DNA of 63,143 bases, the filler included, from Folioceros fuciformis (taxonomy: Eukaryota), in assembly GCA_049999805.1 (NCBI GenBank). It is 11 parts of 11 records of this genome, joined end to end, with 100 filler letters (N's around TTAATTAATTAA, not from the genome) between each part and the next. Parts side by side here need not be neighbours in the genome. Positions count along the whole stretch, not along the records: positions 11,275 to 15,531 come from JBNGIO010006489.1; 10 more parts are not named here. One strand, written 5' to 3'. Below the pieces are notes generated by a model. That model was given only the letters and a program-made list of their open reading frames with translations, did no database searches and was not told the DNA's origin. Below are positions 1 to 63,143 of this stretch, one piece after another. The position numbers and the translations under genes are program-made. Within the stretch, counting starts at the first letter, position 1. Each line of letters begins with the position of its first letter.

Positions 1-47
1 TGCCTTGTGCTCGCTGTTAATCAATTTATCGATCTATAAAAACATGA

Positions 48-64
48 TGGTATCAGAGCAGGTT
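48..64 (+). promoter_or_regulatory. Primer binding site, tRNA-iMet
   Basis: TGGTATCAGAGC lies 3 nt after the LTR-terminal CA. Confidence 0.9.
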
Positions 65-412
65 AGGCGTTGATGCAATCCTTGCGCCTTCTACCAAGGC
101 GCAAATGTCCTGCACACGAGTTAGCAATTCTGGAAACCTGCTGCCATGGGTTATTTGAATCTGCAGCAGTGTGTGGAGTGGATGTTGTTCTTGCGCCCTT
201 TCTTGAACCCAGAACTTGCTTCTCTGATTGAGCGAGCAATTGAATCAGTCCTGGCTAGAGAGGAGGTTATGGCCCTGTATCCCAAGCGCTGGTGCTTCCC
301 TGTTTAAAAGCATGCAAGACTCATGCTCAACAATAAGATTGCAAGGCGCGTTTAGCGCTGATCCTGGACCTGCACAGCGAGCAAACAGTTGAGAACTGGT
401 GGGGAATGAGGA

Positions 413-961
413 ATGGCACACCGTTGTAGGAGGAACAGAGGAGCGGAGTCACGAACTTACCAACCTGTCCCCTCGTATGAGGCTACAAATATATCCCCCG
501 GAAGACAAGTCTTACCTGACTGGAGGGATTTCCTGAATAGCATTCCTGACCTTGCAACTGCAAATCCCAGTGGACATTCTCGTCGTGGGTTCCTTCCGAA
601 TCGAAATCAGTCTTGCATGAGAGATCCAGTTACTTCACATCGTTTTCCACGGCCTGTTAGAGAGTCGAATGAGTCCCTCGCAGTTGCTGTTCATCACTTA
701 ACCCAAAGACTTGATAATATCAACAGCACAGCCCTTTGACGCACCCAGCATATCTACACCACCTTGGATATTTTGACAGATAATATTGCCAGGTTAGAGG
801 AGCATCTGAAAGAGATTGACTTTAAAATTTTCACAATCATGAAGCCAAATTGGCAAGAAAATGAGAGAGCTGTCCATACTAGTCAGTCCAAGCAGTGTCC
901 TCCAATCTGTGAAGTGTGTCGGTCAAAGCAAGCTGATTCAGCTCATGCTGGGAGCTGCTGA
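413..961 (+). other. Extra leader ORF (ORF0) of the copia element, interrupted by one TGA
   Basis: ORFs 413-739 and 764-961 are in the same frame as gag-pol. Basic N-terminus, heptad-like middle, CPPICEVC motif. Confidence 0.5.
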
Positions 962-964
962 TTT

Positions 965-3900
965 TTGAGTGATCAGGAGAGTTCTTACACAACACCTGAA
1001 TGGTTGAGGAAACTGGCGCTAGAGGGAGAGCTCTATGACTTCAGTGAGGATGATGAGGTCTTGAACACTCAGGTTGATACTGCTTCTGATCGTGCCTCAG
1101 TAAACACACATTATTCACACGAAGATTATAAGTGGTACAGGAATTTAAATATGGATGATGATGACAGAGCAAGAGAGGAGATGCTCACTGCCCTGCAGGC
1201 ACTAACCAGCGGTGGTTTCAAAGAGAAGGACCGTCTGGTCACAGGCAGTGAATACGATATCTGGGTCATGCGAATGCAAGGAGCTCTTGAGGAAAAGAAC
1301 CTGTGGGGAGTGGTGATCGGAGAGACCCCAAAGCCTGAAGCCACTTCAGCAGATTATGCAGTATGGAGACTAGCAGACATCAAAGCCAGGAATCTCATCA
1401 GGTCAGGTCTGGCTCCTGAAATGCTGAGGCAGGCCTCTGATGGTCCAGGGGACTCAGCAAAGGACATGTGGGATCATCTGGCAATGATGTTTGCCTCTCA
1501 TGACATGGCTGCGTCCATGTCAGCTTCCGCACGGTATCATGGCCTGCGCATGACAGAAGGAGAGTCAGTTGAGCACTATATTGCAAGATTTCGCATTGCA
1601 CGTGCTAAGCTAAGCTCCACAGGCGTAAAGGTGACTGATTACGATGCAGCATGTAGGCTGTTAAGCTCGTTACCTCCAAGTTTCGGGCCGTTTGTTACTG
1701 GCCAGCAGGCTATGGCAAAGGTCGAAGCAAGAATCTCAAAGGCCTTAAAAATAGATTCAGATCCCATGACATTTAACGGTGTCGTTGGCGCTATGTTGCA
1801 GGAGGAAGCCACGAGGCTGTCCTCCAGATCTGGAAGACAGCTGATACAGGGTCAGCAAGCCCTGTTTGCTAGTAGGGGAAGACCCTTCAAAAGAGGCAGA
1901 GGAGGTTCATGGAATTCCAATCGTGGAGGCAGGTCAAGTGGACCTGGACAGAGTTCAAGCAATCCGAAACGTGCAGGCAATTGCAACTGGTGCGGAATAC
2001 CTGGGCATTGGGCACGCGATTGCCGAAAGAAGAAGGCTGCAGAGCCTCGGAAGGAGGGTGCTACTGGAGTGCCTGAGGCACATGCTGTAAACGCTCCAAA
2101 GAAAAAACCTGCACAAGTTATTTTGACTGTGTGCCTTACCACCTCTGGGTCACGAACCCCAGATTGGTTTATCGATTCAGGCGCCTCCGCACACATATGT
2201 CACAGTAAGTCGTACTTCAGCGATTATGTAACATATGATGCAGATCAGTCGGTGATGTTGGGAGACGAGAGTACATTACCTATTGTTGGAACTGGTAAGG
2301 TTATATTGCAGTTGCATCATGGTCGGTGCCTGGAGCTGGATGGTGTTCTGCATGTTCCTGCAGTCACCAAAAATCTGCTGTCAGTACGAAAGCTCACGGC
2401 TGATCAGCCTATGCATGTTCTGTTCACGGGAGATAAGTGCATGATAGTTGAAAGCAAGGATCCACGTGTGGCAGTTGCAGAAGGGTATCCTGTAAACGAT
2501 ATCTATCAGTTGAGTTTGGTGGGAAGCAGGTTACCTGAACTGCACGTTGCTGGCCTTGCTGGTCACTTGTCTCCGGAGGAAGTGGCGACTGTCTGGCATT
2601 TGCGTTGTGGGCATCCACATGGGAACAAGCTTCAGGCCATGACAAACAGTACGCTTTACTCAGATGGGATTCCAGGACAAGTGGGGGATTTGCCCCTGTG
2701 CGAAGCTTGTATTTATGGCAAGCATCATGAGCTACCTTTTGACAAGTCTGGAGCACATCGGGCTGCTGTTCCCTTGGAGCTTGTGCACTCGGATATTTGC
2801 GGTCCCATCTCTGTACCTTCTTTTGGTGGAGGCTCGTTCTTTTTGACCTTTATCGATGACTGCACTCGCTATTGCATGCTGTATATTCTCAAGCATAAAA
2901 GTGACACCCTGCAGCATTTCAAGGAGTATTTGCAGTTAGTGGAACGCCATCATGGTCGCAGTCTGAGATGCCTAAGATCTGACAATGGTGGAGAATATAC
3001 CTCAGGGGAGTTCACAGCTTATTGTAGGAATCTTGGCATCCAACGACAGCTGACTGTACCGTACACTGCTCAACTCAATGGAGTAGCTGAGAAGAAGAAC
3101 CAGCTCCTTCAGGAGACAGCACGAGCCTTGCTCAAGCAAGCACGTCTGCCTCGGCATTACTGGGGTGAGGCAATCAACACTGCCAATTATTTATTGAACA
3201 GATTGCCCACTAGAGTGTTACCTGGTACTACACCGTTCGAGGCATGGTGGGGTCGTAAGCCATCTGTGCAGCACTTGAGGATATTTGGTTCACCTGCGTA
3301 TGCCTTTGTTCCAAAACCAAAGCGCAAGACCAAGCTGCATGACAGGGCCCAGAAATTAGTCTTCATTGGCTACACTGACGGGATCAAAGCGTACAAACTG
3401 TACGACCCTGTGTCCCGGGTTGTCAGCCATGCTAGGAGTGTGATCTTTGACGAGAAGAGTATACTGAAGCCATCAAGCTCAGACTTACCCATTGCTAGTA
3501 CGAGTCCTGGTGGTGTGGTGGCAGATCAGCTTGACAATGAGGAAGAAGATGTCGTTGAGTGGTCCTCTGCAGGAGAGTTTGCTGAACCTGGAGAGGCGGA
3601 AGTATCTTACTTTGAACAAAATGCTGAAACTCTCGCACCTGAATTTGGAGATGATGAAATGGACAGCACTCCTGTGGACGACCCTGGACTGAATCAGCAA
3701 GCTGAAGCTGATAGTCAAGCTGAATTTTTTATGCATGCTGATGCAGAACGTGAAATACCCATCGCTGAGGAGGTTCCTGCAGTAGAAACACGAGGTCGTT
3801 ATAATCTCAGAGAGAGGAATAAACCGTGGAAAGAGCCTCCATTGGAGATGGAGGATTGGCGGGTGAAGAAGGTCAAAACGAAAAAGACCAGATCTGAGGG

Positions 3901-5629
3901 TGAACCTGCGACCTCTGAACAACCTGCCTCGACTGGCCAGCCTGCAGGAGATCTGCCAAGTAGCAGTGCTGAAATTGAGGGATACTCTCAGCTCTCAAAT
4001 GCGTACATCCAAGCCATGCTGGCAGCCACCACGGATGGTTCTGAACCTGTCTCATTGACACAAGCATACTCAGGACCTGAGGCTAAGCAATGGAAGAGAG
4101 CTGTAGATGATGAATATGCATCAATTATCCAGAATGGTACCTGGCTGTTGGTGGAGCTGCCAAAGGGACGCAAGCCCATCTCATGCAAGTGGGTCTTTAA
4201 AAGAAAAATGAATGCAGATGGCAGTATTAAGAGGTACAAAGCACGCTTGGTTGCTCGAGGGTTTTCACAGATCCCAGGAGTGGACTTCAATGATACTTTT
4301 GCTCCAGTTGTCAAGTTCACAACTTTGAGAATGGTGCTAGCACTTACGGCACACCTTGACCTCGACTTGGAACAGATGGATGTAAAGACTGCTTTCCTGC
4401 ATGGGAAACTGGAGGAAGACTTGTACATGGAGCAGCCAGAGGGCTACATCAAGCCTGGAACAGAACACTTGGTGTGTAAGTTGGTGAAAACCCTGTATGG
4501 GTTAAAACAGAGTCCACGAGCTTGGAATCAACGCATAAATTCTTACCTGAAGCAGTTGGGGTTCAGGCAGGGTACAGCAGACCCTGGTCTGTATTTGATG
4601 ACTGAGGGAGATGCAGTCTTGATTTTATTGCTGTACGTGGATGACTTGGTCCTGGCAGCGACCAAGGGCAGGCATAGTTTGCTGCCGAAGGTGAAAGCAC
4701 TCCTGAGAAAGGAGTTTGAAATGACGGAACTGGGTAAACTAACGTGGTGCCTGGGAGTTGAGATTGCCAGAGACAGAAAAGTCAGAAGGCTGACCATTTG
4801 CCAGCATAAGTATGTGAGAGACAGCTTAAAGAAGTTCAATATGGAAAATGCAAATGGGTCAGCAACTCCCCTGGCTACTGGCGTTAAGCTTGCACGAAGC
4901 CAGAATCCGCTTACACCAGAAGAGGCAGAGGATATGGCCAGAACGCCGTACAGGCATGCAGTAGGAACTTTAATTTATCTTGCAAATGTGTCAAGACCAG
5001 ATATTGCCTTTTCTGTTAGCCTTGAGTCACAGTTCCTGGAGAACCCAACACCAGAACATTGGAGTCAGGTAAAAAGGACGTTTAGATACCTTAAGCAAAC
5101 TCCAACACACGGCATAGTCTATGAAGGAATGAAAGAGAAGTTGCTCACCTTGGAGGGATTTACAGATTCAGACTGGGCTTCAGACTTAGACAATAGAAAA
5201 TCCCTGTCAGCATATGTCTATTTGTTAGCAGGTGGCCCCATATCCTGGATGAGCAAGAAGCAAAACACAATCTCCACTTCAAGCACTGAAGCTGAATACA
5301 AGGCACTTACGGTAGCAGCAAAAGAGGCCATCTGGTGCAGGAGAAACTTATCTGATGTGGGTATGGTGCAGGTTGGAGCAACTGTGGTTCACTGTGACAA
5401 CCAGGGAGCGATTGCACTCTCACAAAATCCAGTGCTTCATTCAAAGACTAAACACATAGAAATCCACCACCATTTCATAAGAGAAGTGGTGGCAGATGGT
5501 CAAATGAGAATTCAGTACATTCCTACAGCAGATAATCCTGCTGATCTACTGACGAAGGCCCTGCCGAAGGAACTGCACAACAAACATGCAAGTAGACTAG
5601 GTCTTCAGCCCTGCAAAAATGATCAGTAA
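965..5629 (+). CDS. Copia Gag-Pol polyprotein (first ATG at 1151)
   Basis: Zn knuckle CNWCGIPGHWARDC, protease WFIDSGAS, WHLRCGH, integrase VHSDICGP/RSDNGGEY, RT YKARLVARG/QMDVKTAFLHG/LYVDDL, RNase H FTDSDWA/TEAEY/NPADLLTK, in copia order PR-IN-RT-RH. Confidence 0.97.
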   Translation: MSDQESSYTTPEWLRKLALEGELYDFSEDDEVLNTQVDTASDRASVNTHYSHEDYKWYRNLNMDDDDRAREEMLTALQALTSGGFKEKDRLVTGSEYDIWVMRMQGALEEKNLWGVVIGETPKPEATSADYAVWRLADIKARNLIRSGLAPEMLRQASDGPGDSAKDMWDHLAMMFASHDMAASMSASARYHGLRMTEGESVEHYIARFRIARAKLSSTGVKVTDYDAACRLLSSLPPSFGPFVTGQQAMAKVEARISKALKIDSDPMTFNGVVGAMLQEEATRLSSRSGRQLIQGQQALFASRGRPFKRGRGGSWNSNRGGRSSGPGQSSSNPKRAGNCNWCGIPGHWARDCRKKKAAEPRKEGATGVPEAHAVNAPKKKPAQVILTVCLTTSGSRTPDWFIDSGASAHICHSKSYFSDYVTYDADQSVMLGDESTLPIVGTGKVILQLHHGRCLELDGVLHVPAVTKNLLSVRKLTADQPMHVLFTGDKCMIVESKDPRVAVAEGYPVNDIYQLSLVGSRLPELHVAGLAGHLSPEEVATVWHLRCGHPHGNKLQAMTNSTLYSDGIPGQVGDLPLCEACIYGKHHELPFDKSGAHRAAVPLELVHSDICGPISVPSFGGGSFFLTFIDDCTRYCMLYILKHKSDTLQHFKEYLQLVERHHGRSLRCLRSDNGGEYTSGEFTAYCRNLGIQRQLTVPYTAQLNGVAEKKNQLLQETARALLKQARLPRHYWGEAINTANYLLNRLPTRVLPGTTPFEAWWGRKPSVQHLRIFGSPAYAFVPKPKRKTKLHDRAQKLVFIGYTDGIKAYKLYDPVSRVVSHARSVIFDEKSILKPSSSDLPIASTSPGGVVADQLDNEEEDVVEWSSAGEFAEPGEAEVSYFEQNAETLAPEFGDDEMDSTPVDDPGLNQQAEADSQAEFFMHADAEREIPIAEEVPAVETRGRYNLRERNKPWKEPPLEMEDWRVKKVKTKKTRSEGEPATSEQPASTGQPAGDLPSSSAEIEGYSQLSNAYIQAMLAATTDGSEPVSLTQAYSGPEAKQWKRAVDDEYASIIQNGTWLLVELPKGRKPISCKWVFKRKMNADGSIKRYKARLVARGFSQIPGVDFNDTFAPVVKFTTLRMVLALTAHLDLDLEQMDVKTAFLHGKLEEDLYMEQPEGYIKPGTEHLVCKLVKTLYGLKQSPRAWNQRINSYLKQLGFRQGTADPGLYLMTEGDAVLILLLYVDDLVLAATKGRHSLLPKVKALLRKEFEMTELGKLTWCLGVEIARDRKVRRLTICQHKYVRDSLKKFNMENANGSATPLATGVKLARSQNPLTPEEAEDMARTPYRHAVGTLIYLANVSRPDIAFSVSLESQFLENPTPEHWSQVKRTFRYLKQTPTHGIVYEGMKEKLLTLEGFTDSDWASDLDNRKSLSAYVYLLAGGPISWMSKKQNTISTSSTEAEYKALTVAAKEAIWCRRNLSDVGMVQVGATVVHCDNQGAIALSQNPVLHSKTKHIEIHHHFIREVVADGQMRIQYIPTADNPADLLTKALPKELHNKHASRLGLQPCKNDQ

Positions 5630-5722
5630 GGCAGCAGCCGCCATCGAAACCTAATTACGAAGAGCTCAAGTGGGGGTGTTGGATAGAATAGTTTCGCACC
5701 TCGTAGATTAGGTTTAAAGTGT

Positions 5723-5822
5723 NNNNNNNNNNNNNNNNNNNNNNNNNNNNNNNNNNNNNNNNNNNNTTAATTAATTAANNNNNNNNNNNNNNNNNNNNNN
5801 NNNNNNNNNNNNNNNNNNNNNN
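5723..5822. other. Artificial contig linker (first of ten; others at 11175, 15532, 21167, 26173, 29870, 43430, 47794, 56951, 60286)
   Basis: Identical 100-bp blocks of N with a central TTAATTAATTAA (stops in all six frames). Confidence 0.97.
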
Positions 5823-6935
5823 GTTGTTCCATCCCAAATCCAGCCATTCAAGGTTGCTGCAGTCGCCGATCTCGCCGGGAATCGACCCTTCCAATCCATC
5901 GAAACGACCTTTGTAGCCGTACCACTGTATGGCTAGCAGATTCTTTAACTGGCCAATGCTTGGTGGAATGTGACCCCTGAGTTGAGCGTTTCCTCCCAAG
6001 CCAAGAAGTTGCAAGCTAGAACAATTCCCTATAGATGCAGGGAGAGATCCGTTCAGGTTATTGAAGAAAAGTCCCAGTTGCTCCAGCTTTCTGAGATTGC
6101 CAAGCTCGGCAGGAATGGCCCCTTCAAGAGAATTATGACTTAACCACAGCGCAACAAGTTTTGTACAGTTTCCAAGCTCCCCTGGAATGGTCCCCGTCAG
6201 GCTGTTTTGCTGCAAAATCAAGTACTGCAGACGTTTGAGATTACCGAGAGCTTGTGGCAGACCGTCTTTAGCGCATGGGATGGGGCCTGTCAACTGGTTT
6301 CCGCCGAGATGCAAGATCTCCAGCTCGCTGCACTGCCCCAACGACCTTGGAATGGAACCGCTGAACATGTTGTTCGACAAATCAAGAACGACTAAGTTCT
6401 CTAGGGCTCCAAGTGCGGGAGGGATGGAACCGCTGAAAGTGTTGGTGGACAAATTAAGAGTGACCAAGTTCTGTAGGCCTCCAATCGCAGGATGGATGGA
6501 ACCGCTGAGCTGTAGCGCAGACAAATTCAAAGAAGCCACTGACCAAATACTGTTCGTGAAATGGCACTTGACACCGAGCCAATAGCAAGCAGCCCCAGTG
6601 TTATTCTCACTCCAGTCCACAAGGACATGGTTAGGATCGCTCGTGATGCCTCGCTTGAAATGCAGAAGAATGGACACCTCGGTTGCGTTCAAATTCATGG
6701 ACTGGTTGCCAGAGACATCTTGCAGCCGCCTTTCCCAGGTGGCACGGTGAGCAGTGCAACAGGACGTATGAACGTTGGCAAGTCTATTTGTGTGCTTGTG
6801 CGTGCCATTCCAACTATTCAGCTTGAACTGAGGTGACGACGCGAACGACGAAGCATAGCCTTCGGATCCTGCAGCGCGGACACCGAGATGCAGACACAAG
6901 AGCCCCACAACGAGAAGCACAGGCAGCAGCTCCAT
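5823..6935 (-). CDS. LRR receptor-like protein/kinase, 5' part (3' end lost in gap)
   Basis: Signal peptide MELLPVLLVVGLLCLHLGVRA, LRR N-cap (LVDWS...ACYWLGVKC), and about 9 plant-type LRRs LxxLxLSxNxFSGxIPxxLG. Confidence 0.92.
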
Positions 6936-7721
6936 GACCGGGAATCCTACAACGACAGTGGGTGTGGCCACTCAGCAAGGGTCCTCGGGGTGTCGGGGTT
7001 CTACGCGTCCCACAAAGAACAAGCCCTACAATGACGCAAAGAGCAACAGAGGCAACATTTCACGTGGCTGAAATCCAATCCATGCAGCCGATAGTTCATA
7101 CGGATATGACTTGATGGTCAAGCATAGGAACGATCCACGAATTCCCAGATGTGCATGTGTGTTCGGGCGGAAATTACTAGTCAATGAAGGTCTACACGTT
7201 TGTCCATCCTGACAGCTACGCAATGTTATAAAACGAGCCAACACTTCTATACAATACGCCATGCATGCAAAGCCAAGTTGTATATCAAACTTTTAGCCTT
7301 CTCTAACCATTATGTGGTGAGGGAGGTTCTACATAAATTTTGGCCTTGAATGCTATTGGTTTGGTTTGGTGGGGTAGGTTACATACACCTATTCTTTGTA
7401 TGGCTTTTAGACTAGCTCATTTTTTTTTTAAAATTATTTGTATTTAGTTTAATTTTATTTAAGCCTTATTTTAAATCTAGTATATAATAATTTAATATAT
7501 TATAGTACATCATTTTCAACACGACTTGTATATCATGAATTATACAATCCATAATGGAGTATGATACTATGGTCTAGCCATATAACCATCAAAACGTAGT
7601 TTGTTTTAATATATGTATATTTTTAATAGGTCTAGACTACTCAAACCCAAGAGTAAGAGTTGGCTTACACCATGACATACAAATGTTTAGATGCATGCAA
7701 CTTGATCTTGTTTGCGCCACT

Positions 7722-7927
7722 TTATCACACTCTAATACTTGCCCAAGCCCACCCAATAATGCACAGTTATCACTCTCTTGCCCAAGCTACCCCCATAGTG
7801 CAAAGGTATCACACTCTCACCCAAGCTACCCCCATAGTGCAAAGATATCACACTCTTACTCAAACTACCCCGGTTCCCTCATGCCATGATCTCACACTTT
7901 TGCCCAAGCTACCCCATAGTGCAAAGA
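7722..7927. repeat. ~39-bp minisatellite, 4-5 degenerate copies
   Basis: Unit TATCACACTCT..CCCAAGCTACCCCCATAGTGCAAAG. Confidence 0.8.
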
Positions 7928-8069
7928 CATTTTTGTGACTGCACTTTCACCTCCTTTCCATCTATTCCATGATTTCATGCTTGCTGCAAAATGTTATCCT
8001 TCTTTAAGTCTTCCACACTAAGCTTGTAGTTTTGAAAAGGCATTGGTATTATTGTACTCCTTAATGTGT

Positions 8070-9075
8070 AATTATTCCATGGAAGACCTAGGCCTCCACA
8101 AGATTTGATGCTCTTATAAATTTCCCTCATGAAGTCATCTACAAGCTTTGATGTCATTCCACATCTGCCTAGACTGCTCAGGCTTTTATATCCTTCTAAA
8201 TGTGCATGGACTCTTTTAGATATAGGTAGTCAATGGAAGACCTCCACAAGCTTTAATGTACTAGGAACAAATGAGATAACAACAATCATATCTCTGTACA
8301 TGATTCTTATATGTTGATTTAGAATATGCAGATGTGCACTGGTTTAGAAAGGTCGCCCATCTACATTAAAGAAGTACAACTACACTTCTTTACAAGGAGC
8401 TAAGCATGGAAGATTCTACTGTGACTTATGTAGTGGCTTGAAATATCCCATGTTCCAAGAATGAAAACATGTAATAGGCTGCCATAAAGATTATCATGAA
8501 CCTAAGTCCTCTTCCAGTACTGGTCAAGTCATGGGCCCAAGGTGCTCAATTTTAAAGTTCTGAAAAACACTCAACTCATAATGGATAAATTTGTGAGGAG
8601 ATGAAGTTCCATAAGGCCTAGCCTAGACCTTGTGCATAAGTGAGGTACCTTTTTCAATGAGAAATTCAAAACAAAGTCTACTTGGACTTCCATTGAATTA
8701 TTGGTCATATAGTTTAAGAAATGTGTAGTGACATAAGAACATAATGTTATGCTCGGCATAGACTCATGTCACTAGCCTGTGTCCTATCTTGGAAAGTTGC
8801 CTAGATGAACAAACTGTAAGTGGTTTTTATCTTGCATTTCGAGATATCTTGTGAGGTAGTTGGTATCTTGGAATGTTGAGGATATTTTGTGAGGAAGGTG
8901 ATAAAGTGTCGAGGAGAAAGAAAAGGGCCCAAAAGTCCCCAAAATAAGGTACATAAACTCATATGACTAATCTTGGAAAGGTGTTAGTAGGAAGAAGTAC
9001 AACCAAAAACCCTCTTCTATTACCAATAGCTTGAACAATGTTTTCCACGAAGTCGTCCACCACAGTAAGGAATCT
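8070..9075 (-). pseudogene. Highly degraded NB-ARC (NLR) remnant
   Basis: On the minus strand and in canonical order: kinase-2-like RFLTVVDDF (~9048-9075), RNBS-B-like HSKIPTTSQD (~8845-8877), GLPL motif IKACGGLPL (~8231-8257) with a second copy IKSCGGLGLP (~8080-8109). Many stops. Confidence 0.45.
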
Positions 9076-9194
9076 ATATCATGATTGAACTCCACCATAA
9101 CCCTAAAACTTGCATAATTGGCAATCAAATTATTCAGGTGGTTCATGTGAAGTGTAATCAAATAAACAAAACAAAGAAATGTATATATGAGATG

Positions 9195-9333
9195 CGTTGA
9201 GGTGGGTAAACCTAAGTCCCAGTGCGGTCAGCTTTGTTAGATTGCCAAGCTCAACAGGAATGACCCCTTCAAGAAAGTTATAACCTAACCACATCCCAGC
9301 AAGTTCAATGCAGTTTCCAAGCTCCCCTCGAAC
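9195..9333 (-). pseudogene. Isolated fragment of about two LRRs
   Basis: GELGNCIELAGMWLGYNFLEGVIPVELGNLTKL, visibly similar at DNA level to 6096-6186. Confidence 0.75.
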
Positions 9334-10913
9334 GCCCTCAACCTTCCACTAGAAAGCTCTCAAGCGAAAAATAGTGAATGTCCTCGAGTGTGAGCCTTCA
9401 TAGTCAACTACTCCTCATCAGATGGGAACATTGTATGCCCAGTTATTCACTGCTCGATGAAGCCTCCTTCCTTACGCAGCGTAAAAGGAAGCAACGGCCT
9501 CCAATCTCGTCTAAACACTCCGCAGCGCTCCACTTACAATTCACTCACTTCCTCTCACACGACTCAGTACTAGGCTCCAAGTAGCCCGCCGTCCACTGAC
9601 GACTCGCAGACCACCTCCTCTAGGTGCTGCTCTATACTCCAGTTACTTACAAAAGAGTCTGGCGATCTACGCCCCACTGGCTACTTCCCTCGACTCTATC
9701 GACAAGCTTGCTCTTCAAGCCCTCCACAGCTATGCCTCAAGGCTAGACTTCTCACTGTCTGCCTCTTTGTGTATCAGTGTATCAATATCCTTAAGACCCT
9801 AACACTGGCCTATTTATACTCCACAGCTAAGCCACTGCTAAAGCTGGGAATGATACACACCACTCATCTTAGAATACTAGTGGTCATTGCAACTCCATCC
9901 TTCTTAGGAGGTTTTGCCTGGAACACACATTTTGTTTCCAAAGGCAGCAAGAAGCATACTTGCTTCTTCATCAAGACAGCTCTAGATTCAACTTTCACCT
10001 TTCTACTTTTAACTTTCATCTTGTTTCACTTATACCACCTTATGCCATTACTTGTATGATTCTTTTACATTGAATATATAGCTGTGCATTGTCAACAAGT
10101 ACCATTACACGTCTTTCGACGCACTTCTTACACCGTGCTTTAACGGCATGCCGTGTGGCATGCCCATGCCCTCAACTCAAGGATGCCGCGCCCTTCGCGT
10201 CCATCGTGGGTTGCCTGTCCGCCTTCTCATGCGGCCCAAGCCCTCCGCACCTGCCACGGGCATGTGCATACTGCTGGCCTGGAAACAGCTGCAAGCTTAT
10301 CACGCAAGTCGCAAAAAGCTCTTGCAACAACAGTAGACCCAGCGAAAGAATCGCGTGCTATCTCGCTGGGGCCACCAGCCATGTCGCAGAGCCTCCCTCC
10401 AGGGCAGCCTCTCGTCCGTCCGTAGCGTAGGGGTAAGTGGACGTGAGCCGCATGACACAGCCCTGCTTCAACTCATCGCTCTTCATTGCTTTGCTTCAAA
10501 GGGAAGAATCCCGAGGATCTTGACTGCCTGCACCTCCCGGCTCGCACCAGATCAGAACAAAGCCGGAGATCCGCCTCCCTTAGGTTTGTTTTCGTCTCTC
10601 TCCCCCCTCGGATATCCTATTAAAACGCACCAGCAATAATTTATATAAGAAAATATTTCAGGCCAGCAAGAAGACGGCTTTTAAGGTCGTGGTTGAAGAC
10701 TTGGAGAAATGCAGCTTGCCACGGGCTTCTCAACAATGCATCGCAGCTGGAAATGCAACGAGGCTACACATTGCATGCATGAAACGCAAGCGAGTCTGTC
10801 GGGGCAGAGATAGGGGCCGGGGCACATAACAGTGTCAAGACGTACATGTGTTCCATGAGGAGGTGGTAGGTAGCGTGTATTGTTTGCAACCCATGTCATT
10901 GCTCACCACATGC

Positions 10914-11174
10914 TCATGAAGGACTTGTATAGGCGCCATACGTCACACCATAATGCTCGGGCTCTCGTCTGTAACGTCCTGTGAAGCATATGAAGCTCCT
11001 TATCCGTTCTGTGCACATCATAAAACTCATGGTCGTCAAGAAGCCCATAATGAAACCAATCCTCAGCGCTACATTTGACATGACCGGATCCGAGTGATGA
11101 GATTCCTCAGAGTCTCCGGAATTGTGGCTATTTCCTTCTGTTCCTGAACCTCCTGATTTGACTGAGCAAGGCGG
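10914..11174 (-). CDS. 3' end of a receptor-like protein (RLP)
   Basis: Manual translation PPC-SVKSGGSGTEGNSHNSGDSEESHHSD-PVMSNVALRIGFIMGFLTTMSFMMC-...YGAYTSPS*: C-cap, polar linker, GxxxG TM helix, short tail with no kinase. Confidence 0.7.
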   Translation of the reverse strand, partial: PPCSVKSGGSGTEGNSHNSGDSEESHHSDPVMSNVALRIGFIMGFLTTMSFMMCTERIRSFICFTGRYRREPEHYGVTYGAYTSPS

Positions 11175-11274
11175 NNNNNNNNNNNNNNNNNNNNNNNNNN
11201 NNNNNNNNNNNNNNNNNNTTAATTAATTAANNNNNNNNNNNNNNNNNNNNNNNNNNNNNNNNNNNNNNNNNNNN

Positions 11275-11945
11275 ATCATGGCGCTCCACGTCACAACGTT
11301 CTTCTCCACGAGTCCATCAAAGACATGCCGAGCATCTTCTACGTTGCCACACCTTGCATACATGCTTATCAAACTATTGGCTACTGACACATCAGCCAAA
11401 TGTCCCTCTCCTCTGATTTGAGCATGAAGGTCTCTCCCCTTCTCTAAGGCCGGTGTGCCCACACTTGCACATGCCTGCAGGAGACATACAAATGTCACTG
11501 AATTTGGTACAGCGATGCCTTCTTCCTGCGTGACACTGTAGAGCTGAAGGGCATCCTGGCCCTTGCCCTGTTGGGAATACCCTGCAATTAGAGCAGTCCA
11601 CGTCACCACGTCTTTCTGGCCCATTTCACAAAACAATCTTTGGGCATCCTCAAGGCTGCCACACTTCGCATACATGTTCACTAAGCTATTGGCTACAGAC
11701 ACATTAGCCAGATGTCCTTGTGCTCTGATTAGCTCATGGAGCTGCTTCCCCGTCACCAGAGCAGGGGAGCCCACACTTACACATGCCTGCAGGAGGCACA
11801 GATAAGTCACAGAGCTGGGTACAGCCACCCCTCCTTCCAGCATAGCACTGTAGACAAGAAGTGCTTCCTGCCCCATGCCCTGTTGGGAGTACCCGGATAT
11901 CATGGTAGTCCACGTCACAACGTCCTTCTCAACGAGTCCGTCACA
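11275..11945 (-). CDS. PLS-class pentatricopeptide repeat protein (partial)
   Basis: Repeating KDVVTWTxxIxGYSQQG / VPNSVTFVCLLQAC / DVSVANSLISMYARCG motifs. Confidence 0.93.
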
Positions 11946-12189
11946 CCCACTTGGTATCCTCCAGGCCCGACAGGGCCAAGCTCGCCTGCCACGCCGCGAT
12001 ACAGGGAGCAGGAACGAGCAACAGAGGGATGCGCCAGGTATCGCCGAAGGCCCTTCCCCGAAACTCCTCCCCTTCCGTACCAGCACAAGGACGCGGGGGA
12101 CAACCAGTCCCTGCCATCCACCGAAAGACGCCGCATCTTCAGCTGCCGCGCATGTGGCACTTGCAGGCTCTGCTTCCACCACGGGTCGT

Positions 12190-12420
12190 CAAACAACACT
12201 CCTCAAGCACATTCCGTGCGGCTCCCTGATCTTCGTCAAGGCACCAGAGTTTGCAAAGACATTGAGAATGCACGCAGAAGTGCCATAGTCCGCCAAAATC
12301 AGGCCCTCCTGCTCCATTCTGTCCAGACAGAACAAACGTCCATACAGAACAGCCGAGGCCCTCCGTTGCATTCCCAGGAACCAGCGCATTCCATGCCACA
12401 CATTTCCCTGTCACCAGCCA
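12190..12420 (-). pseudogene. Frameshifted, degenerate PPR motifs upstream of the PPR ORF
   Basis: VAWNALVPGNATEGLG then, in another frame, DRMEQEGLILADYGTSACILNVFANSGALTKIREPHG. Confidence 0.65.
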
Positions 12421-12930
12421 TTCCATCGTTGGAAAGGTCACTGCATCCATGGACGTTACATCTACAACACTCGCTCGCGTTCCTTCAGCTTTCCGCCGTC
12501 CCTGGACTCTTTCCTCCGATTGAGGGTAGAGTCCCTGGCTGAATGAACGGTTGAGGGCAGCTGATCTGCACTGCACCTGGTTTGACCAGGATTCAAAACA
12601 AGCAGCTCTCCTCGGTTTGCAGTGCACTAAGTGCGAGAGTCAGTCCGTGCCTGGGTGCTCTCGAATTCAACAGCTTATCCTCAGCCACCAGAGCATCATA
12701 CCTTGCCAGTAGTACTGTCCGCAATGAAATTGTTCCACACTGCCTGACGTGCCCTTGTTCCACCTGAAAGCAAGCCGAAAGATCAAACCATGAACAAGCA
12801 ACACAAGGGCTGCAACAGTTCTTCAAACCAGGCAGATGCGCACGCTTTCCACTGCCTTACTTGTGTGGCACTGGCAAGCTCGCCAGGCTTGAAATGCACC
12901 TGACGCATTTCCGTCACCGGGCCGCTGGGA

Positions 12931-13515
12931 CTAAATCTGGTCTGCATCACGGCTTCGCACAATCAACCCCATCCTACTATTCCCTTCTGATGTAGTCATG
13001 GCATTAAATTTCCAGTCCCGAGGACTACCATGCACCATGATCGATCCGACACTCTTCCAGGCTTTGCTGCTAGTGGCAAGGTTGGCGGTGCCTGGACCCT
13101 GCGCTTTCACGCTTTTGGCAAGACTGCCAGTGTCTCGACAAACATTTATGACAACCACCTTAAGCTTGTTTGCCAAATTCCCGCATTCAGCGATGGGATT
13201 CCAAATAACTTCTTCAACATAAAGCTTCTCCGCCTTGTCTGCTTCACCTAAGCAAACATACTCTCTACCATCGTCTTCAGTCTCACCATGAGCATTAACG
13301 TAAAACAGAAAGAAATCGTCCTTATCGAAGTCAGGATGCCTGACAACGTGCTCCAACGTTGATTTCGCTTCCTTAAGATCGTCCACCACACAGGGGATCT
13401 CAAACTTCAAGGGCACACCACGGAGAAGAACGTCGAGTCGCCCTCTGTCTACCTGTCCTCCATCTCTGCCTTTTCCTATACTGACTGCAAGACCTCGCTG
13501 GTGACCTGCTTTCAC
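12931..13515 (-). CDS. Caspase-like cysteine protease (peptidase C14) domain
   Basis: RGLAVSIG, RDGGQVD..RL..LL...LKFEI, FFLFYVNAHG (His76) and NLANKLKVVVINVCR (Cys126), in caspase order and spacing. Confidence 0.8.
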   Translation of the reverse strand: MKAGHQRGLAVSIGKGRDGGQVDRGRLDVLLRGVPLKFEIPCVVDDLKEAKSTLEHVVRHPDFDKDDFFLFYVNAHGETEDDGREYVCLGEADKAEKLYVEEVIWNPIAECGNLANKLKVVVINVCRDTGSLAKSVKAQGPGTANLATSSKAWKSVGSIMVHGSPRDWKFNAMTTSEGNSRMGLIVRSRDADQI

Positions 13516-14340
13516 CCTTTCGTTTGGATATGATGGTTCCTTCCCTGACTTCAGTAGAGGCGGTCCCTGTGCCTGACTTTGGATACGCTGGTTCCTTCCC
13601 TCAGGTTCTCCACACTCAGTCCTGATGATCCCTTCTACTAGTTCAACTCCAGGACTACCTTCAAGAGAAGCACAAAATGCTGTCAGTTCCGCAACAAAAC
13701 TCTGTTGGAGAAATTCGATCGTTTTGTCTTTGCTCGAGTGACCTCATCAAAATGTCAACACGATCACCAATGTCCCCGTCTCCCCCCCAATATCCCCACT
13801 GCTCTCCAAAAATACGTCCAAAACATAGTAGTTAAATTTGATCAAGTTGCGTGCAATGCTATACAGATGACACTGCATACCCTGGAGTCCATTAAACAAG
13901 ATCTGTCGTAACTTGACCTGCAATGCACAACCACTGGCCATGTCATGAAAGCCAAAGAGAGCATACATCACTAGCGAAATGTCACAGACCTCAGAAGGTA
14001 AACGTACTTGGAATCTTGGAAAGAAGCCTGGACGACAATCGTCTTCGTTTATCTCGGCATTGTACCCACCTCTTTAAGTAGTTGTACTTGTGCACTGTAC
14101 CACCCTTCCAGTCTCTCGGCATTGTAGCCGCCTCCCTAAGTACGTGTACTTGTGCGCTGTATCACCCTTCCAGACCAACTGTCGTTTCCCTTGAAGGTCT
14201 TTACCTTCTTTTCCGTGTCATCCAAGGTGACGGGAACGAAGAATCCAGGGCTAGGATTCGCATCATCTTCATAGCACAAGTTTAGTCTCTTCATCGATAA
14301 TACGAGATCGTTCGCTTCCGTGCTTTTGAGGATCTGGTGA
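13516..14340 (-). pseudogene. TORNADO1-like Roco COR domain, multi-exon, with frame disruptions
   Basis: LVLSMKRLNLCYEDDANPSPGFFVPVTLDD, YLGRRLQCRE, PGFFPRFQ|VKLRQ (GT-AG intron 13918-14007), YSIARNLIKFNYYVLDVFLE, DRVDILMR, FCASLEGSPGVELVEGIIRTEC. Stops at 13744-13749 and a 62-bp duplication at 14052-14173. Confidence 0.75.
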
Positions 14341-15646
14341 CCTGGTCCAAGGTTGCGAGCTTGAGAAGCTTTTGAGGCAAAAGTTTTCTAAGCTGCTGCT
14401 TCCACCTTTCCTTCCCTCCCCCAAATGTCACCTGAGGACAGAACATGACTGTTGCAACACTGCACCTTGCAGGAGAGATGCCTTCCTTCACATGGAAGGT
14501 GGGTCTATGGACCGTAGGATCCCACCACCTGAGTTCTGCTCAGCTCAGCTAGGCTCCCAGCCCATTCATCGTCATCCCTTCCTTTGGACCTTTTTCCTCT
14601 GAATGAGACTGCCCGTTTGGGTTGCTTCAAATCCCACATACCTCGAAAATACACATCATGCCTGCCAAAGGAAGAAAAGTCAGATTGCGCATTCGAATGA
14701 GAAACAGTCTGTATGTCGTTCTGAATTGTGTGTGCATCAAAAGGTCTGCCTCCCGTTGTACTCAGGTTAGCTCAGCTATCGTAAACATAAAGGCGAGCAC
14801 GCTGAAGGATGTAGACGATTCGTCGGCAGAGCGCAGGGAAGGAGTACACAAACTAACAGCCACTACCCGTACAAACTATGTAATTCTCCCATTCACATAA
14901 ACTAACTATGCAATTATCCTATTCAGTGTGTGCCAAACAAGGAGAGAAACAACAGTCTCAAACCCTCAATTTGTGGACCCTGTCCGCCGAATGCTCCACG
15001 TAGAACGGGTCCTGTTCTGAATCAGCTCTCGTCCTCTCCACTTTCAGCCTGTTTGGAACCTTTCGTCCTGAGATTGTCTCTGGAAATGGTCGGGCGTAGA
15101 AGAAATTCCTTCTGCACCTCCGCATTTGAGCATGATATGATGCCATTGGCATTGCCCCGGTCATGAACTTATGTTAGCCGTCAGTGGAGGGGTCAGGTAC
15201 CCCATTGGAGCGGTAGCAGTGCAAGACAGGCCAGGACGAATGGGCCGTTCTGTTGGATGGCTGGCATCCATGTTCCACATCACCGCCCTACAAGAGCTCG
15301 AGTCACAACACAAAACAGCACTGTGCCTTCGGCCCGGTACATCAGTCAGAAGGAAAGGCAAGTTGGCTTGCTGACTGGCCCGGCTAATGAAACCTCTGCC
15401 TACCAATACCGAGATACGCCCCGTTCACAATGCAAAACGACGTTCTTGCCAAACAGGCACAGAGAGGGAGGCGACGTGAGAAGATCGGATCAGAAGCAGT
15501 TCGACACACCAACAAACAGGCAGTACAGTATNNNNNNNNNNNNNNNNNNNNNNNNNNNNNNNNNNNNNNNNNNNNTTAATTAATTAANNNNNNNNNNNNN
15601 NNNNNNNNNNNNNNNNNNNNNNNNNNNNNNNGCCACAACACCTGGT

Positions 15647-18600
15647 TTGCTTGTGGCCTGTTTGTCCTCTGTGTCCAAGAGTACAAATTGGTGGTTCTTA
15701 GACAGTGGAGCGTCTAACCACATGTGTTCCTCTAGAAAGTCCTTTGTGAATTATAAAGTAGCACCCTGTGAGCATGCTGTAGTGCTGGGAGATAATTCTC
15801 ACATACCTATTAAAGGTATAGGTTCAGTGACAGTCACCCTGCAAAATGGGAAGACATGGGAGTTAGAAAATGTACTCCATGTTCCAGCACTCAAGAAAAA
15901 CCTTGTAAGTACCATGGCCTTAGGAAAAACAGGTCGGTACAGAATTCTGTTTGAAGGTTTAGAGTGTGTTATCACAAGTGTGAGTTCACCCTCAGATGTT
16001 ATAGCCAGAGGCACTCCTTTGTATGATCTGTATGTTCTTGATTTTACCTCAGATGTTCAACCAAAAACAGTATATGTAGCTGAGTCTGCAGAGGATAAAA
16101 CAAAAATAGCATTTAGATGGCATTGTAGATTAGGCCATCCAAACATTAAGGCTATGAGGCGGTTGTTGAAGGACCACATGGTTACAGGTTTCTCGGAATC
16201 CAACCTACCAGATTTGGAGCTGTGCGTTGCATGTGTTCATGGGAAGCAGTTTAAATCACACTTTGGATCTGGAAAACCACGAAACAAGACAGAAGTGTTA
16301 GACTTGGTGCATTCAGATATTTGTGGTCCTATGTCAACACCAAGTTGGGGAGGAGCCAAGTATTTCGTTGTGTTTGAAGATGACACAACGCATTTCACTG
16401 TCACAGAGTTACTGAAGCACAAAGGAGATGTGTTTGACAGTTTTAAACGATATTTGGCTTACGCTGAGAGACAAACTGGACGCAAGCTGAAATGTATTCG
16501 TTCAGACAATGGGAAGGAGTACCTGTCATCAGCATTTCAAGAATACTGTCAGGAGCGTGGCATAACTCGACAGCTCACCATTCCTTATCATTCTGACATG
16601 AATGGCAGAGCAGAACGTCGACATCGTACTATACAAGATACAGCTAGAGCACTTCTGTTTCAGGGGAGGCTATCAACACGTTTCTGGGCTGAGGCAGTTC
16701 AAGTGGCTACTTATCTGCAGAATAGGATTGCAGTCTCTTCACTTCCCAATGTTACTCCCTTTGAAGCTTGGACAGGTGTGAAGCCTGATATTTCACATCT
16801 TCGTGTTTTTGGCAGTACAGCATATGCACATATACCAGATCAGCTTAGAACCAAATTTTCCTTTAAGTCTAAGCGGCATGTTTTCATTGGGTACACACCT
16901 GGTATTCATGGCTACAAATTGTTTGAGCCATTCTCCCGTAAAGTCATTCATGCACGAACAGTTGCTTTTGATGAGAGTTCAGTCCTTAAGCCTCCTTCTA
17001 CTGGTGGTGATTCTCCTGTTTCACATCCTGACATTGATGTTCAGTCCTCTTTAGATGGATTAGTGGACCTGGATGAAAAAGACCTTATAGATGTTGTGGA
17101 GTTTCCTACCTTTGATGCATCTGATGTTTCTGGTGATTTAGATCCAGGCCTTCATCCAGGTCCACCACCTGTTGTACCACCAGATCTTGCTGTTCCTGTT
17201 CCAACTGATCCTCCTCATGTTGCTGCTGAGGCTGACTCAGCATCTGACGATGACTCAGTGGCCCTTCCTCCTGATCCTCCTCCTGCAGCTGGTGAGCTAG
17301 ATGTAGATGATCCTGTAGAATATGTCCTCCCACCACAGCCAAGGAGATCAGCTAGGGTTCATAGAGGGCGAGATCAGTGGACTGAAAAACCATATGAGGC
17401 TGAAGACTGGCGTACCAGGAGAGTGCCTCGGGCAGTGGGAGTAGATCCTACTGCTGTTGTAGATGAGCTCGCCCATGTGTCTATTCAGCCTGGATATGAG
17501 CCTCAATCTTACCAAGAAGCTATCACGGGACCTGAATCTCGACATTGGATTGCCGCTATTACTTCTGAATATAACTCCCTTATACACAATCAGACTTGGG
17601 AGCTATGTCCCCCGCCTAAGGGGAGGAAAATCGTCAGCAGTAAATGGGTTTTCAAACTCAAATATAAAGCTGACGGTACTATAGCGAGGTACAAAGCTCG
17701 CCTGGTTGCCCGTGGTTTCTCTCAAGTGCCGGGGCTGGACTACAACGAAACTTTCTCCCCTGTGGTTAAGTCACAATCTCTGCGCGCCTTGTTTGCAATG
17801 TCAGCTTTCTTTGGCTTGTTCATTCATCATATGGACGTGAAGACAGCCTTTTTGCATGGAAAGCTTGAAGAAGAGATCTTCATGCAACAACCTGAAGGGT
17901 ATGAAGAACAAGGGCGTGAGGATTGGGTCTGCAAGTTACTGAAAACAATCTATGGCCTCAAACAGTCACCAAGAGCTTGGTACCAGGTTATAGATGAGTT
18001 TCTTCGTGATCTTGGCTTTAAGAAGAATTCTGCAGACTCGAATGTGTATCTCCTGCAACAAGAATCAGGTTATGTAGTGTTAGCTCTCTATGTTGACGAC
18101 TGCATTTTGCTTGGAACCGACCTAGACGGCATAAACAGGGTCAAAGGCCTCTTATCTGGAAGGTTTGATATGGTAGATGTTGGTGAGCTTTCGTATTGCC
18201 TTGGTACCCAACTCCTGCGAGATCAATCTAGTGGAACTCTTGTTATACATCAGGAGAAGTACATCTTTGATATGCTGTATAAGTATAAGCTCACAGAGGC
18301 TAAGCCTGCAGCAACACCTATGGAGGCAGGTCTTAAGCTCACTCTTGAACATTCTCCTGTGACTGAGTCCGAGAAACAGGAGATGGAGGGTGTGCCTTAT
18401 GCGCAGGCTGTTGGCTCACTTATCTTCTGTTCAAATAACACGAGGCCAGATATTGCTATGCCTGTCAGTATGACATCTCAGTTCTTAAAGCAGCCAGGAA
18501 GAATACACTGGTCAGCTGTTAAAAGAGTTTTGAGGTACCTGAAGGGTACAAGTAATCATGGTATACATTTCACAAAACAGCAGTATGAAGGTGAATCGCT

Positions 18601-19087
18601 TACATTGCTCGGGTATTGTGATGCCGACTGGGCTGCAAATTCTGACTCACGGAAGTCTGTCTCCGCTTATGTTTTCTTGCTGGCTGGAGGTGCTGTTACC
18701 TGGTCATCAAAGAAGCAAACGACAGTTTCGTTATCTTCAACCGAGTCAGAGTATTATGCTCTTACACAGGCAGCAAAGGAAGCCATATGGCTTCGAAGGT
18801 TGCTGAAGGATTTAGGGCAGGAGCAATTGCAGCCAACAACAATCTATTGTGACAGCACAGGTGCCTTGTCCCTGGTGGAAAATCCAGTTTTCCATGCAAG
18901 GACAAAACATATTGAAGTCCATCATCACTTTATCCGCGAGGCAGTGTCTTCTGGCCAGGTTCGTCTTGAGTATATTCCTACAGACTCAAATGCAGCAGAT
19001 GTCTTAACAAAGGCCTTGCCAAAGAGTAAACATTTGCAGTTTAAAGAAGCTTTAGGAGTCCTAGACTCCTCTTACCTTTCAAGTTGA
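15647..19087 (+). CDS. Copia Pol (PR-IN-RT-RNase H), 5'-partial
   Basis: WFLDSGAS, WHCRLGH, VHSDICGP, RSDNGKEY, YKARLVARG, LYVDDC, YCDADWA, NAADVLTK. Confidence 0.96.
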   Translation: MLVACLSSVSKSTNWWFLDSGASNHMCSSRKSFVNYKVAPCEHAVVLGDNSHIPIKGIGSVTVTLQNGKTWELENVLHVPALKKNLVSTMALGKTGRYRILFEGLECVITSVSSPSDVIARGTPLYDLYVLDFTSDVQPKTVYVAESAEDKTKIAFRWHCRLGHPNIKAMRRLLKDHMVTGFSESNLPDLELCVACVHGKQFKSHFGSGKPRNKTEVLDLVHSDICGPMSTPSWGGAKYFVVFEDDTTHFTVTELLKHKGDVFDSFKRYLAYAERQTGRKLKCIRSDNGKEYLSSAFQEYCQERGITRQLTIPYHSDMNGRAERRHRTIQDTARALLFQGRLSTRFWAEAVQVATYLQNRIAVSSLPNVTPFEAWTGVKPDISHLRVFGSTAYAHIPDQLRTKFSFKSKRHVFIGYTPGIHGYKLFEPFSRKVIHARTVAFDESSVLKPPSTGGDSPVSHPDIDVQSSLDGLVDLDEKDLIDVVEFPTFDASDVSGDLDPGLHPGPPPVVPPDLAVPVPTDPPHVAAEADSASDDDSVALPPDPPPAAGELDVDDPVEYVLPPQPRRSARVHRGRDQWTEKPYEAEDWRTRRVPRAVGVDPTAVVDELAHVSIQPGYEPQSYQEAITGPESRHWIAAITSEYNSLIHNQTWELCPPPKGRKIVSSKWVFKLKYKADGTIARYKARLVARGFSQVPGLDYNETFSPVVKSQSLRALFAMSAFFGLFIHHMDVKTAFLHGKLEEEIFMQQPEGYEEQGREDWVCKLLKTIYGLKQSPRAWYQVIDEFLRDLGFKKNSADSNVYLLQQESGYVVLALYVDDCILLGTDLDGINRVKGLLSGRFDMVDVGELSYCLGTQLLRDQSSGTLVIHQEKYIFDMLYKYKLTEAKPAATPMEAGLKLTLEHSPVTESEKQEMEGVPYAQAVGSLIFCSNNTRPDIAMPVSMTSQFLKQPGRIHWSAVKRVLRYLKGTSNHGIHFTKQQYEGESLTLLGYCDADWAANSDSRKSVSAYVFLLAGGAVTWSSKKQTTVSLSSTESEYYALTQAAKEAIWLRRLLKDLGQEQLQPTTIYCDSTGALSLVENPVFHARTKHIEVHHHFIREAVSSGQVRLEYIPTDSNAADVLTKALPKSKHLQFKEALGVLDSSYLSS

Positions 19088-19141
19088 GTGGGAGGTAAGT
19101 TCTGGCTGTCAGTGTCATGGAGGTGATTTCTTTTATAAGAC

Positions 19142-20281
19142 CTAGAAGGTCGCAGACACAGAGTTATCATCAGAGTCTGAGCTACTGCTATCTGGTTCAC
19201 AAAAAAAAAAAAAAAAAAAAAACAGGCTTCGTCTATCTCCAGCTCTGTTTCTTCTCAGCAGTTCCAGGTAGTTGGGATCAAACTCGTGCTCTATTGGTTC
19301 CTCGTCAGTATCCTCATCCTCGGTTGCGTAGTCCACACCCGCTCCTTCATGCATTCTCTGTCGGGACTCTGTGGATAGCAGATGACACTGAAGTCAGGTT
19401 GTAAGTACACAGAGCTACCTCAAGGCACAGAAATAGTGTGCAGATAAATATCAGAGATGAGCTTGTGACTTACTGTAGAATGAAATAAAATTCCCGTTTT
19501 CTCCACCCCATCTGAACCAGTCCTCTCTCACCATAGCAATTCCTGTAATTGTGTAGACATAAGCTTCAGGAGTCAGAGGGTCGTCTATTCCATTGCCGTC
19601 AGTTACCAGCCTCACAGTCCTGGTCCTGTGTCCTCTAGGTAGGGTGTATGGCCTTGGATTGTGTGGTGCAGGCAACACGACGTACTCCTCCTCCTCCTGT
19701 GGTGGAACACGAACTGCGTTCAGAGGACCCTCAGGTGTGAAGCGGCTGTATCTAACAGTGGGAGCTGCAATAGGAGGTGTGGACGTAAGCCGTGGAAGTT
19801 CAGGTCTTGAGGTCCGTACACCAGCAGCTTGGAGCTGACTCCTGAGGACATAGATTTCCTGGGTCAGCAGAGCCTCGCGTTCTTCCATCTGGTGGACACG
19901 CCTCATCCAGTGAGTGCTCACACGCCATCCTTCTCGTTCCACATGTCGGAGCCACCTGGGAGCCCTTCTGTGCCGTGGACACAAAGGAGCTGTTTCAGGG
20001 CAGACACACATTGGAGTGTCAGCAGCAGTGTCAGGTGGCGCAGGATGTGGAGCGAGGTATACAGCAACTCGGGCCGGAAGCTCTTCTCCATTAGCCGCTG
20101 AAGCTTCGTGGGCAGCCGGTTGCTCTTGAGCTAGTGGGGCTGCATGCTGCACCTGGTGCTCCTCAGTCTCCACCTTAGTGACAGCCTCAAGCATCCGGTG
20201 GCCGACGTCTTCGTCCTCAGAGGAGCTGTCCAGTGCAATTGGCTGACGAGCTGAGCCCATGGAAACGCCGTTGTTCACCAT
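19142..20281 (-). CDS. Putative spliced antisense gene inside the copia element (exons 20281-19474 and 19368-19142, about 344 aa), unknown function
   Basis: Two same-frame ORFs bridged by a 105-nt GTAAGT...CTGAC...CCACAG intron (19473-19369) that removes the intervening stop. Confidence 0.65.
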
Positions 20282-20700
20282 CTCCGTGGCAGGTAGTGAC
20301 AACGAGCACAGTTGAGCTCACGCTGAGCATGGAAGCGAAAGCTGGGCTCTTATGCTGTGGTTGAGAGTAAAGCCGCACGAAATTCCGACTGTACGCGAAC
20401 AGAGTGAGACTCTCGTTTCTTTTGTTGTTGCGCTCGAGTGCTCAAGTAATTTATGTTCAAGCAAGGCCAACGGGTTCGTGTGATATACGGCTAAGACATA
20501 CACAATGAGTGGGAGTGTTGAGAAAATAAATGCTTGTTATATATACATTGTTAGTATGTACTTAGGGTTAGCTCATTAGGTTTATGTGACGGTTATAACT
20601 GCTCATACTCCTAGACATATTTGTGGGTGTGCTACCACACAAATTTAATATATTGTATTTTGTGCGATATGCCTGCATGATCGTGTTTACAAAATTTACA

Positions 20701-20982
20701 TATTGCAGCACCATTGGGTCCATCCAATGCCTCACGATATGTAGCCGGTTCACCATCAACCGTGAGTAGAGCATGTGCAAGGAGGGCCTTGGGATCACAT
20801 GAAGTAGAACTAGTAAAAGCAAAAAAATCAGCATTAATGGAATTATCAACCATATTGTCTTCAGTAGGAATTGCATAATCGGGCAAATTTCCAGTGCTGG
20901 TATCTGCCAAAATATCTGTAAGTGCCCGTGTACGTATATGGGATCTAGATATGGGGGGCTCAGGAGACCAACGAACGGGAGC
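20701..20982 (-). pseudogene. Older copia pol remnant (IN-RT linker) interrupted by the LTR at 20700
   Basis: ALLTVDGEPATYREALDGPNGAA stops abruptly at the LTR boundary. Confidence 0.7.
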
Positions 20983-20992
20983 NNNNNNNNNN

Positions 20993-21166
20993 TGAGCAGT
21001 TACCATCACGCTTGCACGCGCAAGCGATCACGGCTCAGATGATGGGCGTGAGCACTAGCACTACTCTCGCTCATTTTCTTGTTCTTGGCTCTTTGTCCAC
21101 CACCAAAGAATTTGGCAGCTTCCGGATGATCATTTCTGCATGAAGGCTGCTGAGATGGAGAGTCTG
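20993..21166 (+). repeat. Paralogous copy of 57157-57335 (probable 5' end of a PPR-family gene)
   Basis: Near-identical DNA ATCACGCTTGC..GCAAGCGATCACGGCTCAGATGATGGGCGTGAGCACTAGC.... Confidence 0.8.
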
Positions 21167-21266
21167 NNNNNNNNNNNNNNNNNNNNNNNNNNNNNNNNNN
21201 NNNNNNNNNNTTAATTAATTAANNNNNNNNNNNNNNNNNNNNNNNNNNNNNNNNNNNNNNNNNNNN

Positions 21267-21530
21267 AATAAGACTTGGACCCTAATTAGTCTACCTAAGG
21301 ATAGAAAATTAGTAGGCTCTAAGTGGACTTTTAAAATTAAGTTAAATGATGATGGTAGCATAGAAAGATATAAAGCTAGACTAGTGGCAAAGGGATATTC
21401 TCAAAAGTACGGATTTGATTATGATGAAACTTTTAGTCATATACTTAAGATAACCTCACTTAGGATTCTTGTAGCTTTAGCATCTCACCATGACTATGAA
21501 TTAATGCAACTTGACATCAAGACAGCATTT
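21267..21530 (+). pseudogene. Copia RT remnant, target of a nested insertion
   Basis: TWTLISLPKDRKLVGSKWTFKIK...RYKARLVAKGYSQ...QLDIKTAF, cut at 21530. Confidence 0.85.
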
Positions 21531-24500
21531 TGTTAGAAATCAAGCTCTAACTGAATTGTTATTAAGAGCATACAACACTTACGATAGTGTAGATTATCCC
21601 ATATTGAACTCGTAGTTATCTACCACCTAAGTGATACCAGGTTATACCAGGATATTGCACCCTCGAGACTAAGGCTTACCTTATCGAGGGTTGCCCCGCC
21701 TAAAGGCTATATATGTAGCATCCTGTGCACCATAAGGAATGTACTGTGGAGTCCATCTTAGCTTGTGGTGCTTTTTCAACATGGTATCAAAGCCAGAGAG
21801 AGCGTTGGCGGCCATGGTGGCTATGGCGGGGGTTTGAGGCTATGGCCGTGAGCGTGAAGGTGGCTGGCAATGCAAGCCATTGAAAGGCGCAGGAGGTGCA
21901 GCAGCGTAGGCGGCATAGGAAGCCGCAACAGGCGCCATAGGCACAAGAGCGCGTGAGAGGGAGAGAGACTCAGGAGGAGCAATAACTATTGGAGGCAACC
22001 AGGCCGTGGAAGCCACAGCAGGCCCAGGATTTGCGAGGAGGAAGGCCTGAACTTGGTAAACAATGTTCTGATTTTTTATTTTATTTTTGAAAGCTTGAGC
22101 AAAGGCTGTTTTTGCTTAATGAAGAGTAAGCTGCACATTCCTCACCACAGGGAGGAAATAATTGTGGTGGGTGGATTCTAAAAGACGAAGGGTAGTACTT
22201 TTATTACATAATCTCTTGTGATTCTTCTTTCACTCGTGCTCTCGGCATTGTGTCATAACGTATCATCGGCTTACGCTTTGGTTTAAAATCCACAATAGAT
22301 GTCAAGCGCTTCTACCTCTGGGTCGGGGCTTCTTGGGTCTCGAAGGCTAGGATCAAGACCCCCGTCACCACCCACACCACCTCTAGGTCGGCAAACCATC
22401 AACCCACCACCTTTTGGTGGCCCAGCAGGCAACCCACCACCTCCACCCCCAGTTGGTATCCCCCCACTTCAACCTTACTTCAACATCGTTAATATCAACA
22501 GAGACATGTCTTCAAGGAAAAGGATAGATTTAACGGTACGAAGTTTGAGGTGTGGTCAAAGCGCATGAAGACTATGCTCAACACTCGAGATCTTCTCCCC
22601 ATTGTGGAGGGAACCATTCCCAAGCCCTCCGCTAATCCGGCTGTCATTGATGCTTGGGTTCGTCAAGATTGATAGGCTATGCAGATGTTGATCTCTGGCC
22701 TCGACAAGGTTACCTTACATCACATTGATGGTGCGTCCACATCTGTTGAAGCTTGGAAGCAAATCACTGACATCTATCAGTCCACGAACGTGATGAGGCT
22801 GGTCGCGGTACGCCTGGAATTCTATTCTTTGTGCATGGGCCCCAATGACAACGTTGCTCAGCACGTTAGCAAGTTTCGATATTTGCGAGCCCAGCTTGCT
22901 GCTCTTGGGACAACCATCACCAAATTTGAAGCTGCTGTTCAGTTATTGGCTAGCTTCCTGGCTAGCTACCAGACATTTGTCTCCTCTCAAAACCAAACGG
23001 TGAGAAATGCACATCAGGTTGTGCAGTTGGGTATGGTTCCCAACATCACCGTGTCCGAGATCGCTGGAGCACTCCTTCAAGAGGAGTCTGCCAGGTTCAA
23101 TATCAGGACTTCCAAACATGGAGGAGAGAGGGTCATGTTCGTCTCCAAAGGACGGCAATCGCAGCGTAAGAATTCTTATAATAATAACAATTGAAGGAAT
23201 AACTCCACAGGTACTTCTAAGCCTGCTTCCTCAGCACCCTCTTTGTCGAAGACACCAAGGTGGCAAGGTACGTGCAACTAGTGCCAGTCCCCAGGTCATT
23301 GGGAAAGGGATTGCAGGAAGAAGCAAGTTGGTGAGGCCAAGTGCGAACCTCGCGCGGCAAATACCGTGGTGGTTTCGACTAAGGCCAAGAACCATTCTAA
23401 CCTTGGCCTTGCTCTCACTCTTTGTCTTGTGACCTTTGAGTACAAGAGTTCCTGGCTGATAGATTTTGCCGTGTCAGCGCATATCTATAGCCACAAGTTG
23501 ATGTTTGCTACGTATGCAGCGTCTGCTAATACTCGGCGTTCCGTACTGCTTGGGGATGACTCTGGTCTTTCTATTGCGGGACATGGTTCCATCACCTTCA
23601 CTTTGGATGATGGTTCCTTGCTATTTCTTACTAATGTGCTACATGTTCCCCACATGCCCAAGAATCTTATCTTTGTTAGACATCTGTGCGAGACGGATCC
23701 TTTCGCCTTAACTTTGGCCCTGGAGGCTGTCTGTTATCTCCGACTTCTAACCCACGGGTTATTGTTGCCAAAGGTCATCCTTGTCATGATTTATATGTCC
23801 TTTCAAGCAAGCCCGTGCTTTTAGCGGCTGCCTCTACGATGGTTTCCTCTCACGGAGACCAGCCTTATAGTAGCTCGCATCTAGGTGTAGCTCTCTTGTG
23901 GCATTGCCGGCTCGCGCACCTCAACCCTGCTCGATTGCTTGCCAACTCCCAACAAGACTTGTACCAGGACAAACTTCCTAAGCTTCCGTCAACAAAGCCT
24001 CTCTGCAAAGCTTGTGTCCTTGCTAAACAACGAAGTTCCCCTTATCCTACTCTTCGTGCTCGTCGGTCTTTGGCACCTCTTGATTTGGTCCATGTAGATT
24101 TATGTGGTCCTCTCTCTGTCTCATCTTTAGGCGGATCACTTTACGACTGTTGTGGACGACTTCAGTCGATATACGTTTGTGTTTCCTATCCGTCTTAAGA
24201 GTGACTCGTTTAATGTGTTCTCACCCTTTGTTACTATGGCTGAGTTACAAATTGGCCGTACACTTCGGTGTATTCGCTCCGACAATGCGGGAGAACTCAA
24301 CAACCATCAGTTTCATGACTTCTGCGAGCAGCGTGGTGTCTTGCGTCAGTTTACAGTGCCCTAGACTTCTGAGCAGAACGGCGTTGCTGAGAAGGCCTAT
24401 GGTGATTTGATGTCCATGGCTCGTGCCATGCAGGCACAGCCCCAACTACCCAAGTCCTTTTGGGCTGAGGCTATGTCTACTGCAGTGTACATTAAGAACA

Positions 24501-26172
24501 GAGTCCTCACCAAGTCGGTTTCTGGCCGTACTCCATATGAGTGTTGGCATGGGAGCAAGCCTTTAATTTCACATCTTCATGTTTTGGTTGCCCTGCTTAT
24601 GCTCTTGTCCCATTACAGCTTCGCGACAAGCTTGATGCTCGTGCTTGCAAGTTGGTGTTTGTCGGTTATGGCGATGACCGCAAAGCCTACAAGCTCGTGG
24701 ACTTGGACTCTCGGATTCCTATCTACGCCCGCACTGTCACCTTTGATGAAGCTAAGATAGTGCCTGCTATTGCGACTCCATTTGAGCCTCCTCTTGACGT
24801 GCAAGATGGTGCTTCCTTTGGCTCGAGCACTCCTCGCTCTTCTGGTGATACGTCTATTGATCCCTTTGTTCAGACCTTTACTTTTCTGACTGGTGGTGTT
24901 CCTCCTCCTCCTATGGCTCCTATCCCTCAAGCAGTTTTGGTGCCGCCAGTTGCTAGTTCTGCTCCCCAAGTGCAGCCCACTCCTGAGTCCTCTGTTCCTG
25001 CTCGAGAGGGGGACATGGAAATAGACCACGAGGTAGTATATGAGGACCCCCGTATGGAACAAGGTGATGTTGAACATGTTGATTTTGAACACGTGGTGCC
25101 CCATGATATTCCTCAAGCACCTGTCACTCCTCCATCCCCACCTAGGCCCCCGGCTGCTCTTGAGCATAGATATCCTACTCGTGTGCGCCAGCCTAGGCAT
25201 CTCTAGAAGGAACAACCATTTGATATTGAGTTTAATCAAGCTAGTTTAACCTATGTTAATTCTTTGGATGCTCTCTATGCCTTAAGTGTTTTTGCTGCAG
25301 AAGGAGATCCTTTAACCTTACAAGATGCATACTCGAGACCCGAGGGAGCCAAATGGAAGCTAGCTATTGGCGATGAGTACAACTCATTACTTAAAAACAA
25401 CACTTAGACTTTGGTTAGTTTGCCTAAGGGTAGGACCACTGTCACGTGCAAATGGGTTCTTAAAACTAAGTTCCAGGAAGTAGAGCCACGAATTCGCTAC
25501 AAGTCGAGATTAGTATCTAAGGGATATAGTCAAAAAGAGGGAGTGGATTATCAAGGCGATAAGGTCTACTCACCCGTCGTCAAGGCTGCATCAGTTAGAA
25601 TGCTCCTTGCTTTATGTGCTGAACTAAACTTGGAGATCTATTAGCTTGATGTGTGTACAACCTTTCTGTATGGTCATCTCAAGGAAGAGATCTACATGGA
25701 TCAACCCGAGGATTACGAAGATAAGGTTTGTCCACAAAAGGTGTGTAAACTTAATCACTCAATTTATGGCCTTAAGCAAGCCCACGACTGTGGTATGAGA
25801 GAATGGATTCATATATTAAGAAAATAGGTTTTGTTCAAAGTGAAGCAAATACTAATATTTATGTGCTACGCAAGGATAGCTCACCTGTTCTAGTTGCACT
25901 CTACGTGGATGACTTAGTCATTGCAAGCAATAACGTTGAACTAGTCAACAAGATAAAAGCTGATCTCAGCAGGGAATTCAAGATGAAGGACCTGGGAAAG
26001 GTCAAGTATATCTTTGGCATGCATGTACATAGGGATACCACAAGTGCTATCTATCTTCACCAAGGTAGATATGTAGCCGGTATGCTCAAACGCTTCAACA
26101 TGGAGAATGCTAGGGCGTCAACCACCCCAGGTGCGTTTGGAGTCAAGCTCTCATCTGCCTCATGTCCCCAAT
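21531..26172 (+). mobile_element. Decayed Ty1/copia element: 5' LTR 21531-21781, PBS 21782-21794, fragmented gag-pol from 22299
   Basis: TGTT...AACA LTR, TGGTATCAAAGCC, gag FKEKDRFNG, WHCRLAH, VHVDLCGP, RSDNAGE and LYVDDL spread over many frames. Confidence 0.9.
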
Positions 26173-26272
26173 NNNNNNNNNNNNNNNNNNNNNNNNNNNN
26201 NNNNNNNNNNNNNNNNTTAATTAATTAANNNNNNNNNNNNNNNNNNNNNNNNNNNNNNNNNNNNNNNNNNNN

Positions 26273-26523
26273 GAGTCTAGACCACCGATGATCAACGCGA
26301 CAGCAATGGCGTTGAACTGCTCCCACTTGGCGATCTCTTCTGGGGTTGGTGCTGGGTTGCTGGACGGGTCAGGTTTGAGGTATGTTCCATCTATAGTGGT
26401 CCAAACTCCCCTGGCCAGCAAGGTGGCCTTCATCCTGACCCTCCAGACATTATACCCATGCCCTTTGAACCTATCCCTCTCCTTAATTTCAGAGGTGAAG
26501 GTAGGCAGACTGGCAGATGCCAT
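26273..26523 (-). CDS. Copia gag N-terminus (partial)
   Basis: IKERDRFKGHGYNVWRVRMKATLLARGVWTTIDG. Confidence 0.85.
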
Positions 26524-26892
26524 AGCTGATTGTGGGATAGGGTGTAATGAAACCACTGGTGGGGGAGTTCAGCTATGCAGCGGTGAACATGAACACCTAA
26601 GCTATCCAGCCGTGATGGAGGCTTTCACAATTGGCTGTCTCTCTCTTATTAACTCACGTGGCAGCAACATGGGGGCGCGTAGGTTGTTTAACTACAAACC
26701 CTAAAACTAGCATGTGATTAGGGTTTGACTAACGGACGTGTCCCAGCCACATGAAAAGGTTTTCCAGGTGGACCAATACGGGAGCACCAAGTGAGGCCAT
26801 AGCAGGGGACACGGAATACATTGCGCCGGTTCGCATCTGGATCGCCTGGCCTCGTGCTCTGGATTGCTGATACTCCCTTGCAGCGAAAGGAT

Positions 26893-27453
26893 CTAATGGA
26901 GGCTGTCCGATGTTGATGAGGAGGGTAAGCCCTCCAAGATTTGGCCTAGAAATTCTGCAATCTGCTGGGCGTTCGTCTTGGTTTCATCAATCGGGGATTG
27001 ACCAACTTGAGGGTCTGTGGCACAGCCTTGAGCGTTGATCCTAGAGGAAACTTGGTAAGACAGCAGGCTGGACATCAATCTCTCCACGTGGCTGAGAATG
27101 TTTTGTGATCTGTCAAGAATCTTCCTCAGCCCCTTGAAAGAATTGATGTCGGTTTTGTCTTTGTGCCTTGCAGGTGCTTCATGCGTTGCGGAGTTTTGTA
27201 CCGCGTAGCATACGTGACACATGGGGGCACAGGATTCGCGGACGTAGTGTGCGTCGGAGGGGCCTCCGCGCGGCGTAGGTAGAGACCAACGCAAATTGGG
27301 GAGGGTTTGCCACCGGGCGTCTGCCCTTCTAGAGGAACGCGCAGTCTCAAAGGAGAGATGCGATGTGTGACCAGATGGTTGACCTTCAGTAGAGAATTCC
27401 CTGAAAGATTTGCATCCGTGTCTGCCCCTAGAAGATGCACTGCGTCTTGGCAT
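26893..27453 (-). CDS. Extra leader ORF (186 aa) between PBS and gag
   Basis: ATG about 30 nt after the PBS; Arg-rich N-terminus, CAPMCHVC motif, amphipathic helices. Confidence 0.55.
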   Translation of the reverse strand: MPRRSASSRGRHGCKSFREFSTEGQPSGHTSHLSFETARSSRRADARWQTLPNLRWSLPTPRGGPSDAHYVRESCAPMCHVCYAVQNSATHEAPARHKDKTDINSFKGLRKILDRSQNILSHVERLMSSLLSYQVSSRINAQGCATDPQVGQSPIDETKTNAQQIAEFLGQILEGLPSSSTSDSLH

Positions 27454-27484
27454 GATTCCATAATTCCTCTAGGCGTATCTGCAT

Positions 27485-27733
27485 GGCTCTGATACCATGT
27501 CAGAGATGTAAACTAAGAGTAGCGTGCAAAGTAAAATGCTTTGTTCATATGGAAGTGTCTTACAACAACAATAATAATCATATGCCAACCACCGCCCTTG
27601 CTAAGTAACTGCCTATGTGCCATATGCAACGTTTCACCATCCATGCCGTTCCACCAGCCATATCGTTTCAGGTGGTTTAATTACTATAATATATTTATGC
27701 CTAAATGGTATTTTATTCTAATACCCCCTCTTA
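27485..27733 (-). mobile_element. PPT-LTR-PBS junction (LTR 27498-27723)
   Basis: Minus strand: AAGAGGGGG, TATTAGA...TCTGACA, TGGTATCAGAGCC. Confidence 0.8.
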
Positions 27734-28414
27734 AACCAAATGCGGAAACGATGTGAGGATAGGGCACGCGCCGTCACAAGTTGCGGATCAGGGACTAAGA
27801 GACGCGCGACAACGGGTGGTAGAACTTGGATGCTATCTCGAGAGGGCCGCCGCGCATGTCGTTGAAGACGAGTGGAGCTGGAAACCTGTAGGCTGCAGTC
27901 ACAGCGCTTAAGAGAGGACCCGGATGCATTGCAGAGACACGCACCGAGCGGGTTATCTCAGCTTCCAGGCGTCAGTCGGGGCAGCATCACATCAGGCGGG
28001 TTTGACCGGTCTTGCGAGCTTCCACATCGGGACCAGCAGATCTGAAGGCATGAGAGCGGGCGCGTAGTGCCGACCTGAGGCATCGCGGTGCACTGTGGGA
28101 AAGGCTCAGCTCAGAGTTGGCGCGTGTTGGGGAGATGTCCACGCCGCGGGGCCACGGGTATCTCTCCTCGTGCGCTGATTTCAAAAGCTGTGTCTTCTTA
28201 TCCGCGCAGGATGGCTGGAGATCAAGTCTGCTGATCGGTCTCTTACCTTGGGCTGTGTATTAGCAGGTCGCGGACGCCGAGGAATGCTATGAAGCCTTGG
28301 CGGGGCTGAAGCCAGACGCTTGGATCAATTGCTGAAGCTTCATCCGTCTGGTGAGCTGGTGTGCAGGTAGCTTTGCAGGCTTCCCCCCACCCCCCTCTCA
28401 CTGGCGCAGCCCTT

Positions 28415-29869
28415 TCATGTTTCGATGTAGGCAGAATAGTCACAGAGGCCAAGCCCCCGCATGTGAAGGTAATGGGGGTGCTTAGGCAAACCCTTTGTGA
28501 ATATATCTGCTGTATTTGAATCTGTACTAACGTGACTAACATTGATGATGCCCCTGGATACCAGATCTCGAATATAGTGATGGTGCACTTCGATGTGCTT
28601 CGTTCGGGCGTGGAAGGTTGGCTTGGATACTAGCTCCAGAGCTGAAGTGTTGTCACATAAAATAACTGTGGGCTCTGATTGTGGGTGGCCAAGATCCGTA
28701 AGGAAACTTCTTTCCCACTCTGCTTCTTTGGCTGCTTCAGTCAGCGATTTATATTCTGCTTTCGTGGAGCTGAGGGTAAAGGTGGATTGTTTTTTGCTGC
28801 TCCAGGTGACTGCTGCTGATGCCAGAAGGAAACAGTAAGACGAAATGCTGCGTCTGGAATCTGAATCCGAAGCCCAATCGGCATCTGAATAACCAGATAA
28901 GGTAAGCCGTTGGTCTCCGCTTCTTCTATACATTAGGCCATAGTTTGTTGTGCCCTGGAGATAACGAAAAATTCGTTTCACTGCTGTCCAGTGAACTCTC
29001 CCGGGACATTCAAGGAATTGGGATACAGTGCTAACAGAGTACTGTATGTCTGGCCGCGTCCAGTTGGCAACAAAGAGCAAGTTGCCCACTGCATGCCTGT
29101 ATGGTACACCTTCCATGTCTTTTAATTCATCTGGAGTCTGAGGACTTTGTTGACGGGTTAGTTTAGTGCCAACCGCATATGGAGTTGTAGCGGGTCTTGC
29201 CTGGTCTAAGTGAAATTTGCGTAGAATTTCAATGATGTACTTCCTCTGGTGTATGAACATGATCCCGGCGTCACGTACACGTAGAAGTTGAATGCCTAGG
29301 CAGTACCTCAACTCTCCGATGTCCTTCATGTCGAACCTCTGGTGTAGCTGTCTCTTTACGTCTGCTAACAGTGCGTGGTCATTTGTGGCAAGGATCAAAT
29401 CGTCGACGTATAGGGCAAGCAGCACAACAGAAGTCCCTCTCGTGAGCATGTATACATTTGTGTCGGCAGTGTTCTGAACGAAGTCAATACTTGTCAGGTA
29501 AACGTGCATTGTGAGGTACCATACCCTTCCACTTTGTTTCAGCCTGTAGATACATTTTAATAACCTAAGCACTTTATGTGGATGTGCAAGGTCTTCATAG
29601 CCTTCGGGCTGAAACATGTACAGTTCCTCATCAAGGACCCCGTACAAGAAAGCGGTGCATACGTCCATTTGCTCAAGATCAAGGTCGAACTCTGTGGCGT
29701 AAGCAAGGATGAGGCGGATGGACAGGCTGCGGACAACAGGTGAGAATGTTTCCTGGTAGTCCAGCCCTTCCACTTGAGTAAATCCCCTCGCCACGAGTCG
29801 TGCCTTGAACCTGGCCACTTCCCCTTTAGCATTAAGTTTTAATTTGAAGGTCCATTTGCAGGAAATGGC
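28415..29869 (-). CDS. Copia RT-RNase H (5'-partial)
   Basis: FKARLVARG, QMDVCTAFLYG, LYVDDL, YSDADWA, NTADIFTK. Confidence 0.95.
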   Translation of the reverse strand, partial: AISCKWTFKLKLNAKGEVARFKARLVARGFTQVEGLDYQETFSPVVRSLSIRLILAYATEFDLDLEQMDVCTAFLYGVLDEELYMFQPEGYEDLAHPHKVLRLLKCIYRLKQSGRVWYLTMHVYLTSIDFVQNTADTNVYMLTRGTSVVLLALYVDDLILATNDHALLADVKRQLHQRFDMKDIGELRYCLGIQLLRVRDAGIMFIHQRKYIIEILRKFHLDQARPATTPYAVGTKLTRQQSPQTPDELKDMEGVPYRHAVGNLLFVANWTRPDIQYSVSTVSQFLECPGRVHWTAVKRIFRYLQGTTNYGLMYRRSGDQRLTLSGYSDADWASDSDSRRSISSYCFLLASAAVTWSSKKQSTFTLSSTKAEYKSLTEAAKEAEWERSFLTDLGHPQSEPTVILCDNTSALELVSKPTFHARTKHIEVHHHYIRDLVSRGIINVSHVSTDSNTADIFTKGLPKHPHYLHMRGLGLCDYSAYIET

Positions 29870-30892
29870 NNNNNNNNNNNNNNNNNNNNNNNNNNNNNNN
29901 NNNNNNNNNNNNNTTAATTAATTAANNNNNNNNNNNNNNNNNNNNNNNNNNNNNNNNNNNNNNNNNNNNGCATATGCTAATATATATGTTTCCGAAATAA
30001 TCAACTTATCTAGCTTCGGGGCACGCCAAATTCGGGGGTGTTCGCGCTCCCTTCCTACTAGCTGAGAGGAGCGTATCTCCTTTGGCAAATACCTACCCTC
30101 GAATGCATTACCATTTTTTTTTATTCACCATTATATGACAAGGCAGGGGTCATTTGATGTGGTATCTACAGCTTGGACTTGGGCAACCCAAAATGGCTGA
30201 TTCTGCTAATCACCTTCACAAGGGATCGCGATCATATCACCCTCCTAGATTTTGGAAACATTGCCTTCCAACCTCGCTCCTTCCATTGCTGCAATTCTCG
30301 TTGGCCGATAGGGTCCGACGTACATATGCCTTCGCTCAGCAGACTAGTGTACTAAATCCCCTTCTTCTGGGACTGGATACGCCACCCCTTCCACACTAGG
30401 GGATGGCACATTCAATTTCCGGTCTTCTCCACTGAGAATTCGATGGGCGATATGTTCTTGTCACAACCAAAAGGACCACCAGCACTCCTTGTCTTTGGCG
30501 CTTAAATATGTTTTCATCAAATCTTCCAACAGCTTCCTGAACTATGCCAAACTATGTAGAGGATTGGGATCATGTTCCTTCCCGTGAATCTGCAGGCCCA
30601 ATAGGGGCACGCCAACAATTGGAGTTGCCCGAATTCTGTGGAAAAATTCCAAATCCTCCTATGGCTTCCATTGTCGAGACGTCGACAATGGCTTTCCACG
30701 GAGGATAGTAATCATCATGCCTCCACATCGCTCCTCTCGTGTTATTTTGAACTGATGTTGGTAACTATGATTATGTAAGTTGCAAATTGCTGCATCGTTC
30801 ATCCCTCGCTGGCCTGTTCCCTCTAGCCATACGTAGGCTCAAAAGTCCACCACCTCCATCACCATCTCCACCTCCGGATTGGGAGTGTACAC

Positions 30893-31418
30893 CTACATGA
30901 TTAGCTGCAACATGGTCTCTAATGACAATGCCTTCTTATGCTTCACTGTCTTTGAAAAACATGAGAACATTTGATCAACAACATCGTGCATGTGCCCTAC
31001 CAAGAGGAAGCCAATCTTCACCTTCTCAAAAGTCCCTTTCTCCACAAGCATGCTTAAATATGCAAACAAAAGCATGTTCTTATTTTCTCGGGCGCTGTTG
31101 TCTAATTGTAGATAAAATGTCTTGAGTAATACTCCTGTATGCTTAGAGATGACGTCCTGTATAATATGAATTGTCAAGTTTGCATCATTTTGGATGTTAG
31201 GAAAATTCAGGAAAACCTTCATCCAAACTCCATTGTTGTATACAAGACACCCAACAAGATGCACATGGATGAGCCCGTCTGCAAAATCTTTTGGCAATCT
31301 CGTGAAGTGTGGAAGTTCCATTTTGCTTTGATCCATTCCATCTATCGCCATTCCAATATACTGCCTTGGGCGTCCTTGACATTTGAGTTGATGCTTCCCT
31401 AACTTTGCTCTCTTCTAT
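30893..31418 (-). pseudogene. Sola-like DNA transposase, catalytic half
   Basis: IDGMDQSK, YLQLDNSARENKN, FLLVGHMHDVVDQMFS. Confidence 0.7.
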
Positions 31419-31759
31419 TTAATCCGTTCCCGATGGACTCAAAGCTTGTCTTTGAAGGACCCTGGCAATACACAACATGGATGACAATCAGGTCCGGGAG
31501 GTCAATCAACATACACAAGGATGCTTTACCGTCATCTAGGCGGAGGCGTGCCCTAGAGCGCACCAACAGCATTGTCGCACTAGGGGAGGTTGGGTCCCCA
31601 CAGCGACGCAGGAGGAGCTGGGGCGCCCACGGGCGCGCTACTTCCTCCTTCATCACACTTCTAGCTGTGCCAGGCGCACCAAGGAGTGTGCCAACTCCCA
31701 TGGCGCACCCAGGATGCGCCAACTCTCATTACGTGCTCCTAGGTGCGCCAACTCCCATG

Positions 31760-34700
31760 TGAAGGATCGCTAGAGGAGCCACATGGTGAAGGAGGAGAGG
31801 AGGAAGAGAGGTCACACCCTCAGTGTCTCACATTGCAAGGGAGCTTAAGGGGGTATTTATACCCTCTAGAAAAGCTCCCAAGGAAGCTACGCAAGAAGCT
31901 TCCTACAGATTAGCTTAAGCTAATCTAAACAAATGATACTTAACTAGACAATAATCTTAGACTAAGCACATTGGGCTTTAATAACCCTACAACCTCCCAC
32001 TTAAAGGCCAATTTACCTTCATAGGAGAGTGGTCTACCTCATGCCCATGAGCGTCCGGGCTTGTGTGAATTGCTTTGTAGAGAGCCCCTTGGTAAGAACA
32101 TCTACAGGGTTTGGACTGGTGTGAACTTTGACAAGCTGTACCCTCTTGTGTACCCTTCCTCTGTGTGGATCTCTTGGGCTATCCCTTCACCACCACCTAC
32201 AAGTTTGGTAGGGAAGGGTTCCCCTTGTTCCTCAACCTTCCCTACGTAGGGTGGGAATGTTCCCTCCGTAGGTAGGGTACCTACCATTCCTACCCCTCCT
32301 CTCGTAGGTAGGTTCCCTACAGGAGTAGGTACCCCTTGCTGCGTGCTCTTCCTAGCCCATAGCAGCTCCTCAGGTTCCCATTGCGAGCTCTCCAGGTCCA
32401 TACTGCTGTCCTCTTGAAAGTCTGTTGGTAGAGGCACTGTCTCCAGGGCCTCACGGTCGTCATCATGTGGCCCAAAATACCTTCGTCTTGCCAATGCTGC
32501 CAGTTCCTTGTGATGAGCGAGTAGACGTTGGTGTAGGTGGAGGTTGCGATTCTGTTGAGCTAGATCTATGGTATCCATGTCAACAACCCAATCCCCACCC
32601 TTCACTCAATACCTTCCCCTTCTCCATATTAAAACGTCGAAGCACCTTGTTAATGGATTCAGTCTGAGACAAGTAAAGCAAATGCTTCTGTCTATCTCGA
32701 TGAATACGCATTCCAAGAATAAGGCTTGCCTCTCCCAAGTTTGTCATGTCAAAACGACCATTCAACTTTGACTTCAACGCTGAAATCTCATCATTGTTAG
32801 TCCCAGCAATTAGCATATCATCCACGTAGAGGACCAGAATGAGCAAGCTTCCATCCTTAGCTTGCTTTGTATAGAGGCAATGATCGCATTGCTACGCTTG
32901 TAGCCTTGAGAAAGCATAAATGAGTGGAACTTGAAATACCACTCCCTGGGTGCCTGCTTCAAGCCATAAAGGCTCTTCTTTAACCTGCACACCAGATTCT
33001 CTTTGCCCTTCTCAATGAAACCCTCTGGTTGCTGCATGTATACCTCTTCCTGGAGATCACCACGCAAAAATGCCGACTTCACATCCATCTGGACAAGTTC
33101 CATGTCGTTCCTTGCAACTAGACCAAGAACACATCGCAAGGTGGTCATTTTGACGACTGGTGAGAAAATCTCATCAAAGTCAATACCTTGCTGTTGCTTA
33201 AAACCCTTAGCAACCAATCGTGCCTTGTACTTGGGTTTGCCATAATGGGGTATGTCCTTCATCTTATACACCCATTTGCATGGCAATGCCTTCTTGCCCT
33301 TAGGCAACCGAACCAACTCCCAAGTTTGGTTCTTGTGGAGAAAATCCATATGCGACTGCATCGCCTTCTCCCACTTGTCCTTGTCAGTCACTGACATGGC
33401 CTCTTGGTAACAAGAGGGCTCCCCACAATCCATCAGCATGACATAATCAAGAGATGCAACATACCTATCAGGAGGACGTGAGATCCTTCCTGACCTACGA
33501 AGCACTGGCGCCTCGACCGGAGCTAGTTGCACTCTTTCCTCTTGTATGAGTGGAGGAACTTGTTCCTGCACATCACGACGTTTAACCTACGCGGGATGGT
33601 CAAGTCCATCTTCTTGAAAGACCACCCGTCGCACCTCCATAGTTCGAGTAGGCTTCTTGTGCATCTTGGTCTCATTGAAGAACACATCATTGCTGCGAAC
33701 CATTTTCTTGGCCACTGGATCCCATAGACGGTATCCCATCTCACCAGATTCACCATAGCTAAGAAAAATACATTTTCTTGACTTAGGAGCCAATTTGTCC
33801 CGAAACTCCTTCGGAACATGATAGCATGCCTCGCAGCCAAACACTCGTAGATGCTTGTATGACGGCTTCTTTCTAGACCACATCTCCTTTGGAACCTGTT
33901 CATCCACAGCCTTATTAGGAGATCTGTTAATAAGATGCACCGCAGTAACCACTGCTTTTGCCCAAAATCCGTTAGGCAATCCAGAGTTTGACAACAAACT
34001 ACGCATCCTCTCCTGGATGGTCCTGTTCATCTGCTCAGCCACACCATTCTGGGGAGGAGTCTACGGCGTAGTCAATTCTCTCTTGATTCCCTTGGAATCA
34101 CAGAATGACTGGAAAGGCTTCGAGACATACTCTCCCCCATTGATTGTCCTCAGACACTTCAGCTGGAGGCTAGATTGATTCTCCACAAGGGTAACAAATT
34201 TCTGAAACACTGTCAGAACATCATCCTTTTTCCTCAAAGGATAAACCCACACCTTGCGTGAGAAGTCATCAATGACAGTGACAAAATAGGATGCACCGCC
34301 TAATGATACAGTGGGCATAGGTCCACAAACGTCACTGTGAACCAATTCAAAAAGTTTACTTTTGTGTTTACCTCTTGCTCCATGTGGTGACTTCGTCTGT
34401 TTCCCATACAAACAGTGCTCACACACGGAGAAATCGGAGAAGTCAAAAGCAGGGACGTAACCAAAACGAGATAAGATCTTCATTCTTTTTTGAGACATAT
34501 GTCCTAACCGACTATGCCACAAGGAAACACTTGGCTGTTCCGTTACACAAATCACATGATCCTTGACAGTGGTTACCTGAAGTGAGTACAAAGTGCCACA
34601 CTTTGATCCACGAGCTAACACAAGAGAACCTTTAGAGATCTTCCAAGAACGATCTCCAAACCAATAGTGGTAGCCAGCGTCATCCAGCTGCCTTGAGCTA

Positions 34701-37133
34701 ATCATGCTTTTGGTCGACTTCGGAACATGCCTAACATCCTTCAGAACGAATGAAGATCCATTGTGAAACTTCAGCTGCACATCACCAACGCCTGCAATCT
34801 CGCATGCGTAGTTATTCCCAAGCTGAACACATCCTTTCCTAGTAGCATCATACGTGCTAAACCACTCCCTATGCGGAGTAACATGGAAAGATGCTCCAGA
34901 GTCAATTATCCAATTAGAGAATAAGTGACTCTCCACGGCTGTCAGTTGTGCAGAATCGAAGGAAGAAGAGGTAAGAACATCTCCATCGTCAATAGAGTTC
35001 ACCTCATCATGCTTGCTACTCGGACTTGCCTTGTTGTCGCTCTGCTTCTTCTCCTTTCCTTTGTCCTTCTTGAACTTCTTGCAGTCCTTCCTGATGTGAC
35101 CCTTCTTGTGACAATGGTAACACTCAACATTGTTACGACAACGAGATTTGCTATGGGAAGAACTTCGCTCCTTGTACTTCCCCTTTGAAGTGGACCTTCC
35201 TCTCACCATGAGGGCATTGGAACCTTTTGAAGGTTCTCTATTCTTCCTGTTCACCTCCTCTGTTAACAGGCTACCTTCTACGTTTACAACGGTAAGACCA
35301 CTGGCAGGAGCGGAATTACTCAGAGCTGTACGAAAGGTGTCCCAGCTCTCTGTTAATGTGACCAACAGAAACATAGCTCTCACGGAATCTGGGAATGAGA
35401 TACCTTGAGATGAGAGCTGGCTGAAAATGGTATTGAACTCATTCAGATGATCGGACATCCTCGTCCCTTCCTTCATCTTCAAGTCCACCAGCTGTTTCAG
35501 CCAATACACCTGAGAAGCCGCACTTTGCTTCTCATACAGATCACACAATTTCTGCCATAGCTCGTAGCTTGTGGTCTTGTCTTTCGCATTGAAGTAGACC
35601 GACTTCGACAATGTTAGCATGATGGTAGATCTGGCAAGCTCATCTAGATCCTGCCACTCATCCTGAGTCATGCTAACAGGTTTCACTCCTAGCAACTTGA
35701 TGGGCTTAATCTGCTTCTTCTATATTAGAACATTATACACTTTTTCTTTCCAGAACGGGAAGTTAGTACCATTTAACTTCTCAATATTGAACATGACGTT
35801 TTCTGAGGACGTCATGATTCAAAATCGATGTAAATCAAGCAAAAGGCTAGTTAGAAACAGTCAGAGTGTAATGTAGATGTTTATAGTTACCCTCATAACA
35901 AAACGGCTGTCCACAATTTAGGCTTTGGTCGCTCACAATTGGAATATCTCCCGTCGTCCCATCGAGATCTCGACTTCCACGGCTGGGATCGGTTCGGTGC
36001 TCGCACTCTCGCTCTCGGCGTCTGCGCTCTCGGCGATTGCGATGCGGAGTCCGACGTCAACGACTCCCACGTCCTTCTACGCCCCACGATTCAGCAGCCG
36101 AGATATGCCCGTGACCAGGTCTTCGTACGCCGGCTGGGTCCTCGACCGCCGGCGCTGTTGTACTTGCCGGTTGGGTCCTCGCCCGCCCGCCGGCCGGGTT
36201 ATTAACCGCCGGCGCTAATCCGCCAGTCGGGTCCGCCCGCCGCCGCCTTGCCGCCCAGCTTCGGCGTCAGGGGCCTTGCGCCCAGGCGCATGGCAGGGCG
36301 CCCGAGCACCCTGGCACCCTAGTGGTCGGGGTCAGGCGCCCCCTTGCTGGGGCACCCCTCGCTAGGGGCTGCCGCCGTGGCAGGCATCTGCTCCCCCCGT
36401 GGGTAGCCTGGTGCAGGGCGCCTGGCTGTGGCCGGGGGGCCTGAAGCGGGCTGCACGCCTGCTTCAGGCAGGCGGTCACGGCCCGGGCTGGCGCCCGCGT
36501 CAGGTGGGCGCCCTCGCTGGGTTTGGCACTAGTTGGCGCCCCTGGCACCACTAGCGCCCGGGGGCCGGCGTCCCCGTCCGAGGGGCCTTGGGCCTGGCGG
36601 GCACACAAGGCGGGGGGGGGCGCCGCCTTGTGTGCTCAGGGCGCTGTGTGCGCCTGTGCTCGTCCTCATGTGGATGGGCGTTCCGAGGCCGGGGGGTCGC
36701 CCCGCTCCTGGCTTCCTCTCTTGGCTAGAGGCCCTTGCACCCCGGATGCTGCAGACGGCCACTCCACTGTCTCCCTCACAGCCACTTTGTTCGCAACACC
36801 AGGGACATCATCCTCCTGCTCCACAACCAGGCTCTGATACCACTTATAGGACCGCTAGAGGAGCATGGTGAAGGAGAGGAGAGGAGGAGGCAAGGAGGAG
36901 AAGAAAGAGAGGTCACACTCTCACAATAGAGTCTCAATAGCAAGCGAGCTCAAGGGGGTATTTATACCCTCTAGAAGAGCTCCCTAGGAAGCTTCACAAG
37001 AAGCGCACAGGACGCTATGCAAGAAGCTTCCTACATATTAGCTTTAGCTAATCTAAACTAATGGTACTTAACTAGACACTAATCTTAGACTAAACACATT
37101 AGTCTAAGCACATTGGGCTTTAATAACCCTACA
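31760..37133 (-). mobile_element. Full-length decayed Ty1/copia element (Tnt1/Tork-like): LTRs 36845-37133 and 31760-31991, PBS 36830-36842, gag-pol about 35815-32033
   Basis: Matching LTR pair TGTAGGGTTATT..., PBS TGGTATCAGAGCCTGGTT, PPT AAGTGGGAGGT, CYHCHKKGHIRKDC, WIIDSGASFHVTP, VHSDVCGP, YKARLVAKGF, LYVDDM; several frameshifts. Confidence 0.93.
32150..32602 (-). repeat. Foreign ~450-bp segment replacing part of RT/RNase H, near-identical to 54094-54553
   Basis: Both copies encode MDTIDLAQQNRNLHLHQRLLAHH...GEGIAQEIH. Confidence 0.9.
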
Positions 37134-37463
37134 GTCATCTAGGCGGAGGCGTGCCCTAGAGCGCACCAACAGCTTTGTCGCGCTAGGGGAGGTTGGGTCC
37201 CTATAACACCGCAGGAGGAGCTGGGGCACCCACGGGCGCACTACCTCCTCCTTCATCACAGTCCTGGCTGTGCTAGCTCCCATGGTGCACCTAGGATTGC
37301 ACCAGCTCTCATAGCGCGCTCCTAGGTGCGCCAACTTCTATGGCGCGCTCCTGGGCACGCTCATGGGCACTAGCTTCCCCTTCCCCTTCCCACCTCCCCC
37401 TTCCTTCCAGGCCTTAACATGCCTTAACAATAGAGAAGGAAAAGTTGGAGATAACACACCTTG

Positions 37464-37900
37464 TTATAAGCGATTAGTTGTGTTTTCTATTACCAACTTC
37501 AAAGTTTCACATTCCACGCACTTCAAGAACCGGCTGGTCTTTGGAATTTTGACCTTCGGAAAGTAAATTTTCCAGAGAGCAGAAAAGAGGGAATGGGACA
37601 CGTTGGTGAGGTCCGCACTAGAGACTTCTCGCCTGTACTCTAGAAAAATCTCTCCTTTCGTGTACAAGTCTAGAAGGTAATATAGTGATGCATTCGGGAG
37701 CCTCTCCGAAGTGAGCTTGAAAAAGTGATCCATCCAAGCACTGCATTCCAACACATGGTCTTCTTTTGATCTTGTTCTTATGTTAAATTGCGCAGACCAA
37801 GGCACATTTAGCAGGACTCGTTTCTTTAAGTCCTAATACCTATCCCAGCCTATGCAAAATACCCTCCGTAAGCTTTTAACGCAACATGAGACTCTCTCCT
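37464..37900 (-). pseudogene. Sola-like transposase, N-terminal half
   Basis: CVKSLRRVFCIGWDRY and FSALWKIYFPKVKIPKTSRFLKCVEC; same strand as and upstream of the catalytic half. Confidence 0.6.
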
Positions 37901-39735
37901 CTCCTACTAGACAAATGCTTACAAATGGCATTGCATCTGAGCCAATCTTTTGCTCCATTACGCCTTCCAGAAATAGTTCCTAGTGCTCTCTGTCCAATGT
38001 TAGAAAGTGATACCTCAATTGCTCAATGTATTTCTTACCAATCTTCAGCAATGAGAATAACGTTGTGGCGCAACTCCGACGGGAGTTGTAGGCCCGTCAA
38101 CAATCGTTGAGAGGGATGGCCCTTACGATAAATAAGTGGCATATGGAGGAGAAGGCGGCATGCCTAATGTCTGCTAAGTAAACTAGTAGCCAAACGAATC
38201 CCGCATGACAGCATCCTGATTGTCATGAGGCATGCATTCTCCTGGTGAATGAAAGGAGCTTGAATTGCTTAGTAGCTAATGTTTAGTTACTGAACTTGTG
38301 GATCCTCGAGGATGGGGAGTAGGCTGTGTGTGTTGTTGTGACAAGTGTCCATGATAGCTCTGTAGCCTTGATGGTGCGACAAGCACATGTCAATCTGGTA
38401 GTTTAGTCCTAAAATGGTGTTCTATGGGGCCCACAAAAAGTAGGTCAGACCTACCTGGGACATGTTAGTAGCAAAAAGAACACAGCAAAAGAAGTCAGTG
38501 GGGAGGTTGCAGGATTTGAAGTCCCGCTGGAGTAGGATAGAATAGCAACCAGGCAAGCAATACATCTAGTTGGCCAAGAGAAGTGGTAGCCAGCGGGTTA
38601 GAAATGACCCCAAGGAATGATCGGCCGTCAAACTCTCGGGCAGTCCTGAGATACAAATCGCTTGGTGTTAGTAGAAGCAGTGGGAGAAGGAAGGAAAAAG
38701 AATGGGAGAGGAGGTGGTTAGCGGTGGAAATCAGGCCTAAAATTAGCAGCTTATTTAGCACAAGCAGCTGCTAGCCGGTATGCTCCCCCAACCATCGCAA
38801 ACTGATCCCAGGGTGCCAGGATGGTTCTCGGACTCTCAGAGGAATGAAGAAGGTGAGAAAAACCAGAGTTGGAATTTATGGAATTAAATCCAGGAAAATA
38901 TGAGTGAAAAAAAGAAAAAGAAAAGAAAAATTAGGGGAAAAAAGCAAAAAAAATATCTAATATACGAAAATATGAATACTATACATAGATAAAGATATGG
39001 ATATTATATACGTATATATATTATACATACAGGATACGTGTGAAGCATGTTTAGTTCAAAAGCCTTGTGCTCCCTTGCGGTATTGCTCTGTAATATTCTT
39101 CAACTCCTGTGGGCTTCGATTATATCACTTGAAATGTGATCATCGAGCTTGTCTGCCTGAGCCAACTCGTGGACAACCGTATGTTACAAGCATAATGGTG
39201 ATTCTTGTTTCGCTTCACCAGACTGAAAACATACGGGATAGAATGAGGTCAAGGACTGTACGTGGCTTAGCACTTCCCTGTCTCATGAGTGGAAACGGTC
39301 CTCCACAATGTTTTGGCTCGCATCTGTTCCCTGCTGTAAAGTCTCCTCGTGTCGTTGCTTATATAGACAACTTCGTGTTTCTTCTCAGTTGCGGAAGCGG
39401 GCCACTTGTGACCAGAGGCTGCGGATTCTCCTTAGGAGCGTTGGAGGAGATTTTCCAGCTGCAAATGGCACCCTCAATCATGGCGCAATTCACCAATTGA
39501 AGTTTAGGGAGGATACCACATGTAGACGTGCTCCGGGATTTGCAGGACAATGCACACTGTGCTCCATAGTATTTCATGGGTGCAAAGGCACACCTCGATC
39601 ATGCTGTACCTTTCTCGTTATTACACTGCCTCAACCTCCTTTTGACTGTTGTGCCTCTTTTGTCACTGCTCCTCATCGCTACTGTGCTCTCATAGCATCC
39701 CTCACTTCGCGTGTGTTGTGGGCTTCGCTTCTTTA

Positions 39736-42700
39736 GGTTATGGGCCCACAAGATCAAGCAGCGGTGACGATTGCTAACCTGCGCATCGTCGAGACGTTCA
39801 ACGGAACGAACTACCACATGTGGAAGTTCAAGATGCAAATCTTGCTGGAAGAGAAGGAAGTATAGGATGTGGTAAATGGGAAGGAGAAGTCGCCAAATGT
39901 CTAGGACACAGCCGGAACGACGAAATAGAAATAGCGGGATTGCAAAGCATTCATTACGATCTGTTTGAACCTCCGTGACACTCAACTTCAAATGGTGTGC
40001 ACAGAGGAAACCTCAAAGGACGTTTGGGACCGACTGAGGGAGCGCTACAAGACGGGTAGTCTCATGAGCGAGGTATTCCTAGTCAAACGTCTGGTCACAC
40101 TGCAAATGGAGGAAGAAGACAGCATGGAAGAGCACTTGGCGAAGGTGGAGACCCTAAACGAGCAGCTGGAAGCTGTTGGAGCCGGCTTCAAGGAGAAAGT
40201 CCTCATCATCTTGCTTCTGGCCAGCCTCCCACCCTCTTATGAGACATTGACGGTCATGTTAGAGTCACGAGGCGATGCACTGACCAAAGAACTCGTTTGG
40301 TCAAGACTGTTGCAAGAGGTAGCTCAATGCAAGGAGAAAGGGAAGGAGCAAACTGATGGAGAAGACTCAGCATTCATTGCTCATGGGAACTCCAGGAGTA
40401 GCAGCAAAACATGAGGCGATGGGAGGACCAGAGCCTCGAGATCGAGTCCATCCACATTCAAGTGCTTCTACTGTGACGAGGTTGGTCACAGGGTTCGAGA
40501 CTATCGAAAAAAGTCAGCAAATCTTAAGGCAAGAAAGGGAACCAAAGTATTTGATTCCCACGAGGCAAAGGTGGCTACCATGGAGGAGGGGGAGGGCCAC
40601 GTCAAAGGCACCTTCATGGCGTCAGTGGAGAGCTTGGAAGGCTGGGAGGACAGCGACGAACAAGCATCAGTGCACACAAGCGCAATGGGAGTGCACGAGG
40701 AGGATGCTTGGTTCATCGACTCTGCTGCAACATCACACATGTCACCAAGAAAAGAGTGGTTCACATTGCTGAGCAAAATCGCACCAAAGCGAGTTCGCAT
40801 GGCGGACGATTTCATCCAACTCGCCATGGCAATGATTATGCTACCCCCTGTCCAAGGAACACCCCGATCAAGGACTGTGATACGGGGAGTGTTTTTTGTG
40901 CTAGGAATCACCAAAAGTTTACTATCTGTGCGCACGCTCACAGCTGGAGGCTTGGAAGTGGCATTCGAGAGGTCAAGGTGCATGATCAAGAACCTGGGCG
41001 GCGATAGATTGCAGAATCCACCCTTGGGGATGACAACCTATACCAGCTATCTTGCAGCACTCCTGAGACCAAAAGCAAGAGCGAGGAGCAGCTTGCAAGA
41101 GAAAGGGCCAACCTAGCCAAAATCGAGGCTACAAACGAATCAGTTCAATTGTGGCATGAGAGATTTGGGCACCTAAGAGCCCGTGACCTACGATTGTTGG
41201 CAAATCGCATGATGGTCCATGGGCTCATGCTCCAAAGTGACACCGAGTTGGTGTTTTGCGAGGGTGTGTGCTGGGGAAGCACCACAAGGCTCCCTTCGCA
41301 CGGGGAGGAACTGCCCGAGTGCAAGCAGAGCACCACTTGGACCTGGTGCACAATGACTAATGAAGCCCCATGAAGACCCAATCACTTGGAGGGGCACGGT
41401 ACGTTCTTACATTTGTCGACGACCACACAACACGGACATGGGTATACTTCTTGAAGTCGAAGGATGAAACACTTGACTGTTTCAAGAAATTCAAGGCGTT
41501 GGTTGAAAAGGATTGCGAACGACTCATCAAAATCCTTCGGTCAGATGGCGGTGGAGAGTACATGTCGAAAGCATTCAAAGGATACCTGGTAGAACAGGGG
41601 ATTCAACATTAAATCGCTGCCCGATCGGAACAAAACTCTATTGCGGAGAGGATGCATCGAACAATCATCGAGCGAGCTAGAAGCATGTTGCTCGGTCAGA
41701 AGCTACACAATCAATTCTAGGCAGAAGCAGTTGCAATAGTGGCATACGTTCCAAATTGCAGCCCGACAAAAGCATTGAAGGACCAAGGCATCACCCTAGA
41801 AGAAGCGTGGACACGGCACAAGCCATCCGTGAAGCATTTGAGGGTCTTTGGCTGCAAGGTGTACGTACACATTCCGAGAGACGAACGAAGCAAGATGAAT
41901 GCCAAGTCCATCGAATGTATCTTTCTCGGCTATTGCCCAAGCAACATGGCATACCGGTTGTACAACCCACAGACCAAGCGGATCATTCGGAGCAAAGATG
42001 TCATCTTCGATGAACGGGGAACACAACCGGGAGAATTGCAGCCCCCATCACTCTTACCAAGTAGGGATCTACCACAAGGCACGCTCGAAGAGAACCCATC
42101 GGAGCACATCAACCCCGTACCAACAGGAGATCACGCAAGAGGAGCAGACATGGAGACCGGAGGAGAGCCGGACACATTGGTCCCAGGTGATTACCTAGCG
42201 ATGAAGAGGACCCTCGGGATGGGGATACCCACAGAGAAGTTGCACCTCACACCAGCAGAAGCACAAGAGAACAGCACGGTCAGGCCACATGACCCGCCCA
42301 CACAAGCTTGGCCATAGGACGGGAGAGACGATCTTGGAAGCNNNNNNNNNNNNNNNNNNNNNNNNNNNNNNNNNNNNNNNNNNNNNNNNNNNNNNNNNNN
42401 NNNNNNNNNNNNNNNNNNNNNNNNNNNNNNNNNNNNNNNNNGAGAATTGCAGCCCCCATCACTCTTACCAAGCAGGGAACTACCACAAAGCACGCTCGAA
42501 GGGAACCCATCGGAGCACATCAACCTCGTACCAACAAGAGATCACGCAAGATGAGCACACCTGGAGACCGGAGGAGAGCCAGACACATCGATCCTAGGGG
42601 ATTACCAGAGTGATGAAGAGGACCCTCGCGACGGGGATACCCACAGAGAAGTTGCACCTCACACCAGCAAAAGCACAAGAGAACAGCACGGTCAGGCTAC

Positions 42701-43429
42701 ACAACCCGCCAACACAAGCTTGGCCATAGAACGGTAGAGTCGATCTTGGAAGCCGTCCTTAAAGATGCTGGAAAGCATGGACTCGGCTTTGAAGTGCACG
42801 GTGGAGGAAGAGCCCTCAACCTTGAAGGAGGCTTTGGAAACAGAAGATAGGGAGAAATGGCTGAAGGCCATACACGCCGAGTACAATGTGTTGATCAAGA
42901 ACAAAACTTGAAACTTAACCAAGGTCCCTCCCAGACGAAGGCCAATTGGCAGCAAGTGGACTTTCAAGCTAAAGCATAAGGGAGACGGGAGCATCGAGCG
43001 GTACAAAGCACGATTGGTGGCAAAGGGCTATGACCAACAGTACAGGGAAGACTACAGCGAGATGTTCTCACCCGTCATAAACTTCACATCGATCCAATGC
43101 ATGCTTGCATTGGCAGTGATCGAAGACATGGAGATCCATCACATGGACGTCTGCAACGCTTTCCTCAATGGCGACCTGGAGGAAGCAATCTTCATGACAC
43201 AGCATGAAGGGTTTGAGAAGCGTGAGAAAGAGCACCTGGTTTGCAAGTTGAGGAAGGCTCTTTACGGCCTGAAGCAGGCCGCACAAAGGTGGTACTTCAA
43301 GCTCAACACTCTCCGAAAGGCCCTAGACTTCAAACGGAGCGAGGCGGATCAAGGAGTATACACACTCGGAGACGGAGACTCGCAGGTGTAAATTGCCGTA
43401 TACGTTGACGATCTACTGATAATCAGCAA
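39736..43429 (+). mobile_element. Decayed Ty1/copia element with half-tRNA-type PBS (possible 5' LTR about 39521-39735)
   Basis: GGTTATGGGCCCA then gag [57 protein letters not shown]; many stops and frameshifts. Confidence 0.88.
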
Positions 43430-43617
43430 NNNNNNNNNNNNNNNNNNNNNNNNNNNNNNNNNNNNNNNNNNNNTTAATTAATTAANNNNNNNNNNNNNNN
43501 NNNNNNNNNNNNNNNNNNNNNNNNNNNNNTTTTCTTTACCTAAATTATCATCACCTATGAGCTTATATATGTTATAGGCCTCATTTAAAAGCTAGAATTC
43601 ATCCCTGCATTCATAGT

Positions 43618-46600
43618 GAGTGGGAGTGATGAAATAAGTCTAGATTTAGGGCACTATTCATTAGGGCCTCTTAACTTTAATTATCTACCTAGGGTTATTT
43701 AGGTAGTTATTAGCTATAGTGGTTATATTAGTTATAACCACTTACGGTTACAACTACTTATGGTTACAACCACTTATAGTTGTAACCGCCCAACTACCTA
43801 GCCTATATAAAGGCTTGTACTTTACTTCTTATATACATTCAATTACATTCTAAGATTTGCATATAAGAGCAAGGCTAGATTTTCATCATGGTATCAGAGC
43901 ATCTTGCTCTTCATTATGCAAGTGCAGCTTTAAGCATTTAAGGAGCGCATCTAGGAGACATCTTTTCCAATCCAGCACCTCGCTAGATGGATTGTGTCTC
44001 TTTTATAATTGCTGCTCTCTTATGTTTTCTTCTCATGCAAATATCTCTTTTCCCATAATGTTCATATGCACTAATTCTTCGTCTCCTCTTTATGGATTTG
44101 ATTTATTTTAATAGGAGGAGGCCTAGAATTAGGAAAAGAAATTGCCCTGCAAGACAACAAGATCAAGTTAGGATTAAGAGCAATAGAAGTTCACAAATTA
44201 TAGCAAGAGAGATAGATGAGATATCTTCTCGCATAGCTAACTTCATTGCATCTATTCTAATTTCTAAACCAGACCAAGGGAAGTTGATTAAGCTTGCTAG
44301 ATGTGATTTGCTAGAAGTATTTAGCCCAATCCATGTTAAGGCCTTAGAATTAGCTATTCAACATATCCCTAATTTGAGAGCTGGTGCTAACGCTTCTAAA
44401 TTCTTTTGTCTACAAGGCCAAAATATAGAAACTCACCAAATTCATGACCTAGATAGAGAATTATCTTCTCTAACAATTCAACATCTTGAATTCAAGAGAA
44501 AACTAACAGAACTTGGGGTAAGGGTGTCCAATCTCTCTAAATTCAAAGATGTGCAGGAACTTTCTAGTAGGTCATCATCTCCTGATGCAGGTTACCGTGC
44601 AAGGGAGGAGTTTCGGGCTTGCAATAGAGAAGATGGAAAGCTGTACCGCCGAGGCTTAGTCCTCTAGATCACCTGCTATGGCTGGAGTATCTAATATTGA
44701 AGAAGAATTTTCAGCGTCACCAAATACACCCATGATGGATCCTTCTGGGAGTTCTAATCATACCTTGATTAATCATTATGGTAACAGCTTCAAAGAGAAG
44801 GATAGGTTCAATGGAAAGAATTATTATGTTTGGGCTATACGGATGAAAGGAGCCTTGCGACAACGAGATCTCTGGGACATAGTCGAAGGAAGACTTCCCA
44901 GACCCACTGAAAGATTTGAAGCACACCTTCGAACGTCCTGGGACGTCAGGGACGAGAAGGCACAAGACCTTATCATCAGTGGACTTTCGGAGCAGATGGT
45001 GATACAAGTTGGTCATGCAAAGACCTCCCACGACATGTGGACTCACCTTGCTCAACTCTACTCCTCCATGGATGTTATGAGTATTGTTGCCGCCTCCCGT
45101 AATTTCCGCAACCTTCAAATGAAGGAGTCCGATTCCATTGAACGCCATATTAGTAATTTCCGACTAGCAAGATCTCAACTTGAGGCTGCAAGTGGCATTC
45201 CTGTCCATGAGTTGGAAGCATATGTTATCCTTCTATCATCTTTACCGCCGTCTTATAGAGCTTTTGTTACAACTCAAAATGCTGTTCTCCGTAATGCAAG
45301 ACGTGAGGCAGATGAGAATCCACAAGCAGAAATTAAGCTCAGCATCGCCGAGCTCATAGGAGCATTGATGCAAGAGGAATCAAGTCGGCGACACTCCAGA
45401 ACCAATAAGCAACAGGTGATGTTCACTGGAAGGGGTAATGGAAGAGGACGAGGCAGAGGCCGAGGTTCCACTTCATATCGACCCCAGACTTCCAATGACA
45501 ACTCTTGAAGACGAGAGACTTCTTCTTCAACACCTGCTAAAGGTACCAAGAAGAAAGGCATCATTTGTAATTGGTGCAGAATACCAAACCACCTGGAGAA
45601 GGACTGTTACAAGAAGAAAAATGGTGAGCCTAGAAAAGAGGCTGCGCCTGGAGCTCATATAGCTGTGAAGAAGACATCTTCCACAACACCTTCGGCTCTA
45701 ACTATATGTTTGACTTCATCAAAGTCATCAAATCCAAACTGGTACTTGGATAGTGGAGCCACTGCACACATCTGTAATAATAGACGTCTGTATCAATCTT
45801 ATAATTCTGTTACAGGACATCAGAGTGTCTTATTAGGTGATGATCATAACCTTCCTATTTCTGGTATAGGTTCGATAAAACTCAGATGTTCTTCTAGTCA
45901 AATCCTTGTTCTTTCCAATGTTCTTCATGTCCAGCCATGTGTAAGAATTTAGTGTCAGCTACTTGTTTATGCATAGAACATAACATACAAGTCATTTTAG
46001 ATGCAGATAGTTGTGTTCTCACTTACTCTCCTAGTGAATCTCTCAATATCTGCACAGGCACAATAGAGGACGGGTTATATAAACTTGCAGTCCAAGTAGA
46101 ATCATCACATGATAGAGTTAATTTAGCTTCTCAGAACTCTATCACGTCCAACACTACTTTACTTGGCATTGTAGATTAGGACATCCTAATAGCCAAAAGC
46201 TTGTCCAAATGTCTAAGGGAAACCTTTATAGACACCCTTCCCTTCCAAAGATAGAACCATTATCATGGTGTGAAGCTTGTGTCCTTACTAAAAGACATCA
46301 AGTCCCTTTCAAAAAAAATTCTCCTCAGCGGGCCAAGGTACCCTTAGAGTTGGTTCACACCGACATTTGTGGCCCAATTTCTGCACCATCTTTCAGCGGC
46401 TGCAGATATTTTATTACTTTTATTGATGATTATTCCCGTTTTACCACAACATACATCCTCAAGCACAAAAGTGAAGCTTTTCAATACTTCAAGGATTACA
46501 TGATCTGGGCAGAACGACTTACAGAGAAGAAACTCAAAACCCTCCGTTCCGATAATGGAGGCGAGTTTATCTCCAATGCTTTTACAGATTTTTGTCGAGC

Positions 46601-47793
46601 TCAAGGTATTGCTCAGCAATTCACGGTGGTTTATACCCCTCAGCAAAACGGCGTAGCAGAAAATAAGAATCTACGTCTTCAAGAGATAACAGGTTGCTTG
46701 CTTTCCCAAGCCCGGTTAGTTAAACCATATTGGGCAGAAGCAATGATAACGGCAACATATCTTCTCAATCGACTGCCCACCTCAGCAGTTCGGGGTATGA
46801 CACCTTATGAAGCATTCATTGGCAGAAAGCCTTCCATCGACCACCTTCGGGTTTTTGGCTGTACGGCATATGTTTATATTCCTAAAGCACAGCGTAAGAA
46901 GTTCGATGATAAGGCTGCCAAGTACACCTTTATTGGTCATACAGAAGGTATTAAAGGATACAAGTTATTTGATCCAGCTACAAGGAAACTCATTTATGCC
47001 CGCAGCGTTACTTTTCATGAGTCTCCACTCTTATCCCCAGTGGACTCCTACTCTTCTGTCTATGTTCCTGACGACAATATTGTACCCACATCTTTTGATG
47101 ATGATGAGTTTATCAGCATTCAATCTTTTCCTTCCTCTCCTCCAGTTGAACCTATTGTGCAGGAGGAGGAGGAGCCATCTTCTCCGCGACGACCTACTAC
47201 TCCAGATCCAGATCTGGAAATTCCTCAACACCTGGATGATATTTATGTGGTTCCGGATGATGAACTTCCCGAGCCTGACTATCCGGATATTGAGGAACTG
47301 GTTCCTTCATTACAAGAACCAGCACATGAAGATATTGTACACACAGAGAATCCAATCGTCGACGACGTAGAGCAACCTGCACCAAGGTACAACCTAAGGA
47401 CCAAGCCTGTTATTTCTGGCCCTGCAGGATGGAAGGAACCACCTTTAGGATACCTCACCACTTTTGATGATCCCTCCTCACCTTTCTCCCATTTTTATCA
47501 ATCTGTTTACAAAGCTACAATTGATCCTGAAGAGCCACTGACCCTTAAACAAGCTTTCACTTCTCCCGAGAAGGACTTATGGAAAGCTGCAGTGGACTCT
47601 GAGTATGATTCCCTAGTTAAGAATTCTACATGGGAATTAGTTAAACCACCCAAAGGGAGAAAAATCGTAGGGAGTAAATGGGTCTTTAAAATTAAACAAA
47701 AGGGTGATGGTTCCATTGAGAGATATAAGGCAAGACTAGTAGCCAGAGGTTTTACCCAGATACCGGGTTTAGATTACATACCCTGGGCTACTT
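43618..47793 (+). mobile_element. Ty1/copia element: PPT 43618-43626, LTR 43627-43888, PBS 43889-43900, leader ORF, disrupted gag-pol 44678-47793
   Basis: LTR with perfect 8-bp terminal IR TGATGAAA/TTTCATCA, internal ~16-bp GGTTACAACCACTTAT repeats and TATATAAA; gag FKEKDRFNGKNY, WYLDSGAT, VHTDICGP, RSDNGGEF, YKARLVARG. Confidence 0.93.
44092..44667 (+). CDS. Extra leader ORF (191 aa) immediately upstream of gag
   Basis: ATG-initiated, RRRPRIRKR basic patch, heptad segment; stops 10 nt before the gag ATG at 44678. Confidence 0.55.
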   Translation: MDLIYFNRRRPRIRKRNCPARQQDQVRIKSNRSSQIIAREIDEISSRIANFIASILISKPDQGKLIKLARCDLLEVFSPIHVKALELAIQHIPNLRAGANASKFFCLQGQNIETHQIHDLDRELSSLTIQHLEFKRKLTELGVRVSNLSKFKDVQELSSRSSSPDAGYRAREEFRACNREDGKLYRRGLVL

Positions 47794-48000
47794 NNNNNNN
47801 NNNNNNNNNNNNNNNNNNNNNNNNNNNNNNNNNNNNNTTAATTAATTAANNNNNNNNNNNNNNNNNNNNNNNNNNNNNNNNNNNNNNNNNNNNGCCAGTT
47901 TGAAGATCAAAATTTTCCTCAATATAAAAATCAATCCACACATCCAAACCGCCAAACTTCATTCGCGGCGACTCTTCCACGTGTTATATGACATACCACA

Positions 48001-48405
48001 GCGGACGGGGGAGGTGTCAGAATTTTATTACTATCGCCCCGGGTATCTCCTAGCATATACCTATGTTCAGTCACTGTGGAGAGCTGTCCGCTGCGGGGCC
48101 TTCCCCGAAGAGGTCCGTGCTCCATAGCGGTCATGCTTTCAGAATTGTGCGTTTCATGTATGAGACCCTAAAAGGGTTCCAGAGCAGCGTGTTTGGTACA
48201 CTTCACACGGTTTCTTCTCCATGGTCTCAGCCCCCGCAGCTCACGCTCTCATTTCCTCTAAATTAGACCATGAGCCTGCTCTCATTTCCTCTGACTTAGA
48301 CCATGAGCCTACGACACCGGCACGCACCTAACGCCCCTCTGCCTAACTACATTATCGCAGGGCTTGACGCCCGTGTCTCCGGACCGTGGAATAAACAATG
48401 AGACA
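48001..48405 (+). mobile_element. PPT plus probable 3' LTR (48015-48405)
   Basis: GGACGGGGGAGG followed by TGTC...AATAAA...GACA termini. Confidence 0.55.
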
Positions 48406-48867
48406 TTTCTAATGGGGGCCTTGGTCTCTCGCCACCACTAGTGATTGAGGCATGCCTCAATCACAACATTTATCCTGGACCGCCCTCCCCTACCTCATTT
48501 CAAGCATCATTTTCGAAGCTTGCATTGGGCACAGAGATCCCCATACACCCATTCAAGGGCCTCTACTTCCCACGGGGCTGAATTCTTCAAGCAGAATCTA
48601 GCTTACTCTAGGTCTTCATCTGATCCCCACCCCCATCCTCAGCTCTCCCTCGCAGCGTGCTTTGGCCCTTCAGGTTAGGTTCTGCAGCTAGCATTCCATC
48701 CCTGGCCACCCTGGTCCATGGACGCTGCTCTTAGCATTACAATGGATGTGCAACAGAAGATTCACAAGGGACAAGGATTGCAACATTCCGCATCGCCTAC
48801 AAGCGATTGTCTAAGCAATTGCGTAAAGGAGGGCAACCGACATTCTTGGGGTTTTCTCCTATCAATT

Positions 48868-50600
48868 ATGGTGCGGACCTCCAACAATACTCAGGTGGGT
48901 TTTGGTAGTAGGGGACGACCCACGAGGGCAGCCAGCTCTCCCCAAACCAATGTTCCATCCTTTTCTTGCTTTGGGGGCCAACTGAACTCAAGGGATTTGA
49001 TAGACCTACGGACTTGGGCATGTGATGCAAACATCCAGCTTGACTGAATATGTGGCAGTCACTGGTTGTATATTCATGAAGGCTTGGTGAAGGAGTGCTA
49101 TACCAACCTACAGCAATCGAAGGAGGAGTTGGAAGCCCAACCTAAACGAAACGCGAGGACTGACCCTCGGTGTTGGACTATCCGGAGCATCTAACAGGTG
49201 TACGGTAGGTCAGAAGAGGAGAGCGATGGTATTGGGATCCTGGATAAAACCATAGATGGGCGGAGGTCACCCAGCACCACCCTACCATCTGGGACACTAG
49301 AATTGCTGTTGGGAGGGGAGTTAGCAAGAACCAAGAACGGGTGGAGGACTGAGAGGATCAAGGAGCTCAAATGGCGGTTGTTCACTAAGGTGGTTCTTGG
49401 ATTGGTGAACTATCAACGCACCTCATATTTCAGCAATGCTTTCCTCCACTTCCTTTGGAGAGTGACTCAAGGAGCAAAGCCAGACTGGGGGTTAATTATG
49501 TATGAGGCGTATACCTGCCACAGGGAGAAGTTGCTCAAGCCGAACGGTAGGGAGGGGGGGAGTGCACATCCTTGCTACCTCTCGACTTACTTGGTGCACT
49601 TATGGAAGACAGAAGGGTTGTTAACACAAGAGGAGTTGGAGAAGGCGGAACAACCTTTTGTAGTTGTCCCGTTGCAAGGGGAGGCTTTTATTTTCGGTGG
49701 AGTGTCGACCCCTCTTACGGATGAGGAGTCCCCACTTGATTCCGAATCAGCCATGGCAGCCTATGATGAGTCTGATGAAGATGACACCTCGTTGATACGA
49801 AGACCTAGGGAGCAGCAAAGGGACCGAAGGCTACCATCAGTCACCACCCCCGCAGCCCTAAATTCCGCCCCAACTGAGATGGAGACAGTGAGGGATCCTG
49901 GACCAAGCCAGCCAATAGTTGAGGTAGGGTACCAGGTAGGGGATTTGGCGATGACACTAGTAGTGCAAGCACACAGTGGAGCACCAGATTTGGGGAGAAG
50001 GAGCCCATAGAATTGGGAAGCAGCCCGAGGAGCACATGCCACAAGCCAAGGTAACGATACTTCGTTGGGAGTGTGGAGCAACATCATTCAGTGTGGCCAA
50101 CAGCTACAACACATCAATTGGGGAGAGGCCCGTGCAATGATTGCAACCCTACTACAGGAGCACATAAGTCGGGATGCAAACCAGGCACGACTAGAATCCA
50201 AAGTGCAGGAATTGGAAAAGGAGCGAGAACAACATCTCCTCAAGGATGGTGAGCAAAGGCAAGGACTAGAGAAGTTGACCCAGCAGGTGACCACGTTGCA
50301 AACTTCCCAACAAGGTTTATCACATGAGATCATTGCATGTCGAAGGGACCTCGCCTAGTCTAAGGAAACTAGGAAGGTGGTGGAGGAACAGCTACGGGAA
50401 CAAGTCTACGTTGCAAAGGATTTACAAGGCAAGCTAGATGAGTTGGAGGCACAGAATGCTAAAGCGAACCAAGAACTCCAGCAACGACTTGAAGCAGGGC
50501 AACGAGAGCGAGTAAAGAGGGAACAATTGACCATCCAATTACAAGACCTTCAGCAGGAGAAAGCACAACAAGAAGCTGAGCACCAGACCAAGATTCACAG
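48868..50600 (+). pseudogene. ~580-codon retrotransposon accessory-type ORF with four in-frame stops and a C-terminal coiled coil
   Basis: One continuous frame with TGA 49045, TAA 49192, TAG 50008 and TAG 50356; motifs LVKECYTNL and FLWRVTQGAKPDWGLIMY; long E/Q/L heptads. Confidence 0.6.
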
Positions 50601-53600
50601 GATGCTGGTGGTTCAAGCTCGTAGGTTTCGTGCTGACTATGCCTGCTTGACGGGGTGCAACTCATCAAGAAAACCTTGACCTACAGTTGAAGGTAGGGGC
50701 GATGGAGGGTCACCATCTGAGCTAGAACTGGCGGAGACAACTTCTCCCACTGGCTGTTGAGCCTCGATACCTTCGACAAAAACAACATCCCGGGTATGTG
50801 TGACCTGACAGGTGTGTTTATTAAGAATCTTATAGCCTTTAACTCCTTTAGTAAAACCAATGAAGATGCAGGGGCTTGACTTGGGCTCGAACTTCTTGCG
50901 CAGGTCCTTAGGAATGTGAGCATACACAGTAGAGCCGAATACACGCATGTTGGACAGGTCAGGCTTGCGGCCTGTCCACAGCTCATAGGGAGTCTTGCCG
51001 CGAATTGACTAGTGAGCAATCCTATTCTGAATATATGTGGCATGTGCAACTCCTTCAGCCCAGTAGCTCTTGGGTAAACTAGCATAATGAAGCATGCTGG
51101 AGGCTGAGGTTTCAAGAGACTGATTCTTACGTTCAGAGACTCCGTTCTGTTGAGGACTGTACGCATTGGTAAGTTGGCGAGAGATCCCATGCTTATTACA
51201 GAAGGTAGTGAATGCTGCTGAAAGGTACTCTCCTCCATTGTCGGATCGCAGAGTCTTTAAACGGCAGCCAGTCTGATTCTCAGCCCATGACTGGTATTCC
51301 ATGAAGCACCCAAGCGTCTCACATTTGTATCGCAGGAAATAAACGACACAGAACCTGGTACAATCGTCGATAAAGGTGAGGAAATATTCCTTGCCACCTA
51401 GTGAAGTGGGCAGTTTGCCACAAATGTCACTGTGAACCAGGTCTAACTTTTCTGTTGCTCGAGATGCCTTGGCAAGAATGGGTGCGCGCTTGTGCTTCCC
51501 AAGGACGCAAAATTCACACACACCAAAGTCCTGAAGAATATCCAAGGTAATTCCGTCAACCAGCTTGTCCTTATACATTCTGACCAGTTTCGGAAAAATT
51601 AACATGACCTAGGCGCAGATGCCACAGGTAGGTCAAAGAGGGGTGAGCAAAATGCGTGGTCGTGGAAGAGGCATATGCCTTGTCAGACTGTAAGTCAAGA
51701 TGATAAAGGTCGTCCTTCTGAAGGTGACCCGTAGCCAAGAGAGTTCCATCCTTGGTTTCCACAACACACTTGCCATCCCCAAAGCATACATAGCAGTCGG
51801 ATTGATCGATTTTGCGAACAAAGACCAAGTTCTTAGCAAGGCCAGGGACATATAATACGTCTGGAATTTCCAGATGCTGGTCCGGTTGTAGGTCAAGTTT
51901 GACTGTCCCTTTGCCTTCAATCTTATGCTTAGAATCATCACCAAGACAGACAAATTCTGCAGGCTTGCTGTCCTTGATTTCAGTGAACTACGCAGCATGT
52001 GGGGACATGTGCTGCGAAGCACCACTGTCAATGTACCATGTATGCTCAGGTTGTTGAGCAAAGCAAGCGACAACATTGCAATGATGATGATCAGGGGCAG
52101 CTGATGATGTTGAAGGCTCCGCCATAACCACACTGGTGTAGAATGCGCGGGTATATTTATTCATGGTAACTGCCAGGTGGCCCGAAGAATGACCACCCTC
52201 AGCTGCAAGGCACTTGCGACAGACCTCCCAGGTATGGTTGGACATGCCGCAATACCCACAAGGGGGTTTAGGTCTGCCAGAAGGAGCTGCTGGGGATCTG
52301 GATGGCATACTGCGGCCACGGCCTCTTCCCCTCTGAAAGGGGCGGCCTCGACCACGTCCTCTGCCAGGTCTGTTTAGAAACAGGGCCTTATCACCATTAT
52401 AGGTGAGGGATGCATTTGCAATTTTTCGCCGTGATTCCTCAGTCAGCATAGCAGCAATGACTCTGTTAATAGTGATAGTGGGAACATCTTGCAGGCCATG
52501 AACGACACTTGTCCAGGATTCGGGCAAGGTCGTGAGAAGGATAACCGCCAAAAGCTCCTCCTCTAAGGTAAAACCAGCAGACACCATCTTTCCACGCAAA
52601 TTGCAAAATTCTAGGACATGCTTGTCCACTGAATTGGTGTCTTGCATTTTCAGGCCAAGAAACTGCTTCAGAACAAAGGTCTGAAGCATGAGATCCCTAG
52701 AGTCGTATACAAGTTTTACTTACTGCCACCAGGAGGCTGCAACTTCGGCAGCTCCTTGGAAAACTCCAGTGTGTGTACTCTTGACACTGAAGTGAAGAAG
52801 GGTGCGAGCAAACTGATCATCTTCCTCCCACTTAGCAAGCTCATCATGTAAAGTTGCAGCTGGTTTAGGTGTGGGGACTGGAGGTGTTCCCACACCATGA
52901 ACGTGTGCCCATAACTTCCTCGACTGGAGGATCTCCTCCATACTCTTCTTCCAAACATGATAGTTACTGCCATCGAATTTATCCTCCTTTGGAATATTGA
53001 TGGTAGTTGTAATGGAAGGTGGTGGAGGTTGGGCCATAATGTCTTACGCTACGGCAGCTAAACCAGGCTCCAGTTAGCCTAACAGGAAAGTAGATGATTG
53101 GCCTCTTCGCATAGTTGCAAAATGATCTTCACTGTTTGCTTCTTAAATAAGGAAAATTCTTGCATAAAATAATACAGGAAATATACAGCATGCTGATCAA
53201 GTAGAAATGTGGGAAGCGCCACAGGATTCTTGCTGAACAGGTAGCTGAGGTGAAGATGCAGTCGATGATGCAAAAAGGAAATGGAGCTGGGAAGATACAA
53301 GTGAAAAACTTCCTTGCTAAGGGCAGCAACATCTTAATTAAACAAGGTCAGACACATCAATGGTGCTGTAATCGTAGCCATCTAGAGCAGGAAACCCTTG
53401 TAAGACATTAGTGGCCATGAGCTCGCAAATGATGCTAATTCTAGACCATACTTGTTGCCAGCGGGTTGGACCGAGGGAGCGCATGTAAGCTTCCTCCCTT
53501 TCTTGTAACCAGACTTGCAGTGATTGTTGTCTTGCAGCTCTGCGTGCTAGTCGTTGGCGTTTCCGGAGACCAAGCATAGTTGCTGACCTGCTTGTGGGGC

Positions 53601-54058
53601 TGTTGACATTTTCCAGGAGTGGGACCCTAGAGGCATTTGTAACAACAACACAACTAGGACAGCAACGCACAAATCTCAAGAAAAAGTAGGACTGGGCATC
53701 ACGACTGATAAAAGTAAAATGATGCCAGCAGAGAACAAGACAAAGAATGCGTGCCCAGAGAACCGGGCAATATATTGCACGCTTTTAGAAATGCAAGCGC
53801 AAAACAGCAATCGACATGATCGAGTAGTTCAAGAACAGAAAAAAAAATTCGTGTAGAAATTCCCGCTCTGATACCATGACACTATCAGAGAGCACACGGG
53901 AGCACGTAGGCATAGAATAGAGAATACAATAGAAAGTAGTTACAGTCGCGTGTCTTATGTACGTGACGGTTGTGGCGGTTGAATAAACTAACCTACCGAC
54001 ATGTAAACCCTAGCTACATATATATATTTATATATATTTATATATTTATATAATATCA
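50600..54058 (-). mobile_element. Truncated Ty1/copia element (5' LTR about 53877-54058, PBS 53865-53876, gag from 53037, PR, IN; no RT/RH)
   Basis: TGGTATCAGAGC, KFDGSNYHVWKK, CGYCGMSNHTWEVC, WYIDSGAS, WHLRLGH, VHSDICG, RSDNGGEY. Confidence 0.9.
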
Positions 54059-55339
54059 GGAGGCTCAACAGGATATCTACAAGAGTAGATGCGAGGGTGG
54101 GGATTGGGTTGTTGACATGGATACCATAGATCTAGCTCAACAGAATCGCAACCTCCACCTACACCAACGTCTACTCGCTCATCACATGGAACTGGCAGCA
54201 TTGGCAAGGCGAAGGTATCTTGGGCCACATGATGACGACCATGAGGCCCTGGAGATAGTGCCCCTACCAACAGACTTTCAAGAGGACAGCAGTATGGACC
54301 TAGAGAGCTTGCAATGGGAACCTGAGGAGCTGCTATGGGCTAGGAAGAGCACGCAACAAGGGGTACCTACTCCCGTAGGGAACCTACCTACGAGAGGAGG
54401 GGTAGGAATGGTAGGTACCCTACCTACGGAGGGAACATTCCCACCCTACGTAGGGAAGGAGCCTCAAGTTGAGGAACAAGGGGAACCTTCCCCTACCAAA
54501 CTTGTAGGTGGTGGTGAAGGGATAGCCCAAGAGATCCACATAGAGGAAGGTACGGTGGAAGCTTGTGGATCCAAAAGAAGACGAATCCCAATAATGGAGG
54601 GGGGCCCAGTGGCTCAACCTTCAGACTCTGCCTCCCTTCAAGAGCCATCCTAGCCATACCTTTTTGAAAAAGGGGGTCAACGAATCTTCTATGGCGGCAC
54701 CGACAGTCCTAATATTCATCGGCGCGCACTGCCTTAGCAACTATTGGTAGGTCTTAGCCACTTGGTAGGTGTGCGTAGTTGAAGCTGGCCACGGCTAGTG
54801 GTAGGTAGGAAGCCGTCTGCCATTCTATATAAGTAGAACGAAGAACTTGAGCCAGAGGCCCCCGTTCTTTGATTGTAAGTGTTTCGTGACGAATAGAGAA
54901 CCAATTTTCGTAAGCCTACGTGGACATCCTGGCGGAAGGGGGAGCTGCGAGTGCCCTTTCTGTTGCTGATTGCAAAGGTTCTTGTGATGTCTGGTTGGGA
55001 GTCTTGAACGTAGGGAAACATGGAGTTGGATCGTGTAGAAGGTGTTGTGAGGAGACTTGTGGGGAAAGGTGCTGGGTGTAGGTAGTTGGAAGTTGGTAAG
55101 GGGAGGTACTGGGGCCCTTCCAAGTGAAGGAATGGTGCCTTCCTACCGACTAGACGTGTTGAAGGTACACGCTGGGAAAGGTTGAATGTCGTCGGCGAAC
55201 GATAAACAGAGTTGCAGGGAGCGGAGTAGGCTTGGAGGAAAACTTGTTGGTCGCTGGGCGTAGGGAGACGAGTAGCTAGATTGTGGGTAGAGGAAGGTGT
55301 TGTAGGGAGCCTTGTGAGGAAAAGGTATTGAGTGTAGGG

Positions 55340-55700
55340 AGGTAGAAATCGGTAGGGGAGGTACTGGGGCCCTTCCAAGTGAAGGANNNNNNNNNNAGGT
55401 AGAAATCGGTAGGGGAGGTACTGGGGCCCTTCCAAGTGAAGGAATGGTGGTGCCTACCTACTGACGGGACGTGTTGCACGATTGGTAGGGACGTGATTGG
55501 AAGGTAGAAATCGGTAGGGGAGGTACTGGGGCTCTTCCAAGTGAAGGAATGGTGCCTACCTATTGACGGGACGTGTTGCACGATAGGTAGGAATGTGATT
55601 GGAAGGTAGAAATCGGTAGGGGAGGTACTGGGGCCCTTCCAAGTGAAGGAATAGTGCCTACCTATTGATGGGACGTGTGGCCAGATTGGTAGGTACGTGG
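55340..55700. repeat. ~102-bp tandem repeat (at least 4 units, plus a partial copy near 55100)
   Basis: Unit starts AGGTAGAAATCGGTAGGGGAGGTACTGGGG at 55340, 55397 (after gap), 55502 and 55604. Confidence 0.85.
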
Positions 55701-57207
55701 TTGGGAGAGTTGACTCGTGTAGGGGAGCGATAGACATAGCTGACCAGGCTCAAAGGGGAGCGATTCCGGGGAAACCTACAACGACCGTGGGATTGATGTG
55801 GCCATGATACATGTGAGCGGGTGCCTGGTACGGATACCATGCCCGCTTGCCCACAGAGGTACCCCGTAGGAAGGTGACACTCACTCTCTCTTGGAGGGAC
55901 AAGATGGATCTAACCAACAAGCAGCTGAACTAGAAGATCATACTAGCAGCAACCCAGCACCCAAATGGTGACGTGTAGAAGAGGCAGGGGACACCTGCCC
56001 ACCAAATCCAAGAGATCAGCCAGGATCTGTTGACTTAGAATAGTTTAATAGGTTGATATCATTGAAGGTGGTGGGCTAGAGGATAGTGAGGTAGCCCATT
56101 AGGACTGACGGCAAGCTAGTTACTAGGAAAGCCTAAATTAATGACTAGTGACAATTCACTAGCTTAGTTAACTTATTAAAATAGCAATTTACCTATAAGA
56201 GAGAGGTAAGGTCGGAGAGAGAGGATCTCCTATAAGGGGGAGAGATTCTATTGGGTTCATTTTTGTCATAACACACTTTGCTTTCTGGTCTATCTCTGCT
56301 TACTCTTGCACAAGTGGTGGTGTCGAATGTGTAGGCGCACAGTGCCTCGTGGGATCGGAGGTGTGGTGTGGTGGCTAGGGTTGGGGAGTTCTTGTGATGA
56401 ATTCGAGGGCTCCCCCCAACTCCTATCGGGCATAAGATAGGTTTCTTGTCCAACACTCCTTAGTGCCTTTCTTCACCACACTTCTACCTCTATTGTTCCT
56501 ACTGACAACATTAACGGGTACTCATCTCATAAGCCATTTAGCAAATTCCTTCTTGCCAATAGCCATAGTCGGGCATCAAAAAATGAAGTTTACAGGTAAA
56601 ATCATATATGCATGCACTCTTCATCTAGCTCAATCATCACATGATACCTAACTAAAGTTCCATGATCTGCGTATACTCCACTCAAAACCCCAAATAAGGG
56701 TATGATCAACACACAAAGTTCTCTGCATGTGCTCCTCAACAACCTATTATCACGCTGCTTTTTATATCCAACAACTCTAGTGATGGATATGGGAGTTGCA
56801 TCCCTACGGGGATGGTACATTGGCACTACATGGTCTGCTTTATGGCCCAACATGGCACTATAAGTGTATTCCATTCAAACGTCGGTGTCATTGGAGTGTA
56901 CGTGTTCTTCTTCATCAATATCATGAAATTGTTCGGCTGGTGCTCGTGTTNNNNNNNNNNNNNNNNNNNNNNNNNNNNNNNNNNNNNNNNNNNNTTAATT
57001 AATTAANNNNNNNNNNNNNNNNNNNNNNNNNNNNNNNNNNNNNNNNNNNNCCCACCTAGCTTAGCCACCTGTACGGCCTTCCTTCATGTCAATCAATGGA
57101 TGTTTGATGTACAAGGTACAAACGTACGCTACTTGTGTCACCGCCATCGGTGTGTCTGAGCAGTTACCTGATGATCACGCTTGCGCGCGCAAGCGATCAC
57201 GGCTCAG

Positions 57208-58240
57208 ATGATGGGCGTGAGCACTAGCACTACTCTCCCTCATTTTCTTGTTCTTGGTTCTTTGTCCACCACCAAAGAATTTGGCAGCTTCCGTACGAAC
57301 ATTTGTGCATGAAGGCTGCTGAGATGGAGAGTCTGACCCTGCAGCGAAATCGCACGGTCTGGCGAAGAGGCCGGGACCGGGGACTGTGGGGACGACCTGG
57401 AATGCATGAAGGCTGGTGGTGGTATTGCGTGCCTGGTCCAAAGGGAGCTCGGTCCTCGAAGGCATTTGCGAGCTGTGACGGAGCCTCGCAGATCTGCGAC
57501 TCCGACTTGTGAGTCCTTGGCTGCATAATGACTGCAAAATGTTGTTGAAATTCTGCACCGTTGTTCAAGATTGCGTGTGACGACCTGATGCGTAGCTGAA
57601 TTGCAGTGAAGCCAGCGCATGTGAGGCAAGAAATCCTGGCCGATTCTTCGTATAAATGGGAAAGCAGGGGCTCGTCACGGCAGGTTGAATGGAATTCTGT
57701 GACACACGGTCCTGCGTTTTGGAAATGTGGTGGTTTCACTTAGCAATTTCAGCACTCAATCGATGTGTCAACGGTGCAGGAGCTTGGCGACTCGTTGAGC
57801 AGCAGAAGAAGAGAGCGCGTCTGGGATGACGCGCCGCTTTTCCGTATGCATGGGCTAGCGCAGGCCCGCCCGCGTGATGGACGTCATATTCGGGATTCTC
57901 GTGAATCTGGACCTTGCAAGTATGGTTTGACGCATTCAGTGCTCGGATGAGATTGCAGATCTGACTTTTATTGTTCGGGAGAGCTCGCACGTATCAAGCT
58001 CAGAGCATGAGCAAGCTTGCACTCTTGTTTTGACGAGGTTGATTCTTGCAGGATGAAGGAGGATTTTGGACGTGGAGTCTGGAGTAAATTGTCTCAGACT
58101 GAGTGGGGACGGGTTTGTGAGTCTGTGCTGGCCTTGGAACTCCTGGTGCAAGATGATGAATATGTTCCAAATTCTGTTTTCTATCGGGTTCTCAAGGGAT
58201 GTATTGCGAGGAAAGATCTGATTGCAGCAGCAGCAGCAGG
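57208..58240 (+). pseudogene. Degenerate 5' portion of a PLS-PPR gene
   Basis: Ser/Thr-rich start MMGVSTSTTLPH..., later EWGRVCESVLALELLVQ..VPNSVFYRVLKGCIARKDL (first PPR-like motif), then truncation. Confidence 0.45.
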
Positions 58241-59269
58241 TGGCCAGGCAGCTCTTGAAGGATGAAGAGGCTGAGGTTATGAGGGGCAGGAAACAGAATC
58301 AGGAGCAGCTGCAAGCGCTGGATAAGGTGACCAAGAACATTACCGAATTGCGTGAAGAGCAGGATTGTTGATGTGGAATGTGACTATGGGACTGTTTCCA
58401 ATTGCCATGATTTCCCCGGAGCAGAAAGTAAGCATGTCCGAAACCTTGACACTTGTGGGGGATGATGTTTCTGATGAAGGACCAACTCTGCTGAAGGGTG
58501 CTAAAAGTGCCATTTCTCATTGGAAACCAAGGAGGCCTCGCTGTAACCGGGCCGCACAGAGCACAATGGAGGTCGGAAAGATCCCCCCTGTGTATGGTCT
58601 AGGTTTTTGGGGATCACACGAGTAGCATTGACCCCTTGATAAGTGCCAAAGAGACTTGAAAGAGACTTGATCTGGAATCCGAGACGACTGAAGGTCTACT
58701 TGGGAACCACAGCCTCGAACATGTACAGATGTATGTCTCCCCGACTGATCACTCACAGTCCTTAATGAATGGCGTGTCGAGTTGGGTTCCGGTGAGCCGG
58801 TTCATGGGCGGTGATTTGAAATCGTATGGCCCATAAGTGGCGCCCACCATTTCCCAGACCATATTTAGCTCGCCTTGCTGCTCTGGGTAAGGTTGTGGTA
58901 ACTCGGCTTTCTACTTTGGGGAAGGTTCTGGTAGCTCGGTTCCGCTTTCGATTGGTTCCTAGGGGTCCGGGGCTGCGCCTACCTGGTTCTGCTGCTGTAC
59001 AGACATAGATCGGTGGGGATTTCAGCTTGAGCGCCGCCAACGCCGTGCCCACCCGCCTTTGCGAACGTCGCTGACAAGCAGGTATGCCTGCCCGCTCTCA
59101 GCTCGCCTCTCTGCTTCGGGTAAGGTTTGGGTAGCTCGGTTCGGGTTTGTTGCTGGTTTCTAGGGGTCCGGGACTGCTTGAGGCTGGTTCTGACGGCTGG
59201 TCTCTGATGTACAGACCTCTGTCTCCTCTCCCTGGCCTACTCCCTTAGGACGCTGATTTGATATATAGA

Positions 59270-60022
59270 ATGGCTCCTGTGGCTCAAGACAACAAGAACC
59301 GCCTGAGTTCCATGTTCTATGGTCTTGTGTTTGATGTGTTTAAAAACTTAGACGAAACTCACGTGACCAGAGCCCTAGCTATCGGGGAACAGATCTCTCA
59401 GCTCGAGAGCACTGCCCGGATCTCTCCGCTCGAGAGCACTGCCCGGATCTCTCCGCTCGAGAGCACTGCCCAGATCTCTCAGCTCGAGAGCACTGTCCAA
59501 GAGGCTCTTGCTGTGGGTTCTGTGAAAGACGAACTCATCCGAACTCTGGAGGAACATGTGGTAAGGGTTTTGGAAGAACAGGTGCGGGATTTGCAGGAAC
59601 ATGTGGTAAGGGTTTTGGAAGAACAGGTGCGGGATTTGCGCCTCAAGTTAGTACAGAGCAAGGGGCTTACAACGCTCCGAGGTTTGTGGGAACATCTTCA
59701 GGAGGAGCTCATTATTGCTCATGCTTTGGAGGGTAGGGATTGGTTTAAGAACTGGAAGGAGATCTTACATTCGAATAGGCCTCTGCAGGATTGCCTAGAG
59801 GCTTCAGCTGGATGGAGCCACCCGGTACAGGCAGCAAAGCTCGTTCAGATCTATAGAGTCCTGTCGGAGCATATTCATGAAGAAAAATCGAGGTTAAGGT
59901 TTGAGTTAAGTCGAACAGGCGGGTACATTCTCCTTGACCAACATCATCCATTGACATGTGACCAGGCGTTGGCTACCATATGTGTAGCTTCTAGCTTAGG
60001 TTTGAATGTTAGACTTAGTTAG
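59270..60022 (+). CDS. Hypothetical coiled-coil protein with internal 27-bp (x4) and 42-bp (x2) repeats
   Basis: 250-aa ATG ORF; frame-preserving repeats ISPLESTAR and EHVVRVLEEQVRDL; GT-AG intron-like segments upstream. Confidence 0.6.
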   Translation: MAPVAQDNKNRLSSMFYGLVFDVFKNLDETHVTRALAIGEQISQLESTARISPLESTARISPLESTAQISQLESTVQEALAVGSVKDELIRTLEEHVVRVLEEQVRDLQEHVVRVLEEQVRDLRLKLVQSKGLTTLRGLWEHLQEELIIAHALEGRDWFKNWKEILHSNRPLQDCLEASAGWSHPVQAAKLVQIYRVLSEHIHEEKSRLRFELSRTGGYILLDQHHPLTCDQALATICVASSLGLNVRLS

Positions 60023-60385
60023 ACTCTGGCTTAGCTTGGCTACAAACTCCTTAAGGTAAAGGATGGAGGGTGCTCCACACTTGTGAGTGTAGCATCATGG
60101 ATGCCGTGCAAACACAAGAGGCTAAGGTGAAGGCCCAAGTGAGCAGAAGAGGCTAAGGTGAAGGCCCAAGTGAGCGATGCACAGCCAGATGATCGACTTC
60201 TACCATACCACCTCCAGGGCAGGAAGGGTATGAGTCAGCTGGAGCTGGAAGATGAGGTCCAACTGGAGCTGGAAGATGAGGTCCANNNNNNNNNNNNNNN
60301 NNNNNNNNNNNNNNNNNNNNNNNNNNNNNTTAATTAATTAANNNNNNNNNNNNNNNNNNNNNNNNNNNNNNNNNNNNNNNNNNNN

Positions 60386-63143
60386 CCTCTACCTCTACCC
60401 CTACCTCTGCCTTGACCTCTACGTTTACCTTTTCCTGTACCTGTTCCAGAGTTATCGTCAACATCGTCGTCATCAGCCACCACAGCCTCCGCCTGGCTGC
60501 TGGGTTTGCCTCTGCCTGGACCGCTGTCCGAGACAAAGGCAGGTGATCGTGGGTCTGCGGGACGATTACTGACTTGCTCGTCAACGTCATCAACGTCCTC
60601 AACGTCGTCAAGATCAAATTCATCATCCATGTACAACCGCCTGGCTAGTTTTTCTTTTTTAGTAAGACGACGTGTGATCGGGGGGTTGTGATCGGGGCTC
60701 CCGGTGCTCGTCCCCCTGCCTCGGCGTCTGCCCCTACCCCTACCTCTACCCCTACCACTTCCTCTTCCCCTCCGTCTGTCTCCAGCAGCAGCAGCATGCC
60801 CTCTGAACATGACCCCATCTGCAAAATCTTCCGCAACCAGATTGTGATCCGCAAATGGCAACCCCTCCCTCATCACACTGAACGGATCCTGTACGTCATC
60901 AACCTCATCCACATCTGCTAGTAGAGCGCCGAGTTCTTTGTCCAACTCATCTTGTTCATCCGCACTTTCTAAATTTGCTTCGAGTTGTGCAGCCAAATCA
61001 CCCTGATCTGCATTCCCGGCAGTTGCAGCTGCAGCTCGGGCCTGAGCCTCAGCCCGAGCCTGAGCCCGGGCCTGAACCTGGGCCCTCCTTTTCTCCATCT
61101 TTGCAGGAGAATCCAGTCCGTAGTTCATGTTGGGATCCCAATGATAGGCTGCAAAAGGCGGAGGTGGAAACATGCGTTCGATTCGAAGAATTCGGCAGAG
61201 ATCCGAATAACTGGGCAATTTGCCCAAAGTGTCCTTGCTCCACGCGAACCCGGTCTGTTGCACCACATAAACCAGGTGCTGCGGAGTGAAAGGGAGGTCC
61301 CGAGGGTTAAGCGGGAAATAGCCAGGGCGCTCTGGCATGTACACTGTCCCGGCGTATTCCAACACATGGGGCTTCTCCTTGTCTGCCCACCGTCCAGTGT
61401 CCTGCATCCATCAACCAAGTTCCGGCTCTCATAAGCTGAAGCTTGCAAGCCACACACAAACAAAAAGGAAACGCAACAAGGCATTCAAAACAGGATGGGC
61501 GTGCGAGTCCCAAAGTGCCGTGCACTCCTTTCTCCACCTGACGCCACTCGCAGCCACTACTATGTGTTACATCTATGCATGCTTCCCTCCAAGTATTTAC
61601 ATACAACGATATCCTTGCGATGGCCGATGCTGCGCTGTTTTTCTCTGGGTTCGAATACGGGAGTTCCCCTGTACTCCCACCGGAAGCCTGGGTCACTTAA
61701 GAACGGCATCTTCACCGGCTGGCCAAAAAAATTGCCTCGCAGTTCATGCTCTTGTTTCTTCCCGGCCTTCCAGTACTCCACCTCATCCAAGTGCTCCAGA
61801 ATCGGAGGCGGCACCAGTGGCAGTGCCTGGGCCTGGGGCTGATCTTGGGCTTGGGCCTGGGGCTGAGCTTGGGCCTGGGGCTGAGCGTGGGCCTGGGCCT
61901 GGCCCTGAGCTTGGGCTTGGGCCTGGGCCTGGGCCTGGGCCTGTGCCTGCGACTGGACCTGCGCCTGGGCCTGGGCCTGGGCCTGAGATTGCGGCCGAGG
62001 CTGGGGTGGGCCTTGTCCGCCATCTGTGTTCTGGGCCTGCCCCTCACCTCCATCCACCTCCATGTTCTGGACCTGGTCGGCATCCTGGTGTGGCTCCTGT
62101 TGTCCACCCATAGCCATGCGCTGCGGCTGTGCTCCAGCGTCATCTCCCACACCGTACTGCACGAACGGGACTGGTCCGTCATCCGTGAACAGGCCCTGAA
62201 ACACGTCAGGAGACCCAGGACCCCCCGGCATACCAGCCGGGGCAGGCTGCTCGAAGTACGGACCGAATCCCGAAGGCACATCGCGGGAAGCCTCCACCGG
62301 CACATTGACAGCCTTAGTAGTCTCGTGAGCCTGATCTCCCCCAGGGACAAACGCACCGGCATGAAAATTGGGCCACAAATGGCGCATGCTGTCCAACATC
62401 ACCCGCCGTCTCCTTGCTGCCCAGGCATGCAGTCTGGGATGCTGTGTGAAAACCCGCTGGCCATCTATGATGTCGCGCCCTTCCAGCACAGGGTCTTTGG
62501 TGATGACCTGTGGCGGGAACAGGTCGGTACCCGGGAACACTGCACTCTCCGTAGCCTCGGGACCTACGGGCTGCCCCGCCTGCACCCTCTCCAAGTGGGC
62601 CATTTGCCGCATCGTTTCCACTGCACGCTCGCACCTGGGCAGGCGTCGTTGTTTCTCCATTTCCTTCTCCACGCTCTTCCGCAGGTCGTAGCCCCAAATC
62701 CATTGCCGCGCCATCTCCTGTTTGGCCAGGAGATACGACGGGAACGGCTCGCACCTTATCCAACGGTGCCCGCACAGTCGTGGCGCCTCCAGACTCTGTT
62801 GCCATGTCCCCCCCGCCTCTGTCGTAGGCCAGGGAACTGGTTCCTCCTCCTCCTCTTCCTCCTGCTCATCCTCCAGCGATGCCCGCTCCTGCCCAAGTAT
62901 CTGCAGCCGCTCCGATTCCTCTCTCTCCACATGCAAACGCTTTTCCTGCCATTGCTTCCATGCATCGTCGTGCGGCCTCAGCGGCAGGGCTGGATTCCAC
63001 GAATGCAATTTGTCGATCATGGCGAGCACCTTCATCTGGTGCGTCATTTTGTCGTTCATTTCTTGCTCAAAACCTGGCGGGTGAGTCTCCAGCGGGAGGT
63101 GCGGCGGGAGGTACCCGCGGCACCACCGCTGTCCCACAGAGTG
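60386..63143 (-). CDS. Large hypothetical protein with (QA)n, (GR)n and acidic tracts, partial at both ends; probable intron 61402-61604
   Basis: Long ORFs of 525 and over 340 codons, joinable in phase 0 via GTATGT...TGCAG. Confidence 0.55.

What the first reader, a model, noticed from the sequence alone, without database searches (positions are those of the whole stretch)
12931..13515. Protease domain with metazoan-caspase-like rather than metacaspase signatures in a plant contig
Seen: RGLAVSIG-x-RDGGQVDRGRLDVLL...LKFEI, FFLFYVNAHG and NLANKLKVVVINVCR, with His and Cys 50 residues apart, then a p10-like SIMVHGS...EGNS segment. Established: animal caspases have R-x-G-x3-D (the S1 Arg that binds P1 Asp), SHG and L-x-GKPKxxxxQACR, whereas plant metacaspases have L-x-GC-x-ND, SGHG and D(A/S)CHS. 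Land plants are generally held to lack true caspases. Inference: an unusual C14 lineage retaining one S1 Arg. The Gln is Asn here and the second Arg is not evident, so specificity is unknown.
Basis: partly seen in the sequence, partly recalled or inferred. Interest (0 to 1): 0.88.

Follow-up and report, generated by a model that had tools for sequence, protein, structure and literature searches.

The report
Caspase-type protease relic in plant
A broken copy of a gene for an animal-type caspase protease lies on a plant contig, and its intact relatives in mosses, liverworts and hornworts question the textbook view that plants have no caspases.

Summary
On the minus strand, 12934-13743 is a 270-aa open frame matching Pfam Peptidase_C14 (E 3.4e-8). 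It has the R-x-G-x3-D arginine, His152 and Cys202, 50 residues apart.

The frame belongs to a small family found in Marchantia, Ceratodon, Nothoceros and unnamed assemblies. Family profiles hit animal caspase-6/7/3 at E about 1e-39 over p20 plus p10. The modelled fold ranks caspases (Z 22-27) above MALT1 (19-22) and metacaspases (12-19). Both S1 arginines are invariant in the family alignment; the Gln position is Asn.

Relatives are fused to immune-type modules: caspase-NB-ARC-LRR in a moss, hydrolase-hydrolase-caspase in a liverwort, and a COR-B tail here and in hornwort transcripts.

The window copy looks decayed. It has three in-frame stops, a local frameshift, 62- and 55-nt tandem duplications, a p10 half cut after EGNSR, and no Roc domain. 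Many 90-99% paralogue contigs exist.

The window is an artificial join of small contigs. The real piece is 11275-15531 and also carries a plant PLS-type PPR gene.

No paper found describes these genes.

The parts
11275..15531 (.). The real contig that carries the finding. It is bounded on both sides by N44-TTAATTAATTAA-N44 linkers, so the neighbouring sequence in the window is not physically linked to it.
   Evidence: N runs and linker letters.
13606..14184 (-). COR-B-like segment (the C-terminal half of the 'C-terminal of Roc' domain). It is broken by stops at 14074-14076 and 13744-13749, and by a 62-nt tandem duplication.
   Evidence: tblastn with the Riccia Roc-COR protein P0002 gives E 7e-15 and 30% identity over 193 columns with 55 gaps. 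P0002 and P0011 carry Pfam Roc and COR-A.
14043..14166 (-). Tandem duplication of 62 nt (81% identity) inside COR-B. The period is not a multiple of three.
   Evidence: the repeat finder family D3.
13735..13777 (-). Locally frame-shifted interval holding the tandem stops TGA TGA (13744-13749). Here another frame aligns to the homologues. Paralogue contigs carry +2 at 13735 and +1 at 13777.
   Evidence: Frame-wise local alignments: 4 of 5 homologues align in frame 0 at 13777-13712 with scores of 22-31. Insertions are listed, table 4.
13523..13601 (-). The linker motif (GKEPSYPN) is duplicated at 55-nt spacing. The upstream copy is read in another frame.
   Evidence: the repeat finder family D4; ORF list.
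13105..13470 (-). Caspase p20 (large-subunit) half. It holds S1 Arg93 (13465-13467), His152 in NAHG (13288-13290) and Cys202 in INVCRD (13138-13140).
   Evidence: Pfam PF00656, residues 92-213; coordinates; family invariants R93, G95, D99, R100, H152, G153.
12973..13017 (-). Remnant of the first p10 strand and the S-x-R loop (DWKFNAMTTSEGNSR). The frame ends at the stop at 12931-12933 with no further p10 sequence.
   Evidence: Alignment A1. The family HMM finds positions 205-350 in no frame of the contig.
11277..12188 (-). PLS-type pentatricopeptide-repeat ORF on the same contig and strand. It marks the contig as plant DNA. The frame is cut by the linker at its 3' end, and PPR-like frames upstream (to about 12450) look degenerate.
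   Evidence: Pfam PPR_2 E 4.3e-37 and PPR E 5.4e-33; 312-nt repeats.

Best explanation
Window 12934-14184 (minus strand) is a decayed paralogue of a gene that once encoded a COR-B tail followed by a genuine caspase-type (MEROPS C14A-like) peptidase domain.

The gene belongs to a small family present in all three bryophyte groups and in this plant. Intact members have a complete p20+p10 domain. They carry the caspase catalytic His and Cys and both basic S1 residues, with Asn in place of the S1 Gln.

Family members are fused to switch or sensor modules:
- NB-ARC-LRR-Arm in the moss Ceratodon;
- two SERAC1-like alpha/beta-hydrolase domains in Marchantia;
- a COR-B tail in hornwort transcripts and here.

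Inferred mechanism for intact members: the NTPase or COR module brings caspase domains together, as Apaf-1 or inflammasome NLRs do for animal caspases. The activated protease then cleaves after an acidic residue to trigger immune signalling or cell death.

Shown here: homology, fold, conserved residues and domain architectures. Inferred: activation by proximity, acidic P1 specificity and an immune role.

The window copy itself is most likely non-functional.
For: Family and caspase type:
- Pfam C14 matches the window frame. Nine relatives have a full 1-233 domain match.
- Named sources are Marchantia polymorpha (several assemblies, chromosome 6), Nothoceros aenigmaticus transcripts, and Ceratodon purpureus (two isolates, chromosome 5).
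- Profile A3 hits caspase-6 at E 6.4e-39, caspase-7 at 2.5e-37 and caspase-3 at about 1e-34. All 60 rows shown of 244 are caspases. Profile A1 gives the same picture.
- The named Marchantia protein P0007 alone gives caspases in all 60 rows shown of 139.
- The model of P0006 (pLDDT 83) scores caspase-9/8/3 at Z 27, Sf-caspase-1 25.1, caspase-4 23.7, CED-3 23.5, Dronc 23.3 and c-FLIP 22.2. Below these come MALT1 at 22.0 and 19.2, AtMC4 19.0, AtMC9 17.9, Yca1 15.3 and TbMCA2 12.5.
- Invariant in A3 are R37, H95, G96, S179 and R181; C141 and R142 are nearly invariant. HMMER aligns these to caspase-6's RRG, SHG, QACRG and SHR.

Architectures:
- P0030 has C14 at 30-241, NB-ARC at 308-549, LRR at about 700-880 and Arm at 1011-1048.
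- P0007 has hydrolase domains plus C14. Its hydrolase domains match the C-terminal hydrolase of the Riccia Roc-COR protein at 4e-25 and 2e-20.

Tree:
- The 19 rows labelled plant plus the window form one clade at 90/94 (not starred). With two bacterial outgroups, this clade lies outside the sampled animal caspase-3/6/8 clade.

Decay of this copy:
- There are stops at 14074-14076 and 13744-13749 and a frame-shifted interval.
- Tandem duplications of 62 and 55 nt lie in the coding stretch.
- No p10 half is found in any frame, and no Roc or COR-A is found upstream to 15531.
- In run X1, 1187 contigs were laid: 148 at >=99%, 294 at 95-99% and 745 at 90-95% identity. Up to 8-11 different contigs cover one site, and they differ by 1-, 2-, 6- and 7-nt indels.
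- Of the 17 variant sites listed inside the frame, 1, 11 and 5 fall on codon positions 1, 2 and 3. There is no third-position excess.
Against: - The indels and stops could be assembly errors rather than decay. No laid contig covers the broken sites at 99% identity or more.
- Only 4 of the 19 rows I labelled 'plant' carry an organism name: P0007, P0030, P0013 and P0023. The other 15 come from unnamed Logan, JGI and ENA assemblies. I labelled them by similarity (47-87% identity to P0006, which is itself 65% identical to the Ceratodon protein) or by their COR tail.
- Profile A3 holds only one named sequence.
- The plant clade is not starred. The window row has a long branch (1.98), and no starred set contains it.
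- No paracaspase or metacaspase sequences were available for the tree.
- No activity, specificity, expression or phenotype data exist for any member.
- P0004 lacks the catalytic Cys, so not all members are enzymes.
- A search for proteins of 789-2250 aa found only P0030. A full Roc-COR-caspase protein has therefore not been seen.
Confidence: 0.7

Rival explanations
1. The window copy is an intact, expressed COR-caspase gene. On this view the stops, frameshift and missing p10 are indel errors of a fragmentary assembly, or the p10 lies in exons beyond the contig.
For: The contig is a 4.3-kb piece of a linker-joined pseudo-scaffold. Paralogue contigs carry +2 and +1 exactly at the edges of the frame-shifted interval, which would restore the frame (table 4). 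The catalytic His and Cys and the first S1 Arg are kept. Canonical splice-like sites exist downstream near 12862 and 12764 (my reading).
Against: Several independent lesions of different kinds are present: a 62-nt and a 55-nt tandem duplication, three stops and loss of about 145 HMM positions. The contigs carrying the insertions are 90-95% paralogues, not this locus (table 8). Variant sites show no third-position bias. The p10 half is absent from the 1.6 kb downstream, which instead runs into PPR-like sequence.
Confidence: 0.15
2. The domain is animal DNA: contamination of the assembly, or a recent transfer from an invertebrate. It would then not be a plant lineage of caspases.
For: After the family itself, the nearest named proteins are animal caspases. 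These include Magallana caspase-6-like at 1e-59 and vertebrate CASP6 at about 1e-38. Some animal caspases also have Asn before the catalytic Cys (P0035 and P0045).
Against: The same contig and strand carry a PLS-type PPR gene. The COR-B tail matches Riccia, hornwort and other family members. The stretch is multi-copy in three runs of the same organism label from two studies. Homologues sit on chromosomes of Marchantia and Ceratodon in independent assemblies, fused to plant-type NB-ARC-LRR. The plant rows form their own clade outside the sampled animal clade.
Confidence: 0.03
3. It is only a divergent metacaspase, paracaspase or bacterial-type orthocaspase, and the caspase-like motifs are convergent.
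For: Pfam PF00656 covers all of these groups. NCBIfam gives a weak match to a bacterial 'caspase, EACC1-associated type' model (E 0.021, 14.3 bits against a cut-off of 140). No para- or metacaspase sequences were in my tree.
Against: The full-length profile similarity to caspases (E 1e-39) is far beyond motif level. By structure and identity the order is caspases (16-26% identity), then MALT1 (15-16%), then metacaspases (10-15%). The S1 positions are basic as in caspases. A scan of 185,579 prokaryote genomes with the family's two best motifs gave 54 pattern matches and 0 confirmed relatives. The two bacterial caspase-family proteins I fetched score 45 and 20 bits against a plant+animal HMM. 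Named animal caspases score 118-162 bits against the plant-only HMM.
Confidence: 0.03
4. In the family, the caspase domain is not an executioner. It would instead be an integrated decoy or scaffold (a pseudo-enzyme) that pathogen effectors target or that merely mediates assembly.
For: Plant NLRs often carry integrated decoy domains (established knowledge). One member, P0004, has lost the catalytic Cys. c-FLIP, a caspase-like pseudo-enzyme, is a close structural match at Z 22.2.
Against: His, Gly, both S1 arginines and the S-x-R loop are invariant across the 16 rows of A3, and the Cys is nearly invariant. That pattern is expected for an active enzyme. In Ceratodon the domain sits at the N-terminus, the position held by executioner domains in plant NLRs (abstract and passages of PMC11218826).
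Confidence: 0.1

Closest known systems
Animal effector caspases (caspase-6, -7, -3; MEROPS C14A)
   Same: The family matches them over the full p20+p10 domain by profile at E 6e-39 to 1e-34. The fold scores Z 27 at 24-26% identity. It has R-x-G-x3-D, an (A/S)HG histidine, GKPK-x-F-x-I-x-x-C-R-G, S-x-R and G-T/S-x-F-x-Q-x-L.
   Different: Asn replaces the Gln before the catalytic Cys. The family occurs in land plants. Its domain is fused to NB-ARC-LRR, hydrolase or COR-B modules rather than to CARD or DED. The plant rows form a separate clade (90/94). Asp specificity is untested.
Apaf-1/caspase-9 apoptosome and NLR inflammasome/caspase-1 (works like)
   Same: An NTPase sensor is coupled to a caspase, which suggests activation by induced proximity.
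   Different: In Ceratodon the caspase is part of the same polypeptide as NB-ARC-LRR instead of being recruited through CARD. This is an inference from architecture only.
ROCO proteins (LRRK2, DAPK1, plant TORNADO1-like; Riccia KAL3698066)
   Same: The COR-B segment upstream of the caspase domain matches the COR of the Riccia LRR-Roc-COR protein.
   Different: No Roc GTPase or COR-A is present in the contig. No full Roc-COR-caspase protein was found.
Plant metacaspases (AtMC4, AtMC9) and the MALT1 paracaspase (C14B)
   Same: They share the caspase-hemoglobinase fold and the His-Cys dyad.
   Different: Their structural scores are lower: MALT1 Z 22.0 and 19.2, AtMC4 19.0, AtMC9 17.9, at 14-16% identity. 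No C14B protein appears among the PDB rows shown. The S1 residues here are basic, whereas those enzymes are Arg/Lys-specific with acidic pockets (recalled).
Bryophyte hydrolase-NLRs and kinase-NLRs (Chia et al. 2024, PMC11218826)
   Same: They are atypical enzymatic N-terminal domains on bryophyte NLRs. The Marchantia caspase protein carries the same kind of alpha/beta-hydrolase domain.
   Different: The main text of that paper has 'caspase' only in 'caspase recruitment domains'. A caspase N-terminal class is not described there, and its supplements could not be read.

Membership tests
Caspases (MEROPS C14A) | Caspase-hemoglobinase fold with both p20 and p10 halves | tested here: met
   Family: the P0006 model (pLDDT 83) aligns 215-225 residues to caspase-9/8/3 at Z 27. 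Window copy: only p20 plus one p10 strand survive.
Caspases (MEROPS C14A) | Catalytic His and Cys in the SHG / QACxG contexts (motifs recalled) | tested here: met
   Family: (A/G)HG and N-A-C-R-G are aligned by HMMER to caspase-6's SHG and QACRG. Window: NAHG and NVCRD. The Gln position is Asn.
Caspases (MEROPS C14A) | Basic S1 pocket: Arg179 and Arg341, with Gln283 (caspase-1 numbering, recalled) | tested here: met
   R37 and R181 of P0006 are invariant in 16 of 16 rows of A3 and align to caspase-6's RRG and SHR. The Gln is Asn. Window: Arg93 is present, and the second Arg is possibly the R of EGNSR.
Caspases (MEROPS C14A) | Cleavage after Asp | not testable with these tools
   This needs recombinant enzyme and peptide substrates.
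Caspases (MEROPS C14A) | Sequence closer to caspases than to other C14 groups | tested here: met
   All rows shown (60 of 238, 60 of 139 and 60 of 244) are caspases. The structural ranking agrees. Rows beyond the 60 shown could not be seen.
Caspases (MEROPS C14A) | Position inside or beside the metazoan caspase radiation | tested here: inconclusive
   The plant clade (90/94) lies outside the sampled caspase-3/6/8 clade (90/67) when rooted on two bacterial proteins. No caspase-1/2/9, paracaspase or metacaspase rows were included, and the deep forks score 72/70-76.
Metacaspases (C14B) | Type I prodomain (LSD1 zinc finger or Pro-rich) or type II long linker; acidic S1 pocket; Cys in a D-x-C-H-S context (recalled) | tested here: not met
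   Pfam finds only C14 plus COR, NB-ARC or hydrolase domains. The Cys context is N-A-C-R-G and the S1 positions are Arg.
Paracaspases | Death and Ig domains flanking the caspase-like domain; Arg specificity | tested here: not met
   Pfam finds no Death or Ig domains in 10 relatives. MALT1 ranks below 8 caspase or c-FLIP entries. Specificity was not tested.
ROCO proteins | Roc GTPase immediately followed by COR-A and COR-B | tested here: not met
   Only COR-B is present. tblastn with four Roc-COR units at E<=20 finds nothing convincing upstream of 14184.
Plant NLRs | NB-ARC domain with LRRs | tested here: not met
   Not in this contig. It is present in the Ceratodon relative P0030.

The most novel reading that the evidence does not exclude
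Early land plants had, and bryophytes still have, true caspases: Asp/Glu-directed C14A-type proteases. These are wired directly into NLR and ROCO-type sensors as built-in executioners, forming a one-polypeptide 'apoptosome'. Seed plants lost them. On this reading, caspase-based immune cell death is not an animal invention, and the long-sought enzyme class behind plant 'caspase-like' activity exists at least in non-seed plants.
Probability: 0.3. Interest if true: 0.92.

Novelty: new variant of a known kind. Interest (0 to 1): 0.8.

Why it matters
Reviews and recent papers still state that caspases are restricted to animals and that plants have only metacaspases. I saw this in search-listing abstracts of PMC5756287, PMC9104976, PMC12521494, PMC13272413, PMC13170818 and 10.1101/2023.04.28.538660.

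A plant family that matches caspase-6/7/3 at E 1e-39, keeps both S1 arginines and is fused to NB-ARC-LRR gives that question a concrete test object. Marchantia and Ceratodon are transformable models, so activity, specificity and cell-death function can be measured directly.

The finding also adds a new N-terminal enzyme class to bryophyte NLRs. It links ROCO, NLR, hydrolase and caspase modules in one domain-shuffling network. The window locus itself matters mainly as the pointer to this family and as evidence that the family has expanded and decayed in another plant genome.

Tried and rejected
- phmmer of the window frame against PDB gave 0 hits at E<=10. The near-length homologue search scored nothing at E<=0.001 among 757 candidates. 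The frame alone is too degenerate, so profiles of relatives were needed.
- No whole genome is held for this window. The organism stays coded as 'organism A'.
- Earlier-findings look-ups by place, sequence and words returned nothing.
- The protein atlas gave mixed nearest clusters: Parabasalia with no common Pfam family at 0.94, Bacteroidota with C14 in 17% of members at 0.93, and mollusc caspase-3-like at 0.93. These are leads only.
- I hunted for the p10 half by reading three frames downstream. 'SAWFEELLQ' and 'YYWQG' look faintly like the family's GT-x-F-x-Q-x-L and LYW motifs, and splice-like sites exist. However, the family HMM gives nothing significant in any frame, so I rejected this as unsupported.
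- The 'longer' homologue search (789-2250 aa) returned only P0030 and missed the 807-aa P0007. It is therefore weak evidence against Roc-COR-caspase fusions.
- The prokaryote scan found no relative.
- The homodimer prediction for P0006 gave no verdict (score 0.00, controls not run). It is no evidence either way.
- No RNA holder is listed. Run X3 is only guessed to be RNA. Its higher summed depth over 13121-13830 than over the flanks is not usable as expression evidence.
- No laid contig spans the whole stretch, and the broken sites are not covered by >=99% pieces.
- Seven literature searches and term look-ups in six papers found no description of these genes. Searches for gene identifiers returned 0 papers. 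Supplementary tables, such as the NLR catalogues of PMC11218826, were closed and might list such domains.
- Rooting rests on only two bacterial plasmid proteins. Metacaspase and paracaspase sequences could not be obtained.
Full report
**What the window is.** The 63,143-base window is not one piece of chromosome. Ten linkers of the form N44-TTAATTAATTAA-N44 (a stop in all six frames), plus one N100 and two N10 runs, join small contigs. The finding lies on the piece 11275-15531 (4257 bases), and only this piece can be used as context. Other pieces carry Ty1/copia polyproteins and a plant-type LRR protein with an LRRNT_2 cap.

**The observation.**
- Pfam Peptidase_C14 matches residues 92-213 (profile 18-142 of 233) at E 3.4e-8, 33.9 bits against a cut-off of 21.4.
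- R-x-G-x3-D is residues 93-99. His152 sits in NAHG and Cys202 in INVCRD, 50 residues apart. DWKFNAMTTSEGNSR is residues 243-257.
- The AlphaFold2 model has pLDDT 70-87 in the p20 part and 61 overall.
- Its best structural matches are caspase large subunits. Ranks 1-14 of 50 shown score Z 14.2-10.4. Below them come MALT1 at 10.1, Yca1 at 9.9 and AtMC4 at 9.2.

**Relatives.** The frame alone finds nothing in PDB or among proteins of similar length. An exhaustive phmmer search of 1.84 billion representatives finds 11 proteins at E<=1e-3.
- Two of them, Riccia sorocarpa KAL3698066 (2397 aa) and P0011, match only residues 4-47. They are LRR-Roc-COR proteins by Pfam.
- The other nine carry a C14 domain, which is full-length (profile 1-233) in most.
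- Named sources are Marchantia polymorpha PTQ31690 and its paralogues (Mp6g00860, Mp6g00900, MARPO_0052s0114). These appear in several assemblies and are auto-named 'Caspase family p20 domain-containing protein'. Nothoceros aenigmaticus transcripts are also named.
- A profile search of the 5.8-billion-protein set scored 7999 candidates and gave 29 proteins at E<=1e-10.
  - Two of these are named plants: Nothoceros, and Ceratodon purpureus KC19_5G008800, which is also present in a second isolate.
  - Eight are named animals, counting P0035 through its Holothuria cluster member: oyster caspase-6-like at 1e-59, vertebrate CASP6 at about 1e-38, and caspase-8 and caspase-3.
  - Nineteen are unnamed, and no hit is named as bacterial or fungal.

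**Caspase rather than metacaspase.**
- A profile of 10 sequences (A1) hits caspase-6 at E 4.6e-38 over p20 and p10. All 60 rows shown of 238 are caspases.
- A1 held one row of unknown origin (P0009), which later scored like an animal caspase. I therefore repeated the search with A3, 16 rows without it. Caspase-6 scores 6.4e-39, caspase-7 2.5e-37 and caspase-3 about 1e-34, and again all 60 rows shown of 244 are caspases.
- A3 holds only one named sequence. The others are unnamed assemblies that I take for plants because they are 47-87% identical to P0006, which is 65% identical to the Ceratodon protein, or because they carry the COR tail.
- Independently of that assumption, the named Marchantia protein alone hits caspase-6 and caspase-8 at 3e-10 to 1e-7. 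All 60 rows shown of 139 are caspases.
- The model of P0006 (pLDDT 83, pTM 0.85) was compared with 48,161 PDB representatives:

| Match | Z |
|---|---|
| caspase-9 | 27.2 |
| caspase-8/3 entries | 27.1 |
| Sf-caspase-1 | 25.1 |
| caspase-4 | 23.7 |
| CED-3 | 23.5 |
| Dronc | 23.3 |
| c-FLIP | 22.2 |
| MALT1 | 22.0 and 19.2 |
| AtMC4 | 19.0 |
| GSU0716 | 18.2 |
| AtMC9 | 17.9 |
| Yca1 | 15.3 |
| TbMCA2 | 12.5 |

- Identity is 16-26% to caspases and 10-15% to metacaspases.
- HMMER aligns the family's invariant R37, H95-G96, C141-R142 and S179-x-R181 to caspase-6's RRG, SHG, QACRG and SHR. In the caspase-1 numbering I recall, these are Arg179, His237, Cys285 and Arg341.
- The Gln283 position is Asn. 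Two animal caspases in my set also have Asn there.

**Where the family sits.**
- An unrooted tree of 36 domain rows splits the plant rows plus the window from the animal plus unknown rows at 85/97.
- I added two bacterial 'caspase family' proteins, fetched from Shinella and Sinorhizobium plasmids, as outgroup, and left out the partial row P0047.
- In that tree the 19 plant rows plus the window form a clade at 90/94. The clade appears in 90% of bootstrap trees but is not starred.
- The sampled animal caspase-3/6/8 rows, with two unknown rows, form another clade at 90/67.
- Three unnamed rows (P0009, P0041, P0042) join the plant side weakly, at 72/70-76.
- The window row has a long branch (1.98) and no starred set holds it.
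- No initiator or inflammatory caspases, paracaspases or metacaspases were available. Whether the plant clade is sister to all animal caspases or nested among them is therefore open.
- A scan of 185,579 prokaryote genomes with the two best family motifs gave 54 pattern matches and no confirmed relative.

**Architectures.**
- The Ceratodon protein has C14 at 30-241, NB-ARC at 308-549, LRRs at about 700-880 and Arm at 1011-1048.
- The Marchantia protein has two alpha/beta-hydrolase domains followed by C14. Both hydrolase domains match the C-terminal hydrolase of the Riccia Roc-COR protein, at 4e-25 and 2e-20.
- The hornwort transcripts, two Logan proteins and the window have a COR-B tail before the caspase.
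- Caspase, hydrolase, Roc-COR and NB-ARC-LRR thus look like interchangeable parts of one set. Hydrolase N-terminal domains of bryophyte NLRs elicit cell death in N. benthamiana (passages of PMC11218826).
- From this I infer, but have not shown, that the caspase domain is an executioner activated by proximity when the switch module assembles.

**State of the window copy.** COR-B homology runs from 14184 to 13606 in the same frame as the caspase, but this frame is broken in several ways.
- There is a stop at 14074-14076 and tandem TGA TGA at 13744-13749.
- A 62-nt tandem duplication lies at 14043-14166.
- Between about 13777 and 13735, another frame aligns to 4 of 5 homologues. Paralogue contigs carry +1 and +2 at exactly those two sites.
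- The linker motif is duplicated at 55-nt spacing.
- A family HMM of 350 positions matches only positions 15-204. The p10 half is found in no frame of the contig.
- No Roc or COR-A is found upstream.
- Three runs of the same coded organism, from two studies, cover all 30 bins. They do so mostly with diverged contigs: in X1, of 1187 laid, 148 are at >=99%, 294 at 95-99% and 745 at 90-95% identity. Up to 8-11 contigs cover a site, with many small indels and a variant lacking 13291-14567.
- Of the 17 variant sites listed inside the frame (40 listed in all, 237 more not shown), 1, 11 and 5 fall on codon positions 1, 2 and 3.

I read this as one decayed member of a multi-copy family. Assembly error remains a rival, because the broken sites are not covered by near-identical pieces.

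**Plant origin.** The same contig and strand carry a PLS-type PPR ORF (PPR_2 at 4.3e-37). The COR-B tail ties the caspase to bryophyte proteins. An animal contaminant is therefore unlikely.

**What is in print.**
- Seven full-text searches found no description of these genes.
- Five gene identifiers returned 0 papers.
- The main texts of PMC11218826, PMC12512272, PMC8195603, PMC7159879, PMC7145615 and PMC11906373 mention no plant caspase domain (term look-ups).
- Supplements were closed and may list such domains in NLR catalogues.
- Abstracts seen in listings state that caspases are confined to animals (PMC5756287, PMC9104976, PMC12521494, PMC13272413, PMC13170818, 10.1101/2023.04.28.538660).
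- Database auto-annotation already labels the Marchantia proteins as caspase p20 proteins. The sequences are therefore public, though apparently undiscussed.

**Verdict.** The locus itself is probably a pseudogene. The family it reveals is a caspase-type lineage in land plants with new domain fusions.

Noticed in passing
window 5723-5822, 11175-11274, 15532-15631 and seven more: Ten N44-TTAATTAATTAA-N44 linkers, with a stop in all six frames, show that the window is a pseudo-scaffold of unplaced 1-13 kb contigs. Adjacency across the linkers means nothing.
   Followed up: yes
window 11277-12188 (-): A PLS-type PPR ORF with 312-nt internal repeats. Its summed contig depth in the runs (2400-4000) is about ten times that of the rest of the contig, as expected for a very large PPR family.
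   Followed up: partly
window 962-5629 (+), 15584-19087 (+), 28415-29917 (-), 32810-35719 (-), 46122-47849 (+): Ty1/copia polyprotein frames (gag, integrase, RVT_2), some long and open, on separate contigs of the window.
   Followed up: partly
window 5778-6971 (-): A plant-type LRR protein fragment with an LRRNT_2 N-terminal cap, like a receptor-like protein or kinase ectodomain.
   Followed up: no
P0002 (Riccia sorocarpa KAL3698066, 2397 aa): A liverwort protein with two successive LRR-Roc-COR units and a C-terminal alpha/beta-hydrolase. That hydrolase is homologous to the two hydrolase domains of the Marchantia hydrolase-caspase protein. This is an unusual double ROCO.
   Followed up: partly
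P0004 (unnamed Logan assembly, 427 aa): A family member with the catalytic Cys context replaced (VISGHGS) but His and the S1 arginine kept. It may be a pseudo-protease within the family.
   Followed up: no
P0009, P0041, P0042 (unnamed NCBI, JGI and ENA records): Caspase-like proteins of unknown organisms with I-N-x-C-R-G and S-W-R motifs. They join the plant side of the rooted tree weakly (72/70-76). They could mark further non-animal caspase lineages.
   Followed up: no
window 13291-14567: Contigs in all three holder runs join 13290 to 14568 with 23 other letters between. This is a paralogue variant lacking COR-B and the N-terminal half of p20.
   Followed up: no

What the first reader, a model, noticed from the sequence alone, without database searches (positions are those of the whole stretch)
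12931..14340. TORNADO1-type Roco COR domain fused in frame to a caspase-like effector
Seen: the frame 13743-12931 is open and reads HSSKDKTIEFLQQSFVAELTAFCASLEGSPGVELVEGIIRTEC (COR end), then a ~30-aa linker, then the caspase domain. Further COR motifs lie upstream with a canonical intron. Established: COR mediates Roco dimerisation and initiator caspases are activated by induced dimerisation. Inference: an (LRR-ROC-)COR-caspase immune or cell-death switch, an architecture I do not know from land plants. This copy appears lesioned (stops 13744-13749, 62-bp duplication), and no ROC P-loop is visible before the gap.
Basis: partly seen in the sequence, partly recalled or inferred. Interest (0 to 1): 0.85.

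Follow-up and report, generated by a model that had tools for sequence, protein, structure and literature searches.

The report
Broken plant Roco-caspase fusion gene copy
This is a decayed copy of a plant gene that joins the tail of a Roco GTPase switch directly to an animal-type caspase protease, a pairing described so far in bacteria and at odds with the textbook view that plants lack caspases.

Summary
Minus-strand frame 13743-12931 is open for 270 codons. It reads the end of a COR domain (56% identity to a Riccia Roc/COR protein), then a short linker, then a Pfam Peptidase_C14 domain with the catalytic His and Cys.

Colinear COR pieces and a 90-nt GT..AG intron lie upstream. The TGATGA stops and the 62-bp tandem duplication are real.

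It has at least four frame breaks, derived changes at conserved residues, and no recognisable small (p10) subunit.

The "gap" at 15532-15631 is a contig-join linker, so no ROC or LRR can be recovered from this window.

The fusion is not an artefact. Three of eight caspase-bearing protein clusters found by HMMER carry the same COR end, linker and caspase in one ORF. One of them is a set of hornwort transcript assemblies.

By sequence profile and by fold the family sits nearest animal caspases, clearly above metacaspases.

Read contigs show several 90-99% paralogues. Some are open where this copy is broken.

LRR-Roc-COR-caspase proteins are already described in bacteria. I found no paper describing one in plants.

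Verdict: a pseudogene of a real plant family that I found described in no paper. The full-length architecture is unproven.

The parts
14205..14288 (-). End of COR-A-like segment (..LNLCYEDD..GFFVPVTLDD..), read in frame 1
   Evidence: A COR profile built from P0001 (two copies) and P0010 (two copies) matches positions 105-130 at a weak iE of 0.2. By eye it is colinear with ..LDLCY/F..YF(I/M)P(L/M)LL.. of P0001 and P0010.
14105..14190 (-). Start of COR-B (..YLGRRLQCRE..), frame 0; includes copy a of the 62-nt duplication (14105-14166)
   Evidence: COR profile positions 131-159; tblastn to P0001; repeat family D1. The change from frame 1 to frame 0 between 14205 and 14190 is one frame break.
14043..14104 (-). 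Copy b of the 62-nt tandem duplication. It matches the same COR positions but in frame 2. In frame 0 it carries a TAA stop at 14076-14074.
   Evidence: profile positions 136-159 in frame 2. A read contig is identical over 14009-14152.
14008..14042 (-). Exon end encoding ..DDCRPGFFPRFQ (COR-B)
   Evidence: tblastn to P0001 (..SPAFYPRYQ..).
13918..14007 (-). 90-nt GT..AG intron
   Evidence: Sequence. The gap in the P0001 alignment falls here. The ORF of P0002 opens at the homologous point.
13750..13917 (-). COR-B exon (VKLRQIL..NLIKFNYYVLDVFLE..), frame 0
   Evidence: COR profile positions 191-274 span 13854-13606 at iE 3.2e-15.
13735..13777 (-). Frame-shifted stretch holding the TGATGA stops (13749-13744). 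Paralogous read contigs have one more base at 13777 and two more at 13735.
   Evidence: table 4. With both insertions the frame is open across this stretch (script).
13606..13743 (-). C-terminal end of COR (ORF aa 1-46)
   Evidence: 56% identity over 43 aa to P0001, E 1e-11; P0010; P0003 and P0012.
13534..13605 (-). Short linker of about 24 aa. It contains one member of a 24-nt direct repeat (13578-13601 and 13523-13546, 92% alike).
   Evidence: The linker is about 75-110 aa in P0002, P0003 and P0012.
13042..13533 (-). Caspase large-subunit (p20-like) domain: Arg93, His152 (13290-13288), Cys202 (13140-13138)
   Evidence: Pfam PF00656; family profile at iE 1.7e-32 over 13707-13126; tblastn to seven homologues; residue positions.
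12931..13041 (-). Degenerate tail ending at the TAG stop (12933-12931). The small-subunit (p10) sequence is not recognisable here or downstream.
   Evidence: A p10 profile from five homologues finds nothing better than E 0.08 in any frame of 13120-12300.

Best explanation
Window 12931-14288 (minus strand) is a pseudogenised copy of a multi-copy plant nuclear gene family. In this family the C-terminal end of a Roco-type COR domain runs, on one exon and through a flexible linker, into a caspase-type (animal-like, not metacaspase-like) cysteine protease domain.

This copy cannot make an active enzyme. It has several frame breaks and in-frame stops, has lost conserved residues, and has no recognisable small subunit.

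For intact family members I infer the following mechanism; it is not shown. An upstream Roco module (LRR sensor, Roc GTPase and COR, as in the liverwort relatives P0001 and P0010) controls dimerisation through COR. This brings two caspase domains together. Proximity activates them as it does initiator caspases, and they then cleave after acidic residues in a cell-death or immune response. The same logic is predicted for bacterial LRR-Roc-COR-caspase/CHAT proteins.
For: Shown:
- One open frame holds the COR end and Peptidase_C14.
- COR profile positions 105-274 lie colinearly upstream across three frames and one intron.
- The HMMER scan of 1.84 billion representatives gave 11 hits at E<=1e-3. 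Two are Roc/COR proteins of liverworts that match only the COR end. Nine carry the caspase.
- Of nine caspase-bearing sequences tested with the COR profile, four (P0002, P0003, P0004, P0012; three clusters) start with the COR end, at E 1e-11 to 1e-5. The other five do not, at E>0.5. P0004 and P0012 are Nothoceros transcript assemblies.
- A profile of the family matches PDB caspases-3/6/7/8/1 at E about 1e-32 over both subunits. The Arg, the Cys motif and the small-subunit Arg align with the caspase residues.
- The model of P0002 scores Z 22.6-26.7 against eight animal caspase-family entries. It scores 19.4 against MALT1, 18.0 and 16.4 against Arabidopsis metacaspases 4 and 9, and 14.6 against yeast Yca1. 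Foldseek's top rows are all caspases.

Decay of this copy:
- Frame changes, stops and the duplication.
- No p10.
- All read contigs over 13163, 13133 and 13313 carry the family-consensus residues (Pro of KPK, Gly of CRG, Cys before the His motif) where the window has Leu, Asp and Phe.
- 14 of the 17 listed differences in the ORF change the amino acid.

Multi-copy: up to 7-11 distinct contigs cover single sites in the COR/caspase region (table 3).

Mechanistic precedent: bacterial LRR-AP-GTPase-COR proteins with caspase among their C-terminal effectors (PMC8195603), and the Runella Roc-COR-CHAT protease.
Against: - No sequence seen here joins Roc to the caspase. 'Longer' searches with the ORF and with the family alignment found nothing (weak evidence by the tool's own note).
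- The longest caspase-bearing hit is an 807-aa hydrolase-caspase protein.
- The Pfam COR-A scores of P0001 and P0010 are below the curated cut-off (24.8 and 29.1 against 35.3). No Pfam COR-B match was obtained.
- The window's state at 13735 is seen in no read contig. The neighbouring PPR array also changes frame. Some breaks could therefore be assembly errors.
- P0003 lacks the catalytic Cys, so not all relatives are active.
- The mechanism is inference only.
Confidence: 0.75

Rival explanations
1. The gene is intact in the organism, and the frame breaks are sequencing or assembly errors of a fragmentary draft.
For: - The window is a chain of 4-6 kb contigs.
- The 2-base difference at 13735 is absent from all read contigs there.
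- The adjacent PPR reading also jumps frames.
Against: - A read-derived contig reproduces the 62-nt duplication region exactly, 14009-14152 with 0 differences.
- In X2 no contig carries the extra base at 13777 (0 of 135 depth), so that state exists in reads.
- The p10 part is missing, not merely shifted.
- Conserved residues are replaced by point changes.
Confidence: 0.1
2. The roughly 45-90 aa 'COR end' is a detached module heading short stand-alone caspases. The family has no Roc GTPase, and the upstream COR pieces in the window are relics of the ancestral donor gene.
For: - The Nothoceros proteins start with Met just before the motif.
- No hit joins Roc and caspase.
- Marchantia pairs the same caspase with a hydrolase instead.
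Against: - In the window the COR match extends at least 170 profile positions upstream across an intron.
- The ORFs of P0002 and P0003 open at the same exon boundary and come from short genomic contigs called without splicing, so they are cut by method.
- The transcript assemblies may be 5'-truncated.
Confidence: 0.2
3. The locus is a gene fragment amplified by a transposon or by segmental duplication. All copies in this genome would then be dead fragments.
For: - The whole 4.2-kb contig, non-coding parts included, attracts many 90-95% contigs and several-fold more summed depth than 11985-12268.
- Rearranged joints such as 13290 to 14568 occur in all three runs.
- The differences listed are mostly non-synonymous.
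Against: - Paralogue contigs keep consensus residues and are open where the window is broken.
- No transposon features were found on this contig. The copia element lies on another contig.
Confidence: 0.2
4. The junction of COR and caspase is a misassembly chimera.
For: The draft is fragmentary.
Against: The same junction occurs in single ORFs of three independent clusters, including transcript assemblies. P0002 aligns colinearly over 13866-13042.
Confidence: 0.02

Closest known systems
Bacterial LRR-AP-GTPase(Roc)-COR proteins with variable C-terminal effectors including caspase (Kaur, Iyer, Burroughs, Aravind 2021, PMC8195603; passages read), and the Runella Roc-COR-CHAT protease prepared in the bacterial gasdermin study (bioRxiv 10.1101/2021.06.07.447441; passages read)
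   Same: A clan-CD protease sits directly behind COR in the effector position. The effector at that position varies among paralogues; here it is a caspase, in Riccia P0001 an alpha/beta hydrolase.
   Different: This is eukaryotic, with introns, in a land plant. The protease is nearest to animal caspases, not CHAT. Roc and LRR are not shown for the plant caspase form.
Animal caspases (caspase-3/6/7/8/9, CED-3, Dronc)
   Same: These are the best sequence-profile and fold matches over both subunits. His, Cys, the large-subunit Arg and the small-subunit Arg align.
   Different: There is no CARD or DED prodomain; the N-terminal neighbour is COR. The residue two before the Cys is Asn in the plant family, where the caspase has Gln. 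Identity is 18-29%. The window copy lacks the small subunit.
Liverwort Roco proteins P0001 (Riccia sorocarpa KAL3698066) and P0010 (Marchantia OAE26163); Arabidopsis TORNADO1 as the named plant Roco (recalled, not tested)
   Same: The COR end is 40-56% identical. COR-B motifs are colinear. P0010 has RNI-type LRRs and a Roc domain.
   Different: After COR these proteins carry either nothing recognisable or a hydrolase, not a caspase.
Marchantia alpha/beta-hydrolase-caspase proteins (P0006 cluster, PTQ31690 / Mp6g00900, named 'Caspase family p20 domain-containing protein' by the source)
   Same: Same caspase family, 33% identity over the p20 part.
   Different: The N-terminal partner is a SERAC1-like hydrolase, not COR.
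Animal Roco proteins with Death or CARD domains (DAPK1; mollusc and sponge clusters)
   Same: A Roc-COR switch is coupled to cell-death machinery.
   Different: They would recruit caspases through adaptor folds. Here the protease is fused directly.
Brown-alga ROCO group 3 with a C-terminal peptidase (IPR009003) (PMC11378527; passages read)
   Same: A eukaryotic ROCO with a C-terminal protease, proposed as an immune receptor.
   Different: The protease is trypsin-fold, in a different lineage.

Membership tests
Caspase-type peptidase (Pfam PF00656, C14) | Profile match above the curated threshold | tested here: met
   33.9 bits against 21.4, E 3.4e-8, large-subunit part only.
Caspase-type peptidase (Pfam PF00656, C14) | Catalytic His and Cys | tested here: met
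   His152 in ..NAHGE.. and Cys202 in ..NVCRD.. align with the invariant His and with the Cys motif of the family and of caspases.
Caspase-type peptidase (Pfam PF00656, C14) | Small (p10) subunit completing the active site | tested here: not met
   No p10 profile match in any frame of 13120-12300. It is present in P0002, P0003 and P0006.
Caspase (animal-type) as opposed to metacaspase or paracaspase | Closer to caspases than to metacaspases in fold and sequence | tested here: met
   Tested on homologue P0002, not on the window copy. Z 22.6-26.7 and 18-29% identity to caspase-family entries, against Z 11.8-18.0 and 12-17% to metacaspases. The best 60 of 233 PDB sequence matches are all caspases.
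Roco (Roc-COR) proteins | Roc GTPase domain with P-loop | tested here: inconclusive
   None in the contig or the window. The contig ends 1.2 kb upstream of the last COR match.
Roco (Roc-COR) proteins | COR domain following Roc | tested here: met
   The C-terminal 170 positions of a COR profile from Roc-bearing proteins match colinearly, with the best segment at iE 3e-15. Pfam itself gives no COR hit on the window pieces. A fold test of the COR part was uninformative.
Roco (Roc-COR) proteins | N-terminal LRR or other repeat sensor | tested here: inconclusive
   Not present on the contig. It cannot be excluded beyond the contig end.
TORNADO1 orthogroup | Orthology to Arabidopsis TRN1 | not tested
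LRR-Roc-COR-effector conflict/immune proteins (Kaur et al. 2021) | Variable effector domain directly C-terminal to COR among paralogues | tested here: met
   Caspase in this window and in P0002, P0003 and P0012; alpha/beta hydrolase in P0001.

The most novel reading that the evidence does not exclude
Seed-free land plants keep true caspase-type proteases and wire them directly behind Roco GTPase switches (LRR-Roc-COR-caspase). These would form an intracellular death or immune receptor class beside NLRs, activated by COR-driven proximity. 'Plants lack caspases' would then hold only for seed plants.
Probability: 0.3. Interest if true: 0.85.

Novelty: new variant of a known kind. Interest (0 to 1): 0.6.

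Why it matters
Three abstracts in the search listing state that caspases are restricted to animals and that plants have only metacaspases (PMC5756287, PMC10896300, PMC12521494).

Here a bryophyte-type family scores as a caspase by sequence and by fold. In some members it is fused to the dimerising end of a GTPase switch.

If intact full-length members exist, they would give a directly testable one-polypeptide sensor-switch-executioner in plants. They would also link bacterial Roco-protease defence proteins, animal apoptosome logic and plant cell death.

The window's own copy is a dead relic. Its value is as a pointer to the family.

Tried and rejected
- Word-indexed homologue searches with the ORF ('longer', 'near') and with alignment A1 ('longer') returned nothing.
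- phmmer of the ORF against PDB sequences gave 0 hits.
- No genome is held for the window, and there are no earlier notes for this genome or sequence.
- tblastn of the ORF pieces and of nine homologues against the whole window found no second copy and no Roc or LRR piece.
With P0005 it returned one locus, L001, an unrelated ordinary caspase exon without COR.
- Sequencing runs: no RNA holder is listed. X3 is only guessed to be RNA and covers the intron and the spacer alike, and no joint at 14007/13918 was listed. Nothing can be said on expression of this copy.
- I considered short introns to bypass the stops (25, 26, 51 and 71 nt candidates). I rejected them as too short or out of frame (reasoning).
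- My hand alignment of a p10 remnant in frames 1 and 2 downstream of 12960 was not supported by the profile test.
- The fold search gave no informative match for the N-terminal COR part of the P0002 model. The best match was aIF2-alpha at Z 8.2, within the noise range stated by the tool.
- Pfam gave no COR-B hit on P0001 or P0010, even at E<=10.
- The ESM Atlas gave only animal caspase clusters for P0002 (0.87-0.89) and Roc/COR clusters for P0010 590-980.
- Supplementary files of papers were closed. Gene lists in the supplements of bryophyte genome or NLR papers could mention these genes.

Full report
**Setting**

The window is not one stretch of chromosome. Ten linkers of 44 N, TTAATTAATTAA and 44 N split it into short contigs. 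The finding lies on the contig 11275-15531 (4,257 bases).

The copia-type polyprotein beyond it (15632-19084, +; RVT_2, rve and gag_pre-integrs) belongs to another contig.

Downstream on the same strand and contig lies a PLS-type PPR array (11277-12188; PPR_2 at E 4e-37). This, the GT..AG intron and the liverwort and hornwort best matches place the DNA in a land plant, probably a seed-free one. That placement is an inference.

**Observation**

Frame 13743-12931 (-) is open for 270 codons.

- Residues 92-213 match Pfam Peptidase_C14 above threshold, covering profile positions 18-142 of 233.
- Residues 4-46 are 56% and 53% identical to two repeated segments of Riccia sorocarpa P0001. They are 42% and 40% identical to two segments of Marchantia P0010.
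- In both proteins the segment lies 105-150 residues after the end of a Pfam COR-A match, and both carry Roc. The COR-A scores are below Pfam's cut-off and Roc of P0010 is too. Roc of P0001 is above it.
- Features of P0010 590-980 sit nearest to Roc/COR-A(/COR-B) clusters in the ESM Atlas (a lead only).

A COR profile built from those four segments matches the window colinearly:

| Profile positions | Window coordinates | Frame | iE |
|---|---|---|---|
| 105-130 | 14288-14205 | 1 | 0.2 |
| 131-159 | 14190-14101 | 0 | 0.005 |
| 136-159 (again) | 14113-14039 | 2 | 0.98 |
| 191-274 | 13854-13606 | 0 | 3e-15 |

A 90-nt GT..AG intron (14007-13918) separates ..FPRFQ from VKLRQIL...

**Is the fusion real?**

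HMMER against 1.84 billion representatives gave 11 proteins at E<=1e-3.

- Two, P0001 and P0010, match only the COR end.
- Nine carry the caspase domain.
- I tested nine caspase-bearing sequences with the COR profile: P0002, P0003, P0004, its cluster-mate P0012, P0005, P0007, P0008, P0009 and P0011. P0006 was left out.
- Four of them, from three clusters, begin with the COR end at E 1e-11 to 1e-5. Five do not (BLASTP).
- P0004 and P0012 are Trinity transcripts of the hornwort Nothoceros aenigmaticus. P0002 and P0003 are single ORFs from short unnamed contigs.
- P0002's ORF opens at the position of the window's intron and aligns colinearly with 13866-13042.
- P0006 of Marchantia joins the same caspase to an alpha/beta hydrolase. 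P0001 carries a hydrolase after COR.

The junction is therefore a conserved feature and is present in hornwort transcript assemblies. COR, hydrolase and caspase look like shuffled modules in bryophytes.

No sequence seen here joins Roc to the caspase. The two 'longer' searches found nothing, which the tool itself rates as weak evidence.

**What kind of protease?**

A profile of the family (A1, 7 rows) matched 233 PDB sequences at E<=1. The 60 shown are all caspases (caspase-1, -3, -6, -7, -8), at E about 1e-32 over large and small subunits. The printed alignments pair the family's R.G..DR, KPK....aC.G and S.R....G..F.q.L segments with the caspase ones.

The AlphaFold model of P0002 has mean pLDDT 60, with the caspase core at 75-95. 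Foldseek's top rows were all caspases or CED-3. The VIA-align results were:

| Target | Z |
|---|---|
| Eight caspase-family entries (18-29% identity) | 22.6-26.7 |
| MALT1 | 19.4 |
| Arabidopsis metacaspase 4 | 18.0 |
| Arabidopsis metacaspase 9 | 16.4 |
| Yeast Yca1 | 14.6 |
| Trypanosome MCA2 | 11.8 |

The family is caspase-type rather than metacaspase-type. Acidic P1 specificity is inferred from the conserved Arg pair and was not tested.

**State of this copy**

The breaks are:

1. A change from frame 1 to frame 0 between 14205 and 14190.
2. The 62-nt duplication. Its second copy is out of frame and brings a TAA at 14076-14074. A read-derived contig is identical over 14009-14152.
3. A shifted 42-nt stretch holding TGATGA. 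Paralogous read contigs have one more base at 13777 (X1 58.8 of 157.8 depth, X2 0 of 135, X3 338.9 of 380.6). They have two more bases at 13735 (all depth in all three runs). With both insertions the frame is open.
4. No small subunit in any frame downstream.

In addition, all read contigs carry the family-consensus residue where the window has Leu194 (for the Pro of KPK), Asp204 (for the Gly of CRG) and Phe144 (for Cys). Of the 17 listed differences inside the ORF, 14 change the amino acid. A further 232 differences were not listed by the tool.

The linker is about 24 aa, against about 75-110 aa in homologues. It holds a 24-nt direct repeat.

Several distinct contigs at 90-99% identity cover single sites, up to 7-11 (table 3). 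The family is therefore multi-copy in this organism, and some copies are in better shape.

One caveat applies. The window's own state at 13735, 13133 and 13163 was not seen in the contigs, and contigs drop rare variants. Part of the damage could be assembly error. The duplication and the missing p10 cannot be explained that way.

**Mechanism (inference)**

COR is the dimerising part of Roco proteins. Kaur et al. cite Gotthardt 2008 for this in the passage read. That caspases of the initiator type are activated by induced proximity is established knowledge that I recall.

A caspase tethered by a flexible linker to the end of COR would be brought into pairs when the switch dimerises or oligomerises.

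Bacterial LRR-AP-GTPase-COR proteins carry caspase, trypsin, TIR and other effectors at this position (PMC8195603). A Roc-COR-CHAT protease was prepared in the bacterial gasdermin work. Brown-alga ROCOs with a C-terminal peptidase are proposed immune receptors (PMC11378527).

**Novelty**

Nine literature searches found no paper on a Roco-caspase, or on these Marchantia genes, in plants. Supplements were closed.

Abstracts in the listing state that plants lack caspases.

The kind (Roco plus a clan-CD protease effector) is known from bacteria. The plant occurrence with an animal-type caspase is a new variant. This window holds only a broken member.

Noticed in passing
window 5723-5822, 11175-11274, 15532-15631 and seven further sites: The window is a chain of short contigs joined by a six-frame-stop linker (44 N, TTAATTAATTAA, 44 N). 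Neighbourhood across these sites says nothing about linkage.
   Followed up: yes
window 11277-12420 (-): A PLS-type PPR array lies directly downstream of the caspase remnant. It is read in at least three frames. Read contigs pile up on it at about 100 times the depth of the flanks, which suggests a very large PPR family in this genome.
   Followed up: partly
window 15632-19084 (+): An uninterrupted 1,151-aa Ty1/copia polyprotein frame (Pol_BBD, gag_pre-integrs, rve, SH3_retrovirus, RVT_2), cut at its 5' end by the contig linker.
   Followed up: partly
window 19454-20317 (-): A 288-aa open frame with no Pfam match.
   Followed up: no
P0001 (Riccia sorocarpa, 2397 aa): Two tandem Roc-COR units, with the COR end repeated at 1088-1130 and 1978-2020, followed by a C-terminal alpha/beta hydrolase with a GHSLGG motif. 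This is a Roco with a hydrolase effector.
   Followed up: partly
P0006 cluster (Marchantia polymorpha, 807 aa; 9 members): A double SERAC1-like hydrolase fused to a complete caspase domain, in several near-identical genes on one chromosome. No paper in the library mentions the locus tags.
   Followed up: partly
P0004 / P0012 (Nothoceros transcripts), residues about 85-135: The linker between the COR end and the caspase holds three near-identical copies of an acidic, Ser-rich unit of about 19 aa. Isoform P0004 diverges just before the KPK motif, as if an intron were retained.
   Followed up: no
window 13290 joined to 14568 in read contigs: All three runs hold a contig that joins 13290 to 14568 through 23 other letters. 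This is a rearranged relative that would lack the COR end and the first half of the caspase domain (tables 5 and 5c).
   Followed up: no

Follow-up and report, generated by a model that had tools for sequence, protein, structure and literature searches.

The window analysed here (63 kb of Folioceros fuciformis DNA in all) is a composite stretch in which 10 spacers of N44-TTAATTAATTAA-N44 separate unrelated contigs, and the element considered below is confined to the contig at 15632–21166, preceded by the spacer at 15532–15631. On the plus strand, a single open frame of 1,167 codons (15632–19087) extends from the first base of this contig to a TGA at 19085–19087 and matches successively Pol_BBD (residues 1–70), gag_pre-integrs (102–176), rve (193–291; E = 1.4e-10), SH3_retrovirus (351–420), and RVT_2 (623–868; E = 6e-73). 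This profile order, with the protease barrel and the integrase ahead of the reverse transcriptase and RNase H, is that of a Ty1/copia pol, and the host element is thus a copia element, as a previous sequence-only reading of this DNA had proposed. The contig end cuts the 5′ part of pol, leaving the element without gag and without a 5′ LTR, and a repeat search detected no direct repeats of at least 30 nt besides the N spacers; because the contig starts in pol and no LTR pair can be demonstrated, the 3′ LTR is only a putative one. The closest relative of this pol in the libraries is about 53% identical at best. The element is single-copy at the 31-mer level, and no other copy was found inside the 63-kb window, where blastn (query 19100–20982) and tblastn (query: the antisense product described below) yielded self matches and two trivial ones (E ≥ 4).

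Between pol and the putative 3′ LTR lies a spacer of 1,411 nt (19095–20505) flanked on both sides by a perfect direct repeat of 10 nt, TGAGTGGGAG, whose two plus-strand copies are found at 19085–19094 and 20506–20515 (100% identity, spacing 1,421). In the first copy, the stop codon of pol is associated with a purine-rich run resembling a polypurine tract (PPT), and this copy may represent a relic PPT; the second adjoins TGTTGAG and would be the working PPT. The 3′ LTR would then start from this TGTTGAG and cover 20516–20700 (+), its end near 20700 being set solely by the position (20701) at which the match of a higher-depth repeat contig starts, with loose ends at 20570 and 20701. The PPT/TGTTG junction itself (20506–20522) carries a motif, AGTGGGRGTGTTG, with three occurrences in the window where 0.2 would be expected (none of 100 shuffles attains three), and the second copia pol of the window is followed on its 3′ side by the same type of junction, at 5669–5681, on a contig that holds no 5′ LTR copy against which the LTR start could be checked. 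Because the spacer is flanked by this exact repeat, it may have originated through an insertion or a duplication at the PPT. An inserted DNA transposon with terminal inverted repeats was considered and rejected, the inverted repeats being short, imperfect, and scattered, with none at the ends of the insert. Nothing in Rfam matched 18900–21166, and the sole tandem repeat reported by Tandem Repeats Finder over 19000–20750 is a run of 22 A (A22) at 19201–19222 (+).

The spacer contains, in its entirety, an antisense ORF of 276 codons plus stop (20281..19451, −), which therefore lies, as initially proposed, between the pol stop (19087) on one side and the inferred PPT/3′ LTR junction (repeat at 20506–20515, TGTTGAG at 20516) on the other. 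From an ATG at 20281, in a GGAGATGG context, it runs over 269 codons and one base to 19474, where the sequence-only reading had ended a first exon, and, if left unspliced, stops at 19453–19451. The openness of this frame is more than chance. Indeed, no ATG-initiated ORF of at least 276 aa was observed in 1,000 dinucleotide shuffles of 19088–20600 (mean 82, maximum 213), and within 19451–20317 the frame of the ORF contains one stop, its own, when the five other frames contain 9, 10, 13, 11, and 15. Its GC content at the three codon positions (0.66/0.51/0.49, with G at 0.37 in first position) resembles that of the known genes of the window. A codon log-odds score trained on the 14 known coding ORFs of the window reached 0.090 per codon (z = 4.38), a value equalled by 0 of 1,000 shuffles. 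In leave-one-out evaluation, this score was positive in frame for 13 of the 14 known ORFs, and two control ORFs lying antisense to known genes had negative scores in the frame that they occupy and positive ones on the complementary strand. An unannotated ORF at 61712–62398 behaves like these two controls. The coding-like character attributed to the antisense ORF thus held up, and the unspliced 276-codon frame is most likely a real or recently real coding sequence.

These statistics bear on the alternative of a fortuitous or decaying ORF without any coding past, open in one frame of a GC-rich, stop-poor stretch of the fast-evolving pol–PPT spacer, next to coincidental splice-like motifs. This alternative draws on the lack of any homologue, domain, or confident fold (see below), on the extreme Arg/Lys ratio of the product, whose Arg, Pro, and Ala contents are close to the expectation from base composition, and on the position of the frame astride the boundary between sequence common to sibling elements and copy-specific sequence. 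The 63-kb window also harbors at least six further ORFs of at least 200 aa without a Pfam match. Moreover, since the element is single-copy at the 31-mer level, an intact frame would need no selection if the insertion were young. However, the openness is confined to one frame, unlike what generally stop-poor DNA would produce, its length exceeds that of every shuffled ORF, and its codon-position pattern and codon score are those of known genes rather than those of the antisense controls, so that we consider a chance origin unlikely.

The product of the unspliced frame, which contains MCVCPETAPLCPRH, is rich in Pro, Ala, Arg, and Glu, with 27 Arg for 1 Lys, and resembles in make-up what GC-rich DNA would give if simply translated. 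Its maximal Kyte–Doolittle mean over 19 residues is 0.62, without any hydrophobic stretch, in agreement with the earlier statement that it has no transmembrane helix and is not env-like. It shows no recognizable domain. Pfam returned no family at E up to 1 for either the 276-aa product or the 83-aa downstream frame, which leaves the product without the Transposase_28 (PF04195) or SMC domain at that threshold; none of 1,622 candidates from a word-indexed protein library matched the product at E up to 0.01, HMMER found no match at E up to 0.001 in a set of 1.84 billion representative proteins, none of 174 pattern matches in metagenome contigs was confirmed by tblastn, and the best E value among PDB sequences was 0.75. 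In the ESM Atlas, the best value was 0.84 for the whole product and the C-terminal 85 residues gave no usable match, with a recognition score of 1,355 for the product when 91 of 100 proteins of known families reached 2,300. A single-sequence AlphaFold2 model likewise yielded no confident fold (mean pLDDT 42.9, pTM 0.21). These blanks nonetheless carry little weight as evidence because the libraries contain nothing closer than about 53% identity to this pol; a caspase-domain host ORF of the window finds nothing in them either. Expression would yield a protein of about 30 kDa, rich in Arg and poor in Lys, predicted to be largely disordered with one long helix; the anti-silencing or targeting role suggested for it in the sequence-only reading is conjectural.

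With regard to expression, a TATA-like TATATA at 20545..20540 (−), located inside the putative LTR some 260 nt ahead of the ATG, is a candidate antisense promoter on sequence grounds, and transcription would start from such a promoter at the LTR-proximal end. A run guessed to be RNA (X4) was uninformative on this point: three of its contigs matched the element, all on conserved parts of pol with less than 90% likeness, and none on the ORF.

The sequence-only reading had further proposed that the gene is split, with a 105-nt intron at 19369..19473 (−) joining the 269-codon exon to an acidic second exon at 19142..19368 (−). The described parts are all there: the donor GTAAGT at 19473–19468, a CTGAC at 19397–19393 whose branch A lies 25 nt from the 3′ end of the intron, a CAG ending at 19369, and, in phase, a second exon within an 83-codon stop-to-stop frame (19393..19142) in which the complementary T22 is read as F7. 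The stop of this exon (19144–19142) is convergent with that of pol (19085–19087) and 54 nt away from it, close to the 55 nt or so originally given. The proposed intron is 57% A+T and 34% T, against 14–26% T in its flanks. Yet 63 of the 877 GT..AG pairs with a spacing of 60–600 nt would lengthen the frame of the ORF by at least 60 codons, and because these pairs do likewise, the intron borders, the branch site, and the kept frame are weak evidence for splicing. Exon 2 has a marginal codon score, positive in the frame predicted for it (z = 1.95): 26 of 1,000 shuffles reach this score in the same frame, and 78 of 1,000 do so when the best of six frames is retained. Another candidate acceptor lies past the T22 run, near 19190. 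The intron and exon 2 are no more than chance, and both fall outside the supported unit, the intron having short motifs as its sole sequence support. As to A22, which had been flagged for verification of its length, this length is the same, with 0 gaps, in the Logan contigs of runs X1 and X2 covering the run. That it could be the poly(A) tail of a captured retrocopy was considered and rejected on geometry: on the plus strand only about 105 nt separate the first repeat from A22, and on the strand of the ORF the run reads as T22.

The same sequencing-run contigs allowed us to compare the locus with sibling elements, the comparison covering two or three siblings at a likeness floor of 80%. In X1 and in X2, a 3,622-nt contig spans the locus itself over 16948–20569 without gaps and differs from it at 5 and 7 letters, respectively; these runs may themselves be the source of the assembly. 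One sibling contig (X1, 2,712 nt) matches pol over 17678–19078 with 263 other letters (about 81% identity), and its counterpart in the second run (X2, 1,626 nt) over 18763–19078 with 56 other letters in 316. Downstream of pol, 347 unalignable letters replace 19079–19450 in the siblings (joint 19078>19451), that is, the branch site, the acceptor, exon 2, and A22. The alignment then resumes over a common block of 256 nt (19451–19706; about 79% identity, 53 other letters), which takes in the proposed donor, with the final 77 codons of exon 1 before it, and also seven read-through codons and the unspliced stop, so that the block extends beyond the donor and ends exactly at the unspliced stop codon. 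Past this block, the sibling contigs jump from 19706 to 20499 or, in a second contig, from 19702 to 20490, each joint being found in X1 and in X2. They consequently skip 792 nt (19707–20498) holding codons 1–192, the ATG, and 217 nt upstream, which implies that the ATG, these codons, the Cys motif (CxCx6CxxH), and the helix are absent or unalignable there. A cis-acting fold of the RNA as the cause of the conservation of the 256-nt block was rejected (z = 0.22 on one strand, 0.23 on the other).

On this basis, the explanation that we tentatively prefer, with a confidence approaching even, is that of an extra antisense ORF of the eORF-3′R or aORF-3R kind, housed in a variable 1.4-kb spacer of a low-copy Ty1/copia lineage as a copy-restricted passenger. 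It is probably such a passenger and not a maintained gene because the nearest sisters lack most of the ORF and because the intron is unsupported. From the contigs compared, the full-length ORF appears private to the present copy or sub-lineage: the sisters would have kept its last 256 nt, with the 792 nt that carry the ATG and the first 192 codons either missing or diverged beyond alignment. We infer that the ORF was acquired or extended in the present lineage and is dispensable for retrotransposition, in which case the 792-nt difference would be a gain here rather than a loss in the siblings. The assignment of the LTR and any expression of the ORF are to be taken as presumptive in the same way as this dispensability.

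The main competitor is a maintained accessory gene of the copia lineage, spliced or not, encoding a fast-evolving regulatory protein from an antisense transcript, perhaps able to bind nucleic acids via its Arg-rich stretch and its Cys motif. Such a gene would account for the coding statistics, for a complete frame whose ATG stands in a GGAGATGG context, and for a location and orientation that are those of known aORF-3R genes (PMC7264820). The common block also speaks against a passenger: it aligns about as well as pol does (about 79% against 81%) when its left flank, 19079–19450, does not align at all, and it ends at the unspliced stop, which fits selection on the C-terminal part, as expected of a maintained gene. 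Two further points count against a passenger: X1 and X2 show no donor of the 792 nt, no other contig bridging or covering them with at least 80% likeness, and transduced fragments are mostly in sense orientation (PMC7264820). The codon score of the shared part (z = 2.1) is, like that of exon 2, positive in the predicted frame, and the T-richness of the proposed intron relative to its flanks points the same way. Furthermore, it is equally conceivable that the siblings arose by deletion from an ancestor with the full gene, or their N-terminal half may have diverged past 80% likeness. Indeed, since the siblings are about 80% identical to the element and the floor is also 80%, a fast-evolving, disordered N-terminal half could be present yet unalignable, and the joint 19706>20499 could hide as many as about 630 letters. 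Against this, the earlier claim of a maintained gene failed the sibling comparison, at least in part, 19079–19450 being replaced and 19707–20498 skipped: at the 80% floor, the two or three siblings do not show an ORF shared by most, let alone all, members of the family. Nor do these related copies keep the set of splice sites and exon 2: they align over the donor, as far as 19451, but not over the branch site, the acceptor, or exon 2. The lack of homologues and Pfam families, the low pLDDT, a recognition score below 2,300, the amino acid make-up, and the ease with which GT..AG pairs extend the frame weigh in the same direction, and altogether we regard a maintained gene as doubtful, while granting it a substantial share of the probability. 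Its most elaborate version, an intron-containing, lineage-specific antisense accessory gene in the PPT-flanked insert, with a beta-rich C-terminal domain conserved like pol and an acidic, Arg-rich, disordered N-terminal half evolving too fast to be aligned, seems quite improbable.

The 792-nt stretch also invites the idea of a captured host-gene fragment, inserted antisense with its intron intact after being picked up once, either by template switching or by an insertion event at the PPT. Its GC content (0.557) and CpG observed/expected ratio (0.69) are nearer those of host ORFs (a PPR ORF of the window has 0.62/0.48/0.54 at its three codon positions) than those of the rest of the element, for which CpG observed/expected is 0.32–0.44 (0.38 in pol, 0.32 in the common block). 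The stretch is private to the present copy among the X1/X2 contigs compared, as transduced ORFs, which occur in one or few copies, would be (PMC7264820), it carries a coding signal, and it is established logic that an antisense intron would escape the splicing of the element RNA. However, the GC-rich island begins near 19550–19600, inside the common block, and not at the 19706 boundary, and the C-terminal part of the frame is common to the siblings together with at least some of the spacer, which makes both older than the 792 nt. Fragments acquired by transduction are, in addition, mostly in sense orientation (PMC7264820). No recognizable cellular donor outside the element emerged from the protein, metagenome, and X1/X2 searches, the X1/X2 contigs with at least 80% likeness over 19928–20464 being that of the locus itself and those of siblings joining across it, and no homologue was found in the protein libraries searched; this donor test is weak because the own proteome of the host is apparently absent from these libraries. 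We consider a captured fragment very unlikely.

Grande and RIRE2 are Ty3/gypsy elements, and the antisense gene of HTLV is spliced. Antisense aORF-3R genes have been described in maize Grande (gene23), rice RIRE2, Silene Retand, also a Ty3/gypsy element, and Phaseolus PvRetro13 (PMC7264820; PMC11963269), and the ORF reported here resembles them, as far as these accounts go, by its position between pol and the 3′ LTR, its antisense orientation, the enlargement of the region that hosts it, its lack of similarity to cellular proteins, and a presumed upstream promoter of its own. It differs from them by its Ty1/copia host, none of these examples being presented as Ty1/copia in the sections of the sources that deal with them, and by its distribution, since conserved aORFs occur in all or most copies, and in several species, when transduced ones are limited to one copy or a few (PMC7264820) and the present ORF was seen complete in one copy only. 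Unlike genes of the Retand/Tat type, its product has no Transposase_28 or SMC domain, and its spacer of 1.4 kb is to be compared with the 2.9–6.6 kb given for Retand. The notion that antisense extra ORFs are mainly a Ty3/gypsy feature is only partly right because, in REXdb, extra ORFs (eORFs) of at least 250 codons were catalogued in 582 Ty1/copia elements, where they form 45 highly heterogeneous similarity groups, most without known domains (Neumann et al. 2019; PMC6317226). With its 276 codons, its location outside the polyprotein, and a sequence that does not derive from tandem repeats, the present ORF corresponds to the eORFs of this catalogue (PMC6317226). In SIRE, the best-known copia case, the extra ORF is in sense orientation (eORF-3′F), whereas the present one is antisense, and the part of the catalogue that treats copia eORFs describes no intron (PMC6317226), whereas one was proposed here.

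Two other systems offer partial parallels. Like the antisense genes of the HTLV 3′ LTR (PMC7264820), the ORF is an antisense frame at the 3′ end of its element with a possible promoter in or near the 3′ LTR, and, as in such genes, an antisense intron would be kept through replication; it displays no sequence or domain similarity to them. As in gene transduction by maize Bs1 and other LTR retrotransposons (PMC7264820), the internal region holds sequence found in one or few copies, here 792 nt that differ in composition from the rest of the element; transduced genes are, on the same account, usually in sense orientation with a recognizable donor, unlike the present 792 nt, which belong to an antisense ORF with neither donor nor homologue found. 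Judged by sequence, the ORF thus appears to belong to the already known antisense eORF-3′R kind, its status as a maintained gene being unproven.

If the frame were maintained across the family, the antisense accessory genes known from LTR retrotransposons, whose functions are unknown, would gain a copia member. A true intron would provide a rare marker for the expression of an antisense gene within a retroelement, and the intron-containing gene would be a copia counterpart of the Grande, Retand, and retroviral antisense genes, with an antisense intron retained through reverse transcription. The statistically convincing ORF of a single copy is, in any case, insufficient to call an accessory gene. 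What the locus suggests for the present lineage is a pol–PPT spacer that is variable and prone to insertions, bounded by a duplicated PPT, and this duplication on either side of the insert provides a small, concrete clue to the way in which spacers of this kind originate.

The open reading frame (ORF) found antisense to a copia element, between its pol and the inferred 3′ LTR, is statistically real. It runs on the minus strand from an ATG at 20281 to 19451 (276 codons; 288 from stop to stop), a length that no ORF reached in 1,000 dinucleotide shuffles of 19088-20600 (mean 82, maximum 213). Within 19451-20317, its frame holds only its own stop when the five others hold 9 to 15 each, so the region is not merely stop-poor. 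Its GC content by codon position (0.66/0.51/0.49; 37% of first positions are G) resembles that of the known genes of the window, and a codon log-odds score trained on 14 ORFs of the window known to be coding gives it 0.090 per codon, the top of the six frames (z 4.38; matched by 0 of 1,000 shuffles). In a leave-one-out check of this score, 13 of the 14 known ORFs were positive in frame. Two ORFs, one antisense to a real PPR gene (11733-12542, plus strand, 269 aa) and the other antisense to a copia pol (24613-25245, minus strand, 210 aa), have negative scores in frame but positive ones on the other strand, and so served well as negative controls of the codon test; an unannotated ORF at 61712-62398 follows the same pattern. 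That the antisense frame is a chance ORF, a reading against which its length, its single in-frame stop, and its codon score all count, seems to us unlikely.

The sequence-only reading had proposed a gene with an intron, and the features on which it drew are accurately described. On the minus strand, a GTAAGT donor at 19473-19468 follows 269 codons and one base, a CTGAC motif lies at 19397-19393 (25 nt short of the intron's 3′ end), a CAG ends at 19369, and an acidic frame continues in phase to a stop at 19142, leaving 54 nt to the pol stop; in this second-exon frame, the A22 run at 19201-19222 is translated as seven Phe. The first exon exceeds chance, but the intron and the second exon do not. 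From the last part of the ORF, 877 GT..AG pairs 60-600 nt apart can be drawn, 273 of which extend the frame by at least 30 codons and 63 by at least 60, and the extending pairs all lead into one 83-codon open frame. The codon score of exon 2 is marginal (z 1.95; matched in 26 of 1,000 shuffles in frame and in 78 of 1,000 for the best of six frames). The sole points for the intron are that the donor chosen is the best-looking one and that T content is higher in the intron than in its flanks, and we regard the intron as unproven under every reading considered.

The setting of the ORF has to be read contig by contig. The window joins unrelated contigs by ten N44-TTAATTAATTAA-N44 spacers (e.g., 15532-15631 and 21167-21266), which put a stop in all six frames, and it has further gaps, two of 10 N and one of 100 N; because it is a concatenation of short unplaced contigs, genes on either side of a spacer are without physical linkage. 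On other contigs there are many copia fragments as well as host genes of plant type (PPR repeats, an LRR protein with LRRNT_2, and a caspase-domain ORF). The contig of the antisense ORF spans 15632-21166, with a 10-N gap at 20983-20992, and holds on its plus strand a Ty1/copia polyprotein (Pol_BBD, gag_pre-integrs, rve, SH3, and RVT_2, in that order) of 1,167 open codons, from 15632, where the contig begins inside it, to a TGA at 19085-19087. This contig is without a 5′ end, and no LTR pair could be demonstrated for the element. The 10-mer TGAGTGGGAG is repeated exactly and in direct orientation: at 19085-19094 it forms the pol stop plus a purine run, and at 20506-20515 it is immediately followed by TGTTGAG. 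With one mismatch allowed, AGTGGGRGTGTTG is found at three sites in the window against 0.2 expected (three were reached in 0 of 100 shuffles), one of them reading CAAGTGGGGG-TGTTGGATAG about 40 nt past the stop of another copia pol, and another, TGAGTGGGAG-TGATGAAATAAG, standing early in a contig with gag-pol further on. We take copia LTRs to start with TGTTG after a polypurine tract (PPT), the support in the window being these three sites. From the repeat, the TGTTGAG, and the three junction sites together, we infer that 20506-20515 is the PPT and 20516 the first base of the 3′ LTR. The antisense ORF is then found inside a 1411-nt spacer with the duplicated PPT on both sides, which suggests that sequence was inserted or duplicated at the PPT.

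In the contig at 43530-47793, the TGAGTGGGAG 10-mer followed by TGATGAAATAAG lies at 43617-43640, 88 nt into the contig and ahead of a copia gag-pol, an order of 3′ end, PPT, LTR, and gag-pol that suggests either a circularly permuted repeat assembly or tandem elements sharing an LTR. On the contig of the ORF, the sequence past about 20700 comes from a different repeat (from 20701 on, but not ahead of it, it matches a contig of about four-fold depth), and weak minus-strand copia matches at 20668-21027 (7 of 123 proteins, best E 5e-6) mark a degenerate fragment of another copia, its linker just upstream of RT, directly past the inferred LTR.

Two DNA runs of one sample (X1 and X2), which may be the assembly's own source, contain the stretch. 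Their 3622-nt Logan contigs cover 16948-20569 with 5 and 7 other letters and 0 gaps, so the order pol, ORF, PPT is reproduced by a second assembler, as is the length of the A22 run, which had been singled out for checking. At 20012 and 20061, the contigs of X2 and of a further run, X3, differ from the window and that of X1 agrees with it; in the ORF, one variant is synonymous (P90, CCA>CCG) and the other changes V74 to A. The differences probably reflect alleles, and a pair of sites gives no basis for judging selection.

Related copia contigs of the same genome were aligned at a likeness floor of 80%, at which a fast-evolving homologue would go undetected. A 2712-nt sibling contig matches pol at 17678-19078 (263 other letters, ~81% identity), has 347 letters standing in for 19079-19450, matches again over 19451-19706 (53 other letters, ~79%), and joins the 19706 end of this shared block to 20499; a second sibling joins 19702 to 20490. 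Both joints are present in X1 and in X2, the letters between the ends of these 792-nt joints being given by the tool as "not known." Since the siblings share the block, the pol-PPT spacer is common to the family and predates the split of these sub-lineages. Of the proposed gene, the siblings have no more than the final 77 codons plus the donor and the stop of the unspliced frame; the branch site and acceptor are replaced along with exon 2 and A22. The skipped 792 nt (19707-20498) contain the ATG and encode the acidic N-terminus, the Cys motif, and the helix. They also differ in composition, with a GC of 0.557 and a CpG o/e of 0.69, whereas pol has a CpG o/e of 0.38 and the shared block one of 0.32; the GC-rich island, however, sets in near 19550-19600, slightly inside that block.

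A maintained accessory gene, as originally proposed, would require that its N-terminal half be too diverged to align or be deleted in the siblings, which could be deletion derivatives. In its favor, the shared block matches the siblings as closely as pol does, with a left flank that fails to align, and its end coincides with the unspliced stop codon; this pattern is what one would expect from selection on a C-terminal domain. Neither strand of the block is more structured as RNA than expected (z 0.22 and 0.23). However, the little that the siblings keep speaks against such a gene, which we consider possible though rather doubtful. If there is a unit at all, the sibling alignments favor the unspliced 276-codon frame. 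Our own leaning, held tentatively and at a little short of an even chance, is toward a variable spacer made at the PPT and holding a coding-like frame private to this copy or sub-lineage. Such a spacer would arise at the PPT in the copia lineage and, in the copy at 15632-21166 or its sub-lineage, would hold a frame with a genuine coding signature; being private to the copy, the full frame would be a passenger rather than a gene of the family.

The predicted product is rich in P, A, R, and E (27 Arg, 1 Lys, pI 5.9) and has no hydrophobic segment, in agreement with the earlier call of no TM helix. A single-sequence AlphaFold model (mean pLDDT 42.9) places a single long helix at 123-152 and, toward the C-terminus, three short strands, and Atlas recognition of the product, 1355, is within the range of shuffled proteins. 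No Pfam family was found in it at E up to 1, and no relatives in a word-indexed library, 1.84 billion representatives, metagenome contigs, or PDB sequences. These blanks carry little weight because the closest match of the libraries to pol has only ~53% identity, and because the caspase-domain host ORF (Peptidase_C14, E 3.4e-08; 12931-13743, minus strand, 270-aa open frame) likewise matched nothing in the word-indexed library at a cutoff of E 1e-5, so the proteome of this organism is thinly represented there. A one-off captured host fragment, an origin on which these blanks bear just as lightly, strikes us as very improbable.

Extra ORFs lying antisense between pol and the 3′ LTR form a class already described, with Grande gene23, RIRE2, Retand (TRP28 domain), and PvRetro13 as examples; conserved ones are present in most copies and transduced ones in one or few (PMC7264820, PMC11963269). 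According to REXdb, 582 Ty1/copia elements have ORFs of at least 250 codons outside the polyprotein, in 45 similarity groups, classed by position and orientation and mostly without known domains (PMC6317226). The present ORF is an additional case of this class: it agrees in position, orientation, length, and freedom from tandem repeats, but it falls outside the conserved members, which most copies carry, and no known domain of the class is seen in it. Among the full-text matches listed from openly accessible papers, none, judged by title and abstract, described a copia antisense ORF with an intron.

The run X3, aligned to 15632-20982, behaves like a bisulfite-type library: all 31 C>T places listed with X3 support, which lie outside the antisense ORF, are in CHH context, and its contigs have 134 other letters against a CHH count of 130 over 19597-20569 and 99 against 104 over 19379-20011. 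This suggests, though indirectly, that CG and CHG cytosines remain unconverted over pol and the antisense ORF alike, the locus being methylated like a silenced transposon. Elsewhere in the window, four ORFs of 257-341 aa with no Pfam match have a positive in-frame codon score (60386-61410, minus strand; 49195-50010, 59249-60022, and 61322-62113, plus strand), the first having the top score of the window at 0.162 per codon, and they may be unrecognized transposon proteins.
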